Virus record (IMG/VR): IMGVR_UViG_3300021090_000018
Source of the DNA: an uncultured virus (IMG/VR IMGVR_UViG_3300021090_000018)
Taxonomy: Duplodnaviria; Heunggongvirae; Uroviricota; Caudoviricetes
Direction: 5' to 3' (one strand)
Length of the DNA: 64,000 nucleotides
In this document: piece by piece, positions 1 to 64,000 of the stretch
How positions within the stretch are numbered: position 1 is the stretch's first letter
How the letters are laid out: each line of letters opens with the position of its first letter
Position numbers and translations under genes: made by a program
Notes under the pieces: model-generated
Database searches by the model: none
What the model was told of the DNA's origin: nothing
The model's input: only the letters and a program-made list of their open reading frames with translations

Positions 1-3000
1 CGTTCTGATAGAAGCCCTATCTCCTTGTTCTGCCCCGGTCCAGGCGGATTCGAATGTCTCGCGTGTCTTGGCGGGGAGGGCCGCGTAGGCGGGGGATTGT
101 GGGGCCTGGGGCTTAGGTGTCTCTGAGGGAATGGAGATAGGCGATCTGCGTTCCTTGACATCGGCTTTTGGTTCTGGTCGAGCAATGCCAGCCGGCTTCT
201 GATGGTTGCCCGCCTGAAGCCACAACTTAAATTCTGGCATGGTGAAGGACTTGATGGAGCGGAAGCCCTTCCAGTCATCGGGATAATTTGCCATGTACAG
301 GGCCTTCGCTTCTTCGGCTGATGCGGCCCCAATGACCGTCTTGCTCTCATCGAACGTACCCGTATCCACGCGGTTCTGGTCGATCACGAAGGCTGGACCA
401 GCATAATCATTTGGTGTGCCAGGCTTGACGTAGACATCGACATGATCGCCATCCTTGCCTTTCGGGACGCCACGGATATACCCATAATGACTCCTTGCGA
501 TCCGTTCCCATGGCTTGCCGTTCGCATCTGTTCCTCTGCGCGTAGACCCTTCTGGGTTTTCGATGCTGATGTCCAGTCCAGCGATACGGGTATGACCCAG
601 TTGGAAGTTCCCTGCCTCGCGCATGGCCTCGGTCGGTTCCGGCAATTCGTTCTTCGGGGAGGTGGCCGCTTCGTGTGCCGCCTGTTCGACTGCCGCATGA
701 CCCGTGGCCGTCTCGATCAGATCCTTCCACTCCGCATCGGTCTTGGGGGCAAACTCAGAGCGGTTGAATTCCTGGTCCTGCAGCAGGAGTTCTTTAATCC
801 GCTGCACATCGGTCCCGACATCGCGGCCCTTGTCGGCGATGATCTTCGCCACGGCCTTATCCACACGCTCGCGTGAGAGCTTGCTGGGGCCTGTGGTGGC
901 CTCTTTGTACCAAGCCGCTGTAGCGGATTTGAGGCCGGTGACATCCTGATCGGAGCCCTTCCCTTGGGTCTCGTTGAAGTAGCGCCCCCCCCGTTCACTG
1001 CCGGCAATCTCCAGATCAGCCTGTGCTTTTTCCGCCCTGGCGAGGAGTTCAGCATTCTGTTCTGGAATGAGCGTTCCACGTGGAACTTGTGCGGCGTCGA
1101 AGGTGGAAAGGCGTTCGGTCTGTTGGTCGAGCGGGAGCGCCGGTGTGCCTTCAGCTGTCAGCACTGTGGGGGTCTTTGGCAATGACGTCTGGACGTCTTT
1201 GGACTTGATTTTCACCAATTTATTCGCGAGTTGCTGGAGTTCGAATGGCGTCAGATCATCCAGGTGGGCTTTGCCCGTAGACAGTTTCGTGTACTCTTTG
1301 AACGTGGACCCTTCCGTGTCGAATCCCTTTTCTGTCGCCAGCGCATGCAGATCCTGCACCGATGGATAGGCCTTTGAGAGGGCCGTTCGTAGTGGCGCTT
1401 GTGTCTCAACAGTGACAGGAGTTTCAACAGGTTGTGAGGCCTGCGGCTCAATTGGTTTCGGACTCGTTTTCTTCATCGCCAAGAGTTTCGCCCGCTCGGC
1501 CGCAATCGCTTCCCGCGGATCAGGCGTCGGTTCAGCCCGTGGGGTAAAGGCTTGACCTGGCGTCACCAATGGGGGAGTCAAGGCCTCGGCTTGCCAGGCT
1601 TGGGTTGGTGTGCCGAGCGGGGCAAAGGGGCCAGTCGGTTCGGCCTCTGGCAGGATGGGCACGTCCAGGCTTGGGCGCTTCGTCGGCGGTTTCGCCAAGG
1701 CGGTTGTATCCGCGTCCAGGATCTTCCCTGCGGTGGCAATCGCGTCATCCACGGTCGGTGCCGAGAGAATGTCCTTGATGGAGGCCTGCTCCGTTTGTTG
1801 TCGATAGAGGGATTCCGCTCGAGTCTGTGCGGTCTCCGCTTCGGTCTCCAGATCGGCCTGGACACGGCCCTCCTGGATCGCACGGGCCATCGACGGATCG
1901 GCGAGTGGATCTTGGCCGCGTGCGTATTGATCGACGAGCGCCTGTGCCATCTCGGGTGCGCTTTTAGGGGGAGGTAATGGCTTCGAAACCACAGCGGGTC
2001 CGACAAGGGCCGCACCAGCCCCACCCAACACTCCTCCCGCAAGCAGGCCTTGAACGGCCTGCTCGCCCAGGCCTTCCTGCCAGGGTTTTCCCGTTGCGAG
2101 ATTCTGCCAGAGTTGTTCTTGCGCGGATTGTGGCAATTCCTGCAGGATCCCTTCCGCCAGAATACCCTTCGCAATGCGCTCCGGTACGGAACCGGCAAAC
2201 CCGACAGTTCCACCTAACGATTTCGCCGCCATTGAGGCTTCAATATCACCAAGACCTGGAATCTTGGCGACCCCACGAGTAATCAGGGCGGTCGTCGTTC
2301 CGGCTATGACAGCCGCCAGTCGATGGACAAAATCAGCGCGTGGATTCTCGGCGCTGATTTGCGACGAGACCTGTCCGGCGGACATAAGGCCTTCCCCGAC
2401 CGAGGCATATTTAATCGCGACTTTACCCAGTAATGCGCTGGCCTCTTCCGCCGTCTTCGTGCCCGCAAGCACTTCGGCGTTGAGGGCGATAGAGAAGGGT
2501 TTGAGTGCGAGCGCGGTGCCTTTGGCAATGACGCCCATCTGTGCCAGATTTTCGGCAATCAGTGGCACGGCGGCAGCGGGATGATGGAATAGACCTTTGA
2601 CGGTACCGGTTACGCCAGCGAGTATTTCTCCGCCAGGACCAGCCCCTTCAGTCTTCGCCTGCTCGATGGATTGGCGTGTCTCTTCGGCAGCACCTGCCAC
2701 GGCCGCTTTCGTTTCTGGTGAATAGAGATTGGCCAGTTCAGCGGACCATTGTGACGGACGAGCCCACGTTGGCAGTCCGAGCTGATCGGCCTGCTGGCCC
2801 ATGGCATCAAGAATCGCCGTCGTGGCTCGACCCGCTCCGCCTGACGTCGGAATATCTGCCAATCCGGTAATGATCTTCGGGAGATCGACCACGCCCTTGA
2901 CGATGCCAATAGGAATATCAGCGGCACGACGGAGTATCCCAGATGGTGGAGGTTCGGTCTCTTTGGCCCCCTTCGAACCGTACTCCTCCTGCCAGTAGGC

Positions 3001-3225
3001 GCGAAGTTCATGCTCGGGGACATCTGGGTTTCGATCTCGTGCGGCGCTCAGGAAGGTCGGCAAGCTGGGGAGCTTCGAGGGCGTGCTGACAGGCTCAGGC
3101 GTTGAGACAGGCTGTCCGTAATTCTCTTGGTAATAGTCCGTGAGGTCGTCGTCGGACAGTCCAGGATTGCGTGGACGTGCAGCAGAGAGAAATTCGTCAA
3201 GCGAGGGTCGGGACAATGTAGCCAT
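1..3225 (-). CDS. N-terminal part (>=1075 aa, runs off window edge) of giant polyvalent/ejection protein with inorganic pyrophosphatase (InPase) domain
   Basis: Not in the ORF track (no stop in window). Manual translation from ATG 3225: MATLSRPSLDEFLSAARPRNPG. At ~190-620 it reads SIENPEGSTRRG...HYGYIRG..GKDGDHVDVYV...FVIDQ...FDESK...YMANYPDDWKGF, the InPase motif set of phage polyvalent proteins. Confidence 0.8.
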   Translation of the reverse strand, partial: MATLSRPSLDEFLSAARPRNPGLSDDDLTDYYQENYGQPVSTPEPVSTPSKLPSLPTFLSAARDRNPDVPEHELRAYWQEEYGSKGAKETEPPPSGILRRAADIPIGIVKGVVDLPKIITGLADIPTSGGAGRATTAILDAMGQQADQLGLPTWARPSQWSAELANLYSPETKAAVAGAAEETRQSIEQAKTEGAGPGGEILAGVTGTVKGLFHHPAAAVPLIAENLAQMGVIAKGTALALKPFSIALNAEVLAGTKTAEEASALLGKVAIKYASVGEGLMSAGQVSSQISAENPRADFVHRLAAVIAGTTTALITRGVAKIPGLGDIEASMAAKSLGGTVGFAGSVPERIAKGILAEGILQELPQSAQEQLWQNLATGKPWQEGLGEQAVQGLLAGGVLGGAGAALVGPAVVSKPLPPPKSAPEMAQALVDQYARGQDPLADPSMARAIQEGRVQADLETEAETAQTRAESLYRQQTEQASIKDILSAPTVDDAIATAGKILDADTTALAKPPTKRPSLDVPILPEAEPTGPFAPLGTPTQAWQAEALTPPLVTPGQAFTPRAEPTPDPREAIAAERAKLLAMKKTSPKPIEPQASQPVETPVTVETQAPLRTALSKAYPSVQDLHALATEKGFDTEGSTFKEYTKLSTGKAHLDDLTPFELQQLANKLVKIKSKDVQTSLPKTPTVLTAEGTPALPLDQQTERLSTFDAAQVPRGTLIPEQNAELLARAEKAQADLEIAGSERGGRYFNETQGKGSDQDVTGLKSATAAWYKEATTGPSKLSRERVDKAVAKIIADKGRDVGTDVQRIKELLLQDQEFNRSEFAPKTDAEWKDLIETATGHAAVEQAAHEAATSPKNELPEPTEAMREAGNFQLGHTRIAGLDISIENPEGSTRRGTDANGKPWERIARSHYGYIRGVPKGKDGDHVDVYVKPGTPNDYAGPAFVIDQNRVDTGTFDESKTVIGAASAEEAKALYMANYPDDWKGFRSIKSFTMPEFKLWLQAGNHQKPAGIARPEPKADVKERRSPISIPSETPKPQAPQSPAYAALPAKTRETFESAWTGAEQGDRASIRT

Positions 3226-3248
3226 AGGTCGAGACCAGCCCTATCAGC

Positions 3249-4238
3249 TTAGGGTCGGGCGTGGGCCCGTTCGTAATTCGAGAGACCTGTCGCACGATTG
3301 ATCGTGCCGGTTGGTTTCTTCGGTTCCTTCTCCAATTGCTGCCTGCTAATGTCCTCAGCCTCTTGTTCATCGGTCGTCGGGGCATCCTTGAACGGATCAT
3401 CGACCGTGCGTTTTGCTTTGACCTTGGGCTTGGTTCCGGTCAATTCACGGAGCCGAAGATCATAGGCCTCTTGAGCCGCCTCGGCATTATTCAAACGCCG
3501 TTGGAGTGCATCGTATTCGGGCGTCCCTGGGATCTGATCCTTCAGCATCCCCTGCAGGCGCGTGACCTCCACGCTCATCTCCCTGAGTCCAACTTGGATA
3601 CTTTGCTGATCGATCTTTTCCGCCTCACCAGGCTTGTCCGTATACCCGGCCCAGGCCTGTTTCGCTTTCGCCAACTTCTCAGGGTCGGCGTTCGGATCGG
3701 CCAGTAACGCGAGGTAGGCGTCGCGAACCTTGGCCGATCCCTTCCCTTGCTCCAGATCAAACATCGTCTTCTCCGCGAGCGCCCGTGAATGACTCGACTC
3801 TTTGGCATTCGACAAAATCATCTGCGCCTTGAGCCACGCCTTATTCTCGGCCAGCATCGTGGCTTTGGTGACTTCGTTCGTGATGTCCTCAACGGCCAGA
3901 TCCTTGCGCAGCCCTTTCCCCGCATCAGATTCTTGCCGATCGACCAGCGCCTTTTTCTCCACCAATCCCGCTCGCGTCTCCAGGTCCTCCGAGGCTTCCG
4001 CCGCCTTCCGACCACGACCGAGCTTGTAGAGTTCCTGTTCACGCTGCGCCGTGTATTTGCGTTCGTCCTCCACGTTGAACCGGGAGCGGGTATAGGCCGT
4101 ATCGGCTTGTTCCCGAGCGAAGTCCTGTGAACCGAGTTGGAGTGCCTGAGACGACAGCATAGCCTGACGCTGGTCCAACCCTTTCTGTGCCCCCTCATTC
4201 GCACCCTTCAATCCCGCGGCGAAGGTGAGCAACCCCAC
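3249..4238 (-). CDS. Putative ejection (internal virion) protein, coiled-coil
   Basis: GTG start after GGAGG; Gly/Ala-rich N-terminus then charged helical region; directly upstream of the giant gene. Confidence 0.6.
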   Translation of the reverse strand: MGLLTFAAGLKGANEGAQKGLDQRQAMLSSQALQLGSQDFAREQADTAYTRSRFNVEDERKYTAQREQELYKLGRGRKAAEASEDLETRAGLVEKKALVDRQESDAGKGLRKDLAVEDITNEVTKATMLAENKAWLKAQMILSNAKESSHSRALAEKTMFDLEQGKGSAKVRDAYLALLADPNADPEKLAKAKQAWAGYTDKPGEAEKIDQQSIQVGLREMSVEVTRLQGMLKDQIPGTPEYDALQRRLNNAEAAQEAYDLRLRELTGTKPKVKAKRTVDDPFKDAPTTDEQEAEDISRQQLEKEPKKPTGTINRATGLSNYERAHARP

Positions 4239-4239
4239 G

Positions 4240-4830
4240 TTAGACCTCCTCTTCCATCGCAGCCGATGCTGGTGCTTCTGAGGAAGCCGCCGTTGTCGGC
4301 TGCCCCTTTTGGAGTTCACGTTGCAACGTGGCCTTATCAATGCCCCAGAACGCAAACATCCCGTTCGAGACGGCCAGGGTGGTCTGATCCACGATGGCTT
4401 TGTCGATCGGAATATTGAGTTGGCCATCCACGTACTTGAGCGCATACGTCATGAGCGTGATCGAGGCGGGCATGGACGCCTGGCCTGAGAGCTGGCCACG
4501 ACTCTCCTTGAGCAGGACCGCGATGAGTTTCACGATGCCATGTCCCACGATTTTGGGTACGTCCTGCGGACCCTGGATCTTCCCCAGATACTCCTCCATC
4601 ATCGGATGGGTCTTCTCGGAGAACATCATCTGACGGCCAGCCACCACGATCGCCAGGTAGTCCTTTTTTAAGTCCGGTGGCAGTTTCGTTTCGATAGTCT
4701 TCTCAATCTGATCGAGCATCCCACTGGCGTCCCCCGTCGAATCAGTCGGTGTCTTCCCAGTCGGAGGTGCTGGCGGAACAGTCGGTGGCTCAGCTGGCGC
4801 GTCCTTCTCGTAATCGATCATGCCACCCAT
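4240..4830 (-). CDS. Hypothetical protein in ejection cluster
   Basis: 196 aa ORF coupled to neighbours, GGAGG RBS. Confidence 0.7.
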   Translation of the reverse strand: MGGMIDYEKDAPAEPPTVPPAPPTGKTPTDSTGDASGMLDQIEKTIETKLPPDLKKDYLAIVVAGRQMMFSEKTHPMMEEYLGKIQGPQDVPKIVGHGIVKLIAVLLKESRGQLSGQASMPASITLMTYALKYVDGQLNIPIDKAIVDQTTLAVSNGMFAFWGIDKATLQRELQKGQPTTAASSEAPASAAMEEEV

Positions 4831-5729
4831 TAGCGACCTCCTGCGTTAATCATGCCCGTTCCCGTCTTGGCAAACTTGAGGCTCGGAACGTAACTGTTGT
4901 TTTTATTGATCAGTTCCCGCTGGTTCTGGTTCTGTGAGTTGATCAACCGTTCCAGCGCAATCTTATCTTCCGCCGTCAGGCCTTCCATGATGCCGCCACC
5001 GAATCCCGCCAACGCTTGCACGCCAGTCGTCATCAGTTGTTGCTTCTGAATATCTGTCATCTTATCCAAGAGTGCTTGCGCTCGCTGATCCGACGTCGTC
5101 CCGGTCTGAGAAGGCGATTGCAGGGCAGTGAGAGAGGAGCCTGCCGTCTGCACGAGCGGAGCCAGAGGCGCAGACGGAGCCGCAGGTGCCGTGACCCCAG
5201 CCAATGGTGCGGCCTGATCGACCGTCGAGGCCAGCGATGGTGCCGGGGCATTCGCCATTTGACCTGGTGCCGTCACAGGAGGCATGGAGTTGATCAGCCC
5301 TGGGGTCCCAGCCGCAGGCGCCAACACCGACCCCGCACCAACTTGTGCCGCCTTTGCCGTGGCCGGAGCCAGAACAGATCCAGCCCCCACCGTCCCGGCT
5401 TGTTCAATACCGCCGGTGATGCTCGCCGCGAGTTCAGGATTCGCAAACTGATTGGCGACACTCGGGGCACTCGACGCCGCATTCATGGCACCGAGTCCCG
5501 CCACCGCCAATCCTCCGACCGCCCCCACCGCCCCCATAATCATCCCGGCCTTCAGCAGATCCTTATTGCCTGTGGCCATACCTACGGCGGTCACGGCCAG
5601 CCCCATCGTCCCGACCATCGTCGCCGCGGCGCCCGCCACCGCGAGCGCTCCACCAGCCGCGGCCACGCCAGCGGTCACCGCCGTGGACAGTATGGCTGCT
5701 GCTGACACAATCGAGGTGACGATCGGCAT
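4830..5729 (-). CDS. Putative ejection/DNA pilot protein
   Basis: ATG 5729 after AGGAGG; hydrophobic Gly/Ala-rich N-terminus and Gln-rich C-terminus typical of podoviral ejection proteins. Confidence 0.6.
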   Translation of the reverse strand: MPIVTSIVSAAAILSTAVTAGVAAAGGALAVAGAAATMVGTMGLAVTAVGMATGNKDLLKAGMIMGAVGAVGGLAVAGLGAMNAASSAPSVANQFANPELAASITGGIEQAGTVGAGSVLAPATAKAAQVGAGSVLAPAAGTPGLINSMPPVTAPGQMANAPAPSLASTVDQAAPLAGVTAPAAPSAPLAPLVQTAGSSLTALQSPSQTGTTSDQRAQALLDKMTDIQKQQLMTTGVQALAGFGGGIMEGLTAEDKIALERLINSQNQNQRELINKNNSYVPSLKFAKTGTGMINAGGR

Positions 5730-5743
5730 AGCGCCCTCCTTCG

Positions 5744-6265
5744 TTACAGCACAGTATCGGTTGCGATCAACAAATCCATCGGCCCCTTGCGGCTCGGTCG
5801 CACATAGGCCACTTCCAATGGACGATAGCCCAGCTTGCGGTAGAGACGATCGAGCGATTCGTCGTGTCCGCCGAGCATGTGCACAAGACGGGTTTCCTCC
5901 GCATAGGTATCTCCCCACTCGATAAAGCGCTTCAGCAGGCGCACTGCCGCCATCCCACCTCTGGCCTCTGGCCTCACATACCAGAACATTTCGGTGGCCA
6001 CCAGTCGTCCATCGTGAAAATCCGGCGAGACGATGGCCCCTAACCCGCCGATGAGATCGTCGCCTCGCCAGGCTGAGAAAATCGTCGAGCGACAGGTCGT
6101 GAAGAAGGTCGTCCAATTCGCCACGAACACCGCCGGGATCACCGTGCCTGGCAAGTCAAACTCCCGATGAAACCCTTCGGCGCCAGCCACACACAACGGG
6201 AGTTCGTCGACCGTGAGCGGGCGAATCGTGATCGGCATGTACGCAATGGGGGTGAGGGTGCGCAT
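5744..6265 (-). CDS. GNAT-family acetyltransferase-like protein
   Basis: ATEMFWYVRPEARGGMAAVRLL...LYRKLGY GNAT motifs; such genes are common in podoviral ejection clusters. Confidence 0.75.
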   Translation of the reverse strand: MRTLTPIAYMPITIRPLTVDELPLCVAGAEGFHREFDLPGTVIPAVFVANWTTFFTTCRSTIFSAWRGDDLIGGLGAIVSPDFHDGRLVATEMFWYVRPEARGGMAAVRLLKRFIEWGDTYAEETRLVHMLGGHDESLDRLYRKLGYRPLEVAYVRPSRKGPMDLLIATDTVL

Positions 6266-7383
6266 CACGCTTGCCACACCCATCCTGCTCTCGTATTCAC
6301 GTATCCAGGGCCAGATGAGGTTTTGACCAAAGAGGACGGAGGCATCCCTGTGCCCGTCCAACGCGAGCCAACCGCCGGTTGGTTCGACTGAGGAGGCTGG
6401 ACCATTTCTGGTTGCACCAGCGGTGCCCCACTGCCAGCCGGTGCGGGTGTCCCCGGTGTCGTCGGTGTCGTCGGTGTCGTCGGTGTCCCAGGCTCCGTCC
6501 CATTCACGAAATACTGACCGAGGTCCAAGCCCTGGATCGCTGCCGCTTCCGTCCGGGCAATCTCCGAGGTCACCCCGAGGCCTTCGCGGAGGAGATTCAA
6601 AGCCGTGGCGACGGCGGCATCCTTCGCGGCTTGCGTCATGTTCGGGTTCGTCGAGATGTTCGTAATGTCCGTCACGGTTTGCTGGAACATATTCGCCGCG
6701 TTCTGATTGCCTTGGAGCAGTTGACGATTCTGCGCGTCCATCGTGGCCAAGGCGGTCTTCGTCGTGGCATCGAGGTTGGCAATCTGTGTACGGGTCGCCG
6801 CATCCAATCGGGCAATCATCTGTTCGTTCGCGGCTTGTGAGGCCCGAGCCCCCGCTTCGTTGATCATCCCGGCGTTCGCCTTCGAGACATCCGTGCCGAG
6901 TTGCGCGTTGGCGAGCGAGGCCTGATTTTCCCCTGCCGCCCCAAAGTTCTTCGCCGCGTTCTGCGCATCGACCGTTTTGGTGTTCGCGGTAAAGTTTGTC
7001 TGGGCATCCTGTTGCGCAATCGGCAGCGCCGCATCGATCACCGCCGCCTGTCCCGCTTGGAGGGCCATCGTGGAGTTGATTAACCCGCTCCCGGCCATCT
7101 GTTGTCGAGATCGAACGTCTGCCCGCTGTAAGAGCTTCGAATCCTTCGCCAGCACCTGATCGAGTTGGCCTTGTACCGTGTCCTGATCGAGCACCGCGAC
7201 ACCGGATGGCTCATAGCTTTTCGATGCGGCCGCAGATGGAGTCGCCTGTGCCGGCGTATAGCCTGCGACAGGGGATACAAGTGGTGCTACCGTGCTGCCT
7301 GATGGGTCCAGGTTGATGAGCCCTGAGCCTGGAGGGGTATAATTTGGCTCCCCTGGCAACAGCTTACCGTTCGCGTCTGGCAT
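6265..7383 (-). CDS. Putative ejection/internal virion protein
   Basis: Ala/Gln/Asn-rich, GLINSTMA and ALPIAQQDA motifs; PTT repeats near C-terminus. Confidence 0.6.
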   Translation of the reverse strand: MPDANGKLLPGEPNYTPPGSGLINLDPSGSTVAPLVSPVAGYTPAQATPSAAASKSYEPSGVAVLDQDTVQGQLDQVLAKDSKLLQRADVRSRQQMAGSGLINSTMALQAGQAAVIDAALPIAQQDAQTNFTANTKTVDAQNAAKNFGAAGENQASLANAQLGTDVSKANAGMINEAGARASQAANEQMIARLDAATRTQIANLDATTKTALATMDAQNRQLLQGNQNAANMFQQTVTDITNISTNPNMTQAAKDAAVATALNLLREGLGVTSEIARTEAAAIQGLDLGQYFVNGTEPGTPTTPTTPTTPGTPAPAGSGAPLVQPEMVQPPQSNQPAVGSRWTGTGMPPSSLVKTSSGPGYVNTRAGWVWQA

Positions 7384-7398
7384 CGTATCCTCGTTTCG

Positions 7399-7830
7399 TT
7401 AGGACACCGGAACCGGCGCGGGCTCACCTTCGACCGGAGGCGCCACCCCATCGACACTGGGCACGGGATTGGACATCGCTGGATCACCCGTCTCAGCGGG
7501 GACAGGTGGGAGAGGTGGCGCAAGAGGCTCCGTCTCCACCTTGACCGCCGAGCCCACCGTCTCATTGACCACCCTGGAGGCAGGGAAGGACAGACCAGTG
7601 CGACTCAGCAAGTTCCAGTTCACACAGCGGAGAATGGCTTTCTCGACCTCCCCCTGTGCCGCGTCCTTCGGCATGTCGAGACTCAGGCTTGTCGCGTCAA
7701 ACCCGTTCAAGGGCCGATCCAAGGAGAGATCGAAACAGGTCCGTGCAAATGCTGGTGACTTCCCCTCGACCACGGCCACGACTCGATAGGAGGCCTTCGG
7801 ATAATCCAGCGGGTTAATTACGTCCATCAC
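7399..7830 (-). CDS. Hypothetical protein
   Basis: AGGAG RBS, colinear with late operon. Confidence 0.6.
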   Translation of the reverse strand: MMDVINPLDYPKASYRVVAVVEGKSPAFARTCFDLSLDRPLNGFDATSLSLDMPKDAAQGEVEKAILRCVNWNLLSRTGLSFPASRVVNETVGSAVKVETEPLAPPLPPVPAETGDPAMSNPVPSVDGVAPPVEGEPAPVPVS

Positions 7831-7859
7831 GCACTCCTTGTACGTCAGAAGTTGACCGA

Positions 7860-8081
7860 CTACTCCTTGTAAGCCGCTTTCAATCGTGCCACGATCCCGC
7901 GCAGGCAGGCACGATTCACCCGGTACGACGCGGTATCATCCTTGCCGGTCTCATCGTAGGCCGGTTGCACCGCACAGATAAACGGTTGCTCGTCGGCGTC
8001 ATGGTTTGGGAGGAGGCTGCAACTTGTCAACAGCATCCATCCCAGCAGACAACTCATCCACTTCAGTCCGTGCCAGCGCAT
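7860..8081 (-). CDS. o-spanin-like lipoprotein (Rz1-like)
   Basis: Lipobox LLTSC, two further Cys, overlaps upstream i-spanin-like gene in a different frame. Confidence 0.65.
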   Translation of the reverse strand: MRWHGLKWMSCLLGWMLLTSCSLLPNHDADEQPFICAVQPAYDETGKDDTASYRVNRACLRGIVARLKAAYKE

Positions 8082-8172
8082 CGCGTTTGACCTTTCTATT
8101 CTGCAGCACCTTGATAATCACCGGAATCAAGGCGAGGAGCGCCCCGATCAGGGTGAGAATGCCGATCGTCAT
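7999..8172 (-). CDS. i-spanin-like protein (Rz-like), 57 aa
   Basis: Manual translation MTIGILTLIGALLALIPVIIKVLQNRK...; N-terminal TM helix; TAATG coupling. Confidence 0.6.
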   Translation of the reverse strand: MTIGILTLIGALLALIPVIIKVLQNRKVKRDALARTEVDELSAGMDAVDKLQPPPKP

Positions 8173-8780
8173 TAGTGATGGCCCTTTGGCGCCGCGCTAC
8201 TCAACGATTGACTCTGGACTGCCGTAGCGCTCGTCCCATTCGCGGGCATCGTGGCGCCGAGGATTCCAAGCCCCATCGCTTGAAGGGCTCCCGCTGCAAT
8301 CTGCCCCCCTTGTCCTTGGCTCTGAATACTGTGCAGGTCTGAGACTTGGTGACAGTCAGAGAACTGCATGCCGTAATACTTGGGATCGGTTCGTCCCTCG
8401 CAGTTCTCCAGGAATGCAAACCCCGCGTTCGTGCCAAAGGGGCTCCGCTCCTCAGAGACTCGGGTGACGCCATACCGTCCACCACCGTAGTCGATGTAGC
8501 TCGCGCAGGCCGTGAGACTCAGCACCATACCGAGCAGCACCAGAAGTGCCAATTTCGGAATCACGTCATGCGCTGGGGCATTCGTCCCACTGTTCGACAC
8601 CTTGGCGTCCTTGGCGAGCAGGTTGCCGATCCCACCCAGCACCAATCCCCCGAAGAGAAAGTACTCGGGGATCGTATTCGGCATCCCCTGTTGCGCAATA
8701 ATATCCGCGGTCATCCCCGCCACGCCTGAGGCAATGGCGATCCAGCCCACAATCCCTGTTCTCCATGATGCTCCTAACAT
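8172..8780 (-). CDS. Holin-like membrane protein fused to an internal lipoprotein-type segment
   Basis: ATG 8780 after GGAGG; two TM segments ending LLAKDA, then KLALLVLLGMVLSLTAC lipobox. Confidence 0.55.
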   Translation of the reverse strand: MLGASWRTGIVGWIAIASGVAGMTADIIAQQGMPNTIPEYFLFGGLVLGGIGNLLAKDAKVSNSGTNAPAHDVIPKLALLVLLGMVLSLTACASYIDYGGGRYGVTRVSEERSPFGTNAGFAFLENCEGRTDPKYYGMQFSDCHQVSDLHSIQSQGQGGQIAAGALQAMGLGILGATMPANGTSATAVQSQSLSSAAPKGHH

Positions 8781-8794
8781 AGTCGCCTCCTTGA

Positions 8795-9061
8795 TTACGG
8801 TCTCAACTTCTCGATCACATCCCACTGTTGTTTTTGCTCTGTGGCAATCTCGGAGAACTGCCGCGTATCGGAGTTGTCGTGCAGATCCTGCCATTGCCGA
8901 ACGGTCTTCATATCCCCGCAAATCCCCGTCAGTTGAGTGGACATCGTGCTGACCTGCGCCACGACCGAATCTTGCCCATCCACCATGCGACGAATAGCCC
9001 ACCCAATGATCGAAGCGACGAGGACCGCGAGCGCGATGGCGATCCCTTCGGGAATGGTCAT
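8795..9061 (-). CDS. Single-TM coiled-coil membrane protein (holin/antiholin candidate)
   Basis: MTIPEGIAIALAVLVASIIGWAIRR + coiled coil, inside lysis cassette. Confidence 0.55.
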   Translation of the reverse strand: MTIPEGIAIALAVLVASIIGWAIRRMVDGQDSVVAQVSTMSTQLTGICGDMKTVRQWQDLHDNSDTRQFSEIATEQKQQWDVIEKLRP

Positions 9062-9201
9062 CGAGCCACCAACTTGCACCGATGGGCATAGCCCTGATCG
9101 TGGCCATAGGTGGCTCCACACGCCCTGCAACGATAGACCTTCTTGGGTAAGGCGCGTCCACAGGCCTCCATCTGCTGCCGCGTCACCATAACCAGTTTCA
9201 T
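9058..9201 (-). CDS. Small zinc-finger-like protein, 47 aa
   Basis: Manual translation ...YRCRACGATYGHDQGYAHRC...; ATGA overlaps at both ends. Confidence 0.45.
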   Translation of the reverse strand: MKLVMVTRQQMEACGRALPKKVYRCRACGATYGHDQGYAHRCKLVAR

Positions 9202-9638
9202 GATACCGACTCACTCATTGGTGCATCGATAATTTCTAATTCAAACGCCGCCCGTCCAGCCAGCAAATCCATCAGTTCCCCAAACCCTCTCTCGCTCGAT
9301 GCGAGGAACGGATGATCGAACGTCCCGCTGAACTCTTCCGCCACGAGGATACAGCCCTCGGTATCCTCGACCATATTCCCTTTATGAAACAGAATATGTG
9401 AGCGGCCCTGGACGCCGGTGACTTCAAACGTGTCGCCAAACTTCGGCGAATGCACCCGCCGACAGGTATAGCGTCCCGCAGGAATACACGAGATCGATGG
9501 CGCGTTGTCCTGCCAGGGCCGCTCCAGCGTCAAGGCAAAGGGGATCTGCCCCTGCCGGAGCACCCCGAACGTCCCACGGTTCGACTGCCCCACCCGTAGG
9601 AGGGTCACGAGGAGGAGTGGTGTGCGGATGTCGGTCAT
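9198..9638 (-). CDS. DUF5675-like putative endolysin
   Basis: TLERPW...SCIPAGRY...RSHILFHKGN..DTEGCILV motifs; first gene of lysis cassette. Confidence 0.75.
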   Translation of the reverse strand: MTDIRTPLLLVTLLRVGQSNRGTFGVLRQGQIPFALTLERPWQDNAPSISCIPAGRYTCRRVHSPKFGDTFEVTGVQGRSHILFHKGNMVEDTEGCILVAEEFSGTFDHPFLASSERGFGELMDLLAGRAAFELEIIDAPMSESVS

Positions 9639-9776
9639 GATGTCCCTCCTAGAATCCCGCTAGTCTGCGACAGAGCCCCTTGGCCTGGGATCGCCACTTC
9701 CGCTGCTTCTTCGTCAATACCGTGCCTTTATCCACGAACGGGAGCGCTCCTGACAGCCATCTTGCGCAGGAGGCCG

Positions 9777-10214
9777 TCAGCGAATCGTAAAATTTGTGAC
9801 AGGCAGCAGACAGGCCGCTTCTCCCGTCCGATCCTTCGTGAGCCCCGCTCCTGGTGTGGCACTCACGACCAGACTCGACATAATCCCGAGCGGCGTGTTG
9901 TAGCGACTGACCGCCGTGGCGGTGTAGGTATCGCTCACGCACCCGATCGTCGAGATGGTCGTGGATTGCACCACCCCTCCCGTCGGAGACGACGCGGGAA
10001 TGGTGACGGCCGGTAAGGCGGTCGCATCTCGACTGATCGTAATCATCGTGTCCCGTAAGTTCGTCACGCCGGTCGGCTCATCCCACTGGGCGCAGACGGT
10101 GCCAATGGCCGCCGCTGGGCACGTCGCCGCGTCCACTGGTCCCGCGAGACCGATCCACCCTACGACCAAGAACAACAACCCCATCGCACTCAGCCCCATC
10201 ACACGCTTCGTCAT
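9777..10214 (-). CDS. Exported Cys-containing beta-sandwich (FN3-like) protein
   Basis: Signal peptide MTKRVMGLSAMGLLFLVVGWIGLAGPVDA; GGAGG RBS; 4 Cys. Confidence 0.6.
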   Translation of the reverse strand: MTKRVMGLSAMGLLFLVVGWIGLAGPVDAATCPAAAIGTVCAQWDEPTGVTNLRDTMITISRDATALPAVTIPASSPTGGVVQSTTISTIGCVSDTYTATAVSRYNTPLGIMSSLVVSATPGAGLTKDRTGEAACLLPVTNFTIR

Positions 10215-10233
10215 CACAGACCTCCTGGTTAGA

Positions 10234-11142
10234 CTATCGACCGATCCCCAATAACATCGAAGCTGGTACCGCAGCCGGTCCTCCACCACCCGCTGGCGCG
10301 GACACATCGAGCGCATACTGTCCAATGGGCTCCTGCCAGGCATTCTTCCCTGGTCCATTCGCCCACGACGTAAAACCGTTCCCCGCATCGGTGCTGCGTG
10401 TGAAGCGGCGCCCATGACCGCTCCTGTCGTAGAGATCATCCTGATTCCCCGCCGGGATATTTGCCCAGACCGCCTGGCGATAGGCACTGTCTACTAAGGT
10501 TTTGCTGCGTACCTGCTTCATCAAAAATGGGATCGGCAACGCGCCTCGAAAGATCCAGATATTGTCCATTGATCCGTCGATGCCTTCGTTGTTGATATAC
10601 GGCACTGCGCCGAAATTGAGTGTGGAGCTGGCCGCATAGGTAAAAGCAGCCGGCATGTCACGCGAGATCACAATCGAGGTATCGGGCAAGTCTGGGTAGA
10701 AGAGTTGCTCGTAATCGTTCGTCGCCCGCTTCCGCCGCCGAAGCGCCATGTAGTATGGACGACCGATCACGGGCAGGGCGGAGGCGTGGTAGGTGTCCCC
10801 CCCTTGTGAGCCGATCGCAAAATGCAGATCAACGGCGGTAACTCCTGCAAAGGCCGTAATGTACTCATTCCCGCCGGTGAACCCAATGTCCTGTGCAAAG
10901 GCAAAGTACGTTTGATACTGCGTATTGGTGCGGACGTGATGATACACGCGCCAGACGATACTGAACTCCTCGCCTGGCCACGCCCGTGCATTCGCGGCGG
11001 GTCGGCGAATGCGATCCAGGGAGCCACTATCATTGGCAAAGCGAATGGAGGCCAGCGAGGGTTTGACGATCAGCGGCACCGTGACCAGGGCGGCCAGTCC
11101 ACCCAAGCCTGCTTTTAGGATGCTGCGTCTCGACCAGTCCAT
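10234..11142 (-). CDS. Tat-signal LamG/ConA-like accessory protein
   Basis: SRRSILK twin-arginine motif; GIDGSMDNIWIF and DLYDRSGHGR LamG-like motifs; C-terminal LLGIGR. Confidence 0.65.
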   Translation of the reverse strand: MDWSRRSILKAGLGGLAALVTVPLIVKPSLASIRFANDSGSLDRIRRPAANARAWPGEEFSIVWRVYHHVRTNTQYQTYFAFAQDIGFTGGNEYITAFAGVTAVDLHFAIGSQGGDTYHASALPVIGRPYYMALRRRKRATNDYEQLFYPDLPDTSIVISRDMPAAFTYAASSTLNFGAVPYINNEGIDGSMDNIWIFRGALPIPFLMKQVRSKTLVDSAYRQAVWANIPAGNQDDLYDRSGHGRRFTRSTDAGNGFTSWANGPGKNAWQEPIGQYALDVSAPAGGGGPAAVPASMLLGIGR

Positions 11143-11655
11143 TTAATTGACCTGTCGGTTATGTTCCCGTACGCTCAGGGTGGAGCCGGTCGCGGGAAAC
11201 GCTTGACTGCCGTTGTTCCAGATGATCGTCTTATAGAGCCCTGGCGGCACCGGCACGTCTCGACAAGTGAGGCGTTGCGCCGCCGTGGTTCCGAGGAGTT
11301 GAAAGCTGCAGGCAAAGCTATCCGCCACGGGACGATTCGTCGCATCACCATCCTCGTAGTTGGTGCCGTCCGCAGCTCTCACGAGGTAGAGATCCACGAG
11401 ACCATCGACGGTTGGCGCGCTCACAAAGTCCACGGTGAGAATCCAGTCACCGAGAAGGTTCGCCGCTGTCGCATCGGCCCCTTTGGCCGCGCTGATGGCC
11501 CGGCTGTTGGTGCCGAGCGCGTTCAGCTCGGTCGTCATAACGGCGGTGATCGTTTCGTAGGCGAGCTGCTTGATTGTGGCCGCGCTGGATACGCCTGGGA
11601 TGAGGGCGAGCGTGAGTGCGACGATGAGAACAAGTCGAGAGATCAAGGCGGGCAT
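11143..11655 (-). CDS. Exported beta-rich accessory protein
   Basis: Signal peptide MPALISRLVLIVALTLALIPGVSSA; GAGGAGG RBS. Confidence 0.65.
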   Translation of the reverse strand: MPALISRLVLIVALTLALIPGVSSAATIKQLAYETITAVMTTELNALGTNSRAISAAKGADATAANLLGDWILTVDFVSAPTVDGLVDLYLVRAADGTNYEDGDATNRPVADSFACSFQLLGTTAAQRLTCRDVPVPPGLYKTIIWNNGSQAFPATGSTLSVREHNRQVN

Positions 11656-11656
11656 G

Positions 11657-13720
11657 TTACCTCCTCAAATTTAAACTAAGTTGGAATCGACCCGGTGAGG
11701 GCGCTGGCGGATCCGGTGCCGCCGCACCAGTCGTTCCCGGGACTGGGATAGGATTTGTGGATACAATAAACTCATCAATCCACATGTTGGCGTTTGCCGC
11801 TCCACCGACGTTCAAATTCGTCATGTAGGGCGTGAACGTCGCCCGATTGTAGGTATTGATCCCGCCATCGGCCTCGAACTGATAAATCCCCTCCATGTCC
11901 ATGACCTGTGTATAGGATGTGGCGCCATCACGCGCCAGCCAGACCTGCCACGTCCCGTTGCTAGACGTAAAGTTATTGATCGTCACTTTGCCGTAGAACG
12001 TCACCCATTCATTAGTATGCTGCCAGTTAAAGCAGCCGGTGCCATTCCCACTGCCATCCACGAGATTATTAAAGTCGCACCAATACCCATCGGTCTTACT
12101 CGCCACATTTGAGCCTTGTTGAATCCACGGACCTGAACCGCTCTGGACGCCCCCATTGGTCATGAAATTCTGATAATTGCCGCAGCGGGAATACCAGATT
12201 TGAGCCCCAATACCCCCGCTATATTGATAGGTGGTCTGTGTCAGTTCCACGCTTGAACAGGTGATGGAGCCATTGTGGAGAATCAAGGTCTTCCAGCCGG
12301 TGTCAGTGCCAGACTGCCACTGAGCAAGATTCGTTACCATGGAGGGGGTAATCCGTACACGATATTGGTAGTACCAGGTTTGTCCAGCCCCAAACCCTGA
12401 CCCATCGGTCTTCAGGTTGCTGTACCAATGGCCGCTAATATCTGACGTGGCACGCCCTGCGGGAAGATTGAATCGCAACGCCCCGGTACCACTGGTCTTG
12501 ATTGTGGTATCCATATCGGTCCCATCGAATCCCCCGTCACCGGCGCGAGCTTTATTCCCAATGGTATAGTCTCCAATGGTGTCGAACCCTTCTGCGAACG
12601 TGACGCCTGCTGCGGTAGACCGATAATTCCAGTCGGCATCTCCCGCCGCAACCGTCCGCAACGCAGACAGGTTGGCGCTCATGTCGTTGTACACAACGAA
12701 CGCATGTTCGGTCTGCGAATAGGCAAACCGCCCATAGGTGCCGTTAGCCATGGGGGACGGTCCCCCACTAAACGTCACCGTGGTCCAGGTATTCGCCGCG
12801 TCGTTGTACCGATAAATAGAGTTCCCGCCAGGCCAGCAGACCAACTGATAAAAGTCGTAGTCGTAGGCCAGCCCGGGCCACGCGGCAGTGGTACAAGTGT
12901 TCGTCGCCCCATTGGTCGGCGCAGGCACGCTCGTCGGCGTCGTGATGTTCCAGATATGATGCTCGCCTCCACCGAGCACATGGAACTTACGCGCCTTCCG
13001 GTCGATGTACCCATATAGGTCTTGCCCTCGGTAGTGTCCGCCCTGGTCGTTTCTCGACGTGAGGGTGTTCGTCGCAAAAACGTACTGAAAGAGGGCAATG
13101 CGGGTGTCGATCCAAACCGAGGCGCTCACCGAATCATAGGCGATGGTGGTGCCTTCGATATCATTGGCCGTAAACCCACTGGTCAACGAGGCAAACGTCC
13201 CCATGTTCTGCCAGGTGTTGGCCGTCGGATTGTAGGCCCAAATCCCAATGGATGAGTTCGCAGTGGCACAGGCCAGTGACCCACTCACCACAATCACCCG
13301 ATCGGCGTTTTCGTCGTAGGTCAGACCCCCGTAGGTATGGCGAGAATTCGGTGCCGTTGGGTTTGTCAATCCTTCCACGCACGACCCCGCGACTGGCACG
13401 CTCGGATCGGTCAACCGTGTGCGGCTGCCATTATCTAGGTCAATCGCATAGAGTTCGTTGCCCGCATAATCCGCATGCCCTCCACCCCAGACATAGAGCC
13501 GGTTTCGCAAGGAATCCCACGCGCCACTGTTCCAGGCCGCCGTGACGTTGGGGCAGTTATCGGAAAAGCCATACCCGCTCCCCCCAAACCCGTTGGCTGG
13601 GCAGACGGACTGCAATGAGGTGTTGGCAATGGCATGCCACCCCACGGTACTCGGGACGGAGGTGGCCCACGACGCAACGGGTGAAAGAAGGATCAGTAGT
13701 GCGAGAATACGTACAATCAT
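11657..13720 (-). CDS. Exported Kelch-like beta-propeller plus jelly-roll (lyase/lectin-like) protein; probable receptor-binding or depolymerase protein
   Basis: Signal peptide MIVRILALLILLSPVASWA; VWGGGH..Y.GNE, SRHTYGGL and GTYGRF propeller motifs; WIDEFIVST; Pro-rich C-terminus. Confidence 0.65.
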   Translation of the reverse strand: MIVRILALLILLSPVASWATSVPSTVGWHAIANTSLQSVCPANGFGGSGYGFSDNCPNVTAAWNSGAWDSLRNRLYVWGGGHADYAGNELYAIDLDNGSRTRLTDPSVPVAGSCVEGLTNPTAPNSRHTYGGLTYDENADRVIVVSGSLACATANSSIGIWAYNPTANTWQNMGTFASLTSGFTANDIEGTTIAYDSVSASVWIDTRIALFQYVFATNTLTSRNDQGGHYRGQDLYGYIDRKARKFHVLGGGEHHIWNITTPTSVPAPTNGATNTCTTAAWPGLAYDYDFYQLVCWPGGNSIYRYNDAANTWTTVTFSGGPSPMANGTYGRFAYSQTEHAFVVYNDMSANLSALRTVAAGDADWNYRSTAAGVTFAEGFDTIGDYTIGNKARAGDGGFDGTDMDTTIKTSGTGALRFNLPAGRATSDISGHWYSNLKTDGSGFGAGQTWYYQYRVRITPSMVTNLAQWQSGTDTGWKTLILHNGSITCSSVELTQTTYQYSGGIGAQIWYSRCGNYQNFMTNGGVQSGSGPWIQQGSNVASKTDGYWCDFNNLVDGSGNGTGCFNWQHTNEWVTFYGKVTINNFTSSNGTWQVWLARDGATSYTQVMDMEGIYQFEADGGINTYNRATFTPYMTNLNVGGAANANMWIDEFIVSTNPIPVPGTTGAAAPDPPAPSPGRFQLSLNLRR

Positions 13721-14460
13721 GTTCCAACTCCGAGGAGGTTAAACGTTCCGATGGGCGGATCTGCTGGGGGAGGGGAACCGGAAGCCTGAAAAATATTGAT
13801 CGCAGCGAGATGCCGCTCAGCCGCTGTATTCGTCCAGCTCATCGCCACACTCGCCGCCCCGGCTTCATAGGACGTGCCAATCGCGTATACGTCCAGCACG
13901 GTGTACCCCACTTGGGTCTGTCCCGCCCCTACGGGGTCGGCATCTCCCGCGCCGTCTTGGATGAGGTCGATCACGAGGTCTCCCGTGGCCCCATCTGCTA
14001 CCGTCACTGAGGCATTAGCCGTTCCGCTCCCACTGGTGACGGCTGTTCCAAGTGGCGTCGTTTGGTGGCATCCAGTGACAGCGAAGACGGCCCCTGCGAA
14101 CCGTGCAGTCCCCCCCGCAATGGAAATCACGACATTCGCGGTCGTGACCGTGGGGTTAATCAGATACCAGAACTCCGTCCGCATGCTTGGAGCGCCCGTC
14201 ACGTAGGTGTGATCGGACTTCTTAACGAAATTCTCACTCCCGTTGAAGGTGATGCCAGAGACCGTGCGTCCGTCTAGATCAAAGGCCACCGGCACCACCA
14301 GGCAGCGATCCGATCCAGCCGACACGGTGACCGATTGCGTCTTTGACGCGGCGAGGGTGGCTTGCAGCACTTCCGCTGTGGAGACGACGACGACCGCTCC
14401 CCAACTCAGGCCGGGGAGCAGCAGCAGTGCGAGCACGATACAGACGACGAATCGTTTCAC
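13717..14460 (-). CDS. Exported beta-rich accessory/fibre protein
   Basis: Signal peptide MKRFVVCIVLALLLLPGLSWG; C-terminal PPPADPP...LLGVGT. Confidence 0.65.
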   Translation of the reverse strand: MKRFVVCIVLALLLLPGLSWGAVVVVSTAEVLQATLAASKTQSVTVSAGSDRCLVVPVAFDLDGRTVSGITFNGSENFVKKSDHTYVTGAPSMRTEFWYLINPTVTTANVVISIAGGTARFAGAVFAVTGCHQTTPLGTAVTSGSGTANASVTVADGATGDLVIDLIQDGAGDADPVGAGQTQVGYTVLDVYAIGTSYEAGAASVAMSWTNTAAERHLAAINIFQASGSPPPADPPIGTFNLLGVGT

Positions 14461-14463
14461 GAC

Positions 14464-14745
14464 TTATTCCTTGGGCTTCGGCTCTTTCATCTTCGCCAGT
14501 GCCTTTTTGGTGTCCTGATGCGCCTGACGTTCCTCTTGGAGTTGGCGGCCCAACGAGGCCACTTGCTCACGCTTCTGCATGAGTTCCTGATCCATGAGCT
14601 GCACCGTAATCGTGCGGTCCTTGAGCGCCGTCCTGGCTTCCTGCAATTGCGCGGCCACGTCAGGCTTGGCGTCCTGGGCCTGCACGGGCACCGTCATCAT
14701 CAACATGCACAGAATGCCGACTACGAAGAATGTTAACTTCATCAC
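14464..14745 (-). CDS. Exported coiled-coil protein
   Basis: Signal peptide ...MLMMTVPVQA then coiled coil. Confidence 0.6.
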   Translation of the reverse strand: MMKLTFFVVGILCMLMMTVPVQAQDAKPDVAAQLQEARTALKDRTITVQLMDQELMQKREQVASLGRQLQEERQAHQDTKKALAKMKEPKPKE

Positions 14746-14806
14746 GCGCTCCTTTGGTTGTGTCGCTGTCGTCCTACGTCGCTGAATCTAGTTAGTCATG
14801 CTAATC

Positions 14807-17800
14807 TCACGACTCCACTGTAAAGTACGAAACACTGATCGAACAATTCCCGCCCGCCGGATCTTCGATCGTGTACCGCAGGTCTTCCCCATCGGCCCCA
14901 ATCCCGAGCAGGCCTGAGCCGTCGCCGATCGTGAAGCCTCCACCCGCCGGTACTCCGTCGAACTCATGGAGAATACCCGCGACTCCGGTATGCGCCGACG
15001 CGGGGAGAGTCGCGGCACCGAAGCCGACTTTGATGTTTGTGGGAGCGGTGGTGCTCCCGTCGCACGAGGCGGTCAATCGCGTCACGGCGATCTTCGAGCC
15101 CCCGGCCACCGAGACGAGAGCTTGATCCGTCAAGGCGCCATCGACGTCCTGGATCTGCGCAGAAATCGTGATGCTGTTGGGGTGTCCGCCGATCATGAAG
15201 GGGATACCGGCACGGTTGAAGTACCAGTCCGTTCGATCCGCTGCCGCGACACCGGTCGGGTTCGAGCCGTGCGCCACAGCTTTCCCGCCCATCTTCACCG
15301 GCGCTCCGGCATCCGCCGCATCGTGCGCCACAGTCCCGTTCGCTGCGACAATCCCAGTCGAATCGTTGGCGATACTCACCCGTAGGGCTCCGGTCCCTGT
15401 GGCCCCGTTGCCCATCAAGGGCGTCACCCCATTGATCTGGGCGACATTGAATGGTTCATTATCTGGGAAGGAGGCGACCGCCACTTGTCCGGTTGAATCG
15501 CTCGCCAGGGTGACACGCTGGACCCCAGTCCCCGAGATTCCGTTCCCCATGGTGACGGCGACCCCGTTGATCTGCGCCACGTTAAATGGCTCGTTATCCG
15601 GGAACGTCCCGACATTCACCGTGAAGGCGGTATTGTCGGAGGCGATCGTCACCCGCTGCGATCCGGTGCCCGTGATGCCATTGCCCATCAGGGGGGTGAC
15701 GCCGTTGATCTGCGCCACGTTAAACGGTTCGTTATCGGGGAAGGTGCCGATCGTGACGCTTGGAAGAGTGAGTACGTCGACTTGCATTTCCGTACCAGCC
15801 ACCGCACCAGCGACCGTGGTCAGTGCAGCCAGGATCGCGTCTGAATTGAAATCCTGCGTCCAAAGCGCCCCTTCGGCGGTGCTGCGCGGGTTGGTCCAGT
15901 CGCCTTCGATTTCGGTCAGGGTACTTAACGCATCATCCCGCTCCATCGTGAAGGTGGCGCCAGTCGGATCGGCTGGGGCTGCCGCATTGACGACATACTC
16001 GGTTCCCCCGCCTCCACCGGTCACATGCAGGGCCCCTTGAGAGTTCACGCGCAAACCCACCACATCTCCGTCGGGATCCGCTAAGGTGCCTAACGTGTCA
16101 TTGCGAATGGCGAGGGCAAAGGTTCCCGTGGCCGTCGCGGAAGCTACGTCTCCGATGTTGTATTGCGTCCCGCCTCCGCCCCCGGTGACATGCAACGCAC
16201 CAGTGCTGTTGACACGCAGATGCACATAATCGCCTTCAATGGGCGTCAGGGCCCCCAGCGCATCGTCGCGCACCGCGAGCATCGCCACGCCGGTATCGGT
16301 CGCGCCTGCGACACTATCGACCGCCTTTCCAAGATTGGTCGCGCCGGTGCCAGCGATCACGGCGGCCACGCTGGTATTGAGTCCACCTGACGTCGTGTAG
16401 GCACAATGCACGGGATTGGTGCCGTTATCGCAATAGAGGACCGCTGCCACTTCTGTCACGGCTGTCGCATCAGCGGGAATGCTGCCGTCTTCCGTTACCG
16501 TCGTCGTGCCCGCGACCGCGGCGATCGAATCAATCGTCACATGCAGGGAGCCGACCGAATCCACCCGGAGATTCGTGTAGGCACCATCAGCCGGTGTCAA
16601 GGTGGACAGGGCGTCGTCTCGAATGGCGAGCGACGGGACGCCTCGATCAGAGGCACCCGCCGCCACCTGGATTGCGTTACCGTTATCGTCGCGCACCCAG
16701 AGTGAGCCGATCGAGGTGCCCCTGAGACTGATCCAGTCACCCTCGATAGGGGTGACGGTCGCCAGGGCATCGTCCCGTTCCATCATCGTGGCGGTCCCGA
16801 CGATGGTCGCGGGAGTCGCGGCATCTTCGGAGTATTCGGTGCCACCCCCACCACCGGTGACGACGAGGGCACCGTTCGCATCGAGTACACAATTCGCATA
16901 GTCGCCATCGACACCGAGACCCGTCGTTGCGACATCATGACGCACACAGAGCATGCCGACGCCGACATCCCCAGAGGTATGCGGGGAATCTTCGGCTTTC
17001 CCCAGGTTCGTGGCCCCAGTCCCAGGAATAACCGCCGCCACCGAACTGACCGACGTGACGGTGCTGACCGTGGTGATGGTGCCGGAATCCACGATCACAT
17101 TGAGGGCCCCTGCGCCATCAGTGACGGTGATGGTCCCCGAGTCCACAATGACGTTGAGCGCCCCAGCCCCATCGGTGACGGTGACCGGGTTGGTGATCGT
17201 GGTGACGGCAGTAATGGTGCCGGAATCGACGATGGTATTGAGGGCGCCCGCGCCGTCGGTGATCGTGACCGGATTGGTGATGGTCGTGACGGCGGTCAGA
17301 GTGCCAGAATCGACGATAACGTTCAGGGCGCCCGCGCCATCGCTGATGAGGGCATCGACATAGAGCCGCCCCGCCGCACTGATCCCGCAATTGGCATAAT
17401 CACCATCAACCCCAAGGCCGGTCGTGGCGATATCGTGACGGACACACAGCGAAGGAATGCCAGCATCGGTGCTCGTATGGGCTGAGTCTTCCGCAAAGAC
17501 GACGTTATCGATGAGTTGCAGAGCCGTGAGGGCTGCCGCCGAGTTCGCGTCGATCACCCAGAGGGCGCCATTCGCGTTGCCGCGTAAGTTCGTCCAATCG
17601 CCCACCGCTTCCGTGCCGGGGCTACCAAGTGTGTCGGTGCGTTCGACCAACGTCGAGGTGCCGACTGGATTCGTCGGTGCGGGATCGTTCGTATTGTACT
17701 CGGTCCCCCCGCCACCACCCGTGACGCGCAAGGCCCCATTGCTATCAGTCTGGAAGGGGCAGTAATCACCGTCGGCTCCGCAGAGGGCGCCGCCCGCGTC

Positions 17801-18310
17801 GCTGCGCACATTCAAGACAAACGTGCCAGGTGAGGTGCTCGTATGTCCGGAGTCTTCGTCGTATTCTGTTCCAGCTCCCCCACCGGCTCCACCGCCTCCA
17901 CCTTTGGTCGCCACGGCGGTTGTCGCTCGTGCAAAGACACTGACGGTTCCCAGCGACCAGGCCGAGATGCGAGCCCTGAAAGTGCCAAGACCGGCGACGT
18001 TACATTGATAGATCCCACTCGCTGACGCGCTTGTAACCAGGGCCGCGCTGGTGCTACCCGAGGAGGCGCAGGTGACCGCCGTCCATCCAGACCCCGACAC
18101 ACTCCCCTCAAAGGTGACCGTGGCCGTATCGGCGATGGTGATGTCCAGGCCGACGGCCGTAAAGCCATCGACGGAGATCGCTCGTCCATCGTCGGTCGCT
18201 TCCACCGCGTTCTGCAGGAGATATTCCCGATGGTCTTCGAGGGCCCATCCAGGAGCGACGAGGCTCAGGCTCAGGCCCAGCACCAGGAGTGCACGGTTCA
18301 GGATCTTCAT
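14807..18310 (-). CDS. Large repetitive fibre-like protein with signal peptide
   Basis: ATG 18310 after AAGGA; MKILNRALLVLGLSLSLVAPGWA; several internal repeat families. Confidence 0.7.
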   Translation of the reverse strand: MKILNRALLVLGLSLSLVAPGWALEDHREYLLQNAVEATDDGRAISVDGFTAVGLDITIADTATVTFEGSVSGSGWTAVTCASSGSTSAALVTSASASGIYQCNVAGLGTFRARISAWSLGTVSVFARATTAVATKGGGGGAGGGAGTEYDEDSGHTSTSPGTFVLNVRSDAGGALCGADGDYCPFQTDSNGALRVTGGGGGTEYNTNDPAPTNPVGTSTLVERTDTLGSPGTEAVGDWTNLRGNANGALWVIDANSAAALTALQLIDNVVFAEDSAHTSTDAGIPSLCVRHDIATTGLGVDGDYANCGISAAGRLYVDALISDGAGALNVIVDSGTLTAVTTITNPVTITDGAGALNTIVDSGTITAVTTITNPVTVTDGAGALNVIVDSGTITVTDGAGALNVIVDSGTITTVSTVTSVSSVAAVIPGTGATNLGKAEDSPHTSGDVGVGMLCVRHDVATTGLGVDGDYANCVLDANGALVVTGGGGGTEYSEDAATPATIVGTATMMERDDALATVTPIEGDWISLRGTSIGSLWVRDDNGNAIQVAAGASDRGVPSLAIRDDALSTLTPADGAYTNLRVDSVGSLHVTIDSIAAVAGTTTVTEDGSIPADATAVTEVAAVLYCDNGTNPVHCAYTTSGGLNTSVAAVIAGTGATNLGKAVDSVAGATDTGVAMLAVRDDALGALTPIEGDYVHLRVNSTGALHVTGGGGGTQYNIGDVASATATGTFALAIRNDTLGTLADPDGDVVGLRVNSQGALHVTGGGGGTEYVVNAAAPADPTGATFTMERDDALSTLTEIEGDWTNPRSTAEGALWTQDFNSDAILAALTTVAGAVAGTEMQVDVLTLPSVTIGTFPDNEPFNVAQINGVTPLMGNGITGTGSQRVTIASDNTAFTVNVGTFPDNEPFNVAQINGVAVTMGNGISGTGVQRVTLASDSTGQVAVASFPDNEPFNVAQINGVTPLMGNGATGTGALRVSIANDSTGIVAANGTVAHDAADAGAPVKMGGKAVAHGSNPTGVAAADRTDWYFNRAGIPFMIGGHPNSITISAQIQDVDGALTDQALVSVAGGSKIAVTRLTASCDGSTTAPTNIKVGFGAATLPASAHTGVAGILHEFDGVPAGGGFTIGDGSGLLGIGADGEDLRYTIEDPAGGNCSISVSYFTVES

Positions 18311-18380
18311 GGTCGTTCCTTTCGATGGCATGACATCACGGATAGAATCACAGTGCGTATTGGTGAATCAGCACAGAGCA

Positions 18381-20003
18381 TTAGAAAAACTCCGCAAGAG
18401 ATCCAGCACGAAGTTTCACCATGACATTCAGAAATAGTGTTGGCTGCATATTGTTCATCGCCGCATTGCCGCCGGTGCTCTGTGAATTCGCATTGCTGTT
18501 ATTCGCGCCCGCCGACCACGAGATAATGCCGCTGGCGCTAGATGAGCTTGGGACATCGCTGTTGCCGAGCAGGAGATGTGCGTGTGCCAATTGCTCTGTT
18601 GCGCTTTCAGCGTGCGCTTCTTCCCCAATAGCCTCGCCAAGCACTCTCGAGGTGTAGGTATGCGTGATCGTCCAAACGGGCGAAGATTTCGCCGTATAGT
18701 CAATCGCGGTGCCGTTCTGTGCATTCGCCAAAGTTGAAGCGAGTTGAACCTTTGTCGCACTGGACCGAATCACATAGTAGGTCGTCGAGGTTGTCAGGCC
18801 CGTGATGGTGCCCGATGCCAGCGTAAACACGACCGGCATCCCGGTGATCCATTTGGTGTTGTTCGAAACTACAGTCAGGTCATTCGCGGTAATATCGACG
18901 TCCGCATCGACCCCCGACGCGACGACGGTTCCGGTGCCATAGCCAGCGAGGGCACGTCCCAACGTCTTGGGGAGCGTCAGCGCCTTATTGGCAGCAAAGT
19001 CGGCTGCAGCGCTTCCCCCGCGACCGCCAGCAACCGGCGCCCATTGATCCGTGACATTCGTCCAAATGAGTGTGTAGAGCGCAGATGTGTCGGCATTGGC
19101 TCGACCCGTTGCGCCGCTGGTGGCACTCCCAATGGACTTGTCGTCCATCAGGACCCAGGAGGTGTCGGCCACGGTCTTGAGCGACAACTTGACATCGCCG
19201 GTGGAAAATCCCACCGCGTCCACATACTGCTTGCTGGCAATGCCGAGCGCGTCGGTAGGATCAGCCCCCACCGTACCGGCGTTGATCGTGGGGGTGCCAG
19301 ACAGGGAGTAGGTCCCGGTGGCGATACCAGACAAGACCGGTGACGAGATCGCCGGAGCCGTGATTGTGGGCGTACCGGCCAAGGTGTACGTCCCGGTCGC
19401 CGATCCCGAGAAGACGGGCGACGAGATGGCTGGAGCCGTGATCGTGGGCGTACCCCCCAACGTATAGGTCCCTGTCACCGTACCGGAGAGTATCGGAGAG
19501 GCGACGGTCTTATTCGACAGCGATTCAGCCCCGGCCAGCGTGGCAAAATCCCCGTCAGATAGGGCGGTATTGAACTGCGCGACAGTCCCCGTCAGCGTGT
19601 TGTTGGCCAGATTGAACGTCTTGGTGGTGAAGGTTTCGGATCCGGCCAAGGTGGCCAGTGTCCCCGTCAGTGGGAGGGTGACGTTCGTGGTATTGGTGAC
19701 GGTCAGCGTCGTGGCGAAGGCGCCCGAAATGGCGAAGTTACCCGCCAGGCTGAGTGTGCCGGTCGTGACGGTGAGAGCGTTTGCTGAGCCGTTGACAATG
19801 ACGGGCTTGTTGGCATTGCCAGACAGGGACGGCAGCTTACTAAATCCCGTCGAGATCAGATCCAGCTCGGCTCTCATAGAGGCGGATGTCGCGGGAGATC
19901 CAGACGCGGGAAAACTTCCATGCGTGTAATAATCCACCCCGTAGACGCGTGACGCCGCCCCGAGAATCAAGATCGCAACCAGTGCTCCGTGCCAGCGCTT
20001 CAT
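18381..20003 (-). CDS. Tail fibre protein carrying an N-terminal signal peptide
   Basis: YYTHGSFP...SMRAELDLISTGFSKLP attachment-like N-domain; ASKQYVDA..FSTGDVK and NNMQPTLFLNVMVKL collar motifs; three 26-aa repeats. Confidence 0.75.
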   Translation of the reverse strand: MKRWHGALVAILILGAASRVYGVDYYTHGSFPASGSPATSASMRAELDLISTGFSKLPSLSGNANKPVIVNGSANALTVTTGTLSLAGNFAISGAFATTLTVTNTTNVTLPLTGTLATLAGSETFTTKTFNLANNTLTGTVAQFNTALSDGDFATLAGAESLSNKTVASPILSGTVTGTYTLGGTPTITAPAISSPVFSGSATGTYTLAGTPTITAPAISSPVLSGIATGTYSLSGTPTINAGTVGADPTDALGIASKQYVDAVGFSTGDVKLSLKTVADTSWVLMDDKSIGSATSGATGRANADTSALYTLIWTNVTDQWAPVAGGRGGSAAADFAANKALTLPKTLGRALAGYGTGTVVASGVDADVDITANDLTVVSNNTKWITGMPVVFTLASGTITGLTTSTTYYVIRSSATKVQLASTLANAQNGTAIDYTAKSSPVWTITHTYTSRVLGEAIGEEAHAESATEQLAHAHLLLGNSDVPSSSSASGIISWSAGANNSNANSQSTGGNAAMNNMQPTLFLNVMVKLRAGSLAEFF

Positions 20004-22105
20004 CGCAACAGCCTCCGTGGGATGAAGTGGGTGATCAGGGAATCCAGGTCGTAGGGATAGAGATAGTCTTCCGACGACCGGAAGGTGACCTCGATGTTTT
20101 CGCCGTCGCCGGTCAGGTCGATCTCACTGGGCGAGAGGAGATTGCCGTCCCAGACAAACGCATCCCAACTCACCTCGTCCCAATTGGCACTGCCGGAGAA
20201 ATTCCCGACGTAACTCCGTTGAGGCGGTTGCGCATACTCACTGCTGCCATAACCCAGGCGATAGGCGACCTGGAAGGCCGCGTAGAAGTTGCTGCTCATC
20301 TCGACCGAGCCCCCACGATAGCTCTTGATCAGCCGAGGCGATTGCATCGTGTTCCAGGCCAACGTCAGAATCGCGTCGAGGTTGTCCCCGTCGAACGAGG
20401 ACCCCCGATCGAGTTCATAGACGAAGCCCCCGGTGGATGCTCCGGCATAGGTGCGTTCCTCTCCAGAGGGCGTTTCAGCGTTCCAGACACAGAAGAATGG
20501 AATCGGGAACGTCATCGGCATCGAGCCCACGACTTTGCCGTTCACAATCGTCAGGTAGAGCGCGTTGCCGTTACTGAAGTAGAGCCGGTACTGACTCTTC
20601 GTCTTGTGGGTGCAGGAGCAGAGGAGTAGTCCTCGGTGTTCGGTGATGAAGTTCTGAATGTTGAACGTCAGAGTGCCGGGCGCAAACCCGCTGAGTTCCG
20701 CTGCCGCTCGCACGCTCTGGACTCCGCTATCGTCCAAGCTGTACGCATCGGCCATATTCTGTTGGCTGTAGTGGACGCCCCCGGTTTCGTTGTTGAAGTC
20801 GACCGGCTTCCAGGGCGTCGTCCCTCCCGCTGCCGTGCCATAGACAATCCGCTTGGAGTTCCGGCCATCGACCAGCAACGTCGCGTTCCCTTGCGCACCA
20901 GGGAGCGAGAGATAGCCCGTGATTTCATCCCCAATGGCAATTTCCGCTGCTCCCGCCGTGGCATCGAAGACATACGGACGGCCAGGCCCAGAGACCATCG
21001 ACGAACTCCCAATGGCGAACCACAGGTGATCGCTATGGACCTTGACGTGAATGGGAATATCCGACGTGGCCTTGGTCTCGATCGGCACGAACACCGTCCC
21101 GTCGAACTCAAACCCACGATTCGCGTTGTCACAGCCGTAGATCCGCTTGGTCTGAAGTTGTCCCCCAAAGTTCTTGATGTCGAATTCAAACCGTCCACCA
21201 GGGAGCATGGGAATCGCGGTCTGGACCCCACTCACTTGAATCGAGATGGCCCCGATCGTTGCGGCACCGGCGGTATAGTTTCCTGGGGCCGGCGCGTCGA
21301 TGATGAACCGGCCGTAGGCATCGCCCGCCGCGAAGCTCCCGCCTTCGTGCACCGCCCGACGAATCAGCGCGGTATTCCCGCCTTGGGTCAGCGTGTCGCC
21401 GTCCACTGGCACGAGCGATCCATGATTGCCGCCTGTAAACCGCACCTCCAGGAACATCGTGACCGCCGTCCACCCAGAGGCAGAGGCTTCATGCAACACA
21501 ACCGCGGTGGCTCCGGCGTTATCCCGAAAGGCGAAGAGCTTGTGCGTACCTGAGACATTGAGCGAGGTGACCCCACGCACCGGCCCCGAACCAGGCACCG
21601 CCGCAATTAAGGCGCGATAGACATCAGCCGCGAGGTTCAGATACTGGGCGTTCAGCAGCTGGGAGAGGACGACCGTGCGCATCACCGCCGTCCCGATCGT
21701 CGTCGCGCCCACCTTCACCACTTCCACATCGGTAAAGGTGCCGACGAGAATCGTGAGCACGAGATAGTCGGCCCCTAAGGCGATGATCTTCCCTGTCGCG
21801 CCAGAGGAATTCCCCGTGAGCGTTTGCCCGAGCGTCGGGATGTTCGTGAAGCTCGCAATCTGCACCAGGCCATAGACCGCATCAGATGGACGGGCTCGCC
21901 CATCCAGGCGTTCATGTCCACCGATCCTGCGATACCCACCACCAGGCGTGGCCTTGGCTTCATAGTTCCGGGCATACCGCGCAATGCCTCGCCCTGGCTT
22001 GAGTTGCAGCGTCGGCGTCATCTCGTCCAAGCCGCCGATGAGGACGACTTGATCCGTCTTCACGTCGGGCATCTGCTCAATCGTATTGTCGAGTTGACGA
22101 CTCAT
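20000..22105 (-). CDS. Tail nozzle/stabilization protein
   Basis: ~700 aa beta-rich, GGLD...GGYRRIGG N-terminus, follows adaptor gene. Confidence 0.65.
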   Translation of the reverse strand: MSRQLDNTIEQMPDVKTDQVVLIGGLDEMTPTLQLKPGRGIARYARNYEAKATPGGGYRRIGGHERLDGRARPSDAVYGLVQIASFTNIPTLGQTLTGNSSGATGKIIALGADYLVLTILVGTFTDVEVVKVGATTIGTAVMRTVVLSQLLNAQYLNLAADVYRALIAAVPGSGPVRGVTSLNVSGTHKLFAFRDNAGATAVVLHEASASGWTAVTMFLEVRFTGGNHGSLVPVDGDTLTQGGNTALIRRAVHEGGSFAAGDAYGRFIIDAPAPGNYTAGAATIGAISIQVSGVQTAIPMLPGGRFEFDIKNFGGQLQTKRIYGCDNANRGFEFDGTVFVPIETKATSDIPIHVKVHSDHLWFAIGSSSMVSGPGRPYVFDATAGAAEIAIGDEITGYLSLPGAQGNATLLVDGRNSKRIVYGTAAGGTTPWKPVDFNNETGGVHYSQQNMADAYSLDDSGVQSVRAAAELSGFAPGTLTFNIQNFITEHRGLLLCSCTHKTKSQYRLYFSNGNALYLTIVNGKVVGSMPMTFPIPFFCVWNAETPSGEERTYAGASTGGFVYELDRGSSFDGDNLDAILTLAWNTMQSPRLIKSYRGGSVEMSSNFYAAFQVAYRLGYGSSEYAQPPQRSYVGNFSGSANWDEVSWDAFVWDGNLLSPSEIDLTGDGENIEVTFRSSEDYLYPYDLDSLITHFIPRRLLR

Positions 22106-22788
22106 CGAAACGCTCCCACCAAGGCCGCCGAGGGCGTTTGATCGTTCACGAGATTGCGATATTCCTCTTTCCACGCCTTCTGCGCCCTGGCATAGACTTC
22201 CCGTGCAGCATAAAAACCGCCGTAGTCCAGCATGGCTTTGTGCACAATAATGATGTCGTCATGGCCGAGCGGCATGGCCGGCACGTTTGCATCAGCGGTG
22301 AGGAGTACGGCGTTTCTGTAGTAGTCCATGGAGGCTTCAAGTCCGGAGATCGGCGAGGGCCCAACGATCAGCGCATCATCCGGTCCAGTCGTCACTTCGA
22401 TGGGACGTGAGGAGACGGTGCGATTGGCCCCGAACAACCAGAGATTGCGGAAGCTCTCGTAGCTGCGGTAGTCGAGGTGTTGCTCGGAGACGAGTCCGGG
22501 AATGGTGAAGAAGGTGCGGCCGTTCTCGGGGATCCAGTCCCGAAAGGTGCCGGCCGCGATGGCACAGGCCGTCGGCAGATAACTGGACGTGCCGGCGATC
22601 AAGGGCCATGTGGCCGTCAACCGCATGAACTTCCAATCGTCGCGCTTGGCCTGGATCGAGATCCAGGCGGACGCATACCAGTTGACCATCCGCTTGAGTT
22701 GGCCGGTCTGCCCGACCACGGTCGTCAAACTGTTCGCGTTCACCCCGCACTCGTCGCAAAACCTGATGACCCCATCCAAGAACGTCAC
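22102..22788 (-). CDS. Head-tail adaptor protein
   Basis: GTG after GGAGG; TFLDGV...AWISIQ...W.FM and P.P motifs; synteny. Confidence 0.6.
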   Translation of the reverse strand: MTFLDGVIRFCDECGVNANSLTTVVGQTGQLKRMVNWYASAWISIQAKRDDWKFMRLTATWPLIAGTSSYLPTACAIAAGTFRDWIPENGRTFFTIPGLVSEQHLDYRSYESFRNLWLFGANRTVSSRPIEVTTGPDDALIVGPSPISGLEASMDYYRNAVLLTADANVPAMPLGHDDIIIVHKAMLDYGGFYAAREVYARAQKAWKEEYRNLVNDQTPSAALVGAFR

Positions 22789-22810
22789 GAACAGCCCTCC
22801 CAGCGCGTGG

Positions 22811-23440
22811 TTAGTTCTGCGCCGACACCAGGCGATGAAACCACTCGCCACCCTTCGTCCCACGCGCCACTCCGGCAGGATCGTGGACGACGGTCAGGTG
22901 TGTCATGAGGACGAGGTTGTGCTTGACCTGGTTATCCTCATGATGTTCGTATTTCACGATATTGGTTTTGATATGATCCTGCTTGGCGCGCAAGAGGACT
23001 TCGACATACTTTCGCTTAGTCACGATCTGTGCTCCAGTCGGAATGGCCTTCCACTCCTGCCACGCATTCCCGATGAGGACTTCGATCCCGCGTCCATTCA
23101 CCCAGCACTCCCGAAACGTCGCGGCGTTCGGATCTTGCGACGGGGTGATGATGACGGTGACGGGTTCCTCGGCGAAGGCGAGTGCGGACTGATACTCCTT
23201 CGTGAGAGGCGAATCGACCGCTTGAATGCTCGACGGCTTCTCGGGCAACGGCTGATTGAATCCCGGCATGAAGAGCGGAGCCGGCTGTTCAATCGTATGC
23301 TCGCTGGTGTGCATTTCGGTCGTGCGAGCCTTCGCCTTGAGATTGACCTTGAGCTTTGAGGCCTTCGACTTCGGCACCGTCTTTTTGGGCGAGATGCCGG
23401 TGGGCCCTTCTAGCGTGGCCGTTGACGAGTGAGGTTCCAT
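22811..23440 (-). CDS. Hypothetical virion-associated protein
   Basis: GGAGG RBS; VNGR..KRKYVEVL motif; downstream of capsid. Confidence 0.6.
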   Translation of the reverse strand: MEPHSSTATLEGPTGISPKKTVPKSKASKLKVNLKAKARTTEMHTSEHTIEQPAPLFMPGFNQPLPEKPSSIQAVDSPLTKEYQSALAFAEEPVTVIITPSQDPNAATFRECWVNGRGIEVLIGNAWQEWKAIPTGAQIVTKRKYVEVLLRAKQDHIKTNIVKYEHHEDNQVKHNLVLMTHLTVVHDPAGVARGTKGGEWFHRLVSAQN

Positions 23441-23508
23441 CGCACAGACCTCCAGGTAAGGGTGTTGAGGGCCTGGACCAAGCCAGGCCCCCCATGGACA
23501 AACGGAAC

Positions 23509-23994
23509 TTAGGCAACCGCTGGACGATCCGGCGTCATCCCGGCGTCGTGGAACGTATAAGTCATTCCTGTGACACTCGACAAATTGTTTGTGCCGAACG
23601 TCCAGGTTGCGACGAGAGTCGCGCCACCCTTCAGGATGATGTACCCGATCGTCGCCACCGTATCCGGCAGACCAGGAAACTGCGGAGCCCGCACGAAGGC
23701 CCCGTTGACGTCGAGAGATTCGATCGTCCCTTGCGCCGCACGGAGGTTCCCGCCAGAATCCAGTCCAACCTGAATCACGGTGCCTTGATTGGCCACGATC
23801 GGACGGAACGCTGCGCCAGTCACAATGTCGGTGGTCGGCGTGGCGACGTTGGTCATGGCGGTCTTGGTATACATCGAGCCCTTAATCATGAAGGTCGTGG
23901 TGCCGGTATTGCTGATGGTCGTGGTGGACCCAGCCGCCAGCGTCACCTTGGACATGCACATCGTCAGGGGGGTACTTCCAAAAGAATCAGGCAT
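23509..23994 (-). CDS. Putative capsid decoration protein
   Basis: Beta-rich; similar to the upstream 24033 protein. Confidence 0.5.
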   Translation of the reverse strand: MPDSFGSTPLTMCMSKVTLAAGSTTTISNTGTTTFMIKGSMYTKTAMTNVATPTTDIVTGAAFRPIVANQGTVIQVGLDSGGNLRAAQGTIESLDVNGAFVRAPQFPGLPDTVATIGYIILKGGATLVATWTFGTNNLSSVTGMTYTFHDAGMTPDRPAVA

Positions 23995-24032
23995 AATCGT
24001 GTCTCCTTCTCCTTCGAATTATGTCGAGTGCG

Positions 24033-24548
24033 TTACAGTAAGACGGACGGATCAAAGGCCCCAATCGCGTCCATGTAGACCACGGTCGGCACCACCGTCG
24101 CGTCGTCTAGGGCGGTCGTGCCGCCTACGAAATTGCCTGTGCCTGTCGGATTGACGATAATGAATCCAATCATCGTTTTTCCGACGGGAATCTGAGGGAA
24201 CGTCACTCCGACCAACGTCGTCGCTTCCGTCCCCATGGCCACGGTGACCGTGCCGCCAATGTCGACAAAGAAACAGAAGACATTGAAGAGGTCCGCGGTG
24301 ACCGTGCCGACGAGAGCCGGCATGTCCGTCGCGGCAGCGATCGTGACCAGTTTTCCTTGCACTGTCCCGTACCAGGCGGCGGCGCCCGTCTTGACCAGCG
24401 CACTCGCGCCAGCTTTAATCACCAGACCCGCGGTGATCCGCGATTGGCAGGACAGCCGATCTGCCACGGGTTCAATGACGTTTCTGAGTGCTCGCTGTGC
24501 CGTGAGATCAGGCAAGGTTTGAATCCATCGACCAATTCGTTCGAGCAT
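24033..24548 (-). CDS. Putative capsid decoration protein
   Basis: Directly after major capsid; FVGGTTALD motif. Confidence 0.5.
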   Translation of the reverse strand: MLERIGRWIQTLPDLTAQRALRNVIEPVADRLSCQSRITAGLVIKAGASALVKTGAAAWYGTVQGKLVTIAAATDMPALVGTVTADLFNVFCFFVDIGGTVTVAMGTEATTLVGVTFPQIPVGKTMIGFIIVNPTGTGNFVGGTTALDDATVVPTVVYMDAIGAFDPSVLL

Positions 24549-24614
24549 GGCGTCGTCCTCTCTTTGCAAAGGACTCAGGAGCCGAGGCCCCTGAGTCCAT
24601 CAGTCATTCTTTTA

Positions 24615-25685
24615 TTACAGCGGGAGGTTGCGGCTCCCGACGTAGAGCACCGCCATCCAGCCGTGGTTTTCGATCATGCCCGCCTTGTACCAAATGGTGC
24701 CGGCGTAGCCGCGTTGACCGAAGACATCTGACTTCGACGCCACCCCAGTCGGCAGGTAGCTGGGCTTCAGGGAATCTTTTCCACGGACGGAGACCTGACT
24801 CCAGGCATCTTCCGCCACCACGATCATCGGGTACACATCGATCAAGGTCCCGGTTGTGGACCGGCAATCCGTCGCACCCACTGCGGCTCCGGCATTCTGC
24901 AAGGACGGCAGATCCGGATGGCCGATGAAGCGGAACTCTTCCACCTTGCCGAGCTCTCCCGGTAAGGGCTTCATCGAGGCGTACTTCTCGATCGGCGTGT
25001 AACCAGCCATGTTGCGAATGTCCGAGGCCAGATTCGTGTGACAGAACACCAGATAGCCCGCGGCCACCGGTTCCGTGCCATACAAGGCCGAGGCGGAGAG
25101 CATCGAGGTGACCGTCTTCGCGTGGTTCGCCCGCAGGTTCTCCACGATCCGGCGCACCTGACCCACGGTGCAGGCTCCATTAACGGTGGCGATGGTGGTG
25201 CCGGTTCCGCCGTAGTAGGCGTTGGTGCACGACCGGAGGATGCCGTAGAGGATCATCTCCGTGACGAAGGTCACCCGCTCACCAATCTGCTTCGTCATCT
25301 GCTCGGGGATGTCGTCCTCATAGAAGTCGAACGTCTTGTCGGTGAAGCCGTACAAGCAGGCGTACTGCTGCATGACCACCGTGATGTCGATCGCCGCGAT
25401 GGAATCGGGGAGGGGCGTGACGCCTTCTTGCGTCTGATGCGCCTGGGCAATGAGGTTGCCACGGTCGCCGTCCGCGTTCTGGAAGAACGTGTTTTGCGAC
25501 GTGGCGGATGCCGAGGTGGACCCGTAGGGCAGATACCGACGTGCGACATAGGTATCCGACTGATTCTTGTTGAACTTGACTTGCTTACCCTGCTTGGCGA
25601 GCATTTCGCCTGGCTCGGCGTGCTTCAGAATCGCACCCTTCATGCGGCCGATCCGCTGCGGGGTCATGGCATACGTCTGGACCAT
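24615..25685 (-). CDS. Major capsid protein, N4-gp56-like family
   Basis: EGVTP...QQY, YTPIEKYA...GELGKVEEFRF, DVYP, SKSDVFGQRGY motifs. Confidence 0.85.
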   Translation of the reverse strand: MVQTYAMTPQRIGRMKGAILKHAEPGEMLAKQGKQVKFNKNQSDTYVARRYLPYGSTSASATSQNTFFQNADGDRGNLIAQAHQTQEGVTPLPDSIAAIDITVVMQQYACLYGFTDKTFDFYEDDIPEQMTKQIGERVTFVTEMILYGILRSCTNAYYGGTGTTIATVNGACTVGQVRRIVENLRANHAKTVTSMLSASALYGTEPVAAGYLVFCHTNLASDIRNMAGYTPIEKYASMKPLPGELGKVEEFRFIGHPDLPSLQNAGAAVGATDCRSTTGTLIDVYPMIVVAEDAWSQVSVRGKDSLKPSYLPTGVASKSDVFGQRGYAGTIWYKAGMIENHGWMAVLYVGSRNLPL

Positions 25686-25704
25686 GGGGCGTCTCCTTCC
25701 TTAA

Positions 25705-26586
25705 TCAGCGGCCTTTGTAGGCGTCGAGCATTTCGCTTTCTTCGGTGGACACGCTGGCCCCTCCTCTCGATCCCGCACTTCTCGGGGTGACGGCGGCTGC
25801 CGCACGCGAGGGGCGAGTCGGAGTGGTTGGCGTGACCGGTGGTTTCGATTTCGTGGCTGTGAAGGTGTTGAACTTGTCGATCGATCCCTTCACGTCGGAC
25901 ACTTTCCAGGAGTTGTCGATCTTGTTGGCGTACTCTTGCGGCTGGGACTTGAGCCAGTCTCGATAGGCGGGACTGTTGACCGTCTCCAGCCAGCCAGGGA
26001 CTAGTTCATCCATCACGGCGACGGTGGTCTCTTGCTTTACGGTGCTGATGATCGCCGGCATCTCGGCTTTGAATCGCTCACTCATCTTGGCGTCGACATC
26101 GATGGGCGCGGTACCCTGCACCCCGTCCAGTGCGCGATTGAGCCCGGTCACGGTCATGTCGAGGAGATCGGGGAACTGTTCCCCCAATTCCTTGAAGTGC
26201 TCTTTGGTGACCACCAACTTGGACCCGGCAGGCGTCTTCTCTTGGATGGTTTTGAGCGCGGCCTCAAAGGTGCCCATCTTGCTGCCCATGCCACTGACGT
26301 TCCGATGTAAGGCGTCCTTCAGTGCGCCCACTTCCTTCGAAGCGTTCTGCAGCTCCGTCAGTTGGGCTTCGGTGATCTGGACGTACTTCGGTTCGTCCTC
26401 CACCACGGGTTCGGTCTCGGTAAGATCGGTGGCAGCGGTCTCCGTCGTGGTGGTAGCGTCGGGAGTCGGCGTGGTGACAGGGGCCGGTTGGCCTGCGTAG
26501 CCTGCTACGAGGTCTTGATCGGTGGACCCGTCATCGTCGGGCGCGAGGGTCGTGACTTCTGGCTCTGTGTCGATCGCAGTCGTCAT
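25705..26586 (-). CDS. Capsid scaffolding protein
   Basis: Acidic N-terminus, coiled coil, immediately upstream of capsid gene. Confidence 0.7.
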   Translation of the reverse strand: MTTAIDTEPEVTTLAPDDDGSTDQDLVAGYAGQPAPVTTPTPDATTTTETAATDLTETEPVVEDEPKYVQITEAQLTELQNASKEVGALKDALHRNVSGMGSKMGTFEAALKTIQEKTPAGSKLVVTKEHFKELGEQFPDLLDMTVTGLNRALDGVQGTAPIDVDAKMSERFKAEMPAIISTVKQETTVAVMDELVPGWLETVNSPAYRDWLKSQPQEYANKIDNSWKVSDVKGSIDKFNTFTATKSKPPVTPTTPTRPSRAAAAVTPRSAGSRGGASVSTEESEMLDAYKGR

Positions 26587-26661
26587 AGAACCTCCAGAGA
26601 AATGCCGCGTGCGCAGGGGCGTGCGCGGGTGGTGCTGGCCGTGCCCGAAGGTGCGGCCTGG

Positions 26662-26889
26662 TTACAGATCCGGCATGACTTTCTTGAGCGTCGGTGCATC
26701 GGCAAAGGCGCGCACCAGGGCTTTAACCTCAGTGATTTTTGCGATGAGTTCTTGCCGCGCTTCGGCGGACATCGGTTTGTCGTTCTTGACGCGGCACTCC
26801 TCCAACCGCTGGACGAAATGATCGCGGAGCTTCTGTCCGAGGGTGGAGACTTTCTCTTGTGGCGTCAGCACGAGTTCCATGCGTGCCAT
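26662..26889 (-). CDS. Hypothetical protein (head module)
   Basis: RLEECRVKND motif; small gene before scaffold. Confidence 0.6.
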   Translation of the reverse strand: MARMELVLTPQEKVSTLGQKLRDHFVQRLEECRVKNDKPMSAEARQELIAKITEVKALVRAFADAPTLKKVMPDL

Positions 26890-26938
26890 GCGAATAGCAC
26901 GATAGGGAGAGGAGGGCGTTAACAGAGTAAACAGAATT

Positions 26939-27106
26939 CTATTGGATGCCGAGGCGGATGTTGGTGATCTGATCTGACGGAATGATCCAGCGAGTCACCG
27001 TGCGGACTGGAGTGACGCGACCCTTATCAATCCAGTGATAGATCGTGAGGCGAGAGACCTTGAGCCGTCTGGCTGCGGCGCTGATGGTATAGCCATCTTT
27101 CATCAT
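26939..27106 (-). CDS. Small MerR/excisionase-like HTH DNA-binding protein
   Basis: Manual translation MMKDGYTISAAARRLKVSRLTIYHWIDKGRV... Confidence 0.7.
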   Translation of the reverse strand: MMKDGYTISAAARRLKVSRLTIYHWIDKGRVTPVRTVTRWIIPSDQITNIRLGIQ

Positions 27107-27127
27107 CGCGGTCGTGCTCCGGTGAAT

Positions 27128-27397
27128 CTACGCGACCTCTTCCCGTGACGCCTGAACATTGGCCCTGCTGGCGTCGTCGGCAATGGTGCATTCATGATGG
27201 GTGGGCCTCCAGGCTGGGGTTTTGTACGGCTGATTGAACAGATGCCGCGTTTTGAACGTGGCCACTCGGATGCGGAGAATACAGGTCTTACACAACGGCA
27301 CCGGCTGGAACGCCATGAACGGATTGAGGTGGCAGAGCTTCGGCATCTCGACCGGGATACTGCACTCATGGCAGAGGGCGGTGTCGGTGTCGGTCAT
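27128..27397 (-). CDS. Hypothetical Cys-containing protein
   Basis: AGGAG RBS; CxxC...CxxC. Confidence 0.5.
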   Translation of the reverse strand: MTDTDTALCHECSIPVEMPKLCHLNPFMAFQPVPLCKTCILRIRVATFKTRHLFNQPYKTPAWRPTHHECTIADDASRANVQASREEVA

Positions 27398-27405
27398 GCG
27401 TCTCC

Positions 27406-28083
27406 TTAATTCGCCGCAAACTGGACCGAGATCGAGCCAAAGGCCAATCCACCCGCACCAGGAGCAGACACGTTGACGCTCAGCCCGTTGGAGGTGCCCG
27501 CGAGGACCGTGGGCATCTTCGATTCAAACAATCCGTAGTCACGGCAATACGCATCCAACCCTGGAACGTCGGCTGCGCCTGCACCCAATTCTCCCACTTG
27601 AAAACTCCATTGATCGAGGGTGGGACCGATGGTGCCGAGCGTCCCGGTTCGTCGCACGATGCCGGTCCAGTTCCCATCCGCCGGATCAAACTTCGAGACG
27701 CTATCCGCGCCGGTCCCTTCTTGCGTCGAGACGGTGCCCCCGCTGGAGGCGGTCGATCGACGATTCACCGTCACCGTGACGCCAGCGGCGGCGGTCGCAT
27801 TCGTCACCCCAACACACACTCGTGACACGCGAAAGCCTCGTGCCGCCTCCGCTTCGAGCGACAGATTAAAGAGCGCGGTCGTGACCAGCGCCGAGCTGGA
27901 AGCGTTGTAGGTGGCCACCGTGGACTTCCCAGCATTGGTCGCCAGATTCCCGTTGAGATCAACCTTGGCACACTGCGATCCTGTGGTGGGATCGCAGATG
28001 TTCGCGGCATGTCCCGTGAGAGGCAGCAGCACCAGTACCAGTGCGAGGCTACCCCACTGAGTAATAGACTTTAAATTTCCCAT
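27406..28083 (-). CDS. Exported beta-rich accessory protein
   Basis: AGGAG RBS; signal peptide ...SLALVLVLLPLTGHA; 4 Cys. Confidence 0.65.
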   Translation of the reverse strand: MGNLKSITQWGSLALVLVLLPLTGHAANICDPTTGSQCAKVDLNGNLATNAGKSTVATYNASSSALVTTALFNLSLEAEAARGFRVSRVCVGVTNATAAAGVTVTVNRRSTASSGGTVSTQEGTGADSVSKFDPADGNWTGIVRRTGTLGTIGPTLDQWSFQVGELGAGAADVPGLDAYCRDYGLFESKMPTVLAGTSNGLSVNVSAPGAGGLAFGSISVQFAAN

Positions 28084-28657
28084 GCGTCAGACTCCTTTGT
28101 ACAGCACAGTGAAGCGTAAAGGTTCCCGCGGCGGGAATCGCGCTACAGACCAGGGCGTCCAGTTCGTTCTCGTCGGCCTGCCGACCAGTGGCCGCTTCGC
28201 CCGCTTGCACCACCATGATCTTGCTCGTTCCGGAAACGGTCGCGTCTGTGACCGTCGCCTTCGCCGCCATCGTCGCCGATGAGCCGAAATCCAGTTCATA
28301 CGTCGTCCACGAGGCGCCGGCTCCCCCTCCTGCAATCGTACACACCGTCTTCCCGCCGCTCTCCGTACAGGACACACCGGCCCCGGTGAAGTTCACCGTC
28401 GTCCGCTGGGTCTGTGGTGTCCCTTCGTCTTCGATCGTCGCATAGCCACCGCCACCGCCGGAGAGGGTGAGGGTTCCGGTGACACCCGACTTGGTACAGG
28501 CGATGCTCGAGCCGACACAGTTGAGCGTCTTCACCGCCCCCTGTGAGGCTCCTTCATCCTGCAGGTCGATCGACGGACTCGGCTGGAAGGAATCCGCTCT
28601 AGTTCCGACCGGCGAAACTAACGCTAGCGCCAGTGGTAGAAGCGATAACCAGCACAT
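28049..28657 (-). CDS. Exported fibre-like protein with (Q/E)DEG repeats
   Basis: Signal peptide MCWLSLLPLALALVSPVGTRA (alternative GTG start 28681); LQDEG..LNCVG and IEDEG..VNFTGAGV repeats. Confidence 0.65.
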   Translation of the reverse strand: MCWLSLLPLALALVSPVGTRADSFQPSPSIDLQDEGASQGAVKTLNCVGSSIACTKSGVTGTLTLSGGGGGYATIEDEGTPQTQRTTVNFTGAGVSCTESGGKTVCTIAGGGAGASWTTYELDFGSSATMAAKATVTDATVSGTSKIMVVQAGEAATGRQADENELDALVCSAIPAAGTFTLHCAVQRSLTHGKFKVYYSVG

Positions 28658-29810
28658 CCGCACTGTTATCCGTGCGCACACAGTAGGCGTCTCCTGGGGC
28701 TAATTCGAGCCCGGTTGAGATGGTCACCGCCGTGGTCCCGACAAAGACATTGATCGGATTGGAGATCAGGGCTTTGACGCAGATTTCGGTGGAGGCATTC
28801 GACGGCAAGGCCACAGCGGAAGCGGTCACGGCTTGCTGCCCATTAAAAATGGCGGTGGAGATACGATCCAACGTCGCAAAGGTGCCACTGCCAGCGTTCG
28901 CCGTCACGGTGCCATCGACCGTCAACGGCCCCGACCCATCGCCGACAATCTGAGTGTTCGCCGGTTCTGTCTTCTGATTGAGCTCTGTCTGTAACGCATC
29001 GAGCTGGGAGGTCATCAACCGAAGCTTCGCACTGAGCGAACCAGTCGAGCCGACCGTGGCCGCGGCATCCGCAATCGCCCCTAACGCACCTTCAATCCCG
29101 TCCACCGACGCATCAAGGGCGAGCGCCGAGGTATTGAGATTGGTGCCGGCGTTCGCGGTGACGGTCCCTGACATGGGGACGGGAGAGGCCCGGAGTTCCG
29201 TATCGGTCAATCCCGCCGTAGCGCTGCCTCCACATCCCTCGAAGGCGTTTCCCGCCGTATTCACGCACCGAATGGAGACCGCCGTGGTCGCGGCCGTCGT
29301 CGGCAAGTTCGAGACACTGACGGAGCCGCTGATCGGTTGCGTGGCTTGCCAAAACGTCCCCGTGACCGGGGTGGTCGGTGCGGTAGCGAGTGAGACCGGT
29401 TGTGTCGACTGGAAGAAACTTCCTGTGACGCTCACCGGGTTCGTAATCCCTGTGAGCGTGCCCGTCACCGTCACACTGCCGACGTTCACCCAGAGCTTCC
29501 CGGTCGCATCGACGATACACCGCGCTCGTTCGCCATCGAGTACCCCTGGAGCAATCGTGGGCGTATCGGCTCGCACACAGCCCGCCATCATCATCGTGTC
29601 CTGATCCGCCGCCGTCGTGCCTTGATTGTATTGGGTAATCGCGATGCCCCCTCCGCCCTCGACATCGGGATGGACGTTGAGCTTGCCATCGGTCGAGGTC
29701 ATGCGATTGCCGTAGCCGTCCAAGAGGCGGAGCGCGTCGTGGCTCTGCGCCCACGCCGGTCCAGCCAGGAGGCTAAGACACGCGATAATGCTGCACGTGA
29801 ATCGCCGCAT
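28599..29810 (-). CDS. Exported fibre-like protein
   Basis: Signal peptide MRRFTCSIIACLSLLAGPAWA; TQPVS/TQPIS, LTDTELRA and VTANAG repeats. Confidence 0.65.
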   Translation of the reverse strand: MRRFTCSIIACLSLLAGPAWAQSHDALRLLDGYGNRMTSTDGKLNVHPDVEGGGGIAITQYNQGTTAADQDTMMMAGCVRADTPTIAPGVLDGERARCIVDATGKLWVNVGSVTVTGTLTGITNPVSVTGSFFQSTQPVSLATAPTTPVTGTFWQATQPISGSVSVSNLPTTAATTAVSIRCVNTAGNAFEGCGGSATAGLTDTELRASPVPMSGTVTANAGTNLNTSALALDASVDGIEGALGAIADAAATVGSTGSLSAKLRLMTSQLDALQTELNQKTEPANTQIVGDGSGPLTVDGTVTANAGSGTFATLDRISTAIFNGQQAVTASAVALPSNASTEICVKALISNPINVFVGTTAVTISTGLELAPGDAYCVRTDNSADVLVIASTTGASVSFAGRN

Positions 29811-30045
29811 CGGTGTTTCCTCTTCGAATGGCCTTAAACTTGCTGGCTTCGTAAACCGAAAATTCCCGTTCCGTCCCGTCGTACATGGGAATGCCGTCTG
29901 TGCCGTTCGGCACCTTGCCGCTCGTCCAGAAGCGAATCGACCCCTCAGCGTAGACCTTGACGCTCGTCACGTCCTTGCCCACCGCCCCGAGCGTGATCGC
30001 TTCGCTGGTGACCGCGATGGTTTCAGACTTCACGCAGACAATCAT
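29773..30045 (-). CDS. Small beta-rich hypothetical (decoration-like) protein
   Basis: ATGA coupled to portal stop. Confidence 0.55.
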   Translation of the reverse strand: MIVCVKSETIAVTSEAITLGAVGKDVTSVKVYAEGSIRFWTSGKVPNGTDGIPMYDGTEREFSVYEASKFKAIRRGNTDAAIHVQHYRVS

Positions 30046-32513
30046 TTCTCAAAACTCTGCCCAGTCGGCGCACGGCCCGGTGGCTCATTCGGAGCTGCCA
30101 GCGCCTCGCCAGCCTTGTCCTGTGCCGCTAATTGCTTCTGCACAGAAAGTTTCATAGTAGTCTCCGCTAATCCAGCCCGGACTTCCTCTAATGAAATTTG
30201 CCGTTGGTTTGCGTATTTTAAAAGTTCGAGTTTGGTCTTCGCCTCCAACTCAGCGAGTCGCGTATCCCGCTCGATCTGGGTGCGCTCAGATTCAGCTTTC
30301 ACATAGACAGAATCACGGTCAACGTCCATCTTCGTCCTCATCATCTGCACCTGTGCCTGGAGCTCCGCGATCTGCAGCTTGATATCCTTCGGCGGAGGCG
30401 TACTGTCCATTCGGTCCTGCTCCTCCTTCGAGAACTGGAACTTGGCCGGCGTGAGCTTGTTCCCACGGAGATATTCTTCGAGCAGCTTCTTGGGATCGAT
30501 CTTGTAGGCCGGATTAGGCACGAACTGAAACAGGCCCTGCACCACTTGGTTCTGAATATGCCGTTCCACCAGAGCCGCGCTCCCGTGCGCGTTGATCTTG
30601 AAGTCGCCCTTCGCACTGTTCGGCACGTTGGGGTCCATCAGGAGCCACTCGTAATGGTCCAGGACGGTCGGCTCGGTCCCGTAATCGTCGAAGTTATCGG
30701 CGACGGAGCGGAGCATCTGATTCGCGTTGCTGTTCTGGAGCTGCGCAGCCCCGAAGGTGTCCGGCGTCGTGTCTCCGGACTGGCCCTGGGTGATCAGCGG
30801 AATGTTCGAACACTCCTCGCACAATTTGAATCCGTACATGACCAGGGCTTCGAGGGCCGCGCCAACGTTGGGAAAGGTGAAGGTCTGAAAGGCTTCCGCG
30901 ACATCGTTCGTGTCGGCATCACCGATCTTGTTCCAGAGCTTGTTGCCGGTAATGATCCAGCGCCCATCCGCCGGCTGGATGCACACTTTATCCAGCACGA
31001 TCTGCACCCCAGCAGACAGACCGGCATTATCGATCCAGGCTCGCGTGCCCGCATTGATCAACAGTTGCGGCATGAAGATCTGCTCGGCGACCCCCACCCC
31101 CGCCCAATGGTCGGTGCGCCGGCTCCAGGGAATGGCCTTGTAGGAGAATGTGCCGCTCTGCAGCGGATGGAGGACGCCGCGAATCACGGTATCGTTCACC
31201 AGGCTGCAGATCATCATGGCCGTTTTCGTCGTCTCTTTGATCTCCTTTTCCAACGAGGGATTGAGGAGGAGAATCTCGTCTCGATGGAGGAAGCCTTCGA
31301 AGTACCAAATCTCATAGCGATGGTCGTAAGGACTACGATCCGCTGTCTTCTCATCCAAATACCGCTTCCCTGGCCCTTCCTTGATCACCTGTGCGACCAA
31401 CTCCTCGACGTACCCCTTTTCCTTGGTGAGCCCCTTCAGCGTGCTCTCGGTAATGAAGTCTCGCTCCCAGCAATACTCACCCGTCTGCACATCTTCTCCA
31501 CAGGAGGGATCGGGAAAGAAGTGCCAGGGGTTCACCCGCTTCGACCCTGGCAAGACCTTTTCGATGATCTTCGCTGTGATCGTGTCCTTACCGGCGTCGT
31601 CAGTCTCTTTCTGTGTCGCCACCGAACGGCTGATGATCGAATAGGGCGACTTCATCACCCCGACCCCGAGCTTGGCGGCATCGAACGCCACCTTGCGCAT
31701 GCCCGCGGTGTAGCGACCCTCCACCATCCAATCCAGGATGAGGGTTTCCGCTTCCTTGGCCGAGGCTTCCGCCTCCTGCATTTTCTCCTTAGCTAAATCC
31801 CGCATCTGCAACGGCTTCCCCGGTGGGAGGGATGCAGGTGCGCCACCCGAGGCAGGGGCAAGCTGCGGATCGGGTGGCTGGGCGGTCCCCTGAGGAGGAA
31901 TCTCAGGAGGCACCTGCGGGGAAAACGGTTGGGCGGCCTGATCGGTCGCAATCTCTTCTTTCGTCGCATCTCGCGTGAGGAGTGTGCCGTCAGCGTTGGA
32001 CACCTGCCTGGTATCGTCTTTCCCTTTGATCAGATCAGGTACGGGAGTGGATTCGATGGAGAAGGCTTTATCGTCGGGTGGGAGGAGAATCTCGCAGACT
32101 TTCGACCAGCCGGCGCCAACGTAGCGACGGGTGACTGGGACAAAGACGTTGGACCTGGGCTGTTCGTTGGGGTCTTCTTGCTCGCGTTGTGACGAGGTGA
32201 GTGGACCTTCCATGGTGAGTGGCTTCTGCCACCGTTCGCCCTTGATCTCGCCACGATTCATGTCGTCGATGCTCTCGTGCGCGTCTTCACAGCCCGCCCA
32301 GATGTCCTCAATGCCAGACATTTTGCGGCCGTCGATCGCCTCTTTCCGCTTCTCAACCAGAATGTTCGACAGGCTCTTGAGGAGTTGCCGGTCCTCTGGC
32401 GTGAGCTGATCCGCCCCGCCGTCCGGCGGCACGTCGCGTCCCAGCATACCGTCGAGTTCGGCCTGGACGTCTCCCGGCAGTTCTACCGCGTCAATTTCTT
32501 GCAGGGTCATCAT
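30042..32513 (-). CDS. Portal protein
   Basis: 823 aa after terL; RVNPWHFFPDP and WAGVGVAE motifs; C-terminal coiled barrel. Confidence 0.8.
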   Translation of the reverse strand: MMTLQEIDAVELPGDVQAELDGMLGRDVPPDGGADQLTPEDRQLLKSLSNILVEKRKEAIDGRKMSGIEDIWAGCEDAHESIDDMNRGEIKGERWQKPLTMEGPLTSSQREQEDPNEQPRSNVFVPVTRRYVGAGWSKVCEILLPPDDKAFSIESTPVPDLIKGKDDTRQVSNADGTLLTRDATKEEIATDQAAQPFSPQVPPEIPPQGTAQPPDPQLAPASGGAPASLPPGKPLQMRDLAKEKMQEAEASAKEAETLILDWMVEGRYTAGMRKVAFDAAKLGVGVMKSPYSIISRSVATQKETDDAGKDTITAKIIEKVLPGSKRVNPWHFFPDPSCGEDVQTGEYCWERDFITESTLKGLTKEKGYVEELVAQVIKEGPGKRYLDEKTADRSPYDHRYEIWYFEGFLHRDEILLLNPSLEKEIKETTKTAMMICSLVNDTVIRGVLHPLQSGTFSYKAIPWSRRTDHWAGVGVAEQIFMPQLLINAGTRAWIDNAGLSAGVQIVLDKVCIQPADGRWIITGNKLWNKIGDADTNDVAEAFQTFTFPNVGAALEALVMYGFKLCEECSNIPLITQGQSGDTTPDTFGAAQLQNSNANQMLRSVADNFDDYGTEPTVLDHYEWLLMDPNVPNSAKGDFKINAHGSAALVERHIQNQVVQGLFQFVPNPAYKIDPKKLLEEYLRGNKLTPAKFQFSKEEQDRMDSTPPPKDIKLQIAELQAQVQMMRTKMDVDRDSVYVKAESERTQIERDTRLAELEAKTKLELLKYANQRQISLEEVRAGLAETTMKLSVQKQLAAQDKAGEALAAPNEPPGRAPTGQSFEK

Positions 32514-32734
32514 GGTTGCGGTCCCCTCTTCGTTTCCAACAGAATGTTCAATATCCAGTTAGGACGATCAATCGGATCGAAGAATTCGAGCGCCAACGTA
32601 TCGATGTCCTTCATGTAGCAGTGGAGGAGTTTCGCTCCTGGAGGCAATCCTTCTACCACCTGTGTCCACTCAAGAATGGCGCCGGTCGTCAACTGCGTTT
32701 CGATCAACGCGGTCGTCACCATCACCGTGATCAT
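32510..32734 (-). CDS. Hypothetical protein
   Basis: ATGA coupled to portal. Confidence 0.5.
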   Translation of the reverse strand: MITVMVTTALIETQLTTGAILEWTQVVEGLPPGAKLLHCYMKDIDTLALEFFDPIDRPNWILNILLETKRGPQP

Positions 32735-32764
32735 GGTCGGAGTCCTTCCTTCGGAGCATTCGGA

Positions 32765-32941
32765 TCACTGCCCATCATGGTGACTCCAGCGGGTCATCAC
32801 CCAATTGGCTTCTTTCAACGGCGTCGGTCGGCAGGCACAGCGCACATCCACCTCATGGCCCACCAGTACTCTCCCGGTCTCGTCGCAGGGCATCACGTGC
32901 ACCGCATTCTCTGCGGAGTTGGTGATCAGGCCCCACTTCAT
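32765..32941 (-). CDS. Hypothetical protein, 58 aa
   Basis: Manual translation MKWGLITNSAENAVHVMPCD...CACRP...HH; ATGA coupled to terL. Confidence 0.5.
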   Translation of the reverse strand: MKWGLITNSAENAVHVMPCDETGRVLVGHEVDVRCACRPTPLKEANWVMTRWSHHDGQ

Positions 32942-34239
32942 AACGTCCCCATCGCTTTATCCCGTGGCCGGTATGGCGGCACCAGGGGCGCATGGAGCGG
33001 TTCGGTGTCGTTCGTCAGCTTATCGGCCACCAAGGCCAGGTGACGGAGCGCGTCCATGCCGTGCTTGAATTCGTTCTTGATCGGCACGGCAGGTTCGCCG
33101 GTACTCTTGGGAATGTTGCGAGCGAACCGCTTCGCGCATTCAAGAAACCGGTCAATCCCCGGTCCACCCTTGTTGATAATGAGCTTGGGCCAGACCGTGC
33201 GTGTAATCCGGATGCCTTGCTCGGGATCGATCTCGTGTGGCAGCGGGACGCTCTGCCCCTTCGGCTTCACCCGTCGACCGTTCGCCTTGAGAATGTCGGC
33301 GTCAGAATTCCCAGTCTTCCGGCTCTCGGCGTAGCCGTCGTGCGGGAGATAGTCCCAGCCCCAGTTCATTTTCATCAGGTTCAGATCCGCAGCCCATTCA
33401 TCCACGCGCTTAAAGCTACCCTCGTAATAGGCGATGATGCGCACCTCGGAGTGGGCCTTCTGCACGAGAATAATGGCCATGGCGTCGTTCCAGCCCATGT
33501 CCCAGATCGTGTGCACCTTGAGCTTCGAATCGTAGGGGCAGAACGTGTACCGCTGCTCCTTCATCAGTTGCAGGAGTTCTTTGGCGTAGATGGCACCGGG
33601 GACTGAGGTCATCGGCTCACCCAGCCAGATGTTCCGGTAATCGTCCGGGTACATCTTCTCGCAGTAGGCCCGCTCCAGCTCCAAGGTTGCAGGGAACCAC
33701 GGATTGTCCGCGAACGTCATCGGAATCACTTGCGCGTCAGGAGGCGCATTCACCACCAACCGCATGTAGGCGTCATCGGTATCAAGTTCTGGGTTCATAT
33801 CGACCCAAATCTCGCTGCCTTCTTTGCGGATCGTGGGGATGAGGATGTCGAGCGATTTCTTTTTCACGGCCTGTGCTTCAGCGACCCAGGCAATATCGAA
33901 ATTCTCATACGACTTCACCGACTGCGCGGTATGGTCCTGCAAACCGATGAACAGAAATTGACTGCCCGTATTGGAGTTCTTGATCTCAGTCTCTAGGACT
34001 TCATACTGGTCCTCGTGGCCGACCAACGGGATCTGTTCTTTGAGCAGTTGATGCACCGACTCTTTGATGGATTTCTGCACTTCACGACAGCAGAGGATGC
34101 GGAGGGTCTGATTGGCGGCGAGCAGTAACAGGGCCCTGGCAATGTTCCAGGAGGCGCCCTTCCCACGACCGCCGACAATGACTTTATAGCGTGATTTCGT
34201 GAAGAGGACGCGGAGCTTATCAGGAAAGGAGACTCTCAC
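32938..34239 (-). CDS. terL: Terminase large subunit (PBSX-like)
   Basis: GGRGKGAS Walker A, CCREVQKSI, WVAEAQ Walker B, WDMG nuclease, HGMDALR. Confidence 0.92.
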   Translation of the reverse strand: MRVSFPDKLRVLFTKSRYKVIVGGRGKGASWNIARALLLLAANQTLRILCCREVQKSIKESVHQLLKEQIPLVGHEDQYEVLETEIKNSNTGSQFLFIGLQDHTAQSVKSYENFDIAWVAEAQAVKKKSLDILIPTIRKEGSEIWVDMNPELDTDDAYMRLVVNAPPDAQVIPMTFADNPWFPATLELERAYCEKMYPDDYRNIWLGEPMTSVPGAIYAKELLQLMKEQRYTFCPYDSKLKVHTIWDMGWNDAMAIILVQKAHSEVRIIAYYEGSFKRVDEWAADLNLMKMNWGWDYLPHDGYAESRKTGNSDADILKANGRRVKPKGQSVPLPHEIDPEQGIRITRTVWPKLIINKGGPGIDRFLECAKRFARNIPKSTGEPAVPIKNEFKHGMDALRHLALVADKLTNDTEPLHAPLVPPYRPRDKAMGTL

Positions 34240-34583
34240 TTCTTCGTGGGCTCCACAAAGACGAGTTCGGTGCGATGTTGGATGGGTCCGCCCCCTTCGC
34301 CCTTATGCTCGATGCTGGACAGTTTGGGGTGGCGAAAGGGCGCTACGGCAATCGCGGCGGCCATCGTGCGTCGATCCCAGGCCTGATACCGAGCGACGAA
34401 CGCCAACGTGTTTTCGCCTTCCTGCTGCACAGGAGGCTTGGCTCGCATTTCCCTGAGCAGAAAGGCCATCGGGGTTTCGCCCCCTTCCGCAAGCAAGGCC
34501 GCCAGACTTTCCTTCTGTTTGCGCGGGACCTTGTTGATACTGCCCTTACGCCGACCGGCCCCTGGACGTTTGCCACCCCGCAT
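34236..34583 (-). CDS. terS: Terminase small subunit
   Basis: RGGKRPGAGRRKGSINK...AAIAVAPFRHPKL; coupled to terL. Confidence 0.75.
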   Translation of the reverse strand: MRGGKRPGAGRRKGSINKVPRKQKESLAALLAEGGETPMAFLLREMRAKPPVQQEGENTLAFVARYQAWDRRTMAAAIAVAPFRHPKLSSIEHKGEGGGPIQHRTELVFVEPTKK

Positions 34584-34607
34584 TGATTCTCCATTTGATT
34601 GTCGGTT

Positions 34608-34859
34608 TCAAATCGAGTAGCACGCCGCCTCCGCCTTCACGATGGTAAAGGGGATACCCAGCACCGTGGAGAACTGCATCCATCCGCTGAATTCATGCGG
34701 CTCTAAGTCCATCATCAGCGAGGAGGCTTCCTCTTGTGTCATCTCAATGCGCGAGAGATATTCTCCACAGCGTTTTCGCTCGAAGTTCAACAGCACGAGG
34801 GCGTCACGCTTAGGCGGACACTCGACGACGTCACCGCGATGACCGACAAAGACTTTCAT
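34608..34859 (-). CDS. Hypothetical protein
   Basis: Colinear ORF at start of late operon. Confidence 0.5.
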   Translation of the reverse strand: MKVFVGHRGDVVECPPKRDALVLLNFERKRCGEYLSRIEMTQEEASSLMMDLEPHEFSGWMQFSTVLGIPFTIVKAEAACYSI

Positions 34860-34862
34860 GCG

Positions 34863-35168
34863 CTACACCAGCCCTCGTACCCGTTTCCGTTTCTTGCTCC
34901 GCGAGTGCATCGGCAGGATCTTCCCGTCCGCATCGACGAGTTTCGACTCTTCAGTTGCCTGCTTCGTGATGTTCTTGCCCAGCTTATTGAGATGCTTCAT
35001 CAGCATGGCCACCGCGAGATGAGCCGGAGATTCGAGATCGAACACCAACCCGCGAGGAGTGTGGACACAGCCCGTCTCCATCAGCCCGCGCTCACAACAC
35101 ATATACACGGGTTGCGCATTGAAGCGACCGGCCCCAAGATCCTGGATGTTCAAATTGGCGAGACCCAT
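34863..35168 (-). CDS. Hypothetical protein
   Basis: Colinear ORF. Confidence 0.55.
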   Translation of the reverse strand: MGLANLNIQDLGAGRFNAQPVYMCCERGLMETGCVHTPRGLVFDLESPAHLAVAMLMKHLNKLGKNITKQATEESKLVDADGKILPMHSRSKKRKRVRGLV

Positions 35169-35537
35169 TCAATATCCCGCCCCAGCATTCATATTCATCG
35201 GGCTTGGCTTTTCACCGTATCCAGCCGCCAGATGCGCATCTTCTGAGTCATCGACGGGGTTTTGACGCGCAATGTGGAGAATGGCTTTGAGCCCTTGCTC
35301 GATGGTATCGACATCGATCTCTTCGTAATTGGTGGACGCCTCGCCGTCAGCCAGTTCCCTCTCGGGTTCGAGTGGCTTCCGACAGACCACCATCCGCCCC
35401 GGCATCCGCTTCAGACAGATCATGTCCCCGTCGGGCGCGGGCGAAACAGTCGGTTCGGCATCTGACAGGCCTTCAGCCGTCACGTCATTCGCGTTCTCTG
35501 GTGCCTCGCCCAGTTCCTCGGGGGGGTTCTTGGTCAT
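35169..35537 (-). CDS. Hypothetical acidic protein
   Basis: ATG 35537 after GAGG; first gene of late arm. Confidence 0.55.
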   Translation of the reverse strand: MTKNPPEELGEAPENANDVTAEGLSDAEPTVSPAPDGDMICLKRMPGRMVVCRKPLEPERELADGEASTNYEEIDVDTIEQGLKAILHIARQNPVDDSEDAHLAAGYGEKPSPMNMNAGAGY

Positions 35538-35824
35538 GGGGCAATCCTCTCTCGGTGGGGTAAGGTGGCCCTCGTCATGAGAGCCACCACCAGTGGATGC
35601 GCACAGATGGTGGGCCAATACCACTAATAGACAGAGAGAGTCAAGAAGATTGTTTGTGAGTCACTCAAGATCATGGAAGGCGAGGGATGGCGCAGTACAA
35701 ATTCAGGACAGGTGGAAGCCGATCAGGACGCCTGAGTGCACCCCTGACGACATCAAGAGCACGGAATGGCTTAATTTGTGTGGGGCTATGGCAGGCAAGG
35801 TGGAGTGAGACGGGATGGGCAGGG

Positions 35825-35863
35825 TTTCAAGACTGGCACGTTCGGCCGCTCCGTCACCCCTCC
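35825..35863 (-). other. attP core: 5' half of tRNA-Ser(UGA) up to the anticodon loop
   Basis: Minus strand GGAGGGGTGACGGAGCGGCCGAACGTGCCAGTCTTGAAA matches the acceptor 5' strand, D-arm and anticodon stem/loop; tRNA similarity then ends; 3 nt from the integrase stop. Confidence 0.8.
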
Positions 35864-35866
35864 GTC

Positions 35867-36994
35867 TTATGTATCAATAGGTTCTGATGTATGATCCGGT
35901 CTGCCGTACAGACCCGAGGCGGTGTTCCGTGGCACGCCAAGCTTCTCGATGGCCGAGCGCAGTCGGCTCACGTCCCGTTTCAGATACCGATCCATCGCTT
36001 TCCAGCTTTTCCACCGACCGAGATCCTTCAGATCCTTGACCTCAACCCCAGCCTGTTGGAGCCGACTGGCAAAGGTGTGTCGCAGCGTGTGATAAGTCTT
36101 GCCGTCCTTGCGGGAGAGCACAATGCCAGCCGCGGCACAGGCCTTTTTGAACACATGATTATACCAGGTCTTGGGATGGAGATGTTTAAGCGGATCACTC
36201 CGATGCGGAAAGACCCACTGTGATTCACCAGCCTTCACTTTGAGCCGGGCGAAAATCTCCGCCGCTCGCGTGTTGATCAAAAAGATTTCCGGTGCCCCCC
36301 CTTTGGGATGGTGCAGTTTGCCCAGGCCTCGATCGAGATCAAGATCCGCCCAGGCGAGCGAGAACTGTTCGTCTTGTCGCAGTCCGGTGAGGATGGCCAA
36401 CGTGGGGTAGTCGGCTTGATCCCCGAGGGCGTGCGCCATCGCCGCTTCTTCCACTTCCGTGAATTCCACCTCTGGAGCCACGGCCTCTTTGAACTTCAAC
36501 CCTCGGCAAGGATTACGATCAAGCTGACCCTTGATCACGGCCGATTGAAAGAGATGGTGCAACCAGGCGACGTAGCGGTTGACGGTCGAGTGCGCAATGG
36601 GGCCTCGATAGTGCCCATGGGTGAGAAGATACGTTCTCGCGTGATCGATGCGGTCGAGGAGCGGGTCCGTCCAGTCCGCCGAGCCAATGCGCGTTTTCCA
36701 GAAGGCCGCGTAGGCCAGTTCAATGCTGTGCGATTTCTTGTTGGTGGTCTGAGCCAGATACTGGTCAATCATCTGGGTGACGGTGCGGGTGTGCCCAGTC
36801 CGACCAGGAAACGGGCGCCCTTCGCGCACATCCCGGCGCCGATCGTCGTACCAATCTCGCGCCTCCTGCTTGCGGGTAAACCCACTCCATTTGTAGGCGG
36901 AGCCCGATCGATAGAGCCGGACCCCGTATTGGGCGGTGCCATCCGCGAGGCGATAGAGGAAGAGCCCGCGATCCTGGCGATGCTGGCGGGCCAT
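35867..36994 (-). CDS. int: Tyrosine integrase
   Basis: TGLRQDE (R), PKGG (K), HTLRH, LGRW, MDRY (Y). Confidence 0.92.
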   Translation of the reverse strand: MARQHRQDRGLFLYRLADGTAQYGVRLYRSGSAYKWSGFTRKQEARDWYDDRRRDVREGRPFPGRTGHTRTVTQMIDQYLAQTTNKKSHSIELAYAAFWKTRIGSADWTDPLLDRIDHARTYLLTHGHYRGPIAHSTVNRYVAWLHHLFQSAVIKGQLDRNPCRGLKFKEAVAPEVEFTEVEEAAMAHALGDQADYPTLAILTGLRQDEQFSLAWADLDLDRGLGKLHHPKGGAPEIFLINTRAAEIFARLKVKAGESQWVFPHRSDPLKHLHPKTWYNHVFKKACAAAGIVLSRKDGKTYHTLRHTFASRLQQAGVEVKDLKDLGRWKSWKAMDRYLKRDVSRLRSAIEKLGVPRNTASGLYGRPDHTSEPIDT

Positions 36995-37057
36995 CTGCTA
37001 TTTTCGGCGCGGGAACCTTGGCCTTCAGGCCGAGGAGGAGCGCCGCTCCTTTCTTGA

Positions 37058-37086
37058 TTGACTGCCAACTGCTAGGATACTATGCT
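37058..37086 (+). promoter_or_regulatory. sigma70-like promoter of tnpB (near-leaderless)
   Basis: TTGACT-17-TATGCT, ATG 5 nt after the -10. Confidence 0.6.
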
Positions 37087-37091
37087 GTGAC

Positions 37092-38276
37092 ATGAAGCGC
37101 CGCTGGACATTCCGAGCCTATCCGACTCCCGCGCAATCCGAGCACTTGGCGCAAACATTTGGCTGTTGCCGACTGGTCTATAACGGCATGTTGGCCGCCA
37201 GAACCGCTGCCTTCCAGCGGGGGGAACGATTGACCTATACCGGAACTAGTGCCCGGTTGACCCAACTGAAGAAAGATCCTGAACTGGCGTTTCTCAATGA
37301 GGTCTCGTACTGCCCGATGCAACAATCCCTCCGGCATCTGCAGACCGCCTTTGAGAACTTTTTCGCCAAGCGCAGTGCCTACCCCACCTTCAAGAAGAAG
37401 GGCCGGGTAAGGGACTGCGCCGAATACACTCGTAAGGCGTTGACCTTCGACATCACCACCCAACGCCTGACGCTCGCCAAGCTCGGGGTACTGGCGCTGC
37501 GGATCAGTCGCCGTGTCGATGTGGGCCCCAGTACTGTGACCGTCTCGCGCCACCCGTCTGGTCGCTACTACGTGTCGATGGTCGTTGACATCAAGGCCCC
37601 ACCGGCACGGGCGAAGACCGGACTGTCTGTTGGTATTGACTTCGGGGTCAGCCGCCTGACTACGTTGTCGAATGGCGAGACGATCCCGAATCCCACACAC
37701 CTGTTTCGTCGCACCGCTTTGCTGGTCCGTGCCCAGCGGCGCTTGGCCAGAAAGACGAAGGGCTCCAACCGCCGTGCTGAACAAGCCCGTCGTGTGGCGA
37801 GGCTGCATGAGAAGATTGCCGATGCGCGACGCGACAGCCTGCACAAACTGAGCACGATGCTGGCGCGACGGTTCGATACGATCTATGTCGAAGACTTGCA
37901 TCTCCGTGGCCTGGTTCAAAACCACAACCTGGCCCGTTCGCTCTCGGATGCCTCGATCGGGACCGCGATCCGCATGATCGAAGCCAAGGCCGAGACGGTC
38001 GTCAAGATCGACCGATTCTTTCCAAGCAGTAAAACCTGTTCCTCGTGTGGACACCTGTTGGACGCACTCCCGCTGAGCGTCCGGCAATGGACCTGTCCTC
38101 AGTGCGGCACCGAGCATGATCGAGACGTGAACGCGGCTCGCAATATCCTGGCGGTCGGACAGACCGTGACTGCGCGTGGAGGCGGTGTAAGAGCTTCCCG
38201 GACTACGGTTCGGAAAGCCAGTCGCCGACGAAACGTGAACCACTCTAGGATCAAGCATGCACATGTTTCCTCTTAG
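37092..38276 (+). CDS. tnpB: TnpB RNA-guided endonuclease
   Basis: FRAYPT...FGCCRLVYN HTH; RuvC GIDFG, VEDL, DRDVNAARNI; CxxC/CxxC zinc ribbon. Confidence 0.93.
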   Translation: MKRRWTFRAYPTPAQSEHLAQTFGCCRLVYNGMLAARTAAFQRGERLTYTGTSARLTQLKKDPELAFLNEVSYCPMQQSLRHLQTAFENFFAKRSAYPTFKKKGRVRDCAEYTRKALTFDITTQRLTLAKLGVLALRISRRVDVGPSTVTVSRHPSGRYYVSMVVDIKAPPARAKTGLSVGIDFGVSRLTTLSNGETIPNPTHLFRRTALLVRAQRRLARKTKGSNRRAEQARRVARLHEKIADARRDSLHKLSTMLARRFDTIYVEDLHLRGLVQNHNLARSLSDASIGTAIRMIEAKAETVVKIDRFFPSSKTCSSCGHLLDALPLSVRQWTCPQCGTEHDRDVNAARNILAVGQTVTARGGGVRASRTTVRKASRRRNVNHSRIKHAHVSS

Positions 38277-38326
38277 GAATCTCCGGCCTTTAGGCCTGAG
38301 AGGATGTCAACGTGATTCACCGTGAT
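38160..38326 (+). ncRNA. Putative omega/reRNA of TnpB (boundaries approximate; guide ~38311-38326)
   Basis: Established TnpB architecture: reRNA overlaps the tnpB 3' end and RE, and the guide comes from the flank after TCAA. Confidence 0.5.
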
Positions 38327-38574
38327 TCAGTGTGGGCACGCTTCACCGGGAAGCCCCGCTTGTCGAGCACCCCGTCGGCCTCGCGATAGTGCTCCAGGTA
38401 GAAGGCCATCGAGAGTTCCACGAGGCGCGAGAGCGACAGGAACCGATCATCCTTCGCCACAATCTCTTCCCCTTCCGCTTTCAAGCTCGGCAAGATCGTG
38501 GCGCGGATGCGGCCATGGAGCGCTCGGTCTTCCCCCGGTCGGCCCAGCTTCAGATGTCTCGCAGGTTGTGCCAT
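38317..38574 (-). CDS. Hypothetical RHH-like protein, lysogeny operon
   Basis: LHGRIR...LSLSRLVELSM; coupled to upstream gene. Confidence 0.5.
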   Translation of the reverse strand: MAQPARHLKLGRPGEDRALHGRIRATILPSLKAEGEEIVAKDDRFLSLSRLVELSMAFYLEHYREADGVLDKRGFPVKRAHTESR

Positions 38575-38575
38575 G

Positions 38576-39088
38576 TTACTTCCGAGCCTCCAGACCCTTG
38601 CCCATTCGAAATTGATCAATGGACGCACCGATCACGAGCGGATCCCAGCTGTCATTGATGAGCTGCTGATAGGTCGCGGGCTGTGCGGCCAGCCATTGAC
38701 GATACCGAGTGTCGTCAACCACCGCCTTCCAATCCGGATGGGTTCGCGTGAGTTGCCCCACCGCTTCTTGTTGCAGAACCCTTGTGCGCTCCGCTTCAAT
38801 GTCACCCTGACTCCGCAGCGCAGCCCGTTGGTACTCCATCTGCCGTTGATGCGTAGCCGCGTCTCGTTCCCGCTGAGCCTGATAGGCCCGTTCGTCCTGC
38901 TCCCGCTGAAAGTAGGCTTGCTGCTCCATCATCTGTTGCATGATGAGCCCCGACTGCATGGCGGCCAACGAATCGCCCATGGCCTTTCCCGCACCAGAAA
39001 TGCCACCAGCCAGACCGAGGTCCCCCGCGCTCGCAAGGCCAGGCATCCCGCAAACCAATACGATACTTATCCATAAAGATCGCATCAT
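38576..39088 (-). CDS. Exported chimeric protein (ejection-protein-like plus scaffold-like); candidate superinfection exclusion factor
   Basis: GGAGG RBS; signal peptide ...LVCGMPGLASA; ungapped similarity to the 4238 gene and to the scaffold. Confidence 0.65.
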   Translation of the reverse strand: MMRSLWISIVLVCGMPGLASAGDLGLAGGISGAGKAMGDSLAAMQSGLIMQQMMEQQAYFQREQDERAYQAQRERDAATHQRQMEYQRAALRSQGDIEAERTRVLQQEAVGQLTRTHPDWKAVVDDTRYRQWLAAQPATYQQLINDSWDPLVIGASIDQFRMGKGLEARK

Positions 39089-39191
39089 GTGCCTCCTTTA
39101 TGTCTTGCGGTTTGCCCAACAGTGTTCACAAGTACACCGCATTTCGATGACACTTTCATGTTGCCCGCCCACTAGGGCCACAAATCCACCA

Positions 39192-39398
39192 TTAGGCTTT
39201 TTTTTGACGGCCTGACGGTCGCATGGGCGGATCAACTAGATTCTCACTAGCCACTAAACCTAGAGCACAACGTAGTAAGTATCTCGCCTGGTCGGATTCC
39301 TTCCGATCATATTTGCTCGCGGCATCCCGCAAGGCCCGCTTTAATTCGTCGTCAGCACGAATCCGAATAAACTCGCTTTTCTTCTCCATCTTGTCCAT
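39192..39398 (-). CDS. Ribbon-helix-helix repressor (cI position)
   Basis: FIRIRADDELKRALRDAA...SDQARYLL; divergent from early operon. Confidence 0.7.
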   Translation of the reverse strand: MDKMEKKSEFIRIRADDELKRALRDAASKYDRKESDQARYLLRCALGLVASENLVDPPMRPSGRQKKA

Positions 39399-39405
39399 GT
39401 CCAAA

Positions 39406-39435
39406 AGCCTATAGGTTCCGCCGGGTTGCATGCAA
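39406..39435 (-). promoter_or_regulatory. Putative leftward (lysogeny) promoter, leaderless
   Basis: TTGCAT-18-TAGGCT, 7 nt before ATG 39398. Confidence 0.45.
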
Positions 39436-39479
39436 GGTTAAAAATGTGCCACTTGGTTCCATTCCGTGTCATTTTGTGC

Positions 39480-39508
39480 TTGACAGGCTTTTCCGCTCGG
39501 TGTATATA
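39480..39508 (+). promoter_or_regulatory. Rightward early promoter
   Basis: TTGACA-17-TATATA. Confidence 0.65.
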
Positions 39509-39518
39509 TCGTCACATC

Positions 39519-39692
39519 ATGGAACGAAACGGAACAGCCAAGCACCGAGTACGCATCGCCGCGGAGTTAGAGCATGCCCTCATCGCCAAAATCGACGAGG
39601 AACGAAAAGGGCGATGCAGCCGCGCTGCCATTGTCCGCATGGCGCTCCTGGATCGCTATCAACCGCGGCGGACAACGAAGAAGCGGGCCTGA
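39519..39692 (+). CDS. Ribbon-helix-helix protein (Cro position)
   Basis: VRIAAELEHALIAKIDEER..CSRAAIVRMAL CopG/Arc-like. Confidence 0.7.
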   Translation: MERNGTAKHRVRIAAELEHALIAKIDEERKGRCSRAAIVRMALLDRYQPRRTTKKRA

Positions 39693-39719
39693 TGCCTCAC
39701 GCGAAGGGAGTGTCCCCTA

Positions 39720-39989
39720 ATGTCCAGTGAAAATCCTAGCCCATCTTCCGAGGGGGTCGATCCCCGCCAAGCCGCGCTGGACGCCGCACGGGCGCAATGG
39801 CTCACGATCACAGAAGCCGCCTATGTGCTCCGCACGGACAAGCACACCATCCTCAACGCGATCCATCAGGGGCATGTGAAGCTGTTCGCCGTCGGGAAGG
39901 TGTTCCGGGTCCATGTGGATGCACTGGTCGAGAGCCAGAAAGTCATGGGGGAGTGGAAGCCGGTTCGGTTGAAATCCGTGCAGCGATAA
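39720..39989 (+). CDS. Excisionase-like HTH protein
   Basis: LTITEAAYVL....TILNAIHQG...VGKVFRV. Confidence 0.7.
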   Translation: MSSENPSPSSEGVDPRQAALDAARAQWLTITEAAYVLRTDKHTILNAIHQGHVKLFAVGKVFRVHVDALVESQKVMGEWKPVRLKSVQR

Positions 39990-40012
39990 CACGTTTCATG
40001 GGGGGCAAGCCT

Positions 40013-40243
40013 GTGAATGAATCCACGAGAAATCTCCTCGTCTCCGCCTTACATAACCACCTCGATCCCGAGGCCTGGATCCTCGTCTACATCGATGGGG
40101 GGGGCGTGTGCTCATTCACCAACATCTTGACGACCGAACCCGAGAACAAACACCTGGCGATCGCCATGCTCGACGCGATGATCAAGAGCCTGCGTGACAA
40201 TCAGCCAGGGATGATGGCGCGACTCGATCCATCGAGCAATTAA
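40013..40243 (+). CDS. Hypothetical protein
   Basis: GTG start, colinear. Confidence 0.45.
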   Translation: MNESTRNLLVSALHNHLDPEAWILVYIDGGGVCSFTNILTTEPENKHLAIAMLDAMIKSLRDNQPGMMARLDPSSN

Positions 40244-40257
40244 CCGGAGAGGGCAGC

Positions 40258-40959
40258 ATGACGACGCGCAAATGGGCCACCTGGATGATCGTGCTGGATC
40301 TGTGCCTGCTACTGGGAGGGATCGGCGCGACGGTGGTGGTGGCGCACGCCGGAGCGTTCTACGTGACGGGCAGTCTCGGGGCGGCCCATTTTCTCCGCAC
40401 GATCCCAGACGGGACCTGGATCCAGGAGGGCCTGCCGCACACGACCGACCTGACGAGCCTCGCGTGGCGCACGGGCGCGGGGTATCGGCTGAACGAGTCC
40501 TGGAGCGTGCAGGCACACTATCTGAATTTTGGGACTGCCGCGATCAATACCCTGGCGGTGCGGGACGAACAATACAACCCGCATGCCCATCGGTGCCACA
40601 CCGCCTGTGACGAGGCGCGGCCGTTCCACTCCCACGACCTGATGGAGGGCGTGGAAGTGTCCATCTCCCGTCATTGGGCACTAGGTCCCGTCAATCCGTT
40701 TCTCCGGGCGGGCGGGGCGCTCCTCTACCATCGGCTCACAGTGCAATGGAGCGATATTAACCATCCATCGGCCCAGCAAACCATGCACGGATGGATCCCG
40801 ACAGCCCTCGTGGGTGGCGGAGTCTGTGCTGGGTGGCTCTGTGCGGAGACGACCTATTACCGTGGGTTCGGGGGCGGCGAGGATTGGAGCGCTGGTCTGC
40901 CGATTGCGAAACAATCCGTGATGACGCTCCTGAGCGTCAACGTGCCATTGAGTTTTTAG
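40258..40959 (+). CDS. Outer-membrane beta-barrel protein (OmpA/Ail-Lom-like)
   Basis: Signal peptide (AHA), FYVTGSLG, GAGYRLNESWSVQAHY, PFLRAG, terminal Phe. Confidence 0.7.
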   Translation: MTTRKWATWMIVLDLCLLLGGIGATVVVAHAGAFYVTGSLGAAHFLRTIPDGTWIQEGLPHTTDLTSLAWRTGAGYRLNESWSVQAHYLNFGTAAINTLAVRDEQYNPHAHRCHTACDEARPFHSHDLMEGVEVSISRHWALGPVNPFLRAGGALLYHRLTVQWSDINHPSAQQTMHGWIPTALVGGGVCAGWLCAETTYYRGFGGGEDWSAGLPIAKQSVMTLLSVNVPLSF

Positions 40960-40970
40960 AGGAGGACCTT

Positions 40971-41195
40971 ATGACGATGAACGATCACTGGGAGCTAATC
41001 TTGTTGCTATGGATTCTCGGGCCGATCCTCGTCGGTGGGTTCGGCTATGTGTTGATCTCTGAATGGCTCCTCTGGCGCGGGACCCGCCACTGGTTGCGCA
41101 CGCATTTTCCGGCACCGTGTCACCGGGACCCGATCTATGGCCCCGCCGATCCATCACGCAGAGAGGCACGGCCCAATCTGCGGGTGGTGCGATGA
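40971..41195 (+). CDS. Small membrane protein
   Basis: GAGGAGG RBS, one TM segment. Confidence 0.55.
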   Translation: MTMNDHWELILLLWILGPILVGGFGYVLISEWLLWRGTRHWLRTHFPAPCHRDPIYGPADPSRREARPNLRVVR

Positions 41196-41380
41196 GTTTC
41201 CCAGCCATTACCCGCCGACAATACCTGAAATGCAAATCAGGCCGGCTCGGCAGCCAGTTTTTGAAGCGATTGGACCTGGGGTTGCTCATTGATCGGAACC
41301 TCACCAAGACGCCCAAGAACGTCAAGACCGTGAAAGCCCCGAAGGCCCTCACGAAATTTTTCACCAAGGAGGCGGTATGA
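41192..41380 (+). CDS. Small basic hypothetical protein
   Basis: ATGA coupling on both sides. Confidence 0.45.
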   Translation: MSFPAITRRQYLKCKSGRLGSQFLKRLDLGLLIDRNLTKTPKNVKTVKAPKALTKFFTKEAV

Positions 41381-42477
41381 ATTTAGAACTGGAAGAAGCA
41401 GAAGTCACGACCGAAGAGAAAACCGTGGCGCACGTCCCGGAAGTCATGACCGAGGAGGAGGTCCAGGCCCTCAAGAACCCCGCAGAACTCATCCAGCAAT
41501 TGGAGGCCTGCAAGACACGGTTCGGGTCACTCCGCCCAACGGACTCCCTCTCCGTCAAGCAATGTGTCGCCCTGATCGAGACCTGTGCCTTTGCCTCACG
41601 GTACGCAGAGAGCCGGCGCACGGCGATCACGGAGCCACTCAATAAGCAGGTGACGGACGCGAACGCCATCTGGCAACCGATCGTAAAGGGCTTTGCTGAA
41701 GTGGCGAAGGTGCGCGGGGTCGAAGTGGCGAAGTTCATCGATGATCAACGGAAAGAAGCCGCACGGCTCCAGCAGAAAGCCATTAACGACGCCAAAGCCG
41801 AACAGGACCGGCTCGATCGGATTGCGGAAGAGGAACGGCAGAAGGCGGAGCACCTCCGGCTCGAAGCCGAGCGAGCGGCCAAGGCGGAAGAGGACCGGCT
41901 CGCCAAGGTGGAAACGGACCGGCTTGCCGCCGAGCAGAAGATCAAGGACGACGAGCAGGCGTTGATCGACGCCAAGGCGCGAGGTGATGCCGAAGCGGCG
42001 AGACGGGCTCAACGGGAGATCAATGACGCGAAAGACGCCGCGGCCCAGAAGGTGATTGACGACGAAACGGCTCGCGTGGCCGCACAGGAGGAACAGGATC
42101 GCGTGAATAAACTCGCCACGAAAGCCGAGGCCAAGGCCGATAAGGCGGAACTCGCGTCGTCGAATGTCGTGACGGAAGTGGTCGCCACCCAAGCCAAGAC
42201 CATTGATACAGGCAGTGCGACGTTCTCGGCGAAAGCCCCGAAAAAGACGTGGCTGCTGGCCGGCTGGGATAAGTCCAAACCGTTGCGGTGTACCGATCCG
42301 GCGCTCGCGCATGTGCTCGGGAATCTCTTGGCGCTGCCGACATCGGTGCAGTTCTTACTCAAGTATTCTGATCTGAACCCCGTCTATCTGAACAAGGCCT
42401 TTGGCGAGGTGGAATTCCCGGAACCGTTTTCTATCACGGACGATTACAAGGGGTCGTCGGTAAGAGGGAAATCATGA
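41377..42477 (+). CDS. Long coiled-coil protein (recombination-cluster type)
   Basis: ESRRTAITEPL motif plus E/K/A/R-rich helix. Confidence 0.65.
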   Translation: MNLELEEAEVTTEEKTVAHVPEVMTEEEVQALKNPAELIQQLEACKTRFGSLRPTDSLSVKQCVALIETCAFASRYAESRRTAITEPLNKQVTDANAIWQPIVKGFAEVAKVRGVEVAKFIDDQRKEAARLQQKAINDAKAEQDRLDRIAEEERQKAEHLRLEAERAAKAEEDRLAKVETDRLAAEQKIKDDEQALIDAKARGDAEAARRAQREINDAKDAAAQKVIDDETARVAAQEEQDRVNKLATKAEAKADKAELASSNVVTEVVATQAKTIDTGSATFSAKAPKKTWLLAGWDKSKPLRCTDPALAHVLGNLLALPTSVQFLLKYSDLNPVYLNKAFGEVEFPEPFSITDDYKGSSVRGKS

Positions 42478-42779
42478 GCGTTCGAACAATCTACACATGC
42501 GAGCGGTGCAAAACGGAACAGGAAGATGAACGCACATTTCACACAGTCGGCATCCTCACAGAGCAAGGCACCCATGATTTAACCCAAACGGCCTACGGCA
42601 ACAGCAAGCGAATCGTAAACGATAAGCAGATGCAAGTGTGTACGCCATGCCTTGAGGCCATGGGGATCAGTCGGTGGGTGCCAGAGATATCAGTATCCGC
42701 GACACCGCCACCAAGCATTGAGGATCTGATCGTCGAGATCGTGCGTAACCATGTCACGGAGATGACCGGAGCCTCATGA
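42474..42779 (+). CDS. Zinc-binding hypothetical protein
   Basis: CERC...CTPC. Confidence 0.55.
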   Translation: MSVRTIYTCERCKTEQEDERTFHTVGILTEQGTHDLTQTAYGNSKRIVNDKQMQVCTPCLEAMGISRWVPEISVSATPPPSIEDLIVEIVRNHVTEMTGAS

Positions 42780-43384
42780 TCATCTCCTGCACCAGAGGCG
42801 AATCTTACGAGTACCACCAGGGCGCGGTGGATCTCTTCAGTGTGTCTCAGGTGCGGAAGATGGCCCACGATACCTACGCCGGTATTCCACTTGAAGTGTT
42901 GGAGCCCGCAAGGAAACGCGGGGAGATCTTACACCGGCGATTCTGGAAGCTCCTCGCCTCACGGGCAGGCTTGATGGAAAAGCCCCTGGTCATTCCAGAG
43001 TTCGACGGCTATTGCAGGTCGATGGATGACTGGGCCGAGCGCAACCAAGTGATCCCCGTGAAGCTGGAAGAAGTGAGTGCCTGTCTCAAGCTGGGGTTTG
43101 CCGGGACGCCCGATGCCTTGGTGCGAATGGGGCGGAGGCAACGGTTGACGCTGCTCGACTTAAAAACAGGTGCGCTGACGTTGACTGACCCGATGCAGCT
43201 CATCGCGTACAAACACATGCAGGGATACGAAGAAGCTGATGACTTGCTCGACCTCTATATCCAGCCTGATAGTTCTCACGCAAAAGAAAAGCCGGTGACT
43301 CCAGCCATGAAAGCGACCGAATGGAGTTGGTTTCTGACGGCACTCAACCTACTCAAGGCAAGGAGGAATCATGGTGTCAAGTGA
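42776..43384 (+). CDS. PD-(D/E)XK exonuclease
   Basis: SVSQV, RGEILH, FAGTPD...LDLKTG...QLIAY. Confidence 0.8.
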   Translation: MIISCTRGESYEYHQGAVDLFSVSQVRKMAHDTYAGIPLEVLEPARKRGEILHRRFWKLLASRAGLMEKPLVIPEFDGYCRSMDDWAERNQVIPVKLEEVSACLKLGFAGTPDALVRMGRRQRLTLLDLKTGALTLTDPMQLIAYKHMQGYEEADDLLDLYIQPDSSHAKEKPVTPAMKATEWSWFLTALNLLKARRNHGVK

Positions 43385-43562
43385 AGCGGTGGATGAGCAT
43401 GTCACCGACGAGGAGCATCTGGCTGTGCGCCTCGAGGAGGAATGTCCATGGGAGTCAGTGTCGAAGGTGCTCGACCACACCGGTTGGCTCGATCTGGTCG
43501 AGACAATCAAGCAGGTGAGTCCAGAGGCGTATCAGGCGTTGCGACGGGATTTGCTGAAGTAG
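43371..43562 (+). CDS. Hypothetical protein
   Basis: AGGAGG RBS. Confidence 0.5.
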   Translation: MVSSEAVDEHVTDEEHLAVRLEEECPWESVSKVLDHTGWLDLVETIKQVSPEAYQALRRDLLK

Positions 43563-43570
43563 GGGGCTAT

Positions 43571-44137
43571 ATGAAACTTTGTGAATGCGGGTGCGGAGAG
43601 TTGGCACCGCTTGCGTTTCAAACGGATACACGTCGAGGTTTCGTGAAGGGACAACCGCAGCGTTTCATCGCCGGGCATCATGCTCGTGGAAGCAATAACC
43701 CTGCATGGAATGGTGGGCGCAGCTCTCATCATCAGGGATATGCGTTGGTGATGAAACCTGACCATCCACGCGCAAGCAGCAACGGATACGTTCTGGAGCA
43801 TATTCTCGTAGGAGAGCAGGCCCTCGGGCGATTCCTCCCACCGCAGGCCGTTGTCCATCATGTGAATGAGCAGCGTAGCGAAAACAGAAATTCCAACCTC
43901 GTGATCTGTGAAGACGACACATACCACAAATTACTCCATAAGCGCATGCGAGCCTTCCGCGCCACTGGTTCCGTACTCGGCGTGCAGTGCCTCTACTGCA
44001 AAGAATGGGGCATGCCAGGGACGAGTGACATATCAATCATCCAACGAAAAAGCGGAAAGACAGGACATTCCTATCACCGATCCTGCAACACCGCTGCGGC
44101 GAAATCATTCAGAGAAGCAGAAAGGACACCATCATGA
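43571..44137 (+). CDS. HNH endonuclease
   Basis: CECGCG N-terminus; EHIL...VHHVNE...N..NL...H. Confidence 0.8.
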   Translation: MKLCECGCGELAPLAFQTDTRRGFVKGQPQRFIAGHHARGSNNPAWNGGRSSHHQGYALVMKPDHPRASSNGYVLEHILVGEQALGRFLPPQAVVHHVNEQRSENRNSNLVICEDDTYHKLLHKRMRAFRATGSVLGVQCLYCKEWGMPGTSDISIIQRKSGKTGHSYHRSCNTAAAKSFREAERTPS

Positions 44138-45339
44138 GTCCATTCAACACCAAGTTTACGAGACTGACCGGCGACGTGGGCAACGTCTCTGGGCTCATGC
44201 GGCTCAAGCGCCTTGGAAAGATCAGGCTTGGGATCAAGAAAAAAAGCGCCAAGACTGGACAGGAATATCCGAGCGCGATCGACATGGATGGCCAGCCCAT
44301 TGATTACTTCGTCGTGCCGCCAGAAATCGTCGAGTTCACAGGGGAGAAGCCGAAAGTGCTTGACGCGATGTTTGTCTCGAACGACCCAGAGGAAGTGTAT
44401 CAAGAGAAGCTGGCAATGTATGGCAGCACGACTGGCCTGAAATGTCACGGAGACGGTCAGACGGCGCTGCGACGGAACGAGAGCGGCCAGTGGGAGCCGA
44501 TGAAATGTCCATGCCCATTTCTCAAGACAGATGCCAACCCCAAGGGCTCATGTACCGCACAGGGGCATCTGATGGTCGTCCTGCCCAAGGTGAGCATGTG
44601 GGGCTATTTTCAGATCACGACACATTCCCTCTACGCGAGGGCTGGCATTCTCTCCTCGCTGAAACAGTTGCAGCAGACTATTGGCCGCATTGCCTACATT
44701 CCGCTGAAACTCAGTCGGGCTCCGCAAGATATTGTGCATGATGGGAAAAGCAAGACGCATTTTATCGTCGGATTCGTCCCTGATCTCACGCTCCCGCAAA
44801 TCATCGAGCTCCGCACCAAGCCGGAACTCATGGTTTTGCCAGCACAGTATCAGATCGAGGCTCCTGTCGATTCCAACCCTGCCGACGATCCGGTCGACGT
44901 CGTGACGGAAGCGGAGACGGAGGACGGCATCGACGCGGAGCTGCTGGCCGATATGAGCGACAAGGAATTGGAGGACGTACAAGCCAAATTGCGCGAGCGG
45001 CAAGTGAAGCCGTCGGACGTTACGAAACCAGTGATAGGCCGGCATGGAGGATTGGAAGCGTCACCGAAGGCACCGGCTCCTTCACTGAAACCCAACGGCA
45101 CGGCGGTGCAGGAATCCCTTGAACTGCCGACGCCGACACGATTGGGGGATGGGCCGATTCCCGCTTCGCAATGGGCCGAAGTGGTCACGTTCATCGACGG
45201 CAATCTGGATCTCGGCACACTCAAACAGGATTGGAAGGCGGAACATAAGGTGGACAACGTGATTCGTTTGACCGAGGGAGGCAAGCAGAAGTTTCTCGAA
45301 TTCATGCGAGCGCAGGCGGGCGCGGGGTTTCCGTACTAA
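44134..45339 (+). CDS. Recombination protein (Gp3/recombination-directionality-factor-like)
   Basis: LGKIRLGIK, KCHGDG, CPC...C, FQITTHS; next to exonuclease. Confidence 0.6.
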   Translation: MSPFNTKFTRLTGDVGNVSGLMRLKRLGKIRLGIKKKSAKTGQEYPSAIDMDGQPIDYFVVPPEIVEFTGEKPKVLDAMFVSNDPEEVYQEKLAMYGSTTGLKCHGDGQTALRRNESGQWEPMKCPCPFLKTDANPKGSCTAQGHLMVVLPKVSMWGYFQITTHSLYARAGILSSLKQLQQTIGRIAYIPLKLSRAPQDIVHDGKSKTHFIVGFVPDLTLPQIIELRTKPELMVLPAQYQIEAPVDSNPADDPVDVVTEAETEDGIDAELLADMSDKELEDVQAKLRERQVKPSDVTKPVIGRHGGLEASPKAPAPSLKPNGTAVQESLELPTPTRLGDGPIPASQWAEVVTFIDGNLDLGTLKQDWKAEHKVDNVIRLTEGGKQKFLEFMRAQAGAGFPY

Positions 45340-45369
45340 CGCCGCGTCGCTACACACTAGGAGACCATC

Positions 45370-45699
45370 ATGGGACAAACCGAATTACATACCGACGTGC
45401 GCGAGACCGACACCGACTTTGCCTGCTTCGTGAAGGCGAAGGATCGCCGACAAGTGACATTCACGCTCGTATCACAGGACATCAGCGCCGACCTCGTGGT
45501 GGACTTTTGGACGATGGTCCAATTGAAGGTCCGGGTGAATATGCGGCATGGCATGACCGTGCCAGGTGCTGTTGAAGCCGTGCGTGTCACGTTTGGTATT
45601 CCGAAATATCCTGAATACTTCGATGATGCCAAGCTCAACGGAGCCGCACGAATAGCGGAGGCGATGCGGTTGCATTCAAACAGAAAGATTGCCGACTAA
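45370..45699 (+). CDS. Hypothetical protein
   Basis: AGGAG RBS; FTLVSQD motif. Confidence 0.55.
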   Translation: MGQTELHTDVRETDTDFACFVKAKDRRQVTFTLVSQDISADLVVDFWTMVQLKVRVNMRHGMTVPGAVEAVRVTFGIPKYPEYFDDAKLNGAARIAEAMRLHSNRKIAD

Positions 45700-46136
45700 T
45701 GACCCAGACACAGCTCAACGATCTTAGCAGGTTTAATAAGTTCACTGCCTATACTGGCGATTGCATCGTCTGGACAGGGAAGGCCACGAGTGCTGGCTAT
45801 CCATGTTTTTGGTTTAGCGGAAAGACCGTGCTCGCGCACCGATGGATCTACCAAGCGCGTGGAGGAGCTATTCTTCCAGGTCAAGAAATCGACCACATTT
45901 GCAAAAATCCAGTGTGCGTGAACGTCAATCATCTCCGCGTTGGAACGCACAGGGACAACATGAAAAACGCGGTCCATGCTCAAAAGCAGTTCTGTAAATA
46001 CGGACACAGATTTGATGAGCGTAACACCATGTACTGTCAGGGCAAATGGGGCACGGCGAGAATTTGCAAGGAATGCAAGAAGAGGCGTTGGAAGAACTGG
46101 AGCGCGAGACGTATGGCAGGGGGCAATATCTCATGA
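45699..46136 (+). CDS. HNH endonuclease
   Basis: CIVWTG...AHR...IDHICKNPVCVNVNHL...N; CKYGH. Confidence 0.85.
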   Translation: MTQTQLNDLSRFNKFTAYTGDCIVWTGKATSAGYPCFWFSGKTVLAHRWIYQARGGAILPGQEIDHICKNPVCVNVNHLRVGTHRDNMKNAVHAQKQFCKYGHRFDERNTMYCQGKWGTARICKECKKRRWKNWSARRMAGGNIS

Positions 46137-46498
46137 TTCAGACTTTGTTCGTTCCTGGCCCCTTGCCGGGACTCAACGATGTGGCCGGCAAGAAATCACG
46201 CTGGCACTATCGTCAACTCAAAGAGGAGTGGGGGCTGGCCATTGGAATCTTCATCACATTGGCTAAACTCACGCCGATGCAACGAGTATCCATCGTTTTT
46301 CATTGGCAGGAGAAAAACCAACGGCGCGACCCAGACAATATCATGTTTGGGCAGAAATTTTGCCTGGATGCGCTCGTGGCCAAAGGGATTCTGCCAGACG
46401 ATGGATGGGCAGAAATTGCGGGGTTAGCTCATACGTTTGCCGTGGTACCGATGCGTCCAGGGGTACGCATGGAGATCGTGGAGGTAGTGAATGACTAA
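46133..46498 (+). CDS. rusA: RusA-like Holliday junction resolvase
   Basis: PGLN...RRDPDNI...KFCLDALV..GILPDD. Confidence 0.75.
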   Translation: MIQTLFVPGPLPGLNDVAGKKSRWHYRQLKEEWGLAIGIFITLAKLTPMQRVSIVFHWQEKNQRRDPDNIMFGQKFCLDALVAKGILPDDGWAEIAGLAHTFAVVPMRPGVRMEIVEVVND

Positions 46499-46549
46499 CC
46501 GCGTGACGGTGACGAAACCCGTCCCCACGTTGCCCTATAAGGACGCCTG

Positions 46550-46762
46550 ATGGATTGGATTGTGGGCGGCATGACCTTACTCGCGATGGAACTGATTGCC
46601 CGGAAGAAGTGGCAGGGCTGGGCGGTGGGCCTGGTCAACCAAGCCCTCTGGTTCTACTTGATCGTCTATCAACAGCAGCTCTGGGGGCTGGCGTTGCTCA
46701 CGGCGGTCCTGACATGGCGCTACAGCGTGGCGCTGATGAAGTGGAGGCGCAATGCTGCCTAA
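46550..46762 (+). CDS. Small PnuC-like membrane protein
   Basis: RKKWQGWAVGLVNQALW...QQLWG, 3 TM segments. Confidence 0.5.
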   Translation: MDWIVGGMTLLAMELIARKKWQGWAVGLVNQALWFYLIVYQQQLWGLALLTAVLTWRYSVALMKWRRNAA

Positions 46763-47486
46763 GCCCTACTACGACGAGGACGGGATTACGATATTTTGTG
46801 CCGACGCACTCGAGATATTGCCAGCGCTGTCATTCCACGTTGTTGTCACTGATCCTCCCTATGGTCTGAATTTGTCTAGCGGCATGAATGGGCGTCATGG
46901 AAAATGTGCCGTCTCTGGCGACCACGATACGTCGTTGCGAGATCGGCTCCTGTCCAATATCGGTGATAGACCAACTATTTTATTTGGCTCACCCAAAATC
47001 TCCAGACCACCATGCAGGGCTGTGCTGGTATGGGATAAGGGGGAGCATGTCGGCATGGGCGATTTAGCATTGCCGTGGAAGCCGAACTGGGAAGAAATTT
47101 ACGTAATAGGCAGCGGGTTTACTGGACCAAGGACAGGCTCAGTCTTGAGGCATTTGGCTATTGCTGGCTGCGTGGGTACGCGAACATGGCGGCATCATCC
47201 AACCGAGAAACCAGAAAGCTTAATGCGTGCTCTGATCCGTAAGTGTCCATCTGGCACCATCCTCGACCCCTTCATGGGCAGCGGCACCACACTCAGAGCC
47301 GCCAAGGATCTCGGTCGCAAATGTATCGGAGTGGAGATCGAAGAACGCTACTGTGAAATAGCAGCTAGGAGACTTGAGCAGGAATGCTTGCCGTTGTCCA
47401 TTGAATCAAGTTCAAAAGCGGCATCTTCTGGCGGAACATCTTCTCTGCCTTGGGATGGCAGTGCTCACACAGAACTACAAGATTAG
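46752..47486 (+). CDS. DNA N6-adenine/N4-cytosine methyltransferase
   Basis: TDPPY, HPTEKP, LDPFMGSGTT. Confidence 0.88.
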   Translation: MLPKPYYDEDGITIFCADALEILPALSFHVVVTDPPYGLNLSSGMNGRHGKCAVSGDHDTSLRDRLLSNIGDRPTILFGSPKISRPPCRAVLVWDKGEHVGMGDLALPWKPNWEEIYVIGSGFTGPRTGSVLRHLAIAGCVGTRTWRHHPTEKPESLMRALIRKCPSGTILDPFMGSGTTLRAAKDLGRKCIGVEIEERYCEIAARRLEQECLPLSIESSSKAASSGGTSSLPWDGSAHTELQD

Positions 47487-47946
47487 CTTGAACGTGGGCT
47501 TCGGCAGGAGTGGGGAAACATCTAACCGGAATCTTATGATGAACTTCCTTGGCTGGCTTCCGGCACATTTTGCATTTACCACCAGAAAGTTCACGCGCCG
47601 TTGTTCGTGCGGCTTTCCATCCACATCCGCGAGCCTGTCCATGCCCACCAGTCCAGCGCGGATGAGCTTCACGACGCTGATGCTTCGATTGCCATTCCGC
47701 CATGCAGAGATAATTGCAAAAGACTTTGCGAGAGTGGAAGTTGCTTGCGGGACGGATCACCGGAGAGCCACACCACGCACATTTCTTTGTGGCTTTATTA
47801 GTTGGTTTGCAGTGCTTGTTTCCGCCTTGATGATAGCAGCTAAACGAACAGTACAGTTTATTCTGACTCTGAAATGTACCGAAAGATTTGCCGCACGTTG
47901 GACAATGTTTCTGAATCGTTCTTACTTCTCCCTTAAATCTTGGCAT
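47365..47946 (-). CDS. HNH endonuclease inserted antisense at the methylase 3' end
   Basis: CPTCG/YCSFSC zinc repeats; CKMC...VHHKIP...NLVVLCEHCH. Confidence 0.8.
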   Translation of the reverse strand: MPRFKGEVRTIQKHCPTCGKSFGTFQSQNKLYCSFSCYHQGGNKHCKPTNKATKKCAWCGSPVIRPASNFHSRKVFCNYLCMAEWQSKHQRREAHPRWTGGHGQARGCGWKAARTTARELSGGKCKMCRKPAKEVHHKIPVRCFPTPAEAHVQANLVVLCEHCHPKAEKMFRQKMPLLNLIQWTTASIPAQVS

Positions 47947-47952
47947 GAACGC

Positions 47953-47961
47953 ATTATACCA
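47953..47961 (-). promoter_or_regulatory. Extended -10 promoter for antisense HNH (leaderless)
   Basis: TGgTATAAT 6 nt before ATG 47946. Confidence 0.6.
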
Positions 47962-47964
47962 TAC

Positions 47965-48033
47965 ATTGAGATTGAGGAGAAGTATTGCGAAATCGCCGTG
48001 CGCAGGCTGGCGCAGGAAGTGCTGCCGCTGTGA
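47965..48033 (+). pseudogene. Displaced duplicate of the methylase 3' end
   Basis: IEIEEKYCEIAVRRLAQEVLPL* versus VEIEERYCEIAARRLEQECLPL in the methylase. Confidence 0.8.
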
Positions 48034-48179
48034 GCACGGTTCGCGCCTGATCCGTTGAAAGGCGCCGGTGGTAGGGAACGATTCGCTGTCGTCCTCCCTC
48101 GCTGCACACACGAGTCGGGGCCTGGTGGGGTTGCTGATGTCCTCACGCTCGGCCAGGTCCCACTTGTGAGAAGGATGCG

Positions 48180-48497
48180 ATGATTCAACTCACCCTCGCT
48201 GCCGTGACTGTGACTGGCGCCGCGCTCAAAGAGGCGGGCCAGTCGGCCATGGAGCAGACGGATCGGGAGTTCGTCACCCGGATGCGAGCGGCGGCGAGGG
48301 AGATCTCCTTGGCAAGCGGATTTGTAACGGTTGAGAATCTGCGCCTGATTGCCGCCTCGATGTGCCTCGAACCGATTCATTGCAATTCGTGGGGGAGCGT
48401 GTTCAGGGGTCCGCAGTGGAAGATCGTGGGCCGAAAACGGAGTGCGATGCCGACGGCGCACGCGAGGGAAATCAAAATTTGGCAGTGGGTACCATGA
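48180..48497 (+). CDS. Hypothetical protein
   Basis: AAGGA RBS; HCNSWGSVF...HAR motif. Confidence 0.6.
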   Translation: MIQLTLAAVTVTGAALKEAGQSAMEQTDREFVTRMRAAAREISLASGFVTVENLRLIAASMCLEPIHCNSWGSVFRGPQWKIVGRKRSAMPTAHAREIKIWQWVP

Positions 48498-48769
48498 GTG
48501 ATGAGACATGGACACAATGGAAACGCGATCAGCAGGAACGCCGAGCGAAGCGGCTCCCGATCCGTACCGAGGAGATTCTCCATCTCAAGGTCCAAGGCTA
48601 TGACGTGGAACAGAAAAGCGACTACCACTTTCGGATCAACGGCATCCTGGATCTGTGGCCGATCCACAACCGCTGGCACCTATTATCGACGGGCGAGCGT
48701 GGTGGCGCACAAAACCTAGCTGATTTTGTGAAATCAAGGATTCATCCGAATGAGCGCAAGAGCGGTTGA
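48494..48769 (+). CDS. Hypothetical protein
   Basis: ATGA coupled; YHFRING.LDLWP. Confidence 0.6.
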   Translation: MSDETWTQWKRDQQERRAKRLPIRTEEILHLKVQGYDVEQKSDYHFRINGILDLWPIHNRWHLLSTGERGGAQNLADFVKSRIHPNERKSG

Positions 48770-49298
48770 TATGACCGGCGTGGTCAGTGGGCGGTGGACC
48801 GTCCTGTCCTATGCCGGAACAAAAGGCAGTGGCGGGATGGCAGTGTGGTTGTGCCAATGCGAGTGCGGCGAGATACGGGAAATATTCGGGGTTGTTCTCA
48901 GAAATGGGAAAAGCCTGTCGTGTGGCTGTTGGCAAAAGGAAGGCATTGCCGCACGCAATAGAAAACATGGTCTCTTCGGAAGCCGGACCTATGTGACGTG
49001 GCGCTGCATGCTTCAGCGTTGCTATAACCCAGACAGTCCGAGTTTTAAGAATTATGGCGGACGAGGCATTTCTGTTTGTAAGCTGTGGAGGCAAGATTTC
49101 CGAGAATTTCTTCACGACATGGGCGAGCGTCCTGATGGGAAAACGTTGGACAGGATTGATAACGATGGTGGTTATTCCACAAATAATTGTCGTTGGGCTA
49201 CACCGATCGAGCAAGCGAACAATAAGCGGGGCGGAGCCAAGAACTTGGCGCTCTTTGTGAAGGAACGGATTCGACCCACGGAAGGAATGAATCAATGA
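48750..49298 (+). CDS. HNH homing endonuclease
   Basis: WLCQCECG, YGGRGI, TLDRIDNDGGYSTNNCRWAT. Confidence 0.85.
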   Translation: MSARAVDMTGVVSGRWTVLSYAGTKGSGGMAVWLCQCECGEIREIFGVVLRNGKSLSCGCWQKEGIAARNRKHGLFGSRTYVTWRCMLQRCYNPDSPSFKNYGGRGISVCKLWRQDFREFLHDMGERPDGKTLDRIDNDGGYSTNNCRWATPIEQANNKRGGAKNLALFVKERIRPTEGMNQ

Positions 49299-49789
49299 CC
49301 AATTTTTCGTACCAGTCCGGTGATAGATATGGTCGATATACACTTGTTGAGCAGTATCCTACTGACACGCGGCGTCAGGCTCGCTGGCTATGTCGATGCG
49401 ACTGCGGCAACGAGAAGGTCGTCCGGCTTGCGCATCTCCGCCACGGAGTTATTGTTTCATGTGGATGTTTCGGGCACGCCGGAAGGCCGAAGCACGGATG
49501 TTCACATAACGCAAACGTTCCTGAATACCTCGTCTGGAAGCAGATGAAGGAACGCTGCTCAAATCCTGCAAATAAGAGCTATCCGAACTATGGCGGACGC
49601 GGCATTATGGTCTGTGAACGCTGGAAGGAAGACTTTGCCGCATTCTATGCCGACATGGGTCCTCGTCCGACTCTTAAGCATTCGATCGACCGAAAGAATA
49701 ATGACTGGAACTATGAGCCAGACAACTGCCGATGGGCGACGAGTACTGAGCAACGCCACAATCGACGTGATGCGGAGAGGATAGCATGA
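49295..49789 (+). CDS. HNH homing endonuclease
   Basis: WLCRCDCG, YGGRGI, SIDRKNNDWNYEPDNCRWAT. Confidence 0.85.
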   Translation: MTNFSYQSGDRYGRYTLVEQYPTDTRRQARWLCRCDCGNEKVVRLAHLRHGVIVSCGCFGHAGRPKHGCSHNANVPEYLVWKQMKERCSNPANKSYPNYGGRGIMVCERWKEDFAAFYADMGPRPTLKHSIDRKNNDWNYEPDNCRWATSTEQRHNRRDAERIA

Positions 49790-50442
49790 CGAGATTTCCA
49801 TTATATTGGCCCGCTGGCTGGAAGCGCACCAAGCCTGAGCTGCGGAAGTCCGCCAAGTTTTCCAAGCGCGTGCATTCATCGAGCGGATCGGGTGATACGT
49901 ACCGTTCCTGGTCGAATCACAGTGAGGTGACAATTGCTGAAGGGACCAAGCGCGTTCTCGAACAACTGAGAGCCCTGGGTGTTCGTGAAGGCGATGCGAT
50001 CATTTCCACCGACCTCAAACTGCGGTTGGATGGATTGCCGTACTCAGGCCAGCGTGAGCCAGAGAACCCCGGCGTGGCCGTCTATTGGAAGCGCGGCAAG
50101 GAGACACAGCACAAGGCGATGGCGATCGATCAGTACACCCGCATTGCCGATAACCTGGCGGCGATTGCGGCCACGTTGGACGCCATCCGGGCCATCGAGC
50201 GACACGGCGGCGCAATCATCATGGAAAAAGCGTTTCTGGGCTTCCAGCTTCTTTGTGAGCCAAATAATTGGCGGGCGGTGCTGGGATTCACAGAGGATTG
50301 CGCTCCGACGTTGGATCAGGTGAAGCGAGAATATCGGATGCACTCCATGGGCGCGCACCCCGATCACGTCGGCGGCTCGGATGTGAAACAGAAAGAACTG
50401 AACTGGGCGATGGATGAGGCGAGCAAGGAATTGCAGCCATGA
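49786..50442 (+). CDS. Phage protein with C-terminal J-domain
   Basis: FPLYWPAGW...PGVAVYW...; C-terminal VLG...YR...HPD..GG. Confidence 0.75.
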   Translation: MTRFPLYWPAGWKRTKPELRKSAKFSKRVHSSSGSGDTYRSWSNHSEVTIAEGTKRVLEQLRALGVREGDAIISTDLKLRLDGLPYSGQREPENPGVAVYWKRGKETQHKAMAIDQYTRIADNLAAIAATLDAIRAIERHGGAIIMEKAFLGFQLLCEPNNWRAVLGFTEDCAPTLDQVKREYRMHSMGAHPDHVGGSDVKQKELNWAMDEASKELQP

Positions 50443-50606
50443 CCCGTGACGCATTGATTCGCTATGGGTGTGATAGCTGCAAGGTGCAGAATATCGGCAC
50501 GTTTGTCTTTCTGCATGACGGGACAGACCCCGTGAAAATCTGGATCTGCGAGACCTGCCTGCGGCAGTTACGAGACTGGCCAGGGGACGAAGAGGTGTCC
50601 CCATGA
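50439..50606 (+). CDS. Small zinc-finger protein
   Basis: Manual translation CDSC...CETC; ATGA coupled. Confidence 0.5.
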   Translation: MTRDALIRYGCDSCKVQNIGTFVFLHDGTDPVKIWICETCLRQLRDWPGDEEVSP

Positions 50607-50845
50607 CCACGCCGGCGCGGCTCGTGAGATATGAGGAAAGTGATTGCCCTCGCTGCAGGATCCCGGTCCCGCTCGATGAATGCAAGACTGGGGTGTTCGT
50701 CAAAGCCGCCGACGTGGAGGCGCTACTGAATGATATGAGACGGCTGTTGGAGCATGTGCCAGGGCATACCGACTGCGCAGACTGTCGCGCTGAGGCGAAG
50801 GCCCTCCTCGCCGCCCTGGCCACACACAAGGCGGGTGGACGATGA
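50603..50845 (+). CDS. Hypothetical protein
   Basis: Coupled ORF, GAGG RBS. Confidence 0.5.
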   Translation: MTTPARLVRYEESDCPRCRIPVPLDECKTGVFVKAADVEALLNDMRRLLEHVPGHTDCADCRAEAKALLAALATHKAGGR

Positions 50846-51024
50846 GACAATTGACTCGGGTTGAGCGTGCCGCGATGTGGTTCTACCATAATGAGTACGC
50901 GGCACAATCGTTGAGCGCCATCGATTTCTATCAGCAGTTGCCTTACGACAAACAGGCGCTCATGCAACAGATGGTGGATGAGATTCTAGGAGTCAAAACC
51001 ATAACCCCCAGGAGGCGAGGATGA
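50842..51024 (+). CDS. Hypothetical protein
   Basis: Coupled ORF. Confidence 0.5.
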   Translation: MRQLTRVERAAMWFYHNEYAAQSLSAIDFYQQLPYDKQALMQQMVDEILGVKTITPRRRG

Positions 51025-51380
51025 GCAAGAAGACGTATGTGTTCTTCGGACGCTATTCGAGCCCAGAGCCCGTGCTGGAGCTGATGATCGAACCATTGCC
51101 GTGCATCGCGTGGCCAGTGGCGCACCTGGAATTTACCAAGCTGCGTCGCATGGAAATTCTTGCCGAGATGTTCAGTCAACGCCAGATGTGCGTCCCGCGC
51201 TGTGATCGAGGTGCTGACGTGATGCAATGGTTCAGCCGTTCGTGGATCGCCTCTTTGCCATTCATGACACGGTCGTCGATGGCCACGAAGCCGAAGAAAC
51301 CGTTTGTGTATTCCGGTATCCATCCGCTCGATGCGTGGACGGACAGGACGCCATGCCCCCCAGGAGGCGAGGATGAGTAA
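51021..51380 (+). CDS. Hypothetical protein
   Basis: Coupled ORF, GGAGG RBS. Confidence 0.4.
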   Translation: MSKKTYVFFGRYSSPEPVLELMIEPLPCIAWPVAHLEFTKLRRMEILAEMFSQRQMCVPRCDRGADVMQWFSRSWIASLPFMTRSSMATKPKKPFVYSGIHPLDAWTDRTPCPPGGEDE

Positions 51381-51567
51381 CAAGCATTTACAGCTAACGC
51401 CTCACGCGATTCGCGGCACCGTGACGGCCTGGTGGTACGAAGAAGAAAAGGGAATATCCGTCGTGCAGGAATTTCGAGACAAGAACGGCATGCTGCATAT
51501 AACTGAATCAATACTGCTCCCCTGGACATCTATCCGTGGGGCCTTAAAGCGCAAGGATAAGCCATGA
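51373..51567 (+). CDS. Hypothetical protein
   Basis: MSNKHLQL...WWYEE; GGAGG RBS. Confidence 0.5.
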   Translation: MSNKHLQLTPHAIRGTVTAWWYEEEKGISVVQEFRDKNGMLHITESILLPWTSIRGALKRKDKP

Positions 51568-51641
51568 GTGACGCCCCCAACGCCCGCCCCCCTGAGGGCC
51601 GCGGCCTGCGGTGCGGGGAGTGGCCGAGGAAAGGAGCGAGG

Positions 51642-51911
51642 ATGAATAAGCTAATAGCGTATGTGCCACGGCTCTTGCGTGATGAGGGAATGATCCCACT
51701 CTCAGACGTTTCTCATTATGACCATGTAGCGAAGTTGAAGACGTACTATCTGGCTGCTGACGTATACACGGCCCTCGCCGAGGCGCGTGCTCGTGGGCTG
51801 GAGGAGATGGCGGACGTCTTTCATGAGACGGGGTGGACGCGCATGTTGTCGTATGAAGATGCCGCTATTCGATGCCGTGAGCACGCCGCGAAAGTGAGGA
51901 CGGGAGGATGA
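51642..51911 (+). CDS. Hypothetical protein
   Basis: AGGAG RBS; ARGLEEMA motif. Confidence 0.5.
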   Translation: MNKLIAYVPRLLRDEGMIPLSDVSHYDHVAKLKTYYLAADVYTALAEARARGLEEMADVFHETGWTRMLSYEDAAIRCREHAAKVRTGG

Positions 51912-52312
51912 GCGAGCAGCTGATACGAAAGCCATGCCCGCGATGTGGCACGACGCAATGCTTTGGTGTGGATGACAAAAGCTGTAGTGATTTCTGTATT
52001 ACTCGACACCAACAAGAAAATGCCACCCTCCGCGCCGAACTGGCCCAGGTGACGGAACGAGCGCGGCAGCTCGCGTTCGATAACAATTTGCTGAACCAAA
52101 CGAATGAATTTCTCGCGCAACAGCTCGCCGAGGCGACGACGGAGCGGGATACCTTAGACAAACTGACCTCGATGCAAAGTGGGAGTTTCACCATGTTGCA
52201 CCAGCAGATCGCTGAGCGTGATGCTCAGATCACCTATCTCCAAGCCGTGAGCACACAGCAGGTGGAGAAGATTCGGGCACTGGAGCACGACCTGGAAGAG
52301 TGGAGCGGATAG
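51908..52312 (+). CDS. Coiled-coil hypothetical protein with N-terminal Cys cluster
   Basis: CPRC; heptad pattern. Confidence 0.55.
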   Translation: MSEQLIRKPCPRCGTTQCFGVDDKSCSDFCITRHQQENATLRAELAQVTERARQLAFDNNLLNQTNEFLAQQLAEATTERDTLDKLTSMQSGSFTMLHQQIAERDAQITYLQAVSTQQVEKIRALEHDLEEWSG

Positions 52313-52356
52313 GTGAACGCGAATGCCTGGCCTTGGTGCCAGGGAGTGCCAAAGCC

Positions 52357-52647
52357 ATGAGTTTCCGAAGCCCTAAACTCCTGAATGCGGCGAGAGATCA
52401 ACCCTGCATGTTGTGCGGGTCCACCGGCATGACGGTCGCTGCCCATGCGAACAGCGTGGCCCTCGGTAAAGGCACCGGCATCAAGGCCCCTGACCATCGA
52501 GTGGCGTTTGTCTGTGGGTACCATCACGACCTGATCGATGGTCGGGCCGGACGTCTCAACAAAGAAGAGAAGCACGAGCTATGGATGCAAGCGTACCTCA
52601 AAACAATCGCGCTCTGGTTCGAGCGTGACATCGTGAGGGTGAAATGA
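52357..52647 (+). CDS. DUF1364-like nuclease-fold protein
   Basis: AARDQPCMLC...VAAHAN...GKGTGIKAPD...C..HH..ID. Confidence 0.7.
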   Translation: MSFRSPKLLNAARDQPCMLCGSTGMTVAAHANSVALGKGTGIKAPDHRVAFVCGYHHDLIDGRAGRLNKEEKHELWMQAYLKTIALWFERDIVRVK

Positions 52648-52931
52648 GACACCGAATGCCAGCACGTCCCATCACGCCGGACGCACTCCGACGTAGAGCC
52701 ATTGCGCTCACACGCAATATTGTCCGGCAGGAACATCGTGAAGTGAGAGACTGGAGGCCGACGTATGCCGACGTGAAGAAGTGGGCAAGTAGAACGGGGA
52801 TCTGTCTTCTCTTTAATGATGCGGGCAGCCATCGAGCGTTCATCAGTATGGGCGTTGTAAAGGTCGATCCTGTGGACGAGAACGGGATACCGATGGCTGA
52901 TTGGAACACCGAGGCGATGGCGAAGCTGTGA
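52644..52931 (+). CDS. Hypothetical protein
   Basis: Coupled ORF. Confidence 0.4.
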   Translation: MRHRMPARPITPDALRRRAIALTRNIVRQEHREVRDWRPTYADVKKWASRTGICLLFNDAGSHRAFISMGVVKVDPVDENGIPMADWNTEAMAKL

Positions 52932-52967
52932 CCTGGCTTCAGCTGAAGAAGGAGAGGGAGCACCCGC

Positions 52968-53630
52968 ATGCAGATTAAGAACTGGCCAAAGTTTCAACAT
53001 TTCACGAATCGCCGTCCTCCGTGGATCAAGCTCTATCGTGATCTCCTGGACGACGACGAGTGGTTTCACCTGTCACCGGCGAGTACTAAAGTGCTCATCG
53101 GCCTCTGGTTGCTCGCATCCGAGGACGAAACCAAGCAAGGACTGCTCCCGACGCTCAAGAAAATCACCTTTCGGCTACGTATATCAGAAAAGGCTTTATT
53201 ATCAAGCGTTTCAGAGCTCTCACATTGGGTGTTACACGATGATATCACCTTGATATCACCACGACATCAACTTGTACCCTCAGAGACAGAGACAGAGACA
53301 GAGACAGAGACAGAGACAGAGACAGAGACAGAGACAGAGACAGAGTTCACTCGCGTGTGGAAGGTGTATCCAAAAAAGGTTGGGAAACAAGCCGCGGAAA
53401 AAGCGTGGGGAAAACTCAACGGATCACGCCCATCGATCGAGACCCTCCTCGCCGCGATTGAGTCACAGAAACAGACGGAGCAATGGAAAAAAGATGAAGG
53501 GAAATTCATTCCATACTTCTCGACCTGGCTGAACGGGAAACGCTGGGAAGATGAAGTGGTGGTGCAGGAATCGCTGGAAGTGCGCCTGACACGCTGGGCG
53601 GAGAAGGAGGATGCACATGACGAAAAATGA
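52968..53630 (+). CDS. Replication initiator (replisome organizer-like)
   Basis: IKNW.KFQH...PPWIKL; ET repeat; FTRVWKVYPKKVGK...STWLNGKRWEDE. Confidence 0.8.
   Translation: MQIKNWPKFQHFTNRRPPWIKLYRDLLDDDEWFHLSPASTKVLIGLWLLASEDETKQGLLPTLKKITFRLRISEKALLSSVSELSHWVLHDDITLISPRHQLVPSETETETETETETETETETETEFTRVWKVYPKKVGKQAAEKAWGKLNGSRPSIETLLAAIESQKQTEQWKKDEGKFIPYFSTWLNGKRWEDEVVVQESLEVRLTRWAEKEDAHDEK
53281..53345 (+). repeat. (CAGAGA)x10+ microsatellite encoding ETETET linker
   Basis: Perfect hexamer tandem read directly. Confidence 0.95.
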
Positions 53631-54150
53631 ATTCAACGGCCAGTTTCTTCGCCTCTGTCGCGGGTTCAAATTCGAGGCCACCGACGAACAAGCCGAGGCG
53701 TGGTTCCGTCGCGTCGGCCATGTCGCGCTCAGTGTCTGGGCGGAATCGGTGACGAATCTGCTCTGCGCCGATCGCTTCCCGCGTGATCTGGATCGGGTGC
53801 TGACCGTCGTGGAGATCCAAGCGCAGGCCGCTCGGGCGAAGGCGGTGCAGCGTGATAAACCGATCGCGGCACGAGCGGCTGAGCAGATCGAACAGGGCGA
53901 GTACGGCGCACAGTCGCAACTGTTCCAGGTCATCAAAGCCTTCGCGGGCCGCGAACAGGTGCGGCGGTATCAAGCCCTCGTCACGAAGAACGAGGACATG
54001 CCGGCCACGACGAAACGGCTGGAATTAGTCCGGTTGCGCACGGAAGAGGCGCGACTGGAGGCGGTAATTCGTGACGGGTTACCCGCAATCACGAACGAGG
54101 AGGCGCTCCAGCTAATGCGACGGTACGAACCGGTGGAGGTATCGGTTTGA
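53617..54150 (+). CDS. Putative helicase loader/inhibitor-like protein
   Basis: Follows initiator; MTKNEF...AW....RFP motif. Confidence 0.5.
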   Translation: MTKNEFNGQFLRLCRGFKFEATDEQAEAWFRRVGHVALSVWAESVTNLLCADRFPRDLDRVLTVVEIQAQAARAKAVQRDKPIAARAAEQIEQGEYGAQSQLFQVIKAFAGREQVRRYQALVTKNEDMPATTKRLELVRLRTEEARLEAVIRDGLPAITNEEALQLMRRYEPVEVSV

Positions 54151-54290
54151 TGCCAAGTGATTCGTCAATACGCACAAATGGCAGGCAAGAGGCGGTCAGA
54201 ATTGGCCCTGGCGAAGAGATCAGGTTAAAACTGATGTAGGGGGTTGAGAAGTTTCAGTGTTGATCCTGGGGCAACGTTGGAGGTTTTACG

Positions 54291-54752
54291 ATGGTTCCGT
54301 GTACCTACTGCGGAGTGGTCGCTGATTCTATGGACCATATTCCACCGATGTGCATGCGTAACGTATTGAATGATCTTGGTAATTATATTGGAGTGTGGCG
54401 AGAAGTCCCATCGTGTCGATGGTGTAACTCGACGTTAGGGTCTCTCGCGCTTCTCACGGTTCATGATCGGCGAGCGCATATCAAGAGCGTGTTACGACGG
54501 AAATACAAGCGGTTGCTAGCCTCACCGATCTGGACCGAGCAGGAGTTATCCGAAGTCAGTGAGAATCTCCGGGCGTATATTGTCGAAAGCATGAAGCGAG
54601 CGAGCTTGGTGCGGGCCATGGTGGCGTGGGATGGACAATCTCGTGAGGCGCGAATGCCAACGGCATCGTTAGGACGGGTGTGGGAGCCAGGCGATGGAAA
54701 TTGGGCGAATCGACCGAAACGCGAATGGCCTCCGTGGGCGACCCGTGGATAG
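54291..54752 (+). CDS. HNH endonuclease-like protein
   Basis: CTYCG...DHIPP...VPSCRWCN. Confidence 0.7.
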   Translation: MVPCTYCGVVADSMDHIPPMCMRNVLNDLGNYIGVWREVPSCRWCNSTLGSLALLTVHDRRAHIKSVLRRKYKRLLASPIWTEQELSEVSENLRAYIVESMKRASLVRAMVAWDGQSREARMPTASLGRVWEPGDGNWANRPKREWPPWATRG

Positions 54753-54842
54753 GGACAATGCTTTGTTGTCCACAGACGGATATTCCATGGGAAGAGGGAG
54801 AAGAGAGCACGAACAGGCCAGTTATACACAGGACATGGCACC

Positions 54843-55031
54843 ATGATCTGTCTCCGGTGTCTCAAAGCGCTCAAAGGTCGAGGGAAGTCACGATATTGCC
54901 GTCGCTGCTCGATGGTCGTGCGACTGAAATCCACGCTCCACCGTGTCGGCAAAGCAGGCGGATTGCGGCAGTCGAGTAACCGGTGGGCGAAGAAGGGGTT
55001 GGACCATCTTTTTTCAAGGGAGGATGTATGA
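54843..55031 (+). CDS. Small zinc-finger protein
   Basis: CLRC...YCRRC. Confidence 0.4.
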   Translation: MICLRCLKALKGRGKSRYCRRCSMVVRLKSTLHRVGKAGGLRQSSNRWAKKGLDHLFSREDV

Positions 55032-55705
55032 ACAGACAAGGCTTCCTGGTGGGATTGGCGTTCGGTGTCCTGATCGTGGTGATGGTGGGCACGCTCACGA
55101 TGGCGAGGGCGGAAGGACCGGGAGCGCGTGTCGATCGTTCTGGTGTCTGGCTATTGCTCGATGATTGTGCGCTCCAGGATGCGCGATCGGTGGAATGTCA
55201 CGAGGTGGACAACCTTCGCAGTGTCAGGGAGGGGCGACAGGGGCCTGTGGTGATGGATTCAGGAGTGGCGCCACAAACTGGACTGGCCTATATGCCAGCG
55301 GGTGTGAAACCGGATGGTGATGTGGCTACTATATTGATGAACGCCCAAGCCAGTGTCTACGCCACGCTCGACGAGCCAACGCTCGGGAAGCTGATTGTGC
55401 TGTTATCGCTGATGGACCAGTCGCGGTGGTCCCTGGAGTTGGGGAAGCAAGAAGATACGGGCATTGTGCATCTTGGTGTGTCGTCTGAAGTCCTTTGTTC
55501 TGAGAACGGGTTCCCCGTCACCTGTTTGCACGGCGATTCGATTCCATTAGAGCCCTGCCTCGCCAAGATGGAAGCGGCCATGCGAGCGATGGATGCGTTT
55601 ATTGATCCAAGCGAAGACGGCAGCGTTTCGACGGTGCAGGATGTATTCAACGGTCATGCCCTGTGGCAACAGGTCAAGGCATCTTGCTGGAGGGATGGTA
55701 AATGA
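55028..55705 (+). CDS. Exported/membrane-anchored hypothetical protein
   Basis: GGAGG RBS; N-terminal hydrophobic segment ending ARA; 6 Cys. Confidence 0.55.
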   Translation: MNRQGFLVGLAFGVLIVVMVGTLTMARAEGPGARVDRSGVWLLLDDCALQDARSVECHEVDNLRSVREGRQGPVVMDSGVAPQTGLAYMPAGVKPDGDVATILMNAQASVYATLDEPTLGKLIVLLSLMDQSRWSLELGKQEDTGIVHLGVSSEVLCSENGFPVTCLHGDSIPLEPCLAKMEAAMRAMDAFIDPSEDGSVSTVQDVFNGHALWQQVKASCWRDGK

Positions 55706-56070
55706 GGCAAGCCAACGGACCATACAAACAATGAGGAGAAAAAGGAAAACGCGAGCACGTCCTTATCGCCGAGAAAGCTCTCGGTAGGTGTCTGCCTGAA
55801 GGGGTGGAAGTTCACCACGCGAATGAAATCAAGAAGGACAATAGGAACTGTAACCTTGTGATTTGCCAGGACCGTAGCTATCACCTACTGCTTCATACGA
55901 GGAAACGTGCGGTCGATGCTGGGCATCCTGCGACATGGCTATCGTGTCCGTTCTGTAAGAAGTTTGCTCATCCTGAAGTGTTCGGAGTGTTTAAGCCACA
56001 CCAACAAAGGCACAGAGAATGCGGCGCTGAGTATTCTCGCAGAAAACGTGCTACACGGAGGCAGCCATGA
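55702..56070 (+). pseudogene. HNH endonuclease with in-frame TGA at codon 11
   Basis: MRQANGPYKQ*GEKGKREHVLIAEKALGR...VHHANE..DN..NL; TGA at 55732-55734. Confidence 0.7.
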
Positions 56071-56366
56071 ACCGCTACGTCCAACATATCAGTGGGCAAG
56101 GGGACAAGTGGGAAGTCTATGACGAGACCGCATTGCGGTGGCACGCCGGGCCAGATAACAATAGCGCCTTCTTCTCACTGCCAAAATCAGAATACCGCCT
56201 CTGTGATCCTCCTGATCTCTGGAGAATCATCACGCCAAACGTCTACATCGGAGACAATGAGAAAGAACTCTGGTACCACGGAACCTGTATCGCCGCACTG
56301 GATCCTGGCTACCGGTTTGGACGTGAGTTGAACCTACTCACGATCGCCACAAAGGAGTCTCAGTGA
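56067..56366 (+). CDS. Hypothetical protein
   Basis: GGAGG RBS, coupled. Confidence 0.55.
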   Translation: MNRYVQHISGQGDKWEVYDETALRWHAGPDNNSAFFSLPKSEYRLCDPPDLWRIITPNVYIGDNEKELWYHGTCIAALDPGYRFGRELNLLTIATKESQ

Positions 56367-56557
56367 CGCCGATCGTCTTCCACGCGAGCGTCAAGGGCTT
56401 CACCTCGGATGAGATTGGGCAATCCAAGCTGTCGTTTATCGTGCCAGATTGCGATAAAGACGCAGCGCATGAGGTAGGAAAATTGACCGGGTGTGTCCTC
56501 ATGGTCACCGTGATGCTGGAGAAAGATATTAAGGCTGGAAGGAGAGGACGGACATGA
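56363..56557 (+). CDS. Hypothetical protein
   Basis: AGGAG RBS, coupled. Confidence 0.5.
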   Translation: MTPIVFHASVKGFTSDEIGQSKLSFIVPDCDKDAAHEVGKLTGCVLMVTVMLEKDIKAGRRGRT

Positions 56558-57111
56558 AACTCTGTGAATGTGGATGCGGATCGCCAGCACCAATTGCCAG
56601 ACAGTCAGGATCGCTAAGAGGCTACGTAAAGGGTCAACCAACCAGATTTGTCTTAGGGCACGCGAATCGGGGACACATAAGGGAACGAAGCGCGAATTGG
56701 CGAGGTGGACGAAAAAGATCAGATGGTGGGTATATCGAAATACGCAAGCCTGAACATCCACGAGCTGGTCCAGCAGGTTATGTCAAGGAGCACATCCTCG
56801 TGATGGAGGACATGATAGGGCGATTTGTGGTTTCGCCAGAAGAGGTCCATCATATTGATCGTGACCGAGCCAACAATATCCCCGAGAACCTTTCTCTCTG
56901 CAAGAACAACTTTGAGCATAAATTGCTGCATCGGTGGATGGAAGCTCGGGAAGCGTGCGGACATGATGATTGGCGCAAGTGCGTATACTGCAAACAGTGG
57001 GGTGCGCCAGAAACTGTGCGACCACATAATTCCAAGAAATCCTATCAGGCCACGGGTACGCACCCGTCATGCAAACGACAAGATTCTCAACAAAGGAGGG
57101 CAAAATCATGA
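56554..57111 (+). CDS. HNH endonuclease (paralog of 43571 gene)
   Basis: MKLCECGCG...EHILV...VHHID...NN..NL. Confidence 0.8.
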   Translation: MKLCECGCGSPAPIARQSGSLRGYVKGQPTRFVLGHANRGHIRERSANWRGGRKRSDGGYIEIRKPEHPRAGPAGYVKEHILVMEDMIGRFVVSPEEVHHIDRDRANNIPENLSLCKNNFEHKLLHRWMEAREACGHDDWRKCVYCKQWGAPETVRPHNSKKSYQATGTHPSCKRQDSQQRRAKS

Positions 57112-57491
57112 AACCGAAACTGGCTCTTATTGGCATCCTAGCGGTGTTGGCGGGACTGTTCGCGCTGCCGGCACAGGCGCAGATCATCTGCTCACAATTC
57201 GGCAACTTCACCTATTGCGATCCCGGCACTGGGCAGGGGAGTATTCAAGCCGACCTGGGGCACGGTCGCGGGGTGATTCTCGATAGCACGAACGGCACGA
57301 CAACCCCCTACACGATTCTTCAACCGCAATCTCAGAGACACACGGCGCCGGTGTTTATTCCTCGCTCCACGCCACGAGCGCGTTCGTACTCAGAGCCGGA
57401 CTACGAGCCTTCGTACTCCGCTGCGCCATCAGCTCCGTTAGGCTATCTGCCTCCGCCGCCCTCTGGCTATCTACCTCCGCCGTATCCGTAG
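57108..57491 (+). CDS. Exported Pro/Tyr-rich protein
   Basis: Signal peptide ...ALPAQA; ICSQFGNFTYC; GYLPPP repeats. Confidence 0.6.
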   Translation: MKPKLALIGILAVLAGLFALPAQAQIICSQFGNFTYCDPGTGQGSIQADLGHGRGVILDSTNGTTTPYTILQPQSQRHTAPVFIPRSTPRARSYSEPDYEPSYSAAPSAPLGYLPPPPSGYLPPPYP

Positions 57492-57502
57492 GGGGTGGGA
57501 CA

Positions 57503-57778
57503 ATGAACATCGAGCGAGAGATGCTGAAGCAACAGCGCGACAGGAGGAAATTGATGAGCGAGATGGAGAAAGCAATCGACACGACCACCTACATAGCCCG
57601 TGTGCATGTCCTCCTCTCGCACTCATCACTCATCGACTTGAGGGGACTCCTCACCGGAGCCAAACGCACACGGTTGAAAACGGTCAACTTCACCCTCAAC
57701 GGATCGGCCTCTCTGATACCCAGGAAGATGGCGGTCCAACTAATCGAGTCCCATATCAAGCTGAAGGGTGGGCAATGA
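57503..57778 (+). CDS. Hypothetical protein
   Basis: Colinear ORF. Confidence 0.45.
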   Translation: MNIEREMLKQQRDRRKLMSEMEKAIDTTTYIARVHVLLSHSSLIDLRGLLTGAKRTRLKTVNFTLNGSASLIPRKMAVQLIESHIKLKGGQ

Positions 57779-57972
57779 CCGATAATGAAATCATCGCGAG
57801 ACAGGTGAGGCAAATCGTGGAGCTAAACGATGAACTAGTGAAGCTCAAAGACGGCATCAGGAAAGCCATCATGCACATGGTCTGCGTAGGTGGGCCGCTG
57901 AACGACAACAAACTGAAATTCACGCCGGAGCAGCAGAAGGTGTTTCAGACCATTTTGGACGAGCTAGAGTGA
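57775..57972 (+). CDS. Hypothetical protein
   Basis: Coupled ORF; CVGGPLNDN motif. Confidence 0.55.
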   Translation: MTDNEIIARQVRQIVELNDELVKLKDGIRKAIMHMVCVGGPLNDNKLKFTPEQQKVFQTILDELE

Positions 57973-58173
57973 CCCCACCCTCCAAGCGTCCCCCCTCGAA
58001 GCTCCACCCGTTGGTGCAGTTGGATGAGAAATTGAGACAGCAGGCGGAAGAACTATGAATCCTACCACCACCCGTTCTCCTCTGAGAAGACGCATGGCCA
58101 CCGCCTCGCGCTTGGCCGCGTTCGAGCGACACGTCGGCCCTACAGAAGAAATCTAATGAGCTAATGGTCAGGC

Positions 58174-61100
58174 TCAATGCCGCAAAGCAAGCTGTCGGTC
58201 GGATACCATCTTTGCTAGTCGATTCTTCTGCTCTCGCAACCGGTCAATCTGCACCCGTTTCTGTTCACCGGAGAGCACCCGAGACTGTTCAACCATCTTT
58301 ATTCTAGTATTTATCGAGGACTCCTCGCGCTTCACCCGCTCAATCATCGGATAGAGCGCGAGCTTCTCCCGTTCCTGCTCACGAATCGTCCGTGCACCTT
58401 CGAGATCACCACGTTTCAGCGCATCACGGTAACTGCCAAATGCTTGTTCAACCTCAAGCGCCTGGTCATAAAACTGTGTGAGGTACTTGCTCGATCCACT
58501 CGGCAACGTCTCCACGAAATTCCCGGCGAGGAACACGTCCTTCAGTGCCAGGTTCGGCCTAGTCCCACGATCCACCATCGGGCGAATGCCATAATCCAGG
58601 ACGGTCGTCCCCATCGTGCCCAGCCAACTAAAATACCCGCGTACCAATGCGTCCACCTGCACAGGCGAGAGACTGTCCCAGCGCCCCATTGCGAGCTGCG
58701 TTGGATCGGGGAGACCGAGCTGCCCCAGCATTCTGGCGATCTCACTCGTCCGCTCGGTGTAACGGTCCTGCTTCCGTAACCGTTCCATGCCTGGACGTTC
58801 GATCGGTTGGCCCGTAAACGCATCTTTATTCGCGTAGAGATCCATCAGCGGTTTCAGCAGTTGCGGCGTTGGGTTCATGCTCAATTGATTCGAGACGACG
58901 GCCGCCAGCCGCTCACCAAAGAATTTGCCCGTCATTTCTTGATCGATCAGATATTCCACGCTCCGTTCAGCGATGGTGCCAATCGCGCCGATTTCAAACG
59001 GCTTGGGAATGCGGAATGCCACCCCCGCCACCTTAAACCACCAGTTATTTTCTCTGTCATACGGTTGCCGCTTTTTCCAATCATCATCGTCTTTATAGGC
59101 CAGCATCAAGGCAATCGACGCGAGCGCGACCGTCGCCAAGGTGGTACCCATTCGACGGTAATCTTCCTTCGTGGCCCTGCCGAGCTTATAGAGGCCTTGC
59201 AATCTGGCTCCTGTGAACGGGACCACTTGCGTCAGAATCCTGACAGCGGCCCACTTGCCAGACAAACTAAAGTCCATGAGATCGCGGGCCCAGAACGTCG
59301 CCTCCTGGTGACTCATGCCTTTACTCAGCAGACGCTGATAGAGTGCCGCACGGTTCACCTGTTCCCCGCGATCGCCAAACTCCTGATAGGCCTCGAAGGC
59401 CGGTTGAATCCGCTGCTTCCAGAACTTCGTGATGGCGCCGGCATCGCTGAGAATCGAGTCAGGATCAACCCCTTGTTCGATGAGTCGCCTGGTGCGGTCG
59501 GCATTGTTCCCGTCCAACATGGTCCCGAAACGCATCATGCCCCCACCAGCGAGGAGCTGTGCACGGGTTTCGGATTCGAGTCTCGTCCCCTTGATGCCTT
59601 CGCGGATATTCTCAAGAGGGTTATAGGAGAGGTCAGCGGTCCCGATCGCCTGAATGGAATCGCGGATCAAGTTGCGAATCTTGTAGGCCGGGTTCACCGT
59701 CACGGCAAAGGAAAAGTAGCGCTTCATCGCTTGGAACGGCTTCGCAATCGCGCCAAGCCCAGCATAGTGGAGGGCGGCGATGGCATCCAGGAGGGCGGGA
59801 TCGGTGACACGGAAGGTGACCGGCTTCCCCTGATCCATATAATGAACCAGATCCTTCTCCGTGGAACCGGACGGCACTTCCTGCGCCACGCCGGCCATGA
59901 CGGCCGCATTCAGCGTTTCCTTCGCCGCTCGATTCTTCGCTGAGGCGGTGATGAGATGCGACCAGTTCTGCAGGAGATTAGCCAGGAGATCATCGTTCAG
60001 ATGTTCCGTGCCCCCTTCGAGCTTCTTCCAGGCATATTGATTGACGAGGCCCGGCTTGATGCCAAACCCCGGCGCGACCCCTTCCTCATGCAACCGATAG
60101 AACGGCACGTAAGGCTGGTTCTTGTAGAGATCACGCACCTCCGGGCTAATCAACCCAGAGTCCACGCCGATCTTCACCATCGCATCGTTCCAACTATTCA
60201 GCTCTCGGAGTGCGGTCAGATATGCCGCTTCCCGTGAGGCACCATTCTTCATGGTCCCGCGGTTCAGGGTCTTGAGCGCGGCAATGTCCTGCTCGCGGTA
60301 GAGGTTTTCGAGTCCGATCGCCTTGAGACGGTCTGCGCGTTGCGCCGCCACCCATTCCATGAAACGGTCTTGCTCGCCATGGAGAGCGGAGAGCACTTTC
60401 GAGAACCCATTCATGCCATCCGCTTCTCGATAATCGACGCGGTAGGCCCCATCGGAATCGACGTAGGGCTTGCCGTACAGCAACAGGGCTTCCAGGGTTC
60501 CGTCACCCGCCTTCGTCATGCGTGAGAGAATGTAGGCCTTTTTGCTGTAGTCCAAGATCGGCGCATACTGATCGAAGAGGCCTTGCTGCAGCGTCTGCTT
60601 CCAGGTCTGTTTGAACGAGTCCAGCTTTTCATGCCAGGTCTTTGGCGTGCCGTGCACGTGTTGCAATGCGGTCTGCTGTGTTTCAGTCAGTGCACCGAGA
60701 TGCGCGTGTCGAGCCGAATAGGGGGCAGGCGTCTTGTTCTGGATACCGGGGAACTCGGGCGAGCGGAGTTCGTTGTAGGTCAGGCCGGCTTGACGTCGTC
60801 GCTCAAACACTGGCCCGCCCGGCTGCGGGCCGGAATCGTCAGGGTTTTCGCCTTCATTCTTCAGGAAGTCTCCAAATTGATCTTCTCCTGATGGGTGATA
60901 TCCCATAAATCTCGCCCATTTCTCGTTCTTCTTAAATGTATACTCCACTGCCCGCCACATGGTTTTAGCCCCGTCACGAAACCACGCCTTCTCACTGACA
61001 ACAGGTCTCATGTCACCATTCGATACGATCATCCAGTGAGGCCTAGAAGGGTCTTTTGCTACCTCCCAATAGCTGTCTCTCAGGTGAATAGATAGCCGTG

Positions 61101-64000
61101 TAGCATCGAAAACACGTGCAGCGTCTTCGCGTTTGCGCTCTTGGTGGATAGGATGCCGATTGATCGACCAGGCCTTGAATCGCTCGAGTGCATCTAGAAG
61201 GTTCGCGCTGAACTCATCAATGGTAGACGCTTCAAAATTTTCGGCGTGTGACCTATCGTCTGATATCCTTAGACGAAGAGGACCATTCAGGACTGGATCG
61301 TGAAGAATTGTTGGCGTGTATGTTTCAGGAATAGAAGGCGAGTAGTCGTCGCGCCCAGGCTCAGGGGGTACTTGCGCGTCATCTGAAGAGCCTGGCCCCT
61401 GGTTGGTGGCCATGGAGGGGAGTGTAGCCGATTTGGGTTCTACTTGTGAAGGGCTGGTGCCACGTCGCTGTACGGCGGCGCGGTCGTCCAGTGCGGGGGA
61501 CGGCACTCGACTGCGGCCTCGTAGATTCGCTGGGGGTCCAGTCCCTTTTCCTCGGCCTCCGTCAGCCACATTTTGACGGTCGAAGGATGGACCGGATTCT
61601 GCATCGCGGCTAAAATTCTTGTCAGATAATCCATCTCCGCCGAGCCAAAACGGGCGTTGGGCGTCGAGGTCTCTGGCGAGGTCGTCGATTGATCGGGCAT
61701 GAGGACCTCCGTCTAGCGCCTCCATGAGACGCCGTTGCAGTCGCTGTAATGTGGCCAGCCCCACGATAGCATAATTCTGATCCAGTTGGCGAGCAAAGTG
61801 TTCGGCGCGTTCATCCTTGTGCGACGTGATCACCTGTTGATGGGTCAGTTCGTGCATGAGCGTTTTGAGCGCCGCAGCGGCCGTGTGTTCAGCCAGCTCC
61901 TCCTCGGTAATACGTCCGCGTTCGACGGCTTGCTGCATGGACCACAGCAGCCCCCAGGGATTCAGAATGACCTGATCGGACCCGCGCAGATTCACCCCAT
62001 GATAGTAATCATCAGGGCTTAAGCCCACGAAGGTCGGGGAGCCGAAGTCTGTATCGGAGGCGGACAGGGTATCGGCGAGTTCTTCGAAGACCTCCCTGAG
62101 TCGCTCGCTGACCCGCTTCACATAGGGCTTCGAGGCCAAGTCCCTCATCATTTCTTCTGGGAATTGCTGGGAGGAATCGATGACTTTTTGGCCTGTGTCT
62201 CCGATAGGAGAACCAGCCTCAATCCCCTGTTCAAACTGCGCCATGGTGGGCTCGCGGTCGGAGTTGCCACGTCGTTCGAACAGCGCCGTCCCTTGATCGG
62301 TCTCTTTGGTCTGCATGGTGTCAAAGAGCGCGTCGAATGCCGTGTTGATCGCCTTCCGTTCTTCCCCTGCTGGGTATGGCTGCTTCCAGCCCCACGGAGT
62401 AGGAACTCTTGAATGCGTCCCGTAGGCGATGAAATCGTTGTGCTGCCCCTTGGCCGCAAGGGTGTCCTCCACGTAGGCGGCAAAGGCGCGAGCGGCCATC
62501 TCATGCGGGGTGAGCCAGTAGGACTCGACCCGGCCCTGATCGATGCTCTTCGCTTCACGGGCGTACTCGGTCGGAATCCGCTTGATCTTCTCAGTACCAG
62601 ATTGTGCATCAGACAGCATCTTCAGTCGCTCACTGTAGCGGTTCATGTAGCCACGGAGATCGTCGAAGACCCCTCGCACGTCGCCAGACCCAAAACCGCT
62701 CCGACCGCGCACGGTCTTCTGGATCGCACTCAACTTCTCTAGGGCCTCATTCGTCCAGCGACCGGACGCGAGATAGCGGCGTGTTTTGTTTTTCGCATCA
62801 CTCACCTTGAACTCCGTCGACAGGAATTCACCCGCAAGAATCTTCGCGGCAATCCCGTCGAACTCGGCCAACTGTTCCGCTGTGGCTGGCGCGGCCTTGC
62901 GCTTGTAGTATTGCTCGTCAAGTTGCCGTGACAGCCCACCATAGGGACCGTTACGGATCTCGTTCAGTTTACTCTCAACATCGTTCCGTGCTTCCCCAAC
63001 GAACCGCTCCACCTTCTGCGCGTCTTCGGTATATTGCTCCGCTCGCGTGAACATGGTGTCGATGAGCGTCGTGTAGGCCGCACGGACCTCTTCACGAACC
63101 CCTGAATCTTTCCGCGAGAACCCGTGACTCACATAATCGGTCGAGGGCGCGTTCGCGTCGTAGACCAGATCCCCACGGTCATTGCGGATCTTCGCGCTCT
63201 TAGCCTTCTTGTCTTGCCGACCGAAATAGTGATCCGTGCTGTGAAACCATTCGTGCGCAAGATGGCCGGCTCCCTCCATCTTCGTGAGATTGATCACCCC
63301 GTACTCACGTTCATAATGCGCGGCGGCTCCTGTGAGACCGTGTCCTCTGGCCCCAAACGCGAGAGCCAGTTCACCATTCAGTCCGATCGCTTTCGGTGGA
63401 ATATGAAGAATTCCAGCCAGGTCGAGAAGTCCATCGTAAGCATGGTTCATCACCGCTTGACGGTCATCTTGGTTCTGCCAATTCCCGAATTCGACCGCTC
63501 TGAAATTAAAGGTGTCCTTGAAGTCGTTCGCCTCGACATTCTTCCCGTTGCGCCGATCCTCTCCGGTACGTGTGACGGTCTCAGGTCGTGGAAGAATCTC
63601 CTCGCCAAAGTTGGTCTTGGTCTCAATGATCGATTCGGCGTGCTGAATCATGTACCGCTGCGCGTCTTCCTCAGTGGGGAACGACTGTTCGACCACCTGC
63701 ACAATCTTGCGGTCCCCGATCTTGCGATAGATTTCCCATTGCTCGCCTTTCGCTTTATAGACACGATGGTTGCGGGAAACCGCCGCGAGCGGAATGGCCG
63801 CTTCCGCTTCCTCCTTGGTGTCAAATAGCGTGCGCACAGCTCGCTCTGGTCGACCTGCAAAATCGGTCTTTTTCGTGTCCAGCAGCGACCATTTGCCTTC
63901 TTCGCCCGGACGTGCGCTTTTCAGAATCTGTGACGCGACGTAGCGCTTCCGCCAGGTGGGGATGTCATCTTTCGGCCTGGCCACCTTGGGTCCAGTCGGA
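58174..64000 (-). CDS. C-terminal part (>1936 aa, open at window edge) of giant polyvalent protein with LPD1-like metallopeptidase, a second HExxH and LPD38-like domains
   Basis: VEFGNW...LAFGARG...AAAHYE...INLTK..GAGHLAHEWFH...EMAARAF (LPD1-like); LMHELTH; NNWWF...RIPKPFEIG (LPD38-like). Confidence 0.8.
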   Translation of the reverse strand, partial: PTGPKVARPKDDIPTWRKRYVASQILKSARPGEEGKWSLLDTKKTDFAGRPERAVRTLFDTKEEAEAAIPLAAVSRNHRVYKAKGEQWEIYRKIGDRKIVQVVEQSFPTEEDAQRYMIQHAESIIETKTNFGEEILPRPETVTRTGEDRRNGKNVEANDFKDTFNFRAVEFGNWQNQDDRQAVMNHAYDGLLDLAGILHIPPKAIGLNGELALAFGARGHGLTGAAAHYEREYGVINLTKMEGAGHLAHEWFHSTDHYFGRQDKKAKSAKIRNDRGDLVYDANAPSTDYVSHGFSRKDSGVREEVRAAYTTLIDTMFTRAEQYTEDAQKVERFVGEARNDVESKLNEIRNGPYGGLSRQLDEQYYKRKAAPATAEQLAEFDGIAAKILAGEFLSTEFKVSDAKNKTRRYLASGRWTNEALEKLSAIQKTVRGRSGFGSGDVRGVFDDLRGYMNRYSERLKMLSDAQSGTEKIKRIPTEYAREAKSIDQGRVESYWLTPHEMAARAFAAYVEDTLAAKGQHNDFIAYGTHSRVPTPWGWKQPYPAGEERKAINTAFDALFDTMQTKETDQGTALFERRGNSDREPTMAQFEQGIEAGSPIGDTGQKVIDSSQQFPEEMMRDLASKPYVKRVSERLREVFEELADTLSASDTDFGSPTFVGLSPDDYYHGVNLRGSDQVILNPWGLLWSMQQAVERGRITEEELAEHTAAAALKTLMHELTHQQVITSHKDERAEHFARQLDQNYAIVGLATLQRLQRRLMEALDGGPHARSIDDLARDLDAQRPFWLGGDGLSDKNFSRDAESGPSFDRQNVADGGRGKGTGPPANLRGRSRVPSPALDDRAAVQRRGTSPSQVEPKSATLPSMATNQGPGSSDDAQVPPEPGRDDYSPSIPETYTPTILHDPVLNGPLRLRISDDRSHAENFEASTIDEFSANLLDALERFKAWSINRHPIHQERKREDAARVFDATRLSIHLRDSYWEVAKDPSRPHWMIVSNGDMRPVVSEKAWFRDGAKTMWRAVEYTFKKNEKWARFMGYHPSGEDQFGDFLKNEGENPDDSGPQPGGPVFERRRQAGLTYNELRSPEFPGIQNKTPAPYSARHAHLGALTETQQTALQHVHGTPKTWHEKLDSFKQTWKQTLQQGLFDQYAPILDYSKKAYILSRMTKAGDGTLEALLLYGKPYVDSDGAYRVDYREADGMNGFSKVLSALHGEQDRFMEWVAAQRADRLKAIGLENLYREQDIAALKTLNRGTMKNGASREAAYLTALRELNSWNDAMVKIGVDSGLISPEVRDLYKNQPYVPFYRLHEEGVAPGFGIKPGLVNQYAWKKLEGGTEHLNDDLLANLLQNWSHLITASAKNRAAKETLNAAVMAGVAQEVPSGSTEKDLVHYMDQGKPVTFRVTDPALLDAIAALHYAGLGAIAKPFQAMKRYFSFAVTVNPAYKIRNLIRDSIQAIGTADLSYNPLENIREGIKGTRLESETRAQLLAGGGMMRFGTMLDGNNADRTRRLIEQGVDPDSILSDAGAITKFWKQRIQPAFEAYQEFGDRGEQVNRAALYQRLLSKGMSHQEATFWARDLMDFSLSGKWAAVRILTQVVPFTGARLQGLYKLGRATKEDYRRMGTTLATVALASIALMLAYKDDDDWKKRQPYDRENNWWFKVAGVAFRIPKPFEIGAIGTIAERSVEYLIDQEMTGKFFGERLAAVVSNQLSMNPTPQLLKPLMDLYANKDAFTGQPIERPGMERLRKQDRYTERTSEIARMLGQLGLPDPTQLAMGRWDSLSPVQVDALVRGYFSWLGTMGTTVLDYGIRPMVDRGTRPNLALKDVFLAGNFVETLPSGSSKYLTQFYDQALEVEQAFGSYRDALKRGDLEGARTIREQEREKLALYPMIERVKREESSINTRIKMVEQSRVLSGEQKRVQIDRLREQKNRLAKMVSDRQLALRH
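61421..61450 (-). promoter_or_regulatory. Candidate internal promoter before in-frame ATG 61413
   Basis: TTCACA-18-TACACT, 7 nt before ATG. Confidence 0.4.
61440..61700 (-). CDS. Candidate nested gene (86 aa) in an alternate frame within the giant gene
   Basis: GGAGG 5 nt upstream of ATG; host frame here is R/G/P-rich and linker-like. Confidence 0.5.
   Translation of the reverse strand: MPDQSTTSPETSTPNARFGSAEMDYLTRILAAMQNPVHPSTVKMWLTEAEEKGLDPQRIYEAAVECRPPHWTTAPPYSDVAPALHK

Follow-up and report, generated by a model that had tools for sequence, protein, structure and literature searches.

Tailed-phage particles are built in the cytoplasm, and the particle-docking tail fibers of podoviruses include the T7 gp17 type (Pfam PF03906) and the fibers of SU10-like phages. 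The coat proteins g3p and g8p of filamentous (Ff) phages are Sec/YidC-dependent and are assembled outside the cytoplasm. Signal-bearing genes are also familiar from the late operons of tailed phages, where they include lambda lom and bor, spanins, and SAR endolysins. In Cellulophaga phage phi18:3 (NC_021794, Pachyviridae), gp085, gp086, and gp087 carry canonical leaders, and the record annotates them as virion structural, structural, and tail protein, respectively, from experimental MS/MS proteomics. This phage may offer a precedent for leader proteins in virions, with the proviso that the MS/MS assignments may reflect co-purifying material. Finally, WceF of Pantoea stewartii is reported to have a trimeric tailspike fold, a P22-type particle-binding head domain, and a Tat signal (PMC7949094).

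The locus described here lies in a 64,000-nucleotide stretch of viral DNA from groundwater (the window), which represents almost the entire genetic complement of a podophage that is temperate and encodes an adaptor, a nozzle, and an integrase. Eleven of its late genes begin with export leaders, and the reading that we favor, at a probability of about 0.55, is that the leader proteins are translated with cleavable signals and exported, and that the fiber docks to the particle at or after lysis. Like the T7/SU10-type fibers, the fiber candidate g540 lies directly after the nozzle gene, is translationally coupled to it, and joins a conserved N-domain to variable C-terminal parts; unlike them, it has a 22-residue export leader and matches neither PF03906 nor Collar. 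As in phi18:3, a short-tailed cultured phage with three consecutive late leader proteins annotated as virion parts, the leaders fall on neighboring late genes, but the sequences are unrelated, the host of phi18:3 belongs to the Bacteroidota, and its cysteines are not paired (0, 1, and 3 Cys). The Ff coats are virion proteins with signal peptides, and assembly outside the cytoplasm is what we propose here; Ff phages, however, extrude through the envelope, do not lyse the cell, and build no capsid in the cytoplasm, whereas here a DNA-filled icosahedral particle would have to meet the exported parts. Signal-bearing late genes recall lambda lom/bor and the spanins, and the window has a lipobox o-spanin-like ORF of its own, but those are single envelope genes, whereas the 11 leader genes here include the only fiber and show no promoter or terminator excess. 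WceF shares the joining of a particle-binding domain to an export signal; it is a glycan-modifying enzyme of a bacterial exopolysaccharide cluster with no virion, whereas g540 lies next to a nozzle gene among the late genes of a phage. The genes of the fiber block, its partners, and the head-module cassette are as follows, "strict" being the upper class of our leader calls.

22102..22863, minus strand: adaptor, leaderless; Pfam SU10_adaptor, 35.6 bits (cut-off 27)
20000..22174 (probable start 22105), minus strand: nozzle, leaderless; identified by position and by synteny with the "phage stabilization protein" of L001
18381..20003, minus strand: g540, the only candidate for a particle-docking tail fiber; leader aa 1-22 (nt 19938-20003); no Cys
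14807..18310, minus strand: g1167, large repeat protein; leader aa 1-23 (nt 18242-18310), strict; 12 Cys in the mature part, with a spacing suggestive of neighboring pairs
14464..14745, minus strand: g93, small coiled-coil protein; leader aa 1-23 (nt 14677-14745), strict; no Cys
13717..14460, minus strand: g247, phage-typical family; leader aa 1-21 (nt 14398-14460), strict; 2 Cys in the mature part and 1 more in the leader
11657..13720, minus strand: g687, Kelch beta-propeller with a C-terminal beta-sandwich; leader aa 1-19 (nt 13664-13720); 10 mature Cys
11143..11655, minus strand: g170; leader aa 1-25 (nt 11581-11655), strict; AGGAGG Shine-Dalgarno (SD) match; 2 mature Cys; no family match
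10234..11142, minus strand: g302, pentraxin/LamG-like beta-sandwich; Tat-like leader aa 1-31 (nt 11050-11142); no Cys
9777..10214, minus strand: g145, last gene of the block; leader aa 1-29 (nt 10128-10214), strict; AGGAGG SD match; 4 mature Cys
29773..30045, minus strand: g90, small, leaderless; its start overlaps the portal stop and it runs 38 nt into g403
28599..29810, minus strand: g403, head-module repeat protein; leader aa 1-21 (nt 29748-29810), strict; 6 mature Cys
28049..28681, minus strand: g202, start ATG 28657 or GTG 28681; predicted cleavage between TRA and DSF; 6 mature Cys
27406..28083, minus strand: g225; leader aa 1-26 (nt 28006-28083), strict; SD match; 4 mature Cys

An earlier note on this DNA had read signal peptides on eight consecutive late genes (starts 20003, 18310, 14745, 14460, 13720, 11655, 11142, and 10214, all on the minus strand) and on three genes of the head module (starts 29810, 28657, and 28083). 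Both sets are borne out: all are open frames, and all 11 N-termini follow the n-h-c layout, in which a basic stretch precedes a hydrophobic core free of charges and positions -3/-1 are taken by small residues. With our own rule-based heuristic, which is not SignalP, 10 of the 11 genes receive strict calls as against 0/24 other late proteins, and composition-preserving shuffles score as leaders in 121/7200 cases (1.7%). Weak calls fall on three of the 24 (o74, DUF5675, and the lipobox o-spanin). The gene that lacks a strict call is g202, which has no positive charge when read from ATG 28657 and becomes strict from GTG 28681. The plain basic-hydrophobic-small signal type proposed earlier fits ten genes and fails for g302, whose leader has an SRRSILK motif and a Lys in the c-region; neither of two Tat profile models matched it. 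The same predictor found no leader in the capsid, portal, adaptor, nozzle, scaffold, terminase, or large putative ejection proteins, in line with what the note had said of the capsid, portal, adaptor, nozzle, and ejection proteins, and 0/21 proteins of the cultured relative DES1 pass it.

These N-termini might instead be mis-called starts, or parts of cytoplasmic virion proteins that serve a structural purpose or pierce membranes, and two details lean that way: ATG 28657 of g202 has neither an SD match nor a basic n-region, and in the window a GTG coincides with the cleavage site predicted for g540. That GTG, however, has no SD match and is not conserved, being present in the window only, and the fibers of L002, L018, and L017 have no start codon within 16-22 codons of the domain. 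SD matches of at least 4 bases precede 9/11 leader-gene starts, and none was found at alternative starts further downstream in 9/11 genes, the exceptions being codon 42 of g202 and three internal codons of g93. The g302 ATG directly abuts the g170 stop. Together with the predictor's zero counts and the linkage and parity statistics below, these observations make an artifact very improbable, and we conclude from the sequence that the export leaders on the 11 late genes are a genuine feature.

Predicted mature g540 begins VDYYTHGSFP, and the protein matches a PHROG tail protein (E 2.7e-9). Its N-domain is that of a particle-docking fiber, in keeping with the tail-attachment-like domain noted earlier; the collar motif noted with it reflects a tblastn match between residues 266-358 and proteins annotated as tail-collar, a Pfam search giving no family, PF03906 and Collar included. 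A profile of the g540 family matched no solved structure. The start of g540 and the stop of the nozzle gene overlap within the 4 bases ATGA, an arrangement shared with the leaderless relative L001, and the nozzle is presumed to be the docking partner. Among the best 120 of 955 homologues, 42 have the N-domain, 36 with a leader and 6 without. This conserved domain comes immediately behind a nozzle homologue. The C-terminal parts vary, and g540 has them in common with PF03906- and Collar-bearing homologues; in one of the homologues, P0067, a leader occurs together with a match to PF03906 just below the cut-off (24.5 against 25.2 bits). Across related loci the fiber occurs in two states, with a leader in 10 and without one in 18. 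The leaderless forms, which the earlier note had suggested looking for at the YYTHG motif, place their Met 2-4 residues ahead of the domain, which is the predicted cleavage position of the leader forms.

Three families exist among phages both with and without a leader, those of the fiber, g302, and g403. The g302 family (n = 7) has a leader in 3 and none in 4, and its leaderless members begin MSIRFAND or MAVNIFNG, at the cleavage site predicted in g302 between SLA and SIRFAND; the g403 family (2334 matches) has one in 46 of the best 150 and none in 104. The leader state of the fiber goes with that of its neighbors: downstream ORFs carry leaders in 23/50 cases at leader-fiber loci versus 1/73 at leaderless-fiber loci (6 and 13 loci; ORFs are not independent, and two of the leaderless loci, L004 and L005, are near-identical), and counted per locus, downstream leaders occur in 6/6 versus 1/9 (p = 0.0014). 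On the nozzle tree the state changes at least twice within one nozzle clade. BLASTP links g1167 to g403 and to proteins of 509 aa in L015 and 1047 aa in L094, all with leaders; a leader protein of 388 aa in L035 contains a region homologous to g202; and homologues of g90 in L035, L094, and L015 lie directly 5′ of large leader proteins, there downstream of the fiber.

The cysteines of the mature proteins point to an oxidizing compartment. Multiple Cys had been claimed for the mature parts, and this is so for 8/11 proteins, g540, g93, and g302 having none. In all eight the mature count is even (2-12 each), and in g247 and g202 only when the leader cysteines are excluded; the other late proteins of the window divide into 7 even and 8 odd. 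At related loci, leader ORFs other than fibers and lipobox proteins, sorted by hand, are 14 even and 2 odd, and ORFs without leaders 21 even and 34 odd. Among the best 150 of 2334 members of the g403 family, leader forms are 38 even, 6 odd, and 2 without Cys, against 40, 43, and 21 for the rest (even/odd split, Fisher p = 2e-5). Because export signals coincide with strictly paired cysteines, the fiber and its ten neighbors probably fold in the periplasm rather than the cytoplasm. Leader-bearing fibers themselves show no parity signal (14 without Cys, 13 even, and 9 odd in the N-domain set from the best 120; a single Cys each in L015, L094, and L018, and 7 in L016), and thus disulfide folding does not explain the export of the fiber.

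The block is directly followed by a probable lysis cassette.

7860..9638, minus strand: probable lysis cassette
9198-9638, minus strand: DUF5675 protein (Pfam DUF5675, E 1e-25)
8795-9214, minus strand: transmembrane/coiled-coil ORF
7860-8081, minus strand: o-spanin-like ORF in which a lipobox is seen

That adjacency would suit leaders that stay uncleaved as signal anchors on the periplasmic face of the inner membrane, the proteins then forming a phage-built envelope structure or staging platform, perhaps tied to lysis or release, rather than soluble periplasmic species. Cleavage is a prediction, and predictor and eye disagree on its site in five genes; the coiled-coil g93 also resembles i-spanins and periplasmic collar proteins, though its family matches lie far below the cut-off (Rz-like spanin, E 0.0027; periplasmic FlbB, E 0.0015). 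Yet small -3/-1 residues close a short h-region in every leader, the parity of g247 and g202 is even only with the leader cysteines left out, and the leaderless homologues of the fiber and g302 begin at the predicted cleavage point, as expected of a removable targeting peptide. We consider permanent anchoring improbable.

A further possibility, unlikely in our estimate but deserving more weight, is that the proteins are exported without entering the virion and serve as accessory factors, periplasmic or secreted, that are made late or during lysogeny. Their task could be to cover or cleave receptors, to alter exopolysaccharide, or to keep superinfecting phages out; g540 would then act like WceF, a Tat-exported glycan enzyme with a P22-type head domain (PMC7949094), and the particles would be fiberless or carry another adhesin. 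The phage is temperate and encodes an integrase, and several of the folds are lectin-like. The AF2 model of g687 (pLDDT 85.9) resembles Kelch domains (Foldseek TMt about 0.6; Kelch Pfam matches weak), with a likeness to GH43 in domain architecture only, and the low-confidence model of g302 (pLDDT 56.9) best matches pentraxins (TMt about 0.6). Among 120 listed matches of g687, 60 have strict leaders, and some members of this secreted Kelch family come from chromosome-sized bacterial contigs (1.4-11 Mb). In L045, a leaderless sister phage, the fiber occurs without the seven extra genes, the DUF5675 gene following with one 61-aa ORF between. Given the g687 family and this lone fiber, the particle may not require the products of the seven extra genes as components; some of the block may be accessory, and a surface or periplasmic function is possible for the non-fiber genes. 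Against extending this to the whole block, g540 alone has the nozzle-linked N-domain and has no leaderless start, and the phage would therefore be left fiberless; its start overlaps the nozzle stop exactly as in leaderless L001. Unlike classic morons, the genes of the block are closely packed and uniform in GC content, and sites resembling promoters or terminators are not in excess there. Moreover, the three nearest listed ESM-Atlas clusters of g247 are 91-95% viral (score 0.96), and leaderless forms are numerous in the families of g302 and g403.

In the export-and-docking reading that we prefer, cleavable signals, ten of the Sec/signal-peptidase-I type and one Tat-like, would mark the fiber, the seven genes from fiber to lysis cassette, and the three between portal and scaffold. 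The leader proteins would exit the cytoplasm and lose their leaders, the fiber and g302 thereby gaining the N-terminus of their leaderless homologues, and the Cys-containing Sec-routed proteins would make disulfides in the periplasm. The fiber would reach the DNA-filled, cytoplasm-built particle only once the holin has opened the inner membrane or the cell has lysed, and attach through its conserved N-domain; the Kelch propeller with its beta-sandwich, the pentraxin/LamG-like protein, and the repeat proteins may travel on the fiber or on the particle, or else have glycans of the envelope as their target. The host would be an uncultured diderm. We infer export, leader cleavage, and oxidation from the genes, and it is this part of the earlier claim of exported, disulfide-bonded appendages that is well supported, by parity, leaderless homologues, linkage, and the lack of a usable internal start. 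Docking after lysis is a proposal, as are the roles suggested for the ten non-fiber proteins; g540 is the one protein whose position and N-domain are those of a particle-docking fiber, and that all eleven are appendages is something we infer. To our knowledge, efficient docking after the compartments mix is a mechanism unproven for any tailed phage.

The earlier note did not recognize this as a described pathway, and we likewise found no description of a fiber-export route in open-access papers and bioRxiv. If the reading is correct, this phage would make its tail fiber outside the cytoplasm, a form of tail-fiber biogenesis new to the literature covered.

The late genes of the window all lie on the minus strand. 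The earlier note had attributed export leaders, that is, predicted N-terminal signal peptides, to 11 of them: a block of eight directly after the nozzle gene, opening with the candidate docking tail fibre g540, and three genes in the head module (g403, g202, and g225).

Late-gene layout of the window (coordinates, strand, feature)
32938-34239, minus, terminase
30042-32513, minus, portal (Pfam SU10_portal, 21.7 bits, cut-off 30)
26662-30045, minus, inserted cassette of g90, g403, g202, g225, a Cys-rich 89-aa ORF, a 55-aa HTH ORF, and a 75-aa ORF
25705-26586, minus, scaffold
24615-25685, minus, major capsid protein (PHROGs major head protein)
22811-24569, minus, three small ORFs
22102-22863, minus, adaptor (Pfam SU10_adaptor, 35.6 bits, cut-off 27)
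20000-22105, minus, nozzle
9777-20003, minus, eight-gene leader block (g540 at 18381-20003, g1167, g93, g247, g687, g170, g302, g145)
9198-9638, minus, DUF5675 gene
7860-9214, minus, TM ORF and lipobox ORF
below 7860, downstream of the lipobox ORF, minus, large leaderless proteins

All 11 named genes encode N-termini with an n-h-c organization that ends in small -3 and -1 residues, as claimed. A Sec/SPI leader was taken to require a basic n-region, an uncharged hydrophobic h-region ∼8-15 residues long, and small amino acids at both -3 and -1; calls were made with our own rule set, not SignalP (net positive n-region, hydropathy of at least 2.5 across a core of 8 residues, and the -3/-1 rule). 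This rule-based predictor gave strict calls for 10 of the 11, with g202 called strictly only from the GTG at 28681, and for 0 of the 24 other late proteins, in agreement with the earlier note's statement that capsid, portal, adaptor, nozzle, and ejection proteins lack signals. Composition-preserving shuffles passed in 121 of 7200 cases (1.7%). A Shine-Dalgarno (SD) match of at least 4 bases precedes 9 of the 11 leader-gene starts; the ATG of g540 shares bases with the stop codon of the nozzle gene (ATGA), and that of g302 follows immediately on the stop of g170 (TAA-ATG). For 9 of the 11 genes, possible downstream starts have no SD match, the exceptions being codon 42 of g202 and three internal codons of g93. 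These start signals indicate that translation of the leader genes begins upstream of the leader. Two further leader proteins lie outside the late operon, one of 225 aa at 55028-55705 (plus strand, predicted cleavage between ARA and EGP) and one of 127 aa at a second site, 57108-57491 (plus strand, predicted cleavage between AQA and QIIC).

The candidate docking fibre exists in two states. A search with g540 returned 955 homologues at E ≤ 1e-3, and 42 of the 120 listed share its N-terminal domain (N-domain), xDYYxHGSFP...MRAELDLI. The proposed check, that homologues begin at the YYTHG domain without a leader, held for 6 of these 42 and failed for the other 36, which carry one. A profile of the N-domain run over all fetched loci of related phages found 28 domain starts, 10 with a leader (the window, L002, L015, the near-identical L016 and L017, L018, L026, L031, L035, and L094) and 18 without. 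In all 18 leaderless fibres, a Met stands 2-4 residues ahead of the domain (MSNDYY...), and in the leader fibres the predicted cleavage between AxA and NDYY coincides with that start position. A dual-start model, in which a leaderless fibre would also be made from GTG codon 23, was rejected as a general explanation: the window is the only locus with a start codon at the cleavage boundary, no start occurs within 16-22 codons in L002, L018, or L017, and the site in the window has no SD match. Pairwise BLASTP between g540 and the leaderless-type fibre of locus L001 is not significant (E = 1.5), so the positional homology of the two was shown by the profile instead.

An ORF of at least 550 aa ends at the N-domain in 22 of the 28 loci, and these ORFs align as one nozzle family. 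By its ATGA overlap g540 is coupled to the nozzle gene, and its N-domain is conserved together with a shared nozzle type, as expected of a docking fibre. Pfam assigns no family to g540 at E ≤ 0.01, neither the T7 fibre N-domain (PF03906) nor Collar (PF07484). Homologues of g540 carry PF03906 and PF07484, and its residues 266-358 are 52.7% identical to annotated tail-collar proteins (tblastn). A tblastn search of 50,697 phage records with the N-domain found nothing, and the N-domain has no cultured member. From the sole nozzle-linked domain, the coupling to the nozzle gene, and the lack of a leaderless start, we infer that g540 joins the particle. Leaders also occur on fibres of other N-terminal types (P0025, P0031, P0043, P0046, and P0067), with N-termini that by eye resemble different domain types; for some of these five, leaderless counterparts with the same N-terminal sequence were seen by eye, and P0067 matches PF03906 at 24.5 bits, just below the cut-off.

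The state of the fibre is linked to that of its neighbors. Counting same-strand ORFs within 10 kb downstream of the fibre, we found leaders on 23 of 50 where the fibre has a leader (6/9 in the window as scored by the automatic caller, 3/10 in L094, 4/13 in L002, 7/12 in L015, 1/2 in L026, and 2/4 in L035) compared with 1 of 73 where it has none. The ORF-level p of 2e-9 overstates independence; by locus, 6 of 6 leader-fibre loci and 1 of 9 leaderless-fibre loci have downstream leaders (p = 0.0014). A nozzle tree of 23 rows places all 8 leader rows, along with 3 leaderless ones, in a single well-supported clade of 11; at least 2 changes of leader state are required by starred branches, and the parsimony count is 4. 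The leaderless sister L045 reads nozzle, 855-aa fibre, 61-aa ORF, DUF5675, so the window carries seven extra leader genes between fibre and DUF5675. A moron or lysogenic-conversion cassette would be a dispensable insertion with its own promoter and terminator and deviant composition. The block contains 4 promoter-like sites (4.9 expected) and 5 terminator-like sites (9.1 expected), none of either in intergenic gaps, and its GC is uniform (0.57-0.63); the seven genes are, however, absent from L045.

The head-module leader genes belong to the cassette between portal and scaffold. Its counterparts in L035, L094, and L015 lie downstream of the fibre, each as a small leaderless gene of the g90 type that runs into a large gene with a leader, and the cassette therefore appears to move between genome positions. 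At the portal-scaffold position, L001 and L002 carry no more than one or two small ORFs. In the window cassette, the 89-aa ORF has six Cys in CxxC pairs, and the 55-aa ORF is HTH_17/MerR-like. Repeats are common to g403, g1167 of the fibre block, and leader proteins of L015 and L094. A PHROGs search with 15 g403-family members assigned no name, one weak fibritin match excepted, and modelling mature g403 as a complex with g90 gave "no answer" (score 0.00), which counts neither way.

A bias towards even Cys numbers is a hallmark of exported, disulfide-bonded proteins. The claim that many of the mature parts (the proteins after leader removal) contain multiple Cys applies to 8 of the 11 proteins, namely g403 (6), g202 (6), g225 (4), g1167 (12), g247 (2), g687 (10), g170 (2), and g145 (4), and not to g540, g93, and the Tat-like g302, which have 0. 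The Cys are spaced as if neighboring residues were paired, and all 8 counts are even, which in g247 and g202 requires that the leader Cys be excluded from the count. The 15 leaderless late proteins with Cys divide into 7 even and 8 odd. In seven related loci, leader ORFs comprise 16 even, 8 odd, and 1 without Cys, and non-leader ORFs 21 even and 34 odd; hand sorting assigned the odd leader ORFs to four fibres, two lipobox proteins, and two others, giving 14 even and 2 odd once fibres and lipobox proteins are set aside. Among the best 150 of 2334 members of the g403 family, the 46 with strict leaders are 38 even, 6 odd, and 2 without Cys, compared with 40, 43, and 21 in the other 104 (Fisher p = 2e-5). 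The leader-bearing fibres among the homologues listed follow no parity (14 without Cys, 13 even, and 9 odd), and g540 itself has no Cys; disulfides thus do not account for the fibre's own export, and we rejected that explanation. That the fibre is exported to co-localize with disulfide-dependent partners is speculation.

The g302 leader differs in kind. Taking as Tat features an S/T-R-R-x-F-L-K motif, a weakly hydrophobic h-region, and a basic c-region residue, we read in order SRRSILK, AGLGGLAALVTVPLIV, Lys, and SLA; the twin-arginine motif together with the c-region Lys makes this leader Tat-like. The Tat profile models Pfam TAT_signal (E ≤ 0.01) and TIGR01409 (NCBIfam, E ≤ 1) did not match. 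Its family of 7 divides into 3 leader-bearing and 4 leaderless proteins. Apart from g302, the leader-bearing members (two homologues) have no twin-arginine motif, and one of them, P0244, looks Sec-type by eye. The leaderless homologues start MSIRFAND or MAVNIFNG, at the predicted cleavage boundary, which in the window is SLA followed by SIRFAND. A lone Cys present in the leaderless homologues is absent from the leader forms. The g302 model is a poor pentraxin/LamG-like sandwich (pLDDT 56.9).

Taken together, the leaders, the Cys parity, the two-state families, and the linkage make it very probable, as far as sequence can tell, that the leader proteins are exported. The ten non-fibre leader proteins may be virion parts or accessory; accessory roles are argued for by bacterial kin of g687, some of whose family members lie on bacterial contigs of 1.4-11 Mb, and by the minimal L045 layout. 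The g687 model combines a Kelch propeller (residues 27-355) with a beta-sandwich (residues 373-655; pLDDT 85.9), and Foldseek returns Kelch domains (TMt ∼0.6). A GH43-type enzyme was not called, the Foldseek likeness lying in overall architecture only (TM ∼0.25). Of 120 g687-family members listed, 60 have a strict leader, typically then with a conserved IPxTxGW...SVCP. Viral sequences make up 91-95% of each of the three nearest Atlas clusters listed for g247. PDB sequence searches with g687, g302, g1167, the nozzle, and the fibre profile gave nothing usable, and for the 11 leader proteins NCBIfam gave nothing beyond sub-threshold noise. Short strand-like C-terminal motifs that look similar by eye (FNLLGVGT, SMLLGIGR, FKLYGVAK, TYLIGSV) end post-nozzle proteins with or without a leader (window 13717-14460 and 10234-11142; L001 35821-36765 and 37731-38195); they may mark a docking strand common to these proteins or be due to chance. 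In L045 (12583-12768) and L035 (6589-6810), the fibre is followed immediately by a small ORF with a CCxxHDxxY motif reminiscent of phospholipase A2; no counterpart was noticed in the window. The DUF5675 protein (9198-9638) heads a putative lysis cassette in the window and in L045 (66% identity), and since Pfam recognized no endolysin family among the window proteins scanned, it may be the muralytic enzyme of this phage.

Of the two families that mark an SU10-like (kuravirus-type) head-tail module, the adaptor scores above its Pfam cut-off and the portal below. The nearest deposited genome is metagenomic (MW202426.1, capsid identity 45.5%); the major capsid protein is 30-31% identical to that of the nearest cultured relatives and 24.7% to that of Pseudomonas phages ranked below those, and a nozzle query against viral contigs found no relative. 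The cultured capsid-level relative Xanthomonas phage DES1 has a leader on 0 of 21 late proteins and is thus unfit as a model for the trait. One relative was binned in a Nitrospiraceae MAG on a 50-kb contig that is phage end to end, without bacterial flank; the only close capsid match among 301 genomes of that family is this MAG itself, with 2 more weak, and a tie to a particular host cell plan was rejected for want of evidence. The window has no tRNA genes and also encodes an integrase, TnpB, and a 1936-aa polyvalent (LPD) protein. The integrase (minus) adjoins the IS605-type TnpB (plus, 37092-38276) within 35867-38276, and a full-length mirror ORF lies opposite TnpB (37080-38264). The LPD ORF (58174-64000, minus) is open at the window end, and an ORF at 1-3225 (minus) runs off its start; if the genome is circular or permuted, the two could form one giant polyvalent protein of ∼3,570 aa with InPase, LPD1, LPD5, and LPD38 domains. 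The counterpart in a relative's contig (G001:C156) is a single 3879-aa ORF, adjoined by a 113-aa leader ORF (36602-36943) that by eye resembles the 127-aa protein, which in the window likewise neighbors the LPD ORF. The contig of the homologue P0001 is 65,651 bp long.

Textbook assembly of tailed phages is wholly cytoplasmic. We propose, at a probability of roughly 0.45, that some tailed phages instead assemble virions in two compartments, by a route that is a switchable, module-wide trait. Head, tail hub, and DNA would be put together in the cytoplasm, while all parts for host recognition (docking fibre, lectin-like adaptors, and repeat fibres) would be exported by Sec or Tat, lose their leaders, become disulfide-bonded in the periplasm, and snap onto particles only after the holin merges the compartments. 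The leader route would have been gained or lost at least twice within one nozzle clade, and because cultured model phages are leaderless, it would have stayed hidden so far. Searches of open-access papers and bioRxiv turned up no account of tailed phages that export their tail fibres. Two partial precedents are available. In the cultured Cellulophaga phage phi18:3, gp085-087 are annotated in RefSeq as virion or tail proteins from MS/MS, and all three start with canonical leaders. The bacterial Pantoea protein WceF is Tat-exported and has a tailspike fold that includes the particle-binding head domain (PMC7949094).

The leader/leaderless sister pairs L035/L045 and L031/L019, together with cultured phi18:3, make the question directly testable. 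If the proposal is true, the trait would be recognizable from sequence alone by the combination of leader and paired Cys, receptor-binding proteins would be given the wrong label by annotation pipelines in which a signal peptide counts as "not structural", and cytoplasmic expression of such fibres for host-range engineering or diagnostics would lead to misfolding. If the receptor-binding gear of many environmental phages matures in the periplasm, their assembly would include a late extracytoplasmic step that needs host Sec or Tat, signal peptidase, and Dsb, which would be new host factors and points of defence.

Follow-up and report, generated by a model that had tools for sequence, protein, structure and literature searches.

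A conserved, probably exported phage protein family resembling virion-module proteins at both ends: a tentative candidate for superinfection exclusion

Phage P1 carries Sim, a prophage protein that is processed and exported and stops infection at a step after adsorption; we know of no modular relation between it and virion proteins. P22 SieA and similar prophage exclusion proteins act on ejection-protein conduits, whose disruption is an established way of excluding phages (PMC10883804). The HXS effector HxsA is periplasmic and has been proposed to block phage DNA entry (PMC13128918), and Tai, from prophages and satellites, blocks tail assembly during phage reproduction, with release of tailless particles (PMC11364771).

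Here we describe a gene in a 64,000-nucleotide stretch of uncultured virus DNA (the window, meaning the whole stretch analysed) that is a tentative candidate for a superinfection-exclusion gene. Like SieA, it is a temperate-phage gene proposed to act in the envelope (PMC10883804), and it differs in that its product is predicted to be a soluble or peripheral periplasmic rod with virion-module-like modules; we found no sequence relation between the two. The features given for HxsA, namely radical-SAM maturation, a peptidoglycan-binding domain, HxS repeats and a proposed electrostatic engagement of DNA, are all absent from this protein (PMC13128918), and its gene, unlike HXS, has no partner genes. 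Tai has in common with our proposal a mobile-element defence that interferes with phage structural assembly, but it works on tail assembly in the cell, whereas the protein described here is predicted to be exported (PMC11364771). A full-text literature search, over an incomplete collection, returned no example of a described exclusion protein that shares a module with the protein it acts on.

A probably exported member of a conserved family

The gene and the elements read within it are as follows; we refer to the gene and its product as the NC gene and NC protein, after the family defined below.

38576 to 39088, minus strand: NC gene, a 170-aa open reading frame with its translation
39092 to 39098, minus strand: ribosome-binding site AAGGAGG, read from the sequence, 6 nt from the ATG at 39085
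39026 to 39088, minus strand: signal peptide, residues 1-21 (MMRSLWISIVLVCGMPGLASA), predicted cut before GD, read from the sequence
38876 to 39025, minus strand: N module, residues 22-71, Gly-rich motif GDLGLAGGISGAGKAMG and the start of a long helix, from alignment and hhalign
38594 to 38740, minus strand: C module, residues 117-165, small four-helix domain (HPDW...YRQWLAAQP..Y...SWDP...SIDQF), from BLASTP and hhalign

Translation probably starts at the second ATG, at 39085, giving 169 aa, and the database copy P0004 uses the same start. The signal peptide consists of a basic residue, a hydrophobic core and a cleavage site between ASA and GD. A hydrophobic core with a small-x-small site is found in 25 of 26 family members by a crude ad hoc rule, and in the family alignment GDL stands immediately after the A-x-A site. 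The protein is thus probably exported, as the earlier note on this DNA had proposed.

By alignment, the NC protein belongs to a conserved, older and unannotated family, which we name the NC family. Its members share a signal peptide of the Sec type, a Gly-rich motif where the mature protein begins (the N-motif), a helix of ~90 residues, which would measure about 13 nm if straight, and a C-terminal four-helix domain of ~50 residues (the C-domain). Homologues were found at E 1.8e-35 to 3.3e-15, a search of 1.8 billion representatives gave 165 matches at E<=1e-3, and the architecture recurs in 26 aligned members and, by a crude ad hoc rule, in 22 of 143 C-domain carriers. The NC protein has both family signatures: the signal peptide is followed directly by G-D-L-x-x-A-G-A-x-S-G-x-G, and the long helix by an HP-x-W ... 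W-L-x-x-Q-P ... S-I-D-x-F domain. Six residues (D23, L24, G28, G32, G34 and Q45) are invariant in a 9-row family alignment. The nearest homologues come from Nitrospira assemblies.

Ten relatives that were looked up all lie on short metagenome contigs, and the two of 15 cluster entries that were listed are both called 'hypothetical protein'. Scans of IMG/VR did not find the family; a scan with alignment A4 returned 7 loci, all with C-domain scaffold-like proteins only, and a metagenome scan likewise gave loci with the C-domain only. A genome scan yielded a single genuine family locus, L001, besides L002, a spurious match over 21 residues. Among INPHARED phages the NC protein matched only gp40 of Roseobacter phage CRP-235 (E 8e-3), the scaffold-position protein P0003 had no match in the same collection, and P0063 and P0125 had none among PLSDB plasmids.

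Annotation resources gave little on the NC protein itself. It matched no Pfam family, and its sole NCBIfam match, NF002617, fell below threshold (E 0.069, 13.3 bits against a cut-off of 220); together with three homologues it matched no PADLOC defence model, and a PDB sequence search with profiles A2 and A3 returned nothing significant. The absence of a PADLOC, Pfam or NCBIfam family counts against an exclusion role. An AlphaFold2 model built on a 26-row alignment (pLDDT 87.5) has one helix over residues 28-116 and four short helices over 120-169. Foldseek found no match to this model at E<=0.001 in the PDB, and none in BFVD, where the best rows were uncharacterised podovirus proteins of ~290 aa, one labelled 'capsid assembly protein'. 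A VIA-align structure search returned generic coiled coils only, on residues 25-106 (Z <=7.2).

A periplasmic coiled-coil architecture would also suit an envelope function in the lytic cycle, such as a spanin-like or lysis-timing protein, and none of the scanned window ORFs was identified as a holin or spanin. We consider such a role very improbable: the NC gene is distant from the virion genes that bear amidase and transglycosylase, and is coupled to an ORF abutting the integrase, and its product has neither lipobox nor membrane anchor after the signal peptide. As a spanin candidate it was rejected on its sequence, in which the sole Cys (C13) follows V-L-V and A-S-A precedes the conserved mature N-terminus.

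End modules and their other carriers

Both ends of the NC protein resemble proteins encoded in the virion module of the window.

25705 to 26586, minus strand: scaffold-position protein of 293 aa, immediately upstream of the major head protein, C-domain at ~25870-25998; phrog_13678
3249 to 4238, minus strand: 329-aa all-helical protein with the N-motif at its N-terminus, just upstream of a giant polyvalent virion protein

By sequence comparison, the C-terminal ~50 residues of the NC protein are homologous to a domain of the scaffold-position protein. Residues 118-160 are identical to the translation of 25870-25998 at 17 of 43 positions, exactly the hand count given in the earlier note, as was its count for the N-terminal match (15 of 48) when both were recomputed. 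The alignment is significant (BLASTP, 31% over 70 aa, E 2e-10; hhalign of the two families, 98.0%, E 3.1e-13). Its best ungapped score of 100, against a shuffle mean of 26.5 (sd 4.0), was reached by none of 300 shuffles, and the scaffold-position protein is the top C-terminal match among 170 other window ORFs of at least 100 aa, the runner-up scoring 47. Both proteins match phrog_13678, which has no known function (NC protein, E 3.7e-7, residues 77-169); the C module matches no Pfam family.

What the NC protein has in common with the scaffold-position family (phrog_13678, ~290 aa) is the ~50-residue helical domain and ~25 residues of the preceding helix. It differs in having a signal peptide, in its length of 170 rather than ~290 aa, and in having neither the acidic N-terminal half nor the conserved tail at the C-terminus. 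Its gene lies in the integrase block, whereas the scaffold-position family sits between the portal and the major head protein, as in L003, L012 and Roseobacter phage CRP-235; in the window, too, the next gene encodes the major head protein (phrog_1357). 'Scaffold' is a candidate label, given by gene position only. Some structural look-alikes in BFVD carry the labels 'capsid assembly protein' or 'scaffolding protein'.

The N-terminal similarity is weaker than the C-terminal one but above controls, and on sequence grounds it is probably real. Residues 26-73 of the NC protein align without gaps to residues 6-53 of the 3249-4238 protein. BLASTP supports the match (E 4e-4, with an extension that holds a 13-aa gap), whereas single-sequence phmmer gives a non-significant E of 8.8. 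The ungapped score of 57 was reached by none of 300 shuffles (mean 30.2, sd 4.0), and the 3249-4238 protein is the top N-terminal match in the window, the runner-up scoring 37. Aligning 9-sequence profiles of the two families with hhalign gave 90.5% (E 1.4e-6), with an alignment that runs without gaps through 48 columns in the register first proposed; with the 26-sequence NC family the figures were 65.9% and E 5.7e-5. Against a real score of 52.3, reversed profiles scored 13.2-15.3 and the best of 60 column shuffles 19.7.

Homology does not extend past the first ~50 residues of the 3249-4238 family: hhalign ends at column 51 of 349 and BLASTP gives no further significant segment. This family, aligned from database copy P0161 and 8 homologues, has no Pfam match, a single weak PHROG match (phrog_9654, function unknown, E 0.005) and an all-helical AlphaFold2 model of low confidence (pLDDT 59.2). 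'Ejection protein' is a candidate label for it, from gene position only, and this counts against any mechanism that needs it to be ejected. The shared stretch, only 48 residues long, Gly-rich and Q/E/R-rich, could also reflect glycine-zipper-like convergence, a further point, with the phmmer result, against exclusion by mimicry.

The earlier note took the NC protein for a chimera put together from the ejection protein and scaffold of the phage itself. A recent fusion of this kind, acting as a shortened mimic to poison the channel of homologous phages, would account for two real similarities, each the best within the window, in a probably exported product of an integrase-side gene. Its elements 'own' and 'recent' are already contradicted, and we regard it as highly unlikely. 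The architecture is an old one that the members of a diverse family share. In C-domain score against the NC protein, the window's own scaffold-like protein reaches 25.7 bits, most other scaffold-like proteins ~30-47 and the NC family ~50-67; in the N-motif, the window's 3249-4238 protein is the least similar of 10 (9 of 32 identities, against 15 of 32 for the best, P0166). Because the phage's own two proteins are among its least similar relatives, the NC protein does not appear tuned to self, which also weighs against exclusion by mimicry. In a tree of 143 C-domains, poorly resolved (67 columns, 75 of 140 forks open) and used for nearest neighbours only, the NC protein lies nearest to P0019, P0005, P0013, P0015 and P0022, and the window's scaffold pairs with P0008. 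By these comparisons the resemblance of both ends to virion-module proteins is real, but it is of old date and widely distributed.

The two end modules are also found apart from each other, in other proteins. Helical proteins that come from phages or mobile elements, the 3249-4238 protein among them, carry the N-motif at their very N-terminus, and the C-domain is present in ~290-aa scaffold-position proteins of podovirus-like phages as well as in exported bacterial proteins. The C-domain is not restricted to scaffolds: of 35 scanned matches, 4 have it fused to Trypsin_2 (P0040, P0052, P0058 and P0121), and it is also joined to Sel1 (P0050), to TPR (P0111 and P0121) and to DnaJ plus a membrane segment (P0103). 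P0052 joins a signal peptide, the N-motif, a coil, Trypsin_2 and two C-domains in one chain, and G280 carries a chromosomal trypsin-C-domain protein amid housekeeping-looking genes.

These fusions bear on two alternatives. They favour a generic periplasmic accessory protein, an envelope tether or adaptor from a lysogenic-conversion gene that alters envelope physiology with no specific anti-phage role; the N-motif would be membrane-associated, the C-domain would oligomerise or bind partners such as host trypsin-like (HtrA-like) proteases, and the similarity to virion proteins would reflect reuse of two small helical modules. The frequent presence of the C-domain in exported bacterial proteins that contain protease or repeat domains fits such a role and counts against mimicry, but no trypsin-like protease was found among the scanned window ORFs. 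We hold this alternative possible, though short of probable. The second follows a Rosetta-stone argument: the C-domain of the scaffold-position protein would bind the N-motif of the internal protein and so load procapsids, and the exported protein would polymerise head-to-tail in the periplasm. The two modules are joined in one chain across the NC family, with the protease between them in P0052, and in the window they lie on two proteins of one morphogenesis module. A complex prediction, run without controls, of the NC-family C-domain (96-170) with residues 1-75 of the 3249-4238 family scored 0.09 against a mark of 0.32, a result that weighs on neither side. In five related phage records with a C-domain scaffold, the NC-family profile matched at the scaffold only (5 of 5), and the 3249-4238 family was found in none (0 of 5, an empty answer that shows little); the second count speaks against this binding-partner scheme, which we judge unlikely, and both speak against mimicry.

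Gene neighbourhood and mobile-element context

The NC gene lies in a tight leftward block (NC gene, 85-aa ORF, integrase) that follows a ribbon-helix-helix-like ORF.

39192 to 39431, minus strand: 79-aa ORF, probably a ribbon-helix-helix regulator (ESM Atlas lead), upstream of the NC gene on the same strand
38317 to 38574, minus strand: 85-aa ORF, with its ATG one base past the TAA stop of the NC gene
36995 to 38311, plus strand: IS200/IS605-type insertion with TnpB (ORF 37092-38276), between the 85-aa ORF and the integrase
35867 to 36994, minus strand: tyrosine integrase, last gene of the leftward operon (phrog_1, E 3.9e-40; Phage_integrase)

Judged by the spacing of stop and start codons, the 85-aa ORF is translationally coupled to the NC gene; it had no match in Pfam, NCBIfam, PADLOC or PDB sequences. 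TnpB was assigned from OrfB_IS605, Cas12f1-like_TNB and HTH_OrfB_IS605 domains and phrog_506. In a contig from run X4, a relative ~90-95% alike, position 36994 is joined directly to 38312 and 1317 nt are absent, so the TnpB element is an insertion that now splits the operon. The earlier note placed the gene downstream of a repressor on the same strand. The gene does lie on the integrase side, behind a small ORF; that this ORF encodes a regulator is a lead from a protein language model only: all named nearest ESM Atlas clusters of the 79-aa ORF are CopG, Arc and other ribbon-helix-helix proteins (scores 0.91-0.93), and Pfam, NCBIfam and PDB sequences gave nothing significant.

An integrase-side position is typical for a lysogenic-conversion or exclusion gene. 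Since the NC gene stands in the tight integrase block behind the ribbon-helix-helix-like ORF, it is an accessory gene of the integration/immunity side, outside the virion module. A promoter and terminator scan of 36900-40300 gave counts at shuffle level and no usable promoter upstream of the NC gene, and a tRNA scan found none and thus no clue to the attachment site. RNA-library contigs identical to the window span 38736-39265. They are consistent with transcription, not proof of it: they carry neither strand nor level, DNA carry-over is possible, structural genes are covered too and an integrated state was not seen.

In all three contexts that could be read, a family member lies close to a regulator or a recombinase: the window, L001, where the gene is divergent from an HTH_3 gene, and L032, where it stands in an operon divergent from a serine recombinase. 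In the same 3 of 3 elements a family member occurs together with an N-motif protein, namely the 3249-4238 protein in the window, P0170 in L001, and in L032 a 542-aa protein that starts MGLLALAGMVSGAG. A generic accessory role leaves this co-occurrence unexplained, and all three full-context cases are phage or mobile-element DNA rather than core genome. L032 also offers a point in favour of that role, a family-like gene two genes downstream of an exported Sel1-Trypsin_2 protein. In L048, the 3249-4238 family is present with no NC-family member within 10 kb, which counts against mimicry.

A possible route to superinfection exclusion

The proposal that we put forward, as a possibility and not yet a probable one, is that a periplasmic rod sharing its N-terminal helix with ejected proteins causes superinfection exclusion. 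After export and cleavage, the rod-shaped NC protein would stay in the periplasm and show the same Gly-rich N-terminal helix as the ejected internal virion proteins of related incoming phages. It might co-assemble with these proteins or compete for their envelope site, which would disturb the DNA-delivery conduit and lead to exclusion after adsorption. The C-domain would serve as a general self-association or partner-binding module and not as a scaffold decoy. A broader reading, slightly less likely still, is that such mimicry is the task of a whole family of proteins that phages and mobile elements export through Sec, and that it shields the cell carrying them by poisoning the trans-envelope DNA conduit.

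Exclusion by mimicry draws on the conserved family architecture, the C-domain homology and the N-motif similarity above controls, on gene order, coupling and the regulator- or recombinase-side position, and on the co-occurrence with N-motif proteins; the RNA-library contigs are compatible with it, though read with the limits given above. The two precedents with which we began, conduits as a site of exclusion (PMC10883804) and a periplasmic effector proposed to block DNA entry (PMC13128918), also speak for it. Against it stands, besides the points already made, that the phage counterpart of the C-domain is in scaffold position, and scaffolds are unexpected in the periplasm.

If exclusion is true, the specificity of the protein would be readable from its sequence through the module common to it and the protein on which it acts. 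If mimicry is true, it would represent a way of excluding phages with components of the attacker itself, and both the N-motif and the C-domain of scaffold type would then be assembly modules common to the capsid interior and the periplasm. The analysis defines two small unannotated modules, one an N-terminal helix rich in Gly and the other a helical domain of ~50 residues. They connect proteins in scaffold position, internal proteins of the virion module and exported bacterial proteins with protease or repeat domains, and they give a concrete handle on uncultured phages of this kind.

Probable export signal and predicted fold of the target

The target gene and the features around it that concern us lie as follows in the window.

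38576-39088, minus strand: target gene, a 170-aa open reading frame
39092-39098: AAGGAGG site, 6 nt upstream of the target's second ATG
39192-39431, minus strand: 79-aa open reading frame, first in leftward order, before the target
36995-38311: IS200/IS605-type element of 1317 nt, with a TnpB frame at 37092-38276 (plus strand), exactly between an 85-aa frame and the integrase start codon

The database copy of the target (P0004) begins at the second ATG. An overlapping plus-strand frame (38498-39076) is a shadow frame. For the minus-strand product we found homologues at E 1.8e-35 to 3.3e-15, and a search of 1.8 billion representatives returned 165 matches at E<=1e-3. Residues 1-21 (MMRSLWISIVLVCGMPGLASA) read as a Sec-like signal peptide, as the earlier note had proposed; by our own crude rule, a hydrophobic core and small-x-small site occur in 25 of 26 aligned family members, and relatives share a conserved GDL motif directly after the A-x-A site. 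An AlphaFold2 model from the 26-row alignment (pLDDT 87.5) predicts a single helix (28-116) followed by a bundle of four short helices (120-169), for which solved structures offered generic coiled coils at most.

Two similarities and the origin of the architecture

We compared both ends of the target, a Gly-rich motif at the mature N-terminus (N-motif) and a ~50-residue C-terminal helical domain (C-domain), with the two window proteins named in the earlier note. At the C-terminus, similarity to the 25705-26586 protein is solid: BLASTP gave 31% identity over 70 aa (E 2e-10), both proteins match phrog_13678, and profile-profile comparison matched the C-domain at 98% (E 3.1e-13). The ungapped count of 17/43 identities claimed earlier was exact; none of 300 shuffles reached the ungapped score, which was top among 170 other window ORFs. 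A ~290-aa family containing this protein sits between portal and major head protein at two database loci (L003 and L012) and in Roseobacter phage CRP-235 (gp40), and in the window the next gene downstream of it encodes the major head protein. The name "scaffold" is therefore well-founded in all four loci as a label by position, and it holds as a positional label only. Look-alikes of the target model in BFVD, none at E<=0.001, were podovirus proteins of ~290 aa, one labelled capsid assembly protein.

The surrounding region (20000-32513, minus strand), with an SU10_adaptor match (E 1.7e-8) and a weak SU10_portal match, is a podovirus-like virion module, in which a 724-aa protein (20000-22174) has an amidase-like region (phrog_5107) at its C-terminus; the target's closest homologues are in Nitrospira assemblies. 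Near the portal gene start, DNA runs X1 and X2 each have one minor contig with a 3-nt insertion (AGA) behind 32466, which reflects strain variation within the source community.

At the N-terminus, the count of 15/48 ungapped identities to the 3249-4238 protein was likewise exact. BLASTP gave E 4e-4, and single-sequence phmmer was not significant (E 8.8). The ungapped score of 57 (shuffle mean 30.2) was equalled by none of 300 shuffles and was the best in the window, the next being a Q/E/R-rich coiled coil at 37. The two family profiles aligned over 48 ungapped columns in the same register (90.5%, E 1.4e-6), and the broader 26-row target family gave 65.9% (E 5.7e-5); the real pair scored 52.3, reversed profiles 13.2-15.3, and 60 column shuffles at most 19.7. 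The N-terminal similarity is weaker than the C-terminal one and probably real, although, given its shortness and its place in a helix rich in Gly and Q/E/R, it may reflect convergence.

The 3249-4238 protein has eight homologues, no Pfam match, one weak PHROG match (phrog_9654, a function-unknown family, E 0.005) and a low-confidence, all-helical model. Its gene is immediately upstream of that for a giant polyvalent-domain protein (LPD1, LPD5, LPD38, InPase) that also has a region filed by PHROGs under endolysin and virion proteins; the name "ejection protein" is guesswork based on gene position. Two very large minus-strand frames (1-3225 and 58174-63999) run off opposite window ends. Between them they contain LPD1, LPD5, LPD38 and InPase domains, and PHROGs matches them to endolysin, DarB-like and virion RNA polymerase families. 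Should the ~65.6-kb contig, of which the window leaves out 1.6 kb, be a circularly permuted phage genome, the two frames could form a single protein of >3000 aa.

From these similarities the earlier note read the target as a chimera of the phage's own proteins. By our crude rule, the 143 C-domain carriers among the phmmer matches comprise 22 exported proteins of ~150-260 aa with the whole architecture (26 members were aligned), 87 proteins of ~255-335 aa in which only a C-domain matches, at residues ~150-260, 4 lone C-domains and 30 others. Against the target C-domain, the scaffold-position protein encoded in the window scores 25.7 bits, most other scaffold-position proteins ~30-47 and members of the target's own family ~50-67. 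A domain tree, poorly resolved, places P0019, P0005, P0013, P0015 and P0022 nearest the target and pairs P0008 with the scaffold-position protein of the window. The 3249-4238 protein has the lowest N-motif identity of ten carriers (9/32; P0166 has 15/32). The low C-domain bits, tree neighbours and lowest N-motif identity contradict a recent copy of the phage's own parts; the architecture, common to a family, is therefore old and inherited, not put together in this phage.

Genomic setting in the window and in other elements

The minus-strand order is 79-aa ORF, 103-nt spacer, target, 85-aa ORF (its ATG one base past the target's stop), TnpB insertion on the opposite strand, and integrase. In run X4, a contig from a ~90-95% similar relative passes straight from 36994 to 38312 and lacks the 1317 nt in between, which identifies the TnpB element as an insertion into an ancestrally contiguous target/85-aa ORF/integrase block. 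The insertion may uncouple the integrase from the upstream operon. Database searches with the 79-aa ORF gave no significant match, and all its named nearest ESM Atlas clusters (0.91-0.93) are ribbon-helix-helix families, which is a lead only; a second small ORF diverging from it matches RHH_4 weakly (E 0.12). Rightward genes include an HTH_17 protein, an HNH nuclease, a Gp3-like recombination directionality factor and a methylase. From this gene order, "lysogeny operon" is a reasonable reading, not a shown fact. The window contains no host DNA, and a tRNA scan of it found none; it resembles a phage genome rather than an integrated prophage.

The directionality-factor domain (E 1.1e-33) lies in a 401-aa protein (44134-45339, plus strand), yet the integrase is of the tyrosine type. 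A 233-aa ORF of the rightward operon (40258-40959, plus strand) has a hydrophobic N-terminus and a weak OMP_b-brl outer-membrane beta-barrel match (E 8.7e-4) that falls short of the Pfam cut-off; it may be another accessory gene directed at the envelope.

Elsewhere, locus L001 of a Nitrospira assembly has a 214-aa family member diverging from an HTH_3 gene, ~1.3 kb from P0170 (285 aa, beginning MGMLQMAGVVSGGGK), which adjoins a small terminase and aligns at 87.6% to the 3249-4238 family and 63.1% to the target family. Locus L032, on a Nitrospirota chromosome, encodes a 227-aa protein with signal peptide, N-motif and coil and a different C-terminus; its operon also encodes an exported Sel1-Trypsin_2 protein and is divergent from a serine recombinase gene. 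Next come a small terminase and a 542-aa protein beginning MGLLALAGMVSGAG, with a DnaB-type helicase nearby. This compact element (G290:C1:2450000-2469900, ~2400-13700) has no visible capsid genes, looks like a satellite and is followed by a DUF262-like gene (read by eye). The N-motif helical proteins at L001:3762-5261 and L032:11447-13694 (both minus strand; 285 and 542 aa) directly adjoin small-terminase genes, where the window's relative adjoins the giant polyvalent protein instead; they may be packaged internal proteins or assembly factors.

From the contexts of the window, L001 and L032, a family member and an N-motif protein occur together in 3/3 elements read; the converse fails, as locus L048 has a 3249-4238-type protein and no family member within 10 kb. 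The target family is sparse: its profiles (E<=0.001) found any match in 8/401 sampled phylum genomes and 9/371 of the family of genome G001, only two being N-motif-bearing exported proteins. Five related phage records match the target-family profile only through the scaffold-position protein, and none of the five matches the 3249-4238 family.

The target region lies in one contig in each of two DNA runs, from which the DNA of the window may come. One metatranscriptome library yielded 19 contigs, all at least 99% alike to the window, of which 38736-39010 and 38995-39265 cross the target and others cover TnpB, rightward genes and some structural bins; these contigs, which carry no strand, level or lysogeny information, are compatible with transcription of the target.

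Use of the C-domain and candidate function

A Pfam scan for C-domain partners covered 35 hits. The domain accompanies Trypsin_2 in four (P0040, P0052, P0058, P0121), Sel1 repeats in one and TPR in two, one of these also with Adhesin_E; another joins a cytoplasmic DnaJ domain to a membrane segment and two C-domains. A single chain, P0052, has a signal peptide, the N-motif, a coil, the protease and two C-domains. Among Nitrospirota genomes, G280 has the C-domain in a chromosomal trypsin-like protein, G193 and G179 have it in exported proteins, and G391 and G070 in scaffold-position proteins adjoining capsid-like genes. Given these fusions and occurrences, the C-domain serves exported as well as capsid-assembly proteins, which is easier to square with a general module for self-association or partner binding than with one specific to scaffolds.

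The architecture, the homologies and the gene's place are shown; function we infer. Our first choice, a tentative one, is periplasmic interference with incoming related phages: the target would be exported to the periplasm, where its N-terminal helix, common with related phages' N-motif proteins, would interfere with those phages as they enter. This choice follows gene position, probable export and the link with N-motif proteins in mobile elements. There are precedents for interference with ejection-protein conduits (PMC10883804) and for a periplasmic block of DNA entry (PMC13128918). About as likely as our first choice is a more general function in the envelope, linked to periplasmic proteases. 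No family in Pfam, NCBIfam, PADLOC or annotated PHROG covers the target or its modules, and a full-text literature search of incomplete coverage found no exclusion protein made up of modules from virion proteins. We class the target as a probably exported accessory protein that a temperate phage encodes, and as a candidate for an exclusion factor.
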